This document shows positions 1-21,939 of a stretch of 21,939 bases of DNA, piece after piece. The DNA is from an uncultured Acidobacteriota bacterium (GTDB lineage: Bacteria > Acidobacteriota > JAQAZP01): the NCBI GenBank assembly GCA_963836075.1, contig CAWIIB010000010.1, positions 1 through 21,939 of the forward strand, read 5' to 3'. The position numbers were made by a program, and so were the translations under genes. Numbering within the stretch: the first letter of the stretch is position 1; every line of letters begins with the position of its first letter. The notes beneath the pieces are model-generated. The model had not been told where the DNA came from. It saw only the letters and a program-made list of their open reading frames with translations, and searched no databases.

Positions 1-29
1 ACGGACAACTCTCTGAGAAGTTTCCTTCT

Positions 30-1730
30 TTATGGTCGAATCTCGAACAGATAGCCGTATCCGTCCTTCGAGCGGGCGGCGAAGCGCAGCAGGTCGGGGT
101 GCGACTGGTCCGGCCGGGCCCGCAGGAACCAGCCGGCATTGGCCAGAGGGCCGCCTCGTCCAGCGATGCCGGGTCACGGGTGATCAGCAGCCAGCTGACC
201 CCGGTCTTCCTGGCATAGCTCACGGTCTGCTCCAGCGAGTCGTTGGGCAGGGAGCGGAAGCTGCCCCCCGCATACCAGGCGAACTGCGGCACCACGCTGA
301 TCACCGGGTCGCCCGGTGAGGTGATCTCCCGGAACTCGGACAGCGGCGCCGAAGCCTCGGAGAGCCAGGGCCGGGAGAGCATCTCGTGGTAGAGCTGCGG
401 TGTGGCCACCAGACCGCCGGCCAGGATTACGGCCAGGATCCCCTCGCGCAGACCCTGATCCCCGGTTTTTCGCCGACCATGCCGATAAAGGCGTAGAGCT
501 CGGTGAAGATCTGCAGGATCACCAGGGGGAAGACCACCAGCAGGTAGCGCTCCACCAGGCCGGTGAGCCAGGGAGAGCGAGAGCAGGTAGAAGATGATCA
601 ACAGCGGCAGCATGGCCCGGGCGAAAAAGGGCTGGGGCCGGTTGCGGCCCAGCAGGGAGAGCACGGCGGTGACCAGGAAGAGCCAGGCGATCGGCTTGCC
701 GACGATGTTGGCGAGGTATGCCGAAATTGGCCCAGAGCCGGATCGGCGGTTTGCTTGGGGCAGGTGCAGCGACTCGGGGATGCGCCTGGTCGGGCGGCTG
801 TCCGTGTCTCTGTCCTCCAGCAGGACACGTAGGATACATCTCGGAGCCGTCCGGGATCAGCTTCATCCAGAGCCCGCCTCCGGTTGTAGAGCGTGTCGTA
901 GTCCGGCGCCTCGTAGCCCGGATCTCCCGCACCTCTTCGGCCACCTCTGCGTCCGGGGCGATAACCTCGTACTCGGCCCATGCGGAACCGCTGCTCGGTG
1001 GGCAGTGCCCGGTCTGGGCCTGGACCACCAGCAGGTAGGGCAGCCACCAGCATGGCGGCTCCGGCCAGGACCAGCAGGCTGCGCAGCAGTGCCTCCTTCA
1101 GCCGGTCGCGCATCGTGGCCAGCCCGTGGGCCAGGGTGAAGAGGACGAAATAGACCACCAGCACCAGGCCGATCTGCCGTGAGAGTAGGCCAGGCCGGTG
1201 GCGATCCCCAGCAGCAGGCAGGTGAGCCTCCAGCGATCGGGACTGGTTCAGCAGCCGCTGCCAGAGGAGCAGGGCGGTCAGGTGGAGGCGATGAACAGCG
1301 GTTCGGTGAGCGGGGTCAGCGCCATGGAGAGGTAGTGGTAGTTGAGCTGGATCAGCAGCACGGCGCAGACGGCCACCGCCCGGTGGCTCATGTTGCGCAG
1401 GAAGTAGAAGCCGAGCACGCTGGAGCCGAGCATGAACAGGGTGGCTCAGCAGCCGTGCCGCCACCAGCGCGTCGCCGGTGAACAGCTTGAACAGGCCGAT
1501 GAGCAGCGGGAAAGCGGGGGCAGCACCAGGCCCACGTCCACGTGGCCCCAGGAGGGGAGGTAGAAGAGCCCGTTCGTGGAAGAATGTTGGCTGCCCATGG
1601 CGATGTAGGCCGCCGAGTCGGGAAAGACGTTTTCCGGGCCGTTGGTGAGATACCAGGTGGCCGGGTTGAGCAGGAGCAGGATGACAATGCAGATCAGATC
1701 GGCCTTGTTTCCCTTGGTGAGCTTCGCCAT
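30..1730 (-). CDS. GT-C fold multi-pass membrane glycosyltransferase (ArnT/PMT_2, GT39/GT83-like), rebuilt across frameshifts
   Basis: ATG at 1730 overlaps the upstream TAA (TAATG). N-terminal TM helix followed by 'FPDSAAYIAM' (acidic-loop motif typical of GT-C), then further hydrophobic pieces in shifting frames ('FPLLIGLFKLFTGDALVAARLLS', 'LSRQIGLVLVVYFVLFTL'). C-terminus reads 'DLLRFAARSKDGYGYLFEIRP*' with TAA at 30-32. Confidence 0.6.
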
Positions 1731-3615
1731 TACCGACTCCTTTCCTCCAGTGCGGCGAGCCTGGTCCGCGCCTCGCCGTGGTTCCGGTCCTGTTCGAGGA
1801 TCTTCCGGTATTCATCGGCCGCTTCCCGGGCCAGCCCTGCCGTTCCAGCAGGGCGGCCACCCGCAGCCGGGTATCCATCGCATCGGTTTCCTGGTCCAGG
1901 TAGCGGCGGAAGTGGATGATCGCCCGGTCGTATTCCCCCCGCTTCTCGTATTGCACCGCCGAGTTGTGGTTGGCCAGGGCATCGTCCGGGATCGATAGCC
2001 AGCGCCTTCTCCCAGTGGGCCAGGGCCAGGTCCACCTTCCCCTGGTGGAACGGATCCCGCCGAGGTTGGTGTGGGCCCTGGCATATGTCGGGGTCGATGC
2101 GCAGGGCTTCCTCCAGGCTGCGCGCCGCCTCCTCCATCCGCCCTCGCGGAGCAGGGCCGTGCCGAGATTGTAGTGGGCGTCGGCGTTTTCCGGATCGAGC
2201 CGGACGCGCCCGGCCGGCGTGACGCAGGGCCTCGCGCACCTGGTTGCGGTCGATATAGAGCGCGCTGAGGTTGTTGTGCGGCCGCACCTTGTTCGGTGAC
2301 TTCCGGGCCGCGTCCGTGCCAGAGGGTCAGCGGGTCGGCCCAGACGGTATTGCGCTGCCAGGTCCAGACGGAGAAGAGCAGGGTGATCACGGTGAGGGCG
2401 GTCACCGCGATTTTCGGCTGTTGAACAGCGGCCAGGCCAGGGCCAGCAGGGCCAGGGGGATGAACATGGTGGGCAGGTAGGCCCGGTGTTCGAACATCAG
2501 TTCCAGGGCGATCACCGAGGACTCGATGGCCAGGTTGCCCAGGAACCAGAGGATGGCAAAGGCCAGCAGCCGCCGTCGGCGGGCCAGGGTGAGGGCGGCG
2601 ACCAGCAGGCCGGCCACCGCCAGCAGCGCGGGCAGGGTGGCGGCCGGATCGAGGATGGAGCGGGAGACCGCCACCTGGTGGTCGAGGTTCAGCCGGCCGG
2701 GGAGGGGCAGGGCAAAGAGCCCGAGGTAGTCCAGCACCACCCGCGGCTGGGTCAGCAGCCGCTGGGTCATGGTGAAGTCGCGGAACTCGTAGCTGTCCAG
2801 CACCCGCTCCACCGGGCTGGTCCCGAGGAAGAGCAGACCCGATGACAATGGAGACGGCCAGCAGACCGGCGATCCAGGGCAGGGCTCGTCTGCAGCCAGC
2901 CGCGGTCCAGGTCCTGGAGAAAGAAATACTCGTAGAGCAGGATCATCAGCGGCAGGGTGGCGGCGATCTCCTTGGTCCCGCAGGCCAGGAGGCCGGCTGC
3001 CGCGCAACCGGCGAAGACAGGGCCAGCCCGGGAGCCCCTCCTCCACCCGTCGCCGGCCGTGGAGGTAGAGCAGCATGGCCAGGAGGTAGAACATGGCGGC
3101 CATGCTGTTCATCCGCTGGACCACGTAGGTCACCGACTGGGTTTGCAGCGGGTTGGCAAACCAGAGCAGGGCGGCAAACAGGGCCAGCAGGTCGGGGCGG
3201 CGGAACCGCCCGTGAAACAGCGGCAGGGCCAGGGTCCCGCGGATCAGCAGGAAGAGGAAGAACCGGCGAGGATGTGGACCGCCGTGTTCACCAGGTGATA
3301 CCCGGGAAGCCGGTAGCCGTGGGCCATGTAGTTTAGGGCGAAACTGGCGTAGGCCAGCGGCCGGTGGGGGGCCGGGCTCTCCCGGGAGGCGGCGACCAGG
3401 TTGGCCACCGAGATCGACGTCCAGCGGATGCTCTTGTTGTCCCGGATGCTCGCCTCGTCGTCGAAGACAAAGGGCACCTGCAGGGTGTTGGCGTAGAGCA
3501 GGGAGCCGAGGATGACGAAGAGCAGCAGCGCCGCCCAGGACGGGATCGCCAGCGGCCTGGTCGGGCGTGCGGCGGCGGGCTTTCTCCCGCTTCCCTTCTT
3601 CTTTTTTTTCTTCAC
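1730..3615 (-). CDS. TMTC-like membrane glycosyltransferase (putative protein O-mannosyltransferase) with C-terminal TPR repeats, rebuilt across frameshifts
   Basis: Motifs 'YANTLQVPFVFDDEASIRDN', 'HRPLAYASFALNY', 'GYHLVNTAVH', 'NPLQTQSVTYVVQR', 'FEHRAYLP', 'RNTVWADPLTLW', then TPR-like helices ('RPHNNLSALY', 'LEEALRIDP', 'WEKALAIDP'). Stop TAA 1730-1732. GTG start at 3615 (VKKKKKK) is tentative. Confidence 0.8.
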
Positions 3616-3673
3616 GTTGTCTGCACCGGTGGATGGCAGGGTTTGGGATCGCCGGATTTCCGGCGGCACGAAT

Positions 3674-3703
3674 AGCGTATCGATCCGGTCTGTACCCTGT
3701 CAA
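3674..3703 (-). promoter_or_regulatory. Putative sigma70 promoter for the TMTC/GT-C operon
   Basis: Minus strand TTGACA (3703-3698), 18 bp spacer, TACGCT (3679-3674), about 60 bp upstream of the proposed start. Confidence 0.5.
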
Positions 3704-3735
3704 ACCTTCGAATGGGGTCTCCAGCTCCCTGTTTC

Positions 3736-3764
3736 TTGACACACCGGTCCCTGCCGGGCAAAGT
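3736..3764 (+). promoter_or_regulatory. Putative sigma70 promoter for chrA, back-to-back with the TMTC promoter
   Basis: TTGACA (3736-3741), 17 bp spacer, CAAAGT (3759-3764). The -10 match is weak. Confidence 0.4.
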
Positions 3765-3833
3765 ATCGGAACCAGGATTGCCGCCTGATTGAACGGCGGG
3801 CTTCACCTGCACCTGAGATATCGGGACAACGGG

Positions 3834-5043
3834 ATGATCGAAACGCTGCCAGCACCGGTTTGTCGGCCGGAAGGCTCTTCCTCGTCTTTCTGCGCCTGGG
3901 GCTCACCTCGTTCGGCGGGCCGGTGGCCCACCTGGGATACTTCCGCGAGGAGTTCGTGGCGCGCCGCAAGCTGCTCGAAGAGGATTCCTACGCCGACCTG
4001 GTGGCCCTGTGCCAGTTTCTTCCCGGCCCGGCCAGCAGCCAGGTGGGAATGGGCATCGGTCTCTCCCAGGCCGGCATCCGCGGGGCGCTGGCCGCCTGGA
4101 CCGGGTTCACCCTGCCCTCGGCCGCGGCCCTGGTGCTGTTCGCGCTGGGGCTCGGGGTGCTGGACGAGTCGGTGGTCCACTCGGGCTGGCTGCACGGGCT
4201 CAAGGTGGCGGCGGTGGCCGTCGTGGCCCTCGCCGTCTGGGGCATGGCGCGGTCCCTTTGCCCCGACCGGATGCGCGGCAGCCTGGCCGTGGTTGCCGCC
4301 GGGATCGTCCTCTTCTTCCCGGGGGTCTGGGGCCAGGTGGCCGCCATCCTGGTCGGCGGGCTGTGCGGCCGGGCTGCTGCTCGATATCGATTCCCCGCAA
4401 TCCCCATCGTCCCTCTCCGCCTCGGTGGGCCGGGGGACGGCGCTGGCCAGCCTGGCACTCTTCTCTTTGCTCCTCTTCGGGCTGCCCGTTGCCGCCCGGG
4501 TCGGTCCCGCACCACGCCCTGGCCCTGGTCGACAGCTTTTACCGCTCCGGGGCGCTGGTTTTCGGCGGCGGCCATGTGGTGCTGCCCCTGCTCCAGGCCA
4601 GGTGGTCCGCCCGGTTGGGTCAGCGGCGACCTCTTCCTCGCCGGCTACGGTGCGGCGCAGGCCGTCCCCGGGCCCCTGTTCACCTTTTCCGCCTATCTCG
4701 GCGCGGTGATGACTCCGGCACCAGGGCGGCTGGCCTGGTGCGGCGATCTGCCTGGTCGCGGTCTTCCTGCCCGTCGTTCCTGCTGGTGGTGGGGGTGCTG
4801 CCGTTCTGGGACGTGCTGCGGGCCAAGACCCGGGTCCGCTCCGCGCTGGGGGGCGTGAATGCCGCGGTGGTGGGGCTGCTGCTGGCGGCGTTCTACCACC
4901 CGGTCTGGACCAGCGGGATCCTTTCCGCCGCCGATTTCGTCCTCGCCCTGTTTGCCCTCGGCCTGCTCACGCTCTGGAAGACGCCGCCCTGGCTGGTGGT
5001 GCTGCTCAGCGGAGTGGGCGGGTGGCTTGTCTCGCTGATCTGA
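3834..5043 (+). CDS. chrA: Long-chain chromate efflux transporter (CHR family), frameshifted
   Basis: 'LFLVFLRLGLTSFGGPVAHLGYFREEFV', 'DLVALCQFLPGPASSQVG', second-half 'FYRSGALVFGGGHVVLPLLQA', 'FLAGYGAAQAVPGPLFTFSAYLG', 'GVNAAVVGLLLAAFYHPVWTS'. Stop TGA 5041-5043. Start is ATG 3834 (needs a frameshift) or TTG 3860. Confidence 0.92.
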
Positions 5044-5153
5044 TCCGTAACAGATCGCTCCGCAATACATCGCTCCGGCTGCCGGCGTTCCGGTTCGCCT
5101 GGAGCGGCTTCTACCCCAGCACTGCAGTGGCGGACTGACTTTGGCTGGGGGCA

Positions 5154-6525
5154 CTACTGCACGTAGCCCAGGGCCTCGAGGCGCTCGAGATTCTCCTGGT
5201 CGGGAGACGCGGCCCGGGGGCCGGCTCCTTCCCGCCAGTGTCCCATCAAGCGGTGCATCTCCTGTGCCCGCCCGGTCTCCCGGGCAGCAAGGTTTGTGCG
5301 CTCGGCCGGGTCCTGCTCCAGGTTGTACAGCTCCACCTGTCTGCGCCAGGGAGTGACCACAAGCTTCCAGGGATACTGGAGCACCATGGTGGACTTGGAC
5401 AGGTTCCGGTACTGGCCGGGATTCCGGTCTTCCACGCTCCACGGTCTGCTGGCTTCGGCAAAGGCGAGCCGTGGAGCCGGGGACATGGAGAGATCGTGCC
5501 CCTCAGACTCTCCGCCTGGGGGGATCCCGGCTGCCGCCAGCAGCGTGGGGAAGAGGTCGAGAGTCTGCACGGTTTCGAATACTGTGCCAGCCTGTTTTCC
5601 TGCACCCGGAAAGCGGATGATCAGCGGCACCCTGATGCTCGGCTGGTAGACGTAATTCCCGTGGTAGAACTTGAGCCGCCGCTCGGTGAGATGCTCGCCG
5701 TGATCGGCAGTGATGGTCACCAGGGCATCCTGCAGTTACGTGCTCTTCAATTCATCCAGCAATGGGCCGAGACTGTGGTCGAGGTAGGCGATTTCGCCGT
5801 CGTAGAGGTCCACCAGGCGTCGCAGATCGGCCCGGGTGGGTTGATCTCGTTCTGCCACAGTCGTTCCAGGTAGGCCATGCTGCCGTCGGCCGGCCCCTGG
5901 TAGGCGCTGCCGTATATCGTGTCGAACGGAGCCGGCGGGTCGTAGGGAAAATGGGGGTCGAAGTAGTGGACCCAGAGGAAGAAGGGGCTGTCGCTATTCT
6001 TGCGCAACCAGTTGAGGGCGGCTGCCGTGGTGGCTTCGGCCCGGCGCTGGTCCTGGTCGGCAGCCGAGATGCCGAATTCCTCGTCGTAGCGGTCGAAGCC
6101 CCGGGCCAGGCCCATGTCTGAGGCAAGGGCCGAGCAGCTGACAAAGGCCGCAGTCCGGTAGCCACGGCTGGCCAGCAATTCGGCCAGCGTGGGGATACCG
6201 GCGGCCAGGGGAAAACTGTTGCGGGGGATGCCCAGACTCTGGGGATGCCGGCCGGTCATCATCGCCGCGTGGGAGGCCAGGGTGGTATTGATGGTGGAGT
6301 AGGCGTTGTCGTAGCGCTGTGCATCAGCGGCAAAGGCGTCGATGTTCGGTGTGCGGGCCAGCGTATAGCCGTAGCAGCCCAGGTGATCCGCTCGCAGCGT
6401 GTCAAGGGTGATCAGGACGATGCTGGTCTGCTCAATCTGCCGGGGAGCTGCACCCCACGGCCAGCAGGATTGCCACCCCGGTCAGCAGCAGGGACAGGTC
6501 GCGGGGATCCTTTGCCACGCTTCAT
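5154..6525 (-). CDS. Sulfatase-like hydrolase/transferase (alkaline phosphatase superfamily), probable lipoprotein
   Basis: Rebuilt N-terminus MKRGKGS(R)[17 protein letters not shown] (lipobox) with GGAG upstream; 'IVLITLDTLRADHLGCYGY', 'TTLASHAAMMTG', 'GYRTAAFVS', 'FFLWVHYFDPHFPY', 'ITADHGE', C-terminal 'ERLEALGYVQ*'. Confidence 0.85.
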
Positions 6526-8251
6526 GGCGCTCCATGATCGGCGCCGGCTTCGGCTGAATCCACCGCTGCCGCCGGCTCCGGACCACCGGGTCCAGCGCCA
6601 CCAGTTCCTCCTCGTCCAGCACCATCCGCACATTTTCGAGATCGCGGACCAGGGAGCGGCCGTCGATCTCCGCCGGGCCGGGTATGCCGGCCAGTTCGGC
6701 CAGTGTTGGCGCCAGGTCCACACTGTTCACCCGGTCGTGCACACGTCCCGCCGGGATGCCGGGGCCGAGCAGAATCAGCGGCACGTGGGTGTCGTAGCGG
6801 TGCGGCGTGCCGTGGGTGGTGGCCGATCCGCGGGTCAGTTGTAACGCTTCGAACTGCACGAGGAAGTCGGGGCTGCGGCCGGCGTGGAAATTGTTGTGGT
6901 AGAAGGGAAATTCGGATCATCGGGGAACGAACCGCCGAGCAGGTCGCCCCGGGTCCAGATACGTTCCACCGCGGGGCATTCGCCAGGATTTCGCCACTGT
7001 CCGTTCCAGTTTTTCGCGGGGGACGCCGGAGGCTCCACGGCCGCCGGATTGAGGAAGGGGCCGGGGAGGAACCAGTCCTGGTCACCGAACCGTTCATCGA
7101 GCTGCCGGCCGGTTTGGTGAAAGCAGAGCACGCCTTCGGCGGTGAGCCTTGAACCGGGTTGGCCAATGCTCCTGGCGATACTCGGGTACCGGCGCCACGC
7201 CATGGTCCCCGGTGAAAGGCGATCAGCAGGTGATGCTTCCCAACCTTATGGGTGACGATGAAGCGAACAGCGGCCGAGATAGGTGTCGAGGCGCATCAGG
7301 GTGTCGAGCACTTCGCGGCTGTTGGGCCGTAGTCGTGACCAACCCAGTCGAGGGCCGAAAAGGAGAGGAAGAGGAGGTCGGTGGATCTGTCCATCCCCAG
7401 CTCTTCGGCTTCGATAAGCCTGGCGCCGAAAGGGCCAAAGCAGTTCGTCATCCCAGGGAGACTCGACGGCGCCTCGTAGAACCAGCGTTCCGGTGCTGGG
7501 GAGGAACGCCGAAGACGTGGGGGAACCCGGTGTGCAGCGGGCCGAAATCGGTGATCTCGATCTCGGCGGCGGCCAGCTGCTCCTCGGGAGACCGGCAGCG
7601 GCTCCCAGGCCTCGCGGAAGTGCCGGAGGAGGGGCCGATGGTCGTTGAACTCGTCGACCCAGGCCGGCCCCCCATCCGGATAGTAGTAGTCGGAACTGAT
7701 GAAGTGCCGGTCTTCTTGTGATACCAGAACGCGCCGTCGGCGTCGTGACCGCCCATGGTGATCGCCGCACGGTCCTTGCCGCTGGCCGCGAACACCCTCG
7801 ATCGCGAATCGGCGGACTTCAGCCAGTCGCCAAGCGCAGGGGAGAGCATGCGGCGCGGCGAGTAGTCGTATTCGTCGTCGTCAACTGCGTAAATTCGATC
7901 GCCGGTGTCCTTTTCATACCAGTCATTGCCAATGATGCCGTGCCGGCCGGGGAAGCAGCCGGTGGCCAGGGTGGCGTGGCCCACCGCGGTGGAGGTGACG
8001 CATGAAAGTGGTGTGCCTCGGAGAACCACGCACCATGGCGGATCAACACGTGGAGGCCGCCTCTGAAGAGGGGCGCGAACGGTCCAGGTATTCCGCGGCG
8101 CACTGGTCACCACCAGCACAAGAATCAGGCGCACGCCCCGGTTCCCGTTCCGCCGCTGTTTCAGTCTCGGCCGGCGGCGGTCTGGGGATCCACAGGAGAT
8201 CAGTGTCAGCAATATGGCCAGGATCAGTGCGGGTAGTGCTCTCTTCTGCAT
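6482..8251 (-). CDS. PafA/PhoK-type alkaline phosphatase (type I phosphodiesterase/nucleotide pyrophosphatase family), lipoprotein; 3' end uncertain (about 6480-6640)
   Basis: GGAGG RBS before ATG 8251; signal [20 protein letters not shown]; 'LILVLVV(DQ)', '[25 protein letters not shown]' (Thr nucleophile), '[13 protein letters not shown]', '[18 protein letters not shown]', 'VDLAPTLA'. The family-like sequence ends near 'IDGRSLV'. Confidence 0.85.
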
Positions 8252-8270
8252 TTGTGTTCCTCCTGTGGAA

Positions 8271-8299
8271 AGCGTAGCCCAGGGGATGGAGATTGGCAA
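8271..8299 (-). promoter_or_regulatory. Putative sigma70 promoter for the phosphatase/sulfatase pair
   Basis: Minus strand TTGCCA (8299-8294), 17 bp spacer, TACGCT (8276-8271), just upstream of the GGAGG RBS. Same -10 hexamer as the TMTC promoter. Confidence 0.55.
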
Positions 8300-8315
8300 G
8301 GGACGGATGCAACAG

Positions 8316-8471
8316 AATGGGGTCAGGCACCTATTAATCGGTTCCGATAAGCTTCCTGTGTTCGGAAATGTGGTTCCGCCACCTAAAAGAGGTGTAAAAA
8401 TAGGTGACTGTCGCTCATCTATTTTGGCCGTTTTGCTATAGCTGAGTTGATGAAAATGGGTGACTGTCACC
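8316..8471. repeat. Cluster of short related palindromes (REP-like)
   Basis: AATGGGGTCAGGCACCTATT (8316-8335), ATCGGTTCCGAT (8337-8348), AAAATAGGTGACTGTC (8397-8412), AAAATGGGTGACTGTCACC (8453-8471) in an AT-rich intergenic stretch. Confidence 0.5.
8396..8425 (-). terminator. Putative intrinsic terminator downstream of uvrA, possibly bidirectional
   Basis: AAAATAGGTGA-CTGTCGC-TCATCTATTTT inverted repeat (11 bp arms, one mismatch) with A/T tails, about 50 bp after the uvrA stop. The stem is AT-rich. Confidence 0.4.
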
Positions 8472-8474
8472 GCA

Positions 8475-14001
<5,527 letters not shown>

Positions 14002-14161
14002 TCCGCTGGTGACTCCCCGGTGACCGCCGGGGTTCCGTATCGCTTTTCGAAGTGAAAGAGCATAGCAGGATTTCCTGGCGGCGCACACCTGAACCGCTGG
14101 GTCACGGCCCGGTGTGGATGGCCCGTCACTCCTCGATCCGGGCGTCCCGGGCGGTCACGAA

Positions 14162-14196
14162 TGCGGTTGACCGCAGCACTTTCCCCATGCTAGACT
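14162..14196 (+). promoter_or_regulatory. Putative sigma70 promoter of the cyanophycin operon with an inverted repeat over the -35
   Basis: TTGACC (14167-14172), 18 bp spacer, TAGACT (14191-14196) with extended -10 TGn; perfect inverted repeat TGCGGT-TG-ACCGCA at 14162-14175. Confidence 0.6.
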
Positions 14197-14269
14197 TCGT
14201 CCCCTAATTCATACATAAGTAGTGGCTTACGCACTGTTGCAGGGCAGGCGGCCAACATTCGGTGAATCA

Positions 14270-15085
14270 GTGAAGCAAGATCGGAAAAGACAAGGGGGAG
14301 GCGGGGGTATCTCGTCCTCGTCGGCGGCGCCGAGGACCGGACCGGAAGGAAAGAGATCCTCAGGCGGACCATGGAGCTCAATGGTGCGGAGACGGTGTCA
14401 GTCATCCCCAGTGCCAGCCGCCACCCGGTGGAACTGGTCCAGCAGTATCGCCGGGCCTTTCGTGCCCTGGGGGTCGCGCAAGGTCCACGCCCTCGATATC
14501 CGCAGCCGTGTCGAGGCCGACCGCAATCGACACGCTGTGCGGATCAGCGAATCGGACCTCATCTTCTTCACCGGCGGCGACCAGGTGCGCCTGGTGCGCC
14601 TGCTGGGAAACAGCCGGGTGATCGAGGAGACGCGGCAGAGATTGCGCCAGGGCGCCACGGTGGCCGGGAGCAGCGCCGGGGCCGCCGCGGCCAGCGATCC
14701 GATGCTCTACGACGGCCAATTGAAGGGCCTGCACAAGGGACGGGTGCGGCATCACCGGGGGTTCGGTTTTATCCGGGGGATCACCATCGACACCCACTTT
14801 GTCCAGCGCAATCGCATCAGCCGGCTGGCGCAGTTCCTGGTCAGCAGCCGCAACGACCGCGGCATCGGCCTCAGCGAGGACACCGCCCTGATCATCGGCC
14901 CGGGGGGTATCGGTGAAGTGGTGGGCCGCGGTACGGTGATCGTTCTCAATTCCCAGGACCTGCGCTTCAATAATTTCAAGGAAACCGAACTGGATACGCC
15001 CATCTCAATGGCAGGACTCCAGCTCGGCTTTCTCTCGGCCGGCATTCGATTCAACACCAGACGATGGTCCGTTGTGAAATCGTGA
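14270..15085 (+). CDS. cphB: Cyanophycinase (peptidase S51), no signal peptide, frameshifted near the 5' end
   Basis: 'GYLVLVGGAEDR', 'VIPSAS', 'FFTGGDQVRL', nucleophile 'AGSSAGAAA', 'IDTHFVQRNRISRL', 'GIGLSEDTA'. Stop TGA 15083-15085. Start (GTG ~14270) is approximate. Confidence 0.9.
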   Translation: MKQDRKRQGGGGGISSSSAAPRTGPEGKRSSGGPWSSMVRRRCQSSPVPAATRWNWSSSIAGPFVPWGSRKVHALDIRSRVEADRNRHAVRISESDLIFFTGGDQVRLVRLLGNSRVIEETRQRLRQGATVAGSSAGAAAASDPMLYDGQLKGLHKGRVRHHRGFGFIRGITIDTHFVQRNRISRLAQFLVSSRNDRGIGLSEDTALIIGPGGIGEVVGRGTVIVLNSQDLRFNNFKETELDTPISMAGLQLGFLSAGIRFNTRRWSVVKS

Positions 15086-15107
15086 GGAACGGAAAAGGAG
15101 ATTTCTG

Positions 15108-16999
15108 ATGCAGGATTTCACGGTGCACTCATTCCAGAATTTTATCGGCCCCAATGCCTTCCTCGACCGGCAGGCGCTGGTGTTCAATCTCCTGCTCGAC
15201 CCGGAAGGGCCCGAGGTGGACTTTTACCGTGAAGCGGTGCTGGAGAAGTTTCCCGTCCTGGAAGCACAGTATCCCGATCGCGTGGCCGAACTGTATGCCC
15301 GGGTCCTGGTCCAGGTGATGAAGATGGACATCGATCTCTTCATCAACAACTACGCGGTGCACGGTGACGGCGGGGACGTCATGGTGGCGGTGGAATACCT
15401 GGACAACCTGATCGCCCGGAACTGCGCCGAGTTCGTCGCCGACTGGTTCCGGTCACTGAACGACAAGAGCTCGTTCGATTTCGATGCGGGTTTCCAGGAG
15501 CTGCAGGAAGAGTTCGACGCCACCGTCTTTGGCGGGCCGACGATCTATTCCCTGATCGAGGCCGGATTGAAACGGGGCATCCCGGTGCTCTACCTCTACG
15601 AGGAAAACGTCTTCATGTGGGGGTATGGTAAACGGCAGGTCCGCGGCCGGTCCACCACCTTTCACACCGACTGGATCAAGGACACCGAGTTCACCACCTT
15701 CAAGGACATGGTCAAGGACTTCCTGCTGATGTGCGGGTTCCCCACGCCCAGCGGCCGCAACACCTTCACCGCCGATGACGCGGTGGCCGAGGCCCACGTG
15801 CAGGGCTACCCGGTGGTGGTCAAACCGCTGGCCGGGCACAAGGGCCAGGGGGTGACCACCGAGATCAAGTCCGACGGCGAGGTCCGCGCCGCTTTCGGCA
15901 AGATCGTCGAGTCGTGCCGCGAGGAGGGTGTCTCCTTCGACGGGGCCATCGTGGAAAAGCAGATCTACGGCACCGACCACCGGCTGCTCACGGTCAACGG
16001 CAAGTTCGTCGCGGCCCTGGAGCGGGTGCCGGCCTACGTCGACGGGGACGGCACGAAATCGATCGAGTGAACTGATCGCCGCGGAGAACGATACCGTGGT
16101 CCGACTGGACAACGCCCGCTCGCCGCTGTGCAAGATCAAGATCGACGACGACCTGAGGGAATATCTCCACCTGCAGGATCTGTCGCTCGATTCGGTGCCC
16201 GGGAAGGGCGAGCGGGTTTTCCTGCGGCGGGTGGCCAATATTTCTGCCGGCGGCGTGTCGATCAACGTCACCGACAAGATGCATCCGAAAAATGTGAAGA
16301 TGGTGGAGGACATCGCCAAGTATCTCCAGGTGGGAATCCTGGGGATCGACGTGCTGGCCGAAGACATCGCCAAGCCGTGGGACGAGGGGAGTTTCGGCAT
16401 CATCGAGATCAACGCCGGCCCCGGCGTCTTCATGCACCTGGCCCCGGCCATCGGCGAGTCCATCGACGTCCCCGGCAAGGTGATGGAGGCCCACTTCCCG
16501 GCGCCGGGCCACGGCCGGGTGCCGATCATCGCCGGAAACTGCATTGTCAACCGAACTGGCCGCCGGGATACACAAGATCTCGAAGGCTTGCGGCCGGGCA
16601 TCGAGTTCGGCAGCCTCACCGCCGAAGGCATCCACTTCAACGGCGAATATTTCCACAAGAACAAGCATCACGATGACAACGTCAAGCTGCTGCTGCGCAA
16701 TCCGAAGCTCGAGCGCGGCCCTGTTCAGCCACACCGCGGACCAGATCGACGACTACGGGATGGTGCACCAGGGCGCCGACCTGGTGATCCTCGACGATCC
16801 CCAGGGATCGGAAGCGATCCTGCCCCGTGACCGGCTGCCTGGCGGCTGGCTGATCGAGACCGGGGATGGCCGGGCGGTGATGACCCGGGACGGGGTTGAA
16901 GTGGCCAGCCTCTCCATCGAGGAGGCCGGCGGCAAGGATGCGGCCCTGCTGGACCTGGTGGGCCGGGTGGCCGCGGAGATGCTGGAGAAATACGACTGA
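15108..16999 (+). CDS. cphA2: CphA2-like cyanophycin synthetase (beta-Asp-Arg dipeptide polymerase), about 630 aa: N domain, intact ATP-grasp, vestigial M domain
   Basis: AAGGAG RBS. Motifs I recall as CphA2-diagnostic: 'VFGGPTIYSL', 'GIPVLYLYEE...WGYGKRQVRG.STTF', 'FTTFKD', 'KPLAGHKGQGVT', 'RVANISAGGVS', 'EINAGPG.FMHL.PAIGESIDVP', 'NVKLLLRNPKL', 'GADLVILDDP'. No GTNGKT P-loop after 'RVPII'. Frameshifts at ~16068, ~16545-16580, ~16720. Confidence 0.82.
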
Positions 17000-17033
17000 C
17001 CCGCGGTGATTCCCGCGAGCGGAGGGGCGACGG

Positions 17034-18194
17034 ATGATTCTGTTCAAGGAATGCGATCTTTACGCCCCGGAGCACCTGGGCGTCAAGGACGTGCTGGTGG
17101 CCGGGGGCCGGGTGGTGGCCATGGCCGACAGCATCGGCGAACCGGCCGGGGTGGAGGTGGAGGTGATCTCCGCCCGCGGGCTGAAAATGGTTCCCGGGTT
17201 CGTTGACGGCCATGTCCATATCGCCGGCGCCGGCGGCGAGGGCGGGCCGGCCACCCGGACGCCGGAGATGCCGCTGTCCTACCTGCTGGAGGCCGGGGTC
17301 ACCACGGTGATCGGCTGCCTGGGCACCGACGGGCTGACCCGCTCGGTGGAGAGCGTGCTGATGAAGACCAAGGCCCTGCGGGCCGAAGGGGTCTCCGCCT
17401 GGATGCTCACCGGGGCCTACCAGGTGCCCACGCCCACCATTCTCGGCGACGTGGGCAAGGACATCGCCATGATCGAAGAGGTGATCGGCGCCGGGGAAAT
17501 CGCCATCTCCGACCACCGCAGCTCGGGGCCCACGGTGGACGAACTGATCAAACTGGTGGCCCACGCCCGGGTGGGCGGCATGCTGGGCGGCAAGGGCGGC
17601 ATCGTCAACTTCCACATGGGCGACGCCAAAAATCCCTTCCAGATCCTCCACGATGTGGTGGCGCGCAGCGAACTGAAATACACCCAGTTCCTGCCCACCC
17701 ACTGCAACCGCAACGACTACATCTTCGAGGACACCAAGACCTACGGCAAGACAGGCTATGTGGACATCACCGCCAGTTCCTGGCCCTTCTTTCCCGAGTA
17801 CGAGACCAAGCCCTCCAAGGCCATCGTCCAGCTGCTGGCCGCCGGCGTTCCGCTGGAGCACATCACCATGACCTCGGACGGCTGCGGCTCACTGCCCGAT
17901 TTCGACGAGCAGGGCAACCTGGTCAAGCTGGAGATGGGCAAACCGAAGTCGGTGCTCGACGAACTGCGGGACACGGTGCTCGAGGAAAAGCTGGAGCTGG
18001 ACAAGGCGGTCCAGGTGGTGAGCAGCAACCCGGCGAGGATCTTCAAGCTGCCGGGCAAGGGCGTGGTTGCCCCCGGCGCCGATGCCGACCTGGTGCTGCT
18101 GGACGGGGAGTTCCGTGTCCACCACATGGTGGCCCGTGGCCAGCTGATGGTGCGCGAGGCCGTTCCGTTGAAAAAGGGCAGCTACGAAGTCTGA
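17034..18194 (+). CDS. iadA: Isoaspartyl dipeptidase (beta-aspartyl peptidase, amidohydrolase family), 386 aa, intact ORF
   Basis: 'PGFVDGHVHIAGAGGEGGPATRTPE', 'GVTTVIGCLGTDG', 'GAYQVP', 'GEIAISDHRSS', 'FHMGD', 'PTHCNRN', 'TSDGCGSLP', 'GADADLV'. GGAGG RBS. Confidence 0.95.
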   Translation: MILFKECDLYAPEHLGVKDVLVAGGRVVAMADSIGEPAGVEVEVISARGLKMVPGFVDGHVHIAGAGGEGGPATRTPEMPLSYLLEAGVTTVIGCLGTDGLTRSVESVLMKTKALRAEGVSAWMLTGAYQVPTPTILGDVGKDIAMIEEVIGAGEIAISDHRSSGPTVDELIKLVAHARVGGMLGGKGGIVNFHMGDAKNPFQILHDVVARSELKYTQFLPTHCNRNDYIFEDTKTYGKTGYVDITASSWPFFPEYETKPSKAIVQLLAAGVPLEHITMTSDGCGSLPDFDEQGNLVKLEMGKPKSVLDELRDTVLEEKLELDKAVQVVSSNPARIFKLPGKGVVAPGADADLVLLDGEFRVHHMVARGQLMVREAVPLKKGSYEV

Positions 18195-18210
18195 TCCCAA
18201 AGGAGCACAG

Positions 18211-20408
18211 GTGAAAGAGGACCAGCCCCAGTGCCGCCTCGAAGAGGGCCCGCTCAAGGCCCTCGGCATCAAGGTGCTCCAGGGGCCCAACTACTTCAGC
18301 GCCGGGCCGGTGATCGCCCTGCGTCTGGACCTGGGCGCGTACGACGAAGTCTTCACCAACGACATCCCCGGGTTTGGCGAGCGGCTCCGCACACTGCTCC
18401 CTTCGCTGCAGAGCCACCACTGCTCGGTGGGGCAGCCGGGCGGGTTTCTGTTGCGGGTCTCCGAGGGAACGCTGCTGGGCCATGTCACCGAGCACGTGGC
18501 CATCGAGCTGCAGACCCTGGCCGGGATGGACGCGGGGTACGGCAAGACACGCAGCACCGCCACCCAGGGGGTCTACAACGTCATTTTCCGCTTTCTCGAC
18601 GAGGAGGTGGGGCTCTACACCGCCCGTGCGGCGCTCAACCTGGTCAATGCCCTGCTCGAGGAGTGTCCGTTCGAGGTCGGGCCGGTGGTCGGTGACCTGG
18701 TGCGCATCCGCGAGGACCGGATGTTCGGCCCCAGCACCGGGGCCGTGGTGGAGCGAGGCCGAGGAACGGAATATCCCATGGTACCGGTTGGACCGCTACA
18801 ATCTGGTTCAGCTGGGGACCGGCAAGTACCAGAAACGGATCCGGGCCACCGTCACGTCGGACACCAGCCTGCTGGCCGTGGAAACCGCTGACGACAAATA
18901 CCTGACCAACAGCATGCTCGCCGACGCCGGCGTCCCGGTTCCGCCCACGGTGCGGGCATCGCACGCCGCCCCCGTGGAAGCCTTTCGCCGGGAACAGGAT
19001 CTGCCGTTGGTGGTCAAGCCGTGCACCGGACACCTGGGGCGGGGCATCACCCTCGGCCCCGCCACGGCCGAAGCGGTTGAAGAGGCCGTGGCCCGGGCCC
19101 TGCAGTTCGACGACTCGGTGATCGCCCAACCGCTGGTGGCGGGGGAGAGCTTCAGGCTGCTGGTGATCGACGGCCGGTTCGTGGCCGCGGCCCGGCTGGT
19201 CCCCCCGGTGGTCACCGGAGACGGACGGCAGACGGTGCAGCAGCTCGTGGCCGGCCTGAACAACGATCCGGACCGCGGGGTGGGCGACAAATCAAAGCTG
19301 AGCCTGGTGGAACTTGACGAGGAGACCGGGCGGATCCTGGAACTGAACGGACTCACCGCGACGTCGGTGTTGCCTGCCGGTCAGATCGCTGGCCCTCAAG
19401 GTTTCGGGCAACCTGCGTCTGGGCGGGGCCAGCCACGATGTCACCGACGGAGGTCCACCCGATGAACCGCCTGCTGGTGGAACGGGCGGCCCGGGCCCTG
19501 GGGCTGGACGCCGCCGGCGTGGACGTGGTGGCCCCTCTCTGGCCGAGTCGATGCTCGACACCGGTGGCGTGGTCATCGAGGTGGGGGCGGCCCCCGACTT
19601 CCGTCTGCACCTCAACCCGGTTTCGGGTTCGCCGCAGGATGTGGTCGCCCCCTTCCTCTCCATGCTCTTTCCGGAAGGGCGCCACAACCGGGTGCCGGTG
19701 GTGGCGGTTACCGGCACCGACGGCAAGACCACCGCCACCGACATTCTGCACCACTGTCTTTCCCGTACCGGCTACCGGGTGGGCCGCGCCACCTCCCGGG
19801 GGCTGATGGTGGGGGAGGAGGTGCTGATCAGGGGTGAGATGACCGGGTTCGAGAGCGCGGCCATGACCCTGCGCGACCCCACCATCGACTGCGCCCTGCT
19901 CGAGGTCCCGCTGGAGACGATCCTCGACCGCGGCCTGGGCTACCGTTTCGCCGATATCGCCGTGGTGCTCAACATCCGTGACGAAGGGCTGCTCTACGAC
20001 GAAGCGGCAATCATGGAGGACATCGCCTACGCCCATGCGGTGGTGGCCGAACAGGTCTACGAGGACGGCTATACCGTGCTCAACGCCGACGACCAGTTGA
20101 TCCTCGAGATGCGGGAACGGCTGCACAGCACGGTGGTGCTTTTTTCGCGCGATCCCGAGAACCCGGCGCTGGTGGAGCTGGCGGCCGCCGGCGGGCGGGG
20201 GGTCACGGTTGAGGAGGGAAAACTGGTGATGATCGACCGTGGCGAGCGTGTGGAACTGGCCGCGCTGGATGCCATCCCCCTGCTGGCCGGTGAGGGCGGG
20301 GCCGTATACCTGGACACCGTGCTGGCCGCGGCGGCGGCGCTCTACTGCTTCGGCGCCTCCGTCGACCGGATCACCGAAACCCTGCAGGGGTTCAATGAAG
20401 GAAAGTAG
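18211..20408 (+). CDS. cphA: CphA1-derived protein, about 730 aa: intact N-domain metallopeptidase motif, degenerate ATP-grasp and Mur-ligase core, no C-terminal lid
   Basis: AAGGAG RBS and GTG start; 'GPNYFS', 'HHCSVGQPGGFLLRVSEGTLLGHVTEHVAIELQTLAGM', 'GPSTGAVV', 'VQLGTGKYQKRIRAT', 'VAVTGTDGKTT', 'VLNADD'. Stops at 'LQGFNEGK*' where canonical CphA1 continues into PGR and the lid domain. Frameshifts ~18750, ~19390, ~19450, ~19535. Confidence 0.88.
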
Positions 20409-20431
20409 GGACAGTTACTACCTTTTTCCGT

Positions 20432-20674
20432 TGTCATCGCGAGGAGTCGGCGCAGCCGACGACGCGGCGATCTCCTCGGATGTTCTTTCGATTCATTGAG
20501 ACTGCCACGTCGCCGGCTCCGCGGGCTCCTCGCAGTGACAGTGAGGACAATGCTGTTCCTTTGCCTGACCTCCCCGGCCCCCGCGGGTCGGTGGCTCGCA
20601 ATGACAGTGAGAGGGCAGTTGTTCCTTTGCCTGACTTCCCGTGGCCCCCGAGGGTCGGTGGCTCGCAATGACAG
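20432..20674. repeat. REP-like palindromic element followed by 66-67 bp tandem units, between convergent genes
   Basis: TGTCATCGCGAGGAG (20432-20446) pairs with CTCCTCGCAGTGACA (20526-20540, two mismatches); CTCGCA(G/A)TGACAG recurs at 20529, 20595, 20662; both spacers share TGTTCCTTTGCCTGAC and GGCCCCCG(C/A)GGGTCGGTGG. Confidence 0.85.
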
Positions 20675-20678
20675 GGGG

Positions 20679-21401
20679 CTACACCCGCCCGAACAACTTC
20701 AAGCACCCGCAGTTTGAACACCACCCAGATCGACTCCCAGATGATCGACTTCGAGATCTTCGACTGCCCTGAACGCCGTTCCTGGAAAATGATGGGTACC
20801 TCTCCCAGGCTGAAACCCTTTCTCCAGGCGAGGAAGCTCATCTCGATCAGGAACACGTATCCATTGGAGCGGATCCCTGCCAGGTCGATGGCTTCCAGCA
20901 CCTCGCGTCGATAGCAGCGGTAGCCGCTGGTGATGTCTTTCAGCGGCAGCCCGGTGACCAGGCGTGCGTAGAGATTGGCCCAGGTGCTGAGGATCAGGCG
21001 CCGCAGGGGCCAGTCCAGCACCCGGACCCCGCCGATGTAGCGGGATCCCTGGACCACGTCGAACCGATTGGAAGCCTCAACCAGCTTCGGGATTTCCCGC
21101 GGGTCGTGGGAGAAGTCGGCGTCCATGCCGACGATGGTCCGGTATCCCTGCTCCAGGGCAAAGGTGAACCCGTGCCACATAGGCCGTGCCCAGGCCCCTC
21201 TGGTCCATCCGGTGGATCAGGTGAATCCGGCTGTCTTTCCGCGGTCCGGGATTCCACCAGTTCCCAGGTGCGGTCCGGGGAATCGTCATCCACCACCAGC
21301 AGATCCACCTCGGGTGCGTGGACGAAGATCTCATCGATCATCCGACCGATGTTTTCCCGTTCTTCGTAGGTGGGAATCACCACCAGGGTGCTTTTGGACA
21401 T
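20679..21401 (-). CDS. GT2 polyprenol monophosphomannose synthase (Ppm1/DPM1-like), about 240 aa, frameshifted
   Basis: GGAG RBS; 'TLVVIPTYEERENI', 'LVVDDDSPDRT', 'GLGTAY', 'MDADFSHDP', 'DVVQGSRYIGG', 'DITSGYRCYRREVLE', 'SNGYVF.IEM', 'EVPIIFQERRSGQSKIS'. Likely true stop is TAG at 20679-20681 after a one-base shift. Confidence 0.88.
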
Positions 21402-21515
21402 GATTTCTCCGGATTTCGTCGCAGCCCAGGCCATAACGCCGGGCTGCCGGGCAGTTGCAGATCGGAACCGCGTTGAATTGTAGTCGATTGTGGCGTCATG
21501 GACAAAGTGTAGCGT

Positions 21516-21939
21516 TCAATCCTCCGCATAACCCAGTTCCACAAGGCGGCGGGTGGTTTCAGGATCCAGCGGCGCTGGGGAATCGTCTCGCCCATTCCGC
21601 GGCCATGGCGGCCAGCCCGGTGTGCGGCACCATGTACCGTCGGCGCCAGTTCTTCGGCCAGGCAAGGGCGTTCCCGGAGAAGGTCGTTCGATCTCCAGCG
21701 GGTCCCGCTCGCAGGTCGTGGAGGCCTGTGATCCGACCTTCGGGGTCGAAAGTCGCCTTCATGCCGTCCACCAGCCAGGCCCGGCGGCCGTTCTCACCGC
21801 GGGTGAAGAGGAGCGGGGCCGAGAGGCCTTCCGCGACGCTGCCGGGTGCACCGGGCCCGCGGCTGAGGAGCGGAGACAGGTCGCGGCCCTGGAACCTGTC
21901 CGGCAAGCCGATGCCGAGGAGCGAGAGAATGGTGGGGGC
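21516..21939 (-). CDS. C-terminal part of a sulfatase-like hydrolase/transferase, running in from beyond the window edge
   Basis: 'APTILSLLGIGLPDRFQGRDLSP', 'GLHDLRA(D)PLE', terminal 'LDPETTRRLVELGYAED*' (TGA 21516-21518), the same LxxLGY tail as the gene at 5154. Confidence 0.75.

What the first reader, a model, noticed from the sequence alone, without database searches (positions are those of the whole stretch)
14162..20408. Candidate new cyanophycin system: cphB - cphA2 - iadA - pseudo-cphA1 operon with no intact de novo synthetase
Seen: four co-oriented genes with 16-34 bp gaps behind one promoter-like element. Established: CphB releases beta-Asp-Arg dipeptides, IadA splits them, CphA2 polymerises dipeptides, and CphA1 builds polymer from Asp + Arg and makes its own primers. 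Neither synthetase homologue here has both CphA1 synthetic sites. Inference: the operon is a dipeptide-centred cycle that scavenges or recycles beta-aspartyl dipeptides and either stores them (CphA2) or consumes them (IadA), with the CphA1 relic supplying primers or scaffolding. I do not know this gene set from a described operon, but could not check the literature.
Basis: partly seen in the sequence, partly recalled or inferred. Interest (0 to 1): 0.88.

Follow-up and report, generated by a model that had tools for sequence, protein, structure and literature searches.

The report
Cyanophycin operon with lidless synthetase
A four-gene operon for the nitrogen-storage polymer cyanophycin pairs a dipeptide polymerase so far described only in cyanobacteria with a naturally shortened synthetase that has lost its arginine-adding part, and this pairing turns out to be common in several uncultured bacterial groups.

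Summary
The four genes are real: cphB, a CphA2 homologue, iadA and a CphA1 homologue that ends at the Mcore/Mlid border, with gaps of 22, 34 and 16 bp.

The window is a noisy 21.9-kb side contig. It is colinear with the main chromosome at 81-84% identity. There the same operon is intact (270, 629, 386 and 729 aa). The window's frameshifts are single-base indels found all along the contig, most likely assembly errors.

The short CphA1 is not a pseudogene (dN/dS 0.14-0.27). It belongs to a widespread family of 710-748 aa proteins. All 47 examined keep the N-domain C..HxxEH peptidase motif, and 40 of 47 keep the ATP-grasp residues. None of 47 keeps all three M-site motifs, against 63 of 77 full-length relatives.

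Lid loss happened several times (AU test p 0.00065). In a 401-genome Bacteroidales-order sample, 19 of 20 genomes with a short form also have a CphA2-like gene. This genome has no complete CphA1.

Best reading: a cyanophycin cycle built on the dipeptide, with no arginine-ligating site. What the short enzyme's ATP-grasp site does remains open.

The papers I could search call CphA2 cyanobacterial only, and none describes a natural lidless CphA1. Verdict: new variant of a known kind.

The parts
14167..14196 (+). sigma-70-like promoter candidate, TTGACC-18 nt-TAGACT with TG before the -10
   Evidence: Only match in 13900-20800, where 0.7 is expected. An identical site stands before the chromosomal copy. 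Conserved in 3 of 3 copies aligned. A consensus match only; function not shown.
14197..14268 (+). conserved 5' leader with a predicted hairpin
   Evidence: Nearly invariant in the window, C9 and G007. RNAalifold gives 17 pairs and no compensatory change in 3 sequences. No Rfam family matches; the best hit has E 8.3 on the other strand.
14269..15085 (+). cphB, cyanophycinase (S51 peptidase), broken in the window by +2 at 14282 and +1 at 14477
   Evidence: TIGR02069 scores 146.1 bits against a cut-off of 126.6 on the 14222-15085 frame. The intact 270-aa copy is on C9. Its Pfam S51 domain covers residues 14-208, which leaves no room for a signal peptide. Indels.
15108..16999 (+). CphA2 homologue (N, ATP-grasp G, vestigial M), broken in the window by four single-base indels
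   Evidence: The pieces match TIGR02068 positions 103-328 and 321-483. The intact 629-aa C9 copy scores 476 bits to CphA2 structure 7ta5 and 435 to 8fxh, against 227 or less to CphA1. It has no Mur-ligase or PF18921 Pfam hit. Indels.
17034..18194 (+). iadA, beta-aspartyl (isoaspartyl) dipeptidase, intact in the window
   Evidence: TIGR01975 scores 466.6 bits against a cut-off of 331.25, covering 3-385 of 386 aa. No indels against C9.
18211..20408 (+). lidless CphA1 homologue (N, G, Mcore; no Mlid), broken in the window by four single-base indels
   Evidence: The pieces match TIGR02068 positions 4-177, 165-377 and 434-714 of 862. The intact 729-aa C9 copy aligns to TeCphA1 (7wac) residues 3-718 of 910. 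Mcore is 488-723 and Mlid 724-876 in Miyakawa 2022. Pfam finds PF18921, ATP-grasp and a complete Mur_ligase_M, but no Mur_ligase_C.
18421..18495 (+). N-domain Cx19HxxEH motif (Cys71 to His95) of the lidless CphA1
   Evidence: Read from the translation. The motif and its function come from PMC9262961 passages. It is present in 47 of 47 short and 77 of 77 full-length relatives.
19713..19733 (+). M-domain P-loop GTDGKTT, retained
   Evidence: Translation and alignment. GK[TS] is kept in 34 of 47 short forms and 77 of 77 full-length forms.
19911..19988 (+). decayed M-site columns: Leu at the column of TeCphA1 Arg561 (19911-19913) and Gly at the His column of the Mur-ligase DH motif (19986-19988)
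   Evidence: Alignments. Arg or Lys at the first column occurs in 4 of 47 short and 66 of 77 full-length forms. His at the second occurs in 7 of 47 and 74 of 77.
20407..20680 (.). dispersed repeat inserted between the convergent operon end and the glycosyltransferase gene; not part of the operon
   Evidence: Absent at the C9 site, where 38 bp separate the flanks. One search lists 18 further matches of 76-96% identity to parts of 20407-20677 on C9, C1, C5 and C2. It contains two tandem units about 66 nt apart.

Best explanation
This is one transcription unit for cyanophycin turnover in an Acidobacteriota-like genome. The window holds an error-ridden second copy of it; the intact copy sits on the main chromosome.

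The expected roles are:
- CphB cuts the polymer to beta-Asp-Arg.
- IadA splits that dipeptide to Asp and Arg.
- The CphA2 homologue re-polymerises beta-Asp-Arg with its single ATP-grasp site.
- The fourth protein is a CphA1 that has lost the Mlid module and the catalytic columns of its Mur-ligase-like M domain, so it cannot attach arginine.

The fourth protein still keeps an intact zinc-peptidase site in its N domain. In CphA1 that site cuts polymer into primers. It also keeps an intact ATP-grasp G site.

With no complete CphA1 in the genome, polymer can be built only from preformed beta-Asp-Arg, either recycled or imported. CphA2 would be the polymerase and the lidless enzyme its helper, supplying primers and handling chains.

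Shown here: gene identities, intactness on the chromosome, conservation, selection, motif states and co-occurrence with CphA2.

Inferred: that the M site is dead, that the N site makes primers here, that dipeptides are the only building block, and what the G site does.
For: - Identity.
- Intact chromosomal copy. C9 carries all four genes uninterrupted.
- Noise, not decay, in the window. The cph genes carry 4, 4, 2 and 0 frame-shifting indels, and the neighbouring uvrA-like gene carries 89. There are 0 premature stops among 841 substitutions. dN/dS against C9 is 0.09-0.21. Short-read contigs of relatives from other runs lack the window's extra bases at 16065 (X3, X4), 16550 (X3) and 16713 (X1, X3).
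- The truncation sits at the module border. The protein ends at TeCphA1 residue about 718-723, and Mlid is 724-876 (PMC9427784). That paper reports that a deltaMlid mutant has 'substantially reduced activity', and that Mlid residues R731 and H748 touch ATP.
- M-site decay. None of 47 short forms keeps GK[TS], R/K at the R561 column and the DH histidine together, against 63 of 77 full-length forms. At matched G-domain identity, Mcore identity is lower in short-short pairs (M/G ratio 0.81-0.86) than in full-full pairs (1.00-1.04), in the four bins between 45% and 70% G identity.
- N and G sites kept. The Cx19HxxEH motif is present in 47 of 47, and the E215, K220, K261 and R309 equivalents in 40 of 47. 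Within the genus, dN/dS is 0.14 for N, 0.25 for G and 0.23 for Mcore.
- No other synthetase. No TIGR02068 match in the own genome passes the cut-off, and there is no stand-alone lid.
- The CphA2 homologue keeps the columns of StCphA2 R308, D362, R389, N393 and S395. I mapped these by hand from the alignment; the residues come.
- Conservation of the operon. The lidless form occurs in G007, in an Acidobacteriota MAG, and in Cloacimonadota, Phycisphaerales and Bacteroidales MAGs. The full-length form occurs in two other acidobacterial families, a Thermoanaerobaculia MAG and a Muiribacteriota MAG.
- Link to CphA2. In a 401-genome order sample, 19 of 20 genomes with a short form also have a CphA2-like gene and none shows a full-length CphA1. 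Among genomes with a full-length form the figure is 5 of 10. Of 5 further genomes with short forms, 4 have a CphA2-like gene and none a full-length CphA1.
- Dipeptide scavenging is considered common in bacteria (PMC9974463, passages).
Against: - If the G site only adds Asp, as in CphA1, its product would lack the terminal arginine side chain that the G site needs. PMC9427784 describes that side chain as a major recognition determinant. A lone G site would then cap chains, yet its catalytic residues stay conserved. The helper model does not explain this.
- The short form with CphA2 is twice as frequent as full-length CphA1 in the order sample, 20 genomes against 10. That is a lot for a system that depends on outside dipeptides.
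- No conserved transporter flanks the operon: of 10 flanking ORFs in 3 loci, one is an EamA transporter.
- The P-loop is intact here and in 34 of 47 short forms, and the Glu558 equivalent in 47 of 47. Residual M function is therefore not excluded.
- The whole clade, short and full-length alike, differs from the four solved CphA1s at two Asp-pocket columns: S396 to K/R and R323 to L. G-site specificity cannot be read across from them.
- One genome, G401, has a short form and no CphA2-like match; its completeness is unknown.
- One search scored only two candidates per genome, and related genomes are not independent observations.
Confidence: 0.5

Rival explanations
1. The lidless CphA1 has itself become a beta-Asp-Arg polymerase. 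This would be a second, repeated origin of a CphA2-type enzyme. It may work beside CphA2 or in a mixed oligomer with it, for example as initiator versus elongator.
For: - It explains why the ATP-grasp residues stay conserved after M loss (40 of 47; G-domain dN/dS 0.25).
- The architecture, N-G-truncated M, is the one CphA2 reached.
- The clade has an altered substrate pocket, K/R at the S396 column and L at the R323 column.
- The CphA2 authors expect only 'a subtle, cryptic change' in that loop to set dipeptide versus Asp specificity.
- One genome has a short form and no CphA2-like match.
Against: - The pocket columns are the same in full-length members of the clade. In 5 of 10 sampled genomes that full-length form is the only synthetase found, so it presumably uses Asp. 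No pocket change accompanies lid loss.
- M-inactivated or deltaMlid TeCphA1 showed no CphA2 activity (PMC9427784, passage).
- If the short form could polymerise dipeptides alone, it is unclear why 19 of 20 genomes also keep CphA2.
Confidence: 0.22
2. The lidless CphA1 is still a complete de novo synthetase. The lid is dispensable in this clade, and arginine is added by the remaining Mcore.
For: - The P-loop GTDGKTT, a Ser at the Thr522 column and the Glu558 equivalent are present.
- Mcore is under purifying selection (dN/dS 0.15-0.23).
Against: - The deltaMlid mutant has substantially reduced activity.
- None of 47 short forms keeps all three M motifs. The DH histidine is kept in 7 of 47, against 74 of 77 full-length forms.
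- P-loops are destroyed in 13 of 47 short forms.
- Mcore evolves faster in short forms.
- From my recall of the Mur-ligase literature, not from any call, the C-terminal domain of Mur ligases carries residues for ATP and for the incoming amino acid.
Confidence: 0.08
3. The copy in the window really is a decaying operon: a pseudogenised paralogue or a dying strain, with genuine frameshifts.
For: - Ten indel events break three of the four genes.
- They are not in long homopolymers (contexts).
- C10 diverges from every other sequence found; the nearest is 89.6% identical. No identical read set was available to check it.
Against: - Indels are denser outside the operon: 16 per kb in the uvrA-like gene and 6 per kb in the glycosyltransferase, against 0-2.5 per kb in the cph genes.
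- There are 0 premature stops among 841 substitutions.
- dN/dS is 0.09-0.21.
- C10 is a 21.9-kb side contig of a long-read-style assembly.
- Contigs from other runs lack the extra bases at 3 of the 4 cphA2 indel sites listed.
Confidence: 0.1
4. The pair is a split de novo synthetase. The two ATP-grasp enzymes together do both ligations, one of them forming or attaching the Asp-Arg isopeptide, which makes the M domain redundant.
For: - Lid loss recurred several times.
- It is almost always found with CphA2: 19 of 20 genomes against 5 of 10.
- The pair is commoner than full-length CphA1 in the sampled order.
- No complete CphA1 occurs in any of the 7 genomes with a short form that I checked individually.
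Against: - The CphA2 homologue keeps the columns thought to bind beta-Asp-Arg in cyanobacterial CphA2.
- A gained K/R in the other enzyme's pocket is not what one expects for binding arginine.
- No known ATP-grasp enzyme of this family makes the isopeptide. This statement is from recall.
Confidence: 0.1

Closest known systems
Cyanobacterial cph2 cluster (cphB2-cphA2) and CphA2 enzymes (solved: 7ta5, 8fxh/8fxi)
   Same: The 629-aa protein is a clear CphA2 homologue. It scores 476 and 435 bits over nearly full length. It has the same N-G-vestigial M build, with no M P-loop and no N-domain HxxEH. It keeps the columns of StCphA2 R308, D362, R389, N393 and S395. It also sits next to a cyanophycinase gene.
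   Different: The host is not a cyanobacterium and has no complete CphA1. [quoted passage not shown] The operon also carries iadA and a lidless CphA1. Homologues at 55-90% identity are numerous in MAGs named Bacteroidales, Cloacimonetes and Negativicutes.
Canonical CphA1 (TIGR02068; solved: 7lg5, 7wac, 7lgm, 7lgn)
   Same: The 729-aa protein aligns from N domain to the end of Mcore (522 bits to 7wac). It has the Cx19HxxEH site, the ATP-grasp residues and an M P-loop.
   Different: - The Mlid module is missing, with no PF02875 hit.
- It scores below the NCBIfam cut-off, 774 against 850 bits.
- The DH histidine and the Arg561 column are lost.
- Two Asp-pocket columns differ from all four solved enzymes.
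Engineered TeCphA1 deltaMlid mutant (Miyakawa et al. 2022, PMC9427784)
   Same: The cut is at the same place, after about residue 723.
   Different: That was a laboratory deletion with substantially reduced activity and no CphA2 activity. Here the deletion is natural, old, recurrent and followed by decay of the M site.
Cyanophycin utilisation or scavenging clusters (cyanophycinase, iadA/iaaA and a transporter, no cphA1), as summarised in Sharon and Schmeing 2023 (PMC10206079)
   Same: cphB and iadA are clustered in a genome without a complete cphA1.
   Different: These operons also encode two synthetase homologues. No conserved transporter flanks them. The CphB has no room for a signal peptide.

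Membership tests
CphA1 (cyanophycin synthetase 1), tested on the 729-aa protein | N domain (PF18921) with the Cx19HxxEH metallopeptidase motif; the motif is present in 83% of CphA1 per PMC9262961 | tested here: met
   PF18921 scores 149 bits. The motif is read and found in 47 of 47 short relatives.
CphA1 (cyanophycin synthetase 1), tested on the 729-aa protein | ATP-grasp G domain with the equivalents of TeCphA1 E215, K220, K261 and R309 | tested here: met
   Mapped by hand from the 7wac alignment. Columns counted.
CphA1 (cyanophycin synthetase 1), tested on the 729-aa protein | Asp pocket residues R323 and S396 of TeCphA1 | tested here: not met
   Leu and Arg stand at these columns. All four solved CphA1 have Arg and Ser. 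Full-length members of the same clade share the change.
CphA1 (cyanophycin synthetase 1), tested on the 729-aa protein | Mcore with P-loop and Mg/ATP residues (K499, T500, T522, E558) | tested here: met
   GTDGKTT is present, Ser stands at the T522 column and Glu at the E558 column.
CphA1 (cyanophycin synthetase 1), tested on the 729-aa protein | Other conserved Mcore columns: Arg561 and the His of the Mur-ligase DH motif | tested here: not met
   Val and Gly in C9, Leu and Gly in the window. The full-length set has R/K in 66 of 77 and His in 74 of 77. That this His is catalytic is from my recall of the Mur-ligase literature.
CphA1 (cyanophycin synthetase 1), tested on the 729-aa protein | Mlid module (TeCphA1 724-876; Pfam Mur_ligase_C) | tested here: not met
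   The protein ends at about residue 718-723. There is no PF02875 hit and no stand-alone lid in the genome.
CphA1 (cyanophycin synthetase 1), tested on the 729-aa protein | NCBIfam TIGR02068 curated cut-off (850 bits) | tested here: not met
   774 bits, profile positions 4-715 of 862.
CphA1 (cyanophycin synthetase 1), tested on the 729-aa protein | Makes cyanophycin from Asp, Arg and ATP | not testable with these tools
   Needs an enzyme assay.
CphA2 (cyanophycin synthetase 2), tested on the 629-aa protein | About 630 aa; N, G and truncated M domains; closest to solved CphA2 | tested here: met
   476 bits to 7ta5 (4-605 on 9-604) and 435 bits to 8fxh, against 227 or less to CphA1.
CphA2 (cyanophycin synthetase 2), tested on the 629-aa protein | No M P-loop, no Mlid, no N-domain HxxEH | tested here: met
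   Sequence. Pfam finds only ATP-grasp families. The features are as stated.
CphA2 (cyanophycin synthetase 2), tested on the 629-aa protein | Conserved G-site residues of StCphA2 (R308, D362, R389, N393, S395) | tested here: met
   All five columns are identical in the 8fxh alignment, mapped by hand. D212 is Glu here.
CphA2 (cyanophycin synthetase 2), tested on the 629-aa protein | Occurs in cyanobacteria that also have CphA1 (literature description) | tested here: not met
   The host groups with Acidobacteriota MAGs. No complete CphA1 is in the genome.
CphA2 (cyanophycin synthetase 2), tested on the 629-aa protein | Polymerises beta-Asp-Arg | not testable with these tools
   Needs an enzyme assay.
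CphA2, considered for the 729-aa lidless protein | Sequence nearest to CphA2 and loss of the N-site motif and M P-loop | tested here: not met
   522 bits to CphA1 against 164 to CphA2. It keeps Cx19HxxEH and the P-loop. It nests among full-length CphA1 in the tree.
Cyanophycinase CphB (TIGR02069, peptidase S51) | Score over the curated cut-off | tested here: met
   146.1 bits against 126.6 on the window frame that holds residues 78-274. Pfam S51 scores 81.8 bits on the C9 copy.
Isoaspartyl dipeptidase IadA (TIGR01975) | Score over the curated cut-off, full length | tested here: met
   466.6 bits against 331.25, covering 3-385 of 386 aa.

The most novel reading that the evidence does not exclude
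The lidless CphA1 is a distinct, recurrent class of cyanophycin enzyme, in effect a third synthetase type. Together with a non-cyanobacterial CphA2 it would form the main cyanophycin-making machinery of several uncultured anaerobe-rich lineages: Bacteroidales, Cloacimonadota, Acidobacteriota and Phycisphaerales.

The pair would work by chemistry not yet described. Either both ATP-grasp sites polymerise dipeptides in a mixed complex primed by the N-domain peptidase, or together they replace the Mur-ligase-type arginine ligation.
Probability: 0.2. Interest if true: 0.8.

Novelty: new variant of a known kind. Interest (0 to 1): 0.62.

Why it matters
The current picture in the papers I could read is simple. 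CphA1 makes cyanophycin everywhere, and CphA2 is a cyanobacterial add-on that re-polymerises dipeptides.

These data add three things:
- CphA2 homologues sit in a conserved four-gene operon in at least five non-cyanobacterial phyla.
- The partner CphA1 has repeatedly shed its arginine-adding lid and active-site residues, while keeping its primer-cutting and ATP-grasp sites.
- Genomes with this pair show no complete CphA1.

Two readings follow. These bacteria may run a nitrogen store fed only by beta-Asp-Arg, which would point to a real dipeptide economy in sediments and digesters. Or the pair may have an activity nobody has assayed.

Both readings can be tested directly with two recombinant proteins. 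They also bear on how CphA2 evolved from CphA1, because natural intermediates exist. Annotation is affected too: these proteins are now labelled 'cyanophycin synthetase', 'acetate--CoA ligase family' or 'partial Mur ligase'.

Tried and rejected
- RNA evidence: no RNA holder was listed for the stretch.
- Same-strain reads: no run held more than 0.09 of the sampled words. The lay therefore used contigs of relatives at 88% likeness or more. It shows rows only for cphA2 indel sites; the cphB and cphA1 sites were not among the rows printed.
- Rfam on the leader: nothing usable, best E 8.3 on the opposite strand.
- Covariation in the leader: 0 compensatory pairs with 3 sequences, so it says nothing either way.
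- Conserved flanking genes such as a transporter or an extra ligase: none was shared among 10 flanking ORFs of L052, L056 and L058.
- A stand-alone Mlid in the own genome: only Mur-ligase-like matches turned up, mostly in a cluster on C8 at 198-207 kb, which I take to be cell-wall ligases.
- Tandem repeats at 3500-5500, where AT skew is odd: none found. The region encodes a chromate-transporter-like membrane protein.
- Matching 'longest contig' lengths between the two hit lists, as a proxy for co-location: 10 of 46 short and 16 of 74 full-length forms match a CphA2-like hit. This is a lower bound and does not separate the two classes.
- Literature: one paper on CphA classes had none of my six search terms, and one on sludge metagenomes had nothing on CphA2 or on truncated synthetases. 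The ACS Chem Biol CphA2 paper is not held.
- I ran no structure or complex prediction. The alignments to solved structures already settle the fold. A G-domain heterodimer would pass merely by likeness to solved homodimers.
- I rejected the idea that short forms are contig-end fragments. Lengths fall into two classes with none between 749 and 861 aa, and short ORFs end at stop codons inside long contigs.

Full report
**What is in the window.** The + strand of 14162-20408 carries four co-oriented genes.
- cphB scores 146.1 bits to TIGR02069, cut-off 126.6.
- A synthetase homologue lies in three frame pieces, 15108-16070, 15928-16830 and 16544-16999. The first two match TIGR02068 positions 103-328 and 321-483; the third matched no NCBIfam model.
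- iadA at 17034-18194 scores 466.6 bits to TIGR01975, cut-off 331.25, and is intact.
- A second synthetase homologue lies in three pieces, 18211-18891, 18374-19465 and 19551-20408. They match positions 4-177, 165-377 and 434-714 of 862.

The gaps between genes are 22, 34 and 16 bp. One sigma-70-like site, TTGACC-18-TAGACT, lies at 14167-14196.

**The window is a noisy copy of a chromosomal region.** The window is the whole of contig C10 of a 6.23-Mb assembly. That assembly has two large contigs (2.3 and 3.5 Mb), one of 234 kb and seven small ones. C10 is colinear over its whole length with C9:3167782-3189282, at 81.5%, 84.2% and 78.9% identity in three blocks.

On C9 the four genes are uninterrupted. 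They encode cphB of 270 aa, the CphA2 homologue of 629 aa, iadA of 386 aa and the short CphA1 of 729 aa. A convergent glycosyltransferase gene follows.

Against both C9 and a congeneric genome, the window has ten private small indel events in three of the genes. The indels are not special to the operon. The uvrA-like gene upstream, one 1844-aa ORF on C9, carries 89 frame-shifting indels in the window, or 16 per kb. The glycosyltransferase carries 5, and the cph genes carry 0-4 each.

Over 2018 codons and 841 substitutions there is no premature stop in C9's frame. dN/dS against C9 is 0.09-0.21.

Short-read contigs of relatives from other public runs lack the window's extra bases at 16065 (X3 and X4; X1's covering contig does not show it at that place), at 16550 (X3) and at 16713 (X1 and X3). 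They carry the missing G at 16578 (X3). No run held the strain itself; the largest share of words was 0.09.

The nearest sequence is an Acidobacteriota MAG contig, 89.6% identical, with open frames. I read C10 as a low-coverage contig of a related population binned with the genome, which has 4.6% contamination. I put the odds that its frameshifts are errors at about 0.85.

**Identity of the two synthetase homologues.** The 629-aa protein is a CphA2 homologue.
- It scores 476 bits to 7ta5 and 435 to 8fxh over nearly full length, against 227 or less to CphA1 structures.
- Pfam sees only ATP-grasp families in it.
- It lacks an M P-loop and the N-domain HxxEH.
- It keeps the columns of StCphA2 R308, D362, R389, N393 and S395. 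I mapped these by hand; the residues come.

The 729-aa protein is nearest to CphA1: 522 bits to TeCphA1 (7wac) against 164 to CphA2. It aligns to TeCphA1 residues 3-718 and then stops. Miyakawa et al. (PMC9427784; passages and section 7 read) place Mcore at 488-723 and Mlid at 724-876, so the protein ends at the module border. Pfam finds PF18921, ATP-grasp and a complete Mur_ligase_M, but no Mur_ligase_C.

It keeps several functional sites:
- The Cx19HxxEH motif, which Sharon et al. (PMC9262961, passages) showed to be a primer-generating endo-cyanophycinase site.
- The equivalents of E215, K220, K261 and R309.
- The M P-loop and the Glu558 equivalent.

It has lost two Mcore columns that full-length relatives conserve: the Arg561 column and the histidine of the Mur-ligase DH motif.

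**No other synthetase in the genome.** A TIGR02068 search of the whole assembly, which is 94.7% complete, gives no match over the cut-off. The best is the 729-aa gene at 774 of 850 bits. Matches to the lid region are weak, and most lie in a cluster on C8 that I take to be the cell-wall Mur ligases.

**The lidless form is a family, not an accident.** Among the best 120 database hits to the 729-aa protein, 46 are 710-748 aa and 74 are 862-932 aa, with none between. I added four locus-derived rows, giving 47 short and 77 full-length:

| Feature | Short (of 47) | Full-length (of 77) |
|---|---|---|
| N-domain motif | 47 | 77 |
| Four ATP-grasp residues | 40 | 74 |
| GK[TS] P-loop | 34 | 77 |
| R/K at the Arg561 column | 4 | 66 |
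| DH histidine | 7 | 74 |
| All three M motifs | 0 | 63 |

At matched G-domain identity between 45% and 70%, Mcore identity is lower among short-short pairs than among full-full pairs. The M/G ratio is 0.81-0.86 against 0.97-1.04, while N-domain identity is about equal. Pairs are not independent observations.

Within the genus all three domains are under purifying selection: dN/dS is 0.14 for N, 0.25 for G and 0.23 for Mcore against G007.

On a FastTree of the 124 rows, built without the lid columns, the short/full label needs 11 changes, and at least 7 are forced by well-supported branches. On a 63-row subset (28 short, 35 full; the rest left out for speed), the AU test rejects a single clade of short forms, with delta lnL 722.9 and p 0.00065. 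With full-length canonical CphA1 as outgroup, these changes are losses.

**A clade-wide pocket change.** All of these relatives, short and full-length, differ from the four solved CphA1s at two Asp-pocket columns of TeCphA1. S396 is K or R in 42 of 47 short and 70 of 77 full-length rows. R323 is L in 42 of 47 and 61 of 77. The solved enzymes all have Arg and Ser there. The three full-length rows that keep Ser, and the three that keep Arg, include the two canonical second copies from G035 and G044, which serve as outgroup.

Miyakawa et al. report that R323 binds the beta-carboxylate of the incoming Asp, and that S396W abolishes activity. I cannot tell what this change does. It means G-site specificity in this clade is untested.

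**Conservation of the operon.** The order cphB-cphA2-iadA-cphA1 recurs in several lineages.
- With a lidless cphA1: G007 of the same genus; an Acidobacteriota MAG (contig starts within cphA2); a Cloacimonadota MAG (712 aa; contig starts within cphA2); a Phycisphaerales MAG (open frame 736 aa); and a Bacteroidales MAG (open frame 744 aa).
- With a full-length cphA1: two other acidobacterial families (880 and 885 aa); a Thermoanaerobaculia MAG (length not read, because the open frame runs on past the match); and a Muiribacteriota MAG (open frame 890 aa).

Variants are cphA2-cphA1 (890 aa) in G050, cphB-cphA2-iadA in G322 and cphA2 alone in G255. G035 and G044 also carry a canonical second CphA1 nearby.

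In the phylum sample, 8 of 401 genomes have a true CphA2 homologue. Of the 80 loci returned, ten show 43-58% identity to the query (nine of altered-pocket-clade level and one of 43%), and one further short form (L061) shows 41%. The other 69 are about 38-42% identical, of which 67 have complete full-length open frames and two (L071, L125) run off their contigs. Many of these have cphB beside them and none has cphA2.

**Link between lid loss and CphA2.** In 5 further genomes with a short form, none has a full-length CphA1 and 4 have a CphA2-like gene. A sample of 401 genomes from the order around the Bacteroidales MAG gave the following:
- 10 genomes have a full-length CphA1 over the cut-off; 5 of these also have a CphA2-like gene.
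- 20 genomes have a short form (profile end 670-726, open frame 732-840 aa); 19 of these also have a CphA2-like gene and none shows a full-length one.
- 2 genomes have 5' fragments I did not class.
- 4 genomes have a CphA2-like gene only.

Only two candidates per genome were scored, completeness was not given, and related genomes are not independent. In at least two of the 19 (G404 and G439) the two genes lie within a few kb of each other.

CphA2-like proteins are numerous: 606 at E 1e-80 or better among the 8000 candidates scored. Every organism name among the best 120 is non-cyanobacterial.

**What the literature says.**
- CphA2 is called 'a cyanobacterial enzyme' in PMC10206079 (passages) and in the 2023 hexamer paper (introduction, results and discussion read).
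- Miyakawa et al. made a deltaMlid TeCphA1 with substantially reduced activity and no CphA2 activity. They suggest that Mlid is unfavourable when only the G site works.
- Five full-text searches found no paper on a natural lidless CphA1 or a non-cyanobacterial CphA2.
- The ACS Chem Biol CphA2 paper is not held and supplements were closed, so a mention there cannot be excluded.

**How it most likely works.** The following are shown: the parts list, their intactness, the selection on them, and the absence of an intact arginine-ligating site in this genome.

From these I infer that polymer is built from beta-Asp-Arg by the CphA2 homologue. It is degraded by CphB and IadA. The lidless enzyme serves through its N-domain peptidase, making primers, and through its polymer-binding G and Mcore scaffold.

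The weak point is the G site. If it adds only Asp, it would make chains ending in a bare Asp. The G site recognises such chains poorly. Yet its catalytic residues are conserved.

That observation favours the rival in which the G site of lidless forms uses the dipeptide. It also leaves room for chemistry not yet described. Against that rival, the pocket does not change when the lid is lost, and nearly all genomes with a lidless form keep CphA2 as well. My odds:

| Reading | Odds |
|---|---|
| Dipeptide-only cycle with a helper role | 0.5 |
| Second dipeptide polymerase | 0.22 |
| Split de novo synthetase | 0.1 |
| Lid dispensable | 0.08 |

Separately, I put the odds that the window copy is truly decaying at 0.1.

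**Verdict.** It fails on 'pseudo' and 'relic'. This is a new variant of a known system, conserved across phyla, and it contradicts the stated distribution of CphA2. Two recombinant proteins would settle its mechanism.

Noticed in passing
window 14197-14268; also L001 7806-7879 and L010 3973-4046: The roughly 70-nt leader between the promoter-like site and the cphB start is almost invariant in three copies whose coding DNA is only about 85% alike. It holds a predicted GC-rich hairpin. No Rfam family matches. It may be a regulatory RNA or a protein-binding site for the operon.
   Followed up: partly
window 20407-20680: A dispersed repeat with two tandem units about 66 nt apart is inserted between the convergent operon end and the glycosyltransferase gene. 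It is absent at the same site on C9. One search lists 18 further matches to parts of it on C9, C1, C5 and C2, at 76-96% identity.
   Followed up: partly
window 8300-14150 (- strand); L001 2138-7672: A double-length UvrA-like gene, one 1844-aa ORF on C9, is shredded into about ten overlapping ORFs in the window by 89 frame-shifting indels. This is the clearest sign that the contig is noisy.
   Followed up: yes
proteins P0005-P0124; alignment columns at P0001 residues 329 and 402: A whole clade of CphA1, both full-length and lidless and found mostly in Bacteroidota, Acidobacteriota and allies, has Leu at the TeCphA1 R323 column and Lys or Arg at the S396 column. All four solved CphA1s have Arg and Ser there. 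The substrate pocket of this clade is uncharacterised.
   Followed up: partly
protein P0314: A 922-aa protein combines a CphA2-like sequence (57% identity over the whole query) with a peptidase S51 (cyanophycinase-type) Pfam domain. It appears to be a fusion of polymerase and depolymerase.
   Followed up: no
L047 (G035) 4079-6766 and 6949-9606; L045/L046 (G044): Two acidobacterial genomes carry three synthetase genes close together: a canonical CphA1, an altered-pocket full-length CphA1 and a CphA2 homologue.
   Followed up: partly
search of 401 genomes of the order around G404: Lidless CphA1 was found in 20 genomes and full-length CphA1 in 10, so the shortened form is the commoner one in this sample. 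Public names for these proteins vary: 'cyanophycin synthetase', 'ATP-grasp domain-containing protein', 'Mur ligase family protein, partial' and 'acetate--CoA ligase family protein'.
   Followed up: partly
window 4009-5043: A strong negative AT skew (-0.5) at 72% GC coincides with a chromate-transporter-like membrane protein ORF. No tandem repeat is present. This looks ordinary.
   Followed up: yes

Follow-up and report, generated by a model that had tools for sequence, protein, structure and literature searches.

CphA1 combines an N domain with the ligase sites of its G (ATP-grasp) and M (Mur-ligase) domains, and the primer-generating site in the N domain is known only within working CphA1s (PMC9262961). 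Published N-site activity is slow, with a rate far below that of the cyanophycinase CphB, and the isolated N domain of SuCphA1 is insoluble unless a loop contacting the M domain is mutated (PMC9262961). Engineered SuCphA1 deficient in both G and M activity, as well as the isolated N domain, confers primer independence in trans (PMC9262961). On the ligase side, H267A and D585A/H586A inactivate or impair CphA1 (PMC9262961). The available part of a further study describes R323A, H267A, K499A and ΔMlid mutants as impaired, with strongly reduced activity upon loss of the lid (PMC9427784). CphA2, the second cyanophycin synthetase, has been termed "a cyanobacterial enzyme" (PMC10206079; likewise the available part of PMC10273328).

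An earlier notice of non-cyanobacterial CphA-like genes without Arg-ligase residues concerns Bacillus horikoshii 20a. According to the accessible portion of that report, three tandem CphAs lack the Arg-site residues, while Asp-site residues are reported present, and the proteins are compared with the "CphA2/CphA2'" of Fuser & Steinbuchel 2007 (PMC5532821). The report precedes discovery of the N-site, that portion proposes no role, and the likeness to the gene described below is one of description only. Beyond B. horikoshii, and supplementary alignments apart, our literature search returned no natural N-only CphA1, no "CphA3" and no non-cyanobacterial CphA2 operon. Here, we describe such an operon and its CphA1-derived member, for which we use the name CphX.

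The locus and the window copy of cphX

The window, i.e., the whole stretch of 21,939 nucleotides that was analysed, belongs to contig C10, a noisy strain-variant contig. An intact copy of the locus (L001) lies on the main contig C9. The window contains the following features:

14222..15085, + strand: cphB-like cyanophycinase (TIGR02069 and Pfam Peptidase_S51, both scored on the C9 orthologue)
15108..16996, + strand: cphA2, cyanophycin synthetase 2 (phmmer to solved CphA2 7ta5 and 8fxh)
17034..18194, + strand: iadA, isoaspartyl (beta-aspartyl) dipeptidase, intact 386-aa ORF
18211..20408, + strand: cphX, lidless CphA1-derived pseudo-synthetase (intact orthologue P0001 at L001:9821-12010)
20406-20408, + strand: TAG stop codon of cphX
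20431..20680, no strand assigned: dispersed intergenic repeat, ~66-nt unit in two tandem copies, outside the cphX gene

The C9 orthologues of the cphB-like gene and iadA score above their NCBIfam cut-offs (TIGR02069, 197.5 bits vs 126.6; TIGR01975, 460.5 bits vs 331). The cphB-like gene is frame-shifted at its 5' end in the window and intact at L001:5879-6691. Similarly, cphA2 is split into three frame pieces (15108-16070, 16045-16716 and 16712-16996), with an intact 629-aa version at L001:6714-8603. Its product matches 7ta5 with an E-value of 1.4e-141 and 8fxh with 4.4e-129 (phmmer). The ~66-nt repeat separates cphX from a convergent glycosyltransferase. In a promoter and terminator scan of this operon, the counts were no higher than expected by chance.

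As a correction to the sequence-only reading, the frame of cphX is interrupted in the window copy, which consists of five pieces (18211-18753, 18755-19387, 19389-19448, 19450-19533 and 19536-20405) separated by four 1-nt frameshifts, three +1 and one −1:

18754, + strand: frameshift 1, +1 base; site outside short-read contig coverage
19388, + strand: frameshift 2, +1 base; contigs of two short-read runs omit one base at 19384/19387
19449, + strand: frameshift 3, +1 base; contigs of two runs omit one base at 19447
19532..19535, + strand: frameshift 4, −1 base in a C run; one contig inserts a base behind 19532

Independent short-read contigs correct three of the four sites, the exception being the uncovered 18754; the check drew on four sequencing runs with small shares (0.06-0.08), no RNA run among them. 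Single-base indels are scattered along the entire contig. P0001 on C9 is an intact protein of 729 aa that agrees with the window copy in its substitutions and its stop, and both are shared by two further intact orthologues, free of internal stops, in the sister genomes G001 and G002. The substitutions are hence distinct from the indel noise, as first proposed.

C10 and C9 differ in cphX by 204 synonymous vs 148 non-synonymous changes. Over six pairs, dN/dS is 0.13-0.25 for the entire gene and 0.09-0.26 per domain (0.12-0.26 for the G domain), with purifying selection on G and Mcore nearly as strong as on the N domain. Between C9 and G002, the values are 0.215 for CphX, 0.126 for CphA2, 0.088 for IadA and 0.164 for CphB. 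The low dN/dS in all three domains indicates that cphX is a genuine gene under selection rather than a pseudogene.

Active sites of CphX compared with CphA1 and CphA2

The domains and motifs of CphX are arranged as follows:

18211..18726, + strand: N domain (Cyanophycin_syn; Pfam PF18921, E 5e-44 on P0001)
18415..18495, + strand: N-site HxC-x19-HxxEH (H57, C59 ... H79, E82, H83 in SuCphA1 numbering)
18727..19682, + strand: G (ATP-grasp) domain with H267L, E300Q, R323L, S396R, N452G and G456D
19016-19045, + strand: KPCTGHLGRG
19190-19207, + strand: ARLVPP
19407-19427, + strand: GNLRLGG
19578-19610, + strand: EVGAAPDFRLH
19683..20405, + strand: Mcore (Mur-ligase middle domain), no Mlid after it; N497D, R561L, D585E/H586G
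19713-19730, + strand: GTDGKT
19902-19919, + strand: EVPLET
From 19983, + strand: EGLL

CphX shares the order N-G-Mcore with CphA1 (Pfam PF18921, RimK/ATP-grasp, Mur_ligase_M) and is 35-47% identical to CphA1 (Synechocystis UTEX2470 7lg5, Trichodesmium 7wac, 7lgn, 7lgm) over ~710 residues. The best solved matches of its pieces are all CphA1 (7lg5, 7wac, 7lgn; phmmer E 1e-40 to 1e-54). Against the CphA1 equivalog NCBIfam TIGR02068, CphX reaches 773.2 bits (cut-off 850) over profile positions 4-713 of 862. It thus has the domain order of CphA1 and falls outside the enzyme proper in its equivalog score, its G and M residues and its missing Mlid. Nor is it a CphA2: taken piece by piece, it matches CphA2 with E-values of 1.8e-22 and 1.9e-7 vs 1e-47 to 1e-54 for CphA1. 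The two proteins resemble each other in a truncated, inactive M domain without lid, which is the only shared part, in length class and in belonging to the same operon (7ta5, 8fxh). CphA2, however, has a fully conserved G site and no HxxEH, whereas CphX shows the reverse. CphX had been called a CphA1 paralogue; it is a CphA1 derivative, and because no canonical CphA1 was found in the genome, CphA2 is the only protein to which it is paralogous.

The N-site is complete, with all four codons (Cys 18421, His 18481, Glu 18490, His 18493) and every motif coordinate exactly where the sequence-only reading placed them. These residues correspond to the metal triad C59/H79/H83 and the base E82 (C71, H91, E94 and H95 in P0001). 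The second-shell and substrate residues H57, S60, F67, R70, E87, T101 and Y110 are present too, as is E607 of the M domain. CphX therefore carries the metal triad, base and second shell of an N-domain endo-cyanophycinase (inverzincin-like). At position 90, where SuCphA1 has a Glu in contact with the substrate, CphX has Thr; this position is not conserved in canonical CphA1 either.

The ligase sites were scored by residue alignment to solved CphA1 (7lg5, 7wac, 7lgn, 7lgm), with Su/Te numbering taken from a canonical cyanobacterial CphA1 locus. CphX carries H267L, D307S/H308F, R323L, S396R, N452G, G456D, N497D, R561L/V and D585E/H586G, together with E300Q in the G domain. R309, N394, R458 and E450 are kept in the G site, and K499, T500 and E558 in the M site. 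E450 and N452 are, as we assume from ATP-grasp enzymes in general, Mg ligands. R323 is kept in 116 of 131 canonical CphA1s. The alignment bears out the altered ATP-grasp motifs KPCTGHLGRG, GNLRLGG and EVGAAPDFRLH, as well as EVPLET (R561L) and EGLL (D585E/H586G) in the Mur-ligase part. The change to ARLVPP is real, but the expected AERIPA is not universal, as two solved CphA1s have R-R there. Likewise, GTDGKT alters N497 but retains the catalytic K499 and T500.

The protein ends at approximately Su position 724, and with no residues beyond it there is no Mlid. PF02875 is missing in P0001, whereas the canonical protein and clade II proteins with a lid have it, and a lid query of C10 and C9 gave no match. 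The lid is thus absent, as proposed. Two further features were recorded. The region of W672, a tetramer-interface position, is variable in both clades. The Pfam RimK match of canonical CphA1 covers the same half of the profile as that of CphX, so the extent of this match is no measure of G-domain erosion.

The changes in both ligase sites fall on positions at which published mutations abolish or weaken CphA1 activity (PMC9262961; PMC9427784, available part). By analogy with these mutants, both ligase activities are probably lost. Nucleotide binding by the P-loop region of M is possible because K499, T500 and E558 are kept. K/R396 and D456 are proposed to plug the Asp pocket. Together, the interpretation as a pseudo-synthetase with an intact N-site is supported in each element that could be checked by sequence comparison.

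The CphX clade and its association with CphA2

Phylogenetically, CphX does not represent an isolated case of erosion but belongs to a large and distinct clade. We use the name for this entire CphA1-derived clade II, of which 174 sequences were sampled. In a tree rooted on CphA2 the clade is monophyletic (SH-aLRT 99) and groups with CphA1, not with CphA2. A separate alignment of 120 sequences was made with mafft at fast settings.

Conservation in the clade is concentrated on the N-site, while the G and M sites vary, as anticipated. All residues of the Cys-His-Glu-His set are found in 172/174 clade II sequences vs 105/131 canonical clade I sequences, and the base E82 shows the same invariance as the metal ligands (172/174). 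Each second-shell residue and E607 is kept in at least 170 of 174; for E607, the M-domain contact, the counts are 173/174 in clade II vs 81/131 in clade I. Across 13 lidless relatives, 72 of 172 N-domain columns are invariant.

Within the clade, at least 18 changes of lid state occurred, and no member without a lid retains the M catalytic pair: among lidless members, DH occurs in 0/76 and R561 in 3/76. N452G is fixed in the genus. Within an 18-leaf lidless subclade, position 452 is G, N, S or A (8, 5, 4 and 1 sequences) and positions 585-586 are never DH; 450 and 452 vary freely in sister lidless lineages. The G pocket carries common replacements across clade II (L323 in 140, K/R396 in 145, D456 in 167 and Q300 in 158 of 174) and keeps K261, R309, R458 and mostly E450. 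The cyanophycin-binding residues E215, R309 and R458 are conserved. Some lineages are reduced further. Beside CphA2, the CphX of Ignavibacteria and Kapaibacteria lacks the P-loop stretch of G, and that of SAR324 (512 aa) and Desulfobacterales (487 aa) consists of N and a dead Mcore with G deleted. All keep the N-site.

The operon order cphB-cphA2-iadA-cphX is conserved, with iadA directly upstream of cphX in most phyla. cphA2 is part of the same locus in 23/43 non-clade-I loci vs 0/9 clade I loci. Where CphX is not adjacent, CphA2 is encoded elsewhere (10/10 genomes); every CphX genome tested has CphA2, compared with 0/5 clade I genomes. Among 201 Acidobacteriota genomes, CphA2 orthologues occur in six, all adjoining CphX, and in none of the 21 with canonical CphA1 alone. 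As kin are not independent, these counts overstate the support for co-occurrence. The G-site residues are invariant in 16 CphA2 partners and HxxEH is found in the N domain of none of them, which agrees with the initial description of the neighbour as a CphA2 without this site. True CphA2 orthologues were found in Acidobacteriota, Phycisphaerales, Bacteroidales, Cloacimonadota, Ignavibacteria, SAR324 and other groups. Canonical queries detected neither a canonical CphA1 nor a lid in the genome of the window (94.7% complete), where CphA2 is the only polymerase found; most CphX/CphA2 genomes outside cyanobacteria likewise show no CphA1.

Possible roles of CphX

On balance, we favor a role of CphX as an endo-cyanophycinase that acts through its N domain and provides CphA2 with chain ends or primers. 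CphX would be a CphA1 descendant whose ATP-grasp and Mur-ligase sites no longer polymerise, the remaining protein serving as a soluble cyanophycin-binding scaffold for the Zn-metallopeptidase-like site of the N domain. This site would cut cyanophycin chains internally and so multiply the ends that CphA2 extends with beta-Asp-Arg and CphB degrades. Homology to SuCphA1 suggests the endo-cleavage, and the engineered precedent suggests the supply of primers. CphX has the layout of the engineered H267A and D585A/H586A SuCphA1 and the isolated N domain, with G and M apparently dead and N kept (PMC9262961). The engineered proteins are, however, laboratory mutants of a working enzyme paired with primer-dependent CphA1, whereas cphX occurs naturally, is under selection and is coupled to CphA2.

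Several observations count against the favored role. Purifying selection on G and Mcore and the clade-wide fixed replacements suggest that the G domain has retained a function of some kind, be it binding or another. Thr in place of E90, the slow published N-site activity and possible nucleotide binding through the kept K499, T500 and E558 also weigh against it. Moreover, a genome without CphA1 offers no evident source of beta-Asp-Arg, and thus the physiological need for a primer is itself something we infer.

The N-site evidence applies equally to a catabolic role, in which CphX would accelerate cyanophycin breakdown, making ends for exo-acting CphB and then IadA, and not for priming of CphA2. 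Two of the three operon partners, cphB and iadA, are catabolic, and the position of iadA directly before cphX fits this role. Yet co-occurrence tracks CphA2 specifically, clade I loci have cphB (and several also iadA) without CphA2, and the N-site is far slower than CphB (PMC9262961), which makes a purely catabolic CphX rather unlikely. Somewhat less probable still is a non-catalytic subunit, i.e., a scaffold, tether or regulator in a CphX-CphA2 hetero-oligomer whose N-motif would serve metal-dependent folding or cyanophycin binding. The strict genomic coupling would be expected, cyanophycin-binding residues are conserved, and the G and Mcore folds that build the oligomer interfaces of CphA1 and CphA2 are retained (available parts of PMC9427784 and PMC10273328). 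However, a purely structural site needs no base as invariant as E82, and the N + Mcore forms do without most of the presumed interface.

Alternatively, the G domain might still be an enzyme with a rewired pocket, acting on another substrate or by other chemistry, and "pseudo-synthetase" would be wrong. Its replacements are coherent across the clade and not random (L323, K/R396, D456, Q300), K261, R309, R458 and mostly E450 persist, and selection on the domain is purifying. We regard this as improbable, given that N452G is fixed in the genus while 450 and 452 vary freely in sister lineages, that R323 and H267 Ala mutants are impaired (PMC9427784, available part), and that the operon persists in related lineages from which the P-loop or the entire G domain has been lost. 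A decaying pseudogene or assembly artefact, which four frameshifts and the loss of both catalytic motifs might suggest, is extremely improbable in view of the intact orthologues on C9 and in both sister genomes, the three mended sites, indels not confined to cphX and the mostly synonymous C10-C9 changes; for the gene family, intact and selected orthologues rule it out.

If CphX does supply primers, minimal natural forms are candidate soluble helpers for heterologous cyanophycin production, where primer supply limits yield (PMC9262961). More tentatively, a CphA1-independent cyanophycin system may be widespread outside cyanobacteria, with CphA2 as sole polymerase, perhaps storing scavenged beta-Asp-Arg, and priming outsourced to CphX with the N domain as its sole catalytic part. 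The lack of CphA1 in most such genomes raises the question of where beta-Asp-Arg originates. In lineages whose CphX has a live M domain, CphX and CphA2 may share the CphA1 cycle as a split synthetase. In evolution, the published G-/M-/N+ laboratory construct appears to have arisen again, with reduction as far as minimal forms of N and Mcore, and this reduction series identifies the N-site as the function under selection, with Mcore needed to support it.

Contig C10 and the reading frame of cphX

C10, the contig that makes up the window, belongs to a 6.2-Mb, 10-contig Acidobacteriota MAG. Over its full length it aligns collinearly with C9:3167782-3189282 in that bin; nucleotide identity is 79-84%, and hundreds of single-base gaps are scattered along the contig. 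The cphX copies of C10 and C9 differ by 204 synonymous versus 148 non-synonymous changes, and the nearest orthologue of the C10 copy is that of the sister genome G001 (dN 0.045, dS 0.36). Thus, C10 is a co-binned contig from a related population with indel noise rather than a second locus in one cell. This 21.9-kb homeologous contig (GC 0.669 versus 0.64), in which most genes are broken by single-base indels, is likely part of the MAG's reported 4.6% contamination.

Features of the window
18211-20408 (+): cphX, a CphA1-derived gene with altered ligase sites
15108-16996 (L001:6714-8603 in the C9 locus): true CphA2 orthologue in Acidobacteriota, ~50% identical to solved cyanobacterial CphA2
~8400-14088 (-) (L001:137-5671 (-)): 1844-aa ORF with two tandem UvrA-like units upstream of the operon, its window copy broken up by frameshifts
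20431-20680: dispersed intergenic repeat, a ~66-nt unit twice in tandem, with copies (77-95%) on contigs C1, C2, C5 and C9; the orthologous C9 site lacks it, and there 29 nt separate cphX from a convergent glycosyltransferase gene

The window cphX consists of five frame pieces with four 1-nt shifts (18754, 19388, 19449, 19532-35). Three of these four sites are covered by short-read contigs of three unrelated sediment metagenomes, which carry an exactly compensating indel at each; the fourth site lies outside their coverage. C9 cphX is a single open frame of 729 aa (P0001), and the copies of the sister genomes G001 and G002 have no internal stops.

Clades, operon context and CphA2

A non-uniform sample of 305 CphA1-like sequences was assembled from the best hits of two P0001 database searches and ORFs of fetched loci. 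Its midpoint-rooted tree comprises canonical CphA1 (clade I, n=131) and a clade including CphX (clade II, n=174). In a 69-row IQ-TREE tree rooted on six CphA2 sequences, a single branch with SH-aLRT 99 separates off clade II; clade I does not form a single clade.

The four genes of the C9 operon cphB-cphA2-iadA-cphX share a strand, with 17-39 nt between neighbors; CphB and IadA pass the TIGR02069 and TIGR01975 cut-offs, respectively, and CphA2 matches solved CphA2 7ta5 (E 1.4e-141). A purely catabolic role of CphX beside cphB and iadA is conceivable but unlikely, and cphA2 is a recurrent neighbor. Among 52 loci in one-genome-per-species contigs, cphA2 is found in 0 of 9 clade I loci and 23 of the 43 others, most commonly in the C9 order. 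The 23 loci belong to Acidobacteriota, Phycisphaerales, Muiribacteriota, Cloacimonadota, Sumerlaeota, Negativicutes, Thermoanaerobaculia, Desulfobacterales, Ignavibacteria, Kapaibacteria and SAR324. For half of the 20 loci that lack cphA2, the whole genome was searched, and all 10 genomes encode a CphA2 orthologue elsewhere (50-58% identity); none was found in the five clade I genomes searched. Of 201 evenly sampled Acidobacteriota genomes, six carry CphA2 orthologues, each adjoining a clade II gene; the 21 that have canonical CphA1 only carry none. These co-occurrence counts are descriptive because related genomes are non-independent.

Canonical-type CphA1 accompanies clade II CphX in four of 21 examined genomes (G035, G049, G055, G207) and was not found with the queries used in the other 17, the completeness of locus-derived genomes being unreported. 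In the MAG itself, canonical and lid-only queries match nothing outside the C9 and C10 loci. The Acidobacteriota genome G004 has a separate ORF (G004:C1:1627638-1628318, 572-aa open frame) just downstream of canonical CphA1; the similarity of this ORF to CphX is confined to the Mcore part (residues 491-718, 36% identity).

CphA2 is termed a cyanobacterial enzyme in PMC10273328 and PMC10206079. Its orthologues occur in at least 10 further non-cyanobacterial groups, and Bacteroidales G042 (L044) and G210 (L041) each have two (53-55% identity to the query) and one clade II CphX. Tandem CphAs without Arg-site residues were already noted in the Bacillus horikoshii genome in 2017 (PMC5532821).

Residue states and constraint

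CphX motifs were compared with solved CphA1 chains and a cyanobacterial CphA1 locus in SuCphA1/TeCphA1 numbering. The sequence-only reading had described a complete N-site and altered ATP-grasp (G) and Mur ligase (M) motifs; its coordinates are all exact, and the comparison with solved CphA1 bears it out residue by residue. The N domain keeps H57, C59, S60, F67, R70, H79, E82, H83, E87, T101 and Y110. The G domain carries H267L, E300Q, D307S/H308F, R323L, S396R, N452G and G456D and keeps K261, R309, N394, E450 and R458; E450/N452 are assigned as Mg ligands, as in ATP-grasp enzymes in general. The M domain carries N497D, R561L and D585E/H586G, and keeps K499, T500 and E558, and the protein ends at the would-be start of Mlid (the lid). 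These substitutions and the stop are not noise, since the C9, G001 and G002 orthologues share the same states and stop position. P0001 scores 773 bits against the NCBIfam cyanophycin-synthetase equivalog, below the 850 cut-off. SuCphA1 is inactivated by H267A and by D585A/H586A (PMC9262961), and TeCphA1 or SuCphA1 is impaired by Ala at H267, R323, N394, R458 or K499, by S396W and by Mlid deletion (PMC9427784).

Residue states by clade (clade I; clade II)
N motif CHEH complete: 105/131; 172/174
Position 323: R 116/131; L 140/174
Position 396: S 115/131; K/R 145/174
Position 456: G 121/131; D 167/174
Position 300: E 129/131; Q 158/174
R309 kept: 128/131; 171/174
R458 kept: 116/131; 165/174

Clade I has standard G and M residues, and CHEH is about as frequent there as the 83% reported in PMC9262961. 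From the clade II counts, the N-site, like the M-domain contact E607, is therefore essentially invariant, and the G pocket has a fixed alternative residue set. The pattern suspected from the sequence alone thus holds among homologues, with the N-site conserved, the G pocket altered and M residues varying with lid state. Alongside this N-site conservation, a role as a non-catalytic subunit is distinctly unlikely. A rewired but active G domain, to which the fixed pocket residues could belong, is quite improbable. In the favored reading, with G no longer ligating, K/R396 and D456 might, as a guess, fill the incoming-Asp pocket, with E215, R309 and R458 still holding the chain end.

M and Mg-ligand residues within clade II (98 with lid; 76 lidless)
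D585/H586 as DH: 68/98; 0/76
R561 kept: 72/98; 3/76
E450 and N452 both kept: 81/98; 42/76

The tree shows no fewer than 18 changes of lid state, and lidless ORFs taken from loci end in a true stop in 19 of 22 cases, the contig end cutting the other three. In the 18-leaf subclade of CphX, position 452 is G8/N5/S4/A1 and none has DH at 585-586.

Reduction goes further in Ignavibacteria and Kapaibacteria (~700 aa, adjoining cphA2), where the G P-loop stretch is missing, and in SAR324 (L062:11660-13196 (+), 512 aa) and Desulfobacterales (L064:10675-12136 (+), 487 aa), where, beside cphA2, the N domain is fused to a dead Mcore and the whole G domain is deleted. All reduced forms keep HxC...HxxEH and the E607 equivalent. 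The N + Mcore forms fit with SuCphA1, whose isolated N domain is insoluble unless the M-contacting loop is mutated and whose M residues S603 and E607 touch substrate at the N-site (PMC9262961).

Across four orthologues, dN/dS of CphX ranges from 0.13 to 0.25 for the whole gene and from 0.09 to 0.26 when N, G and M are taken one by one; between C9 and G002 it is 0.215, compared with 0.126 for CphA2, 0.088 for IadA and 0.164 for CphB. Invariant columns among 13 lidless relatives number 72/172 (N), 94/318 (G) and 46/239 (M). cphX is maintained under somewhat weaker constraint than the rest of the operon, and its N domain is the most constrained part; that it is a pseudogene, despite its broken frame in the window, is hardly credible.

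A putative primer-supplying partner of CphA2

A natural N-only CphA1 derivative, or its coupling to CphA2, is undescribed in the literature searched, outside of which lay Fuser & Steinbuchel 2007, the CphA2 crystal-structure and first CphA1 structure papers, and supplements.

Clade II proteins with a lid (e.g., L023:9919-12604, L036:9931-12610) keep M catalytic residues (DH in 68 of 98), have the same rewired G pocket (L323, K/R396, D456, Q300) as the lidless forms and co-occur with CphA2, often without canonical CphA1. Such a CphX and CphA2 could form a split synthetase in which CphA2 performs the G step and CphX the M step. Speculatively, β-Asp-Arg in genomes without CphA1 might come from scavenging.

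For lidless CphX, we favor a role in primer supply. By homology to SuCphA1, its N-site would cut cyanophycin internally, and published mutants together with the decay pattern suggest that G and M no longer ligate. These cuts may supply primers or ends to CphA2, because primer independence is conferred in trans by engineered G-/M- SuCphA1 and by its isolated N domain (PMC9262961), published CphA2 assays use synthetic primer (PMC10273328), and the CphA2 N domain has the HxxEH N-site in 0 of 16 sequences.
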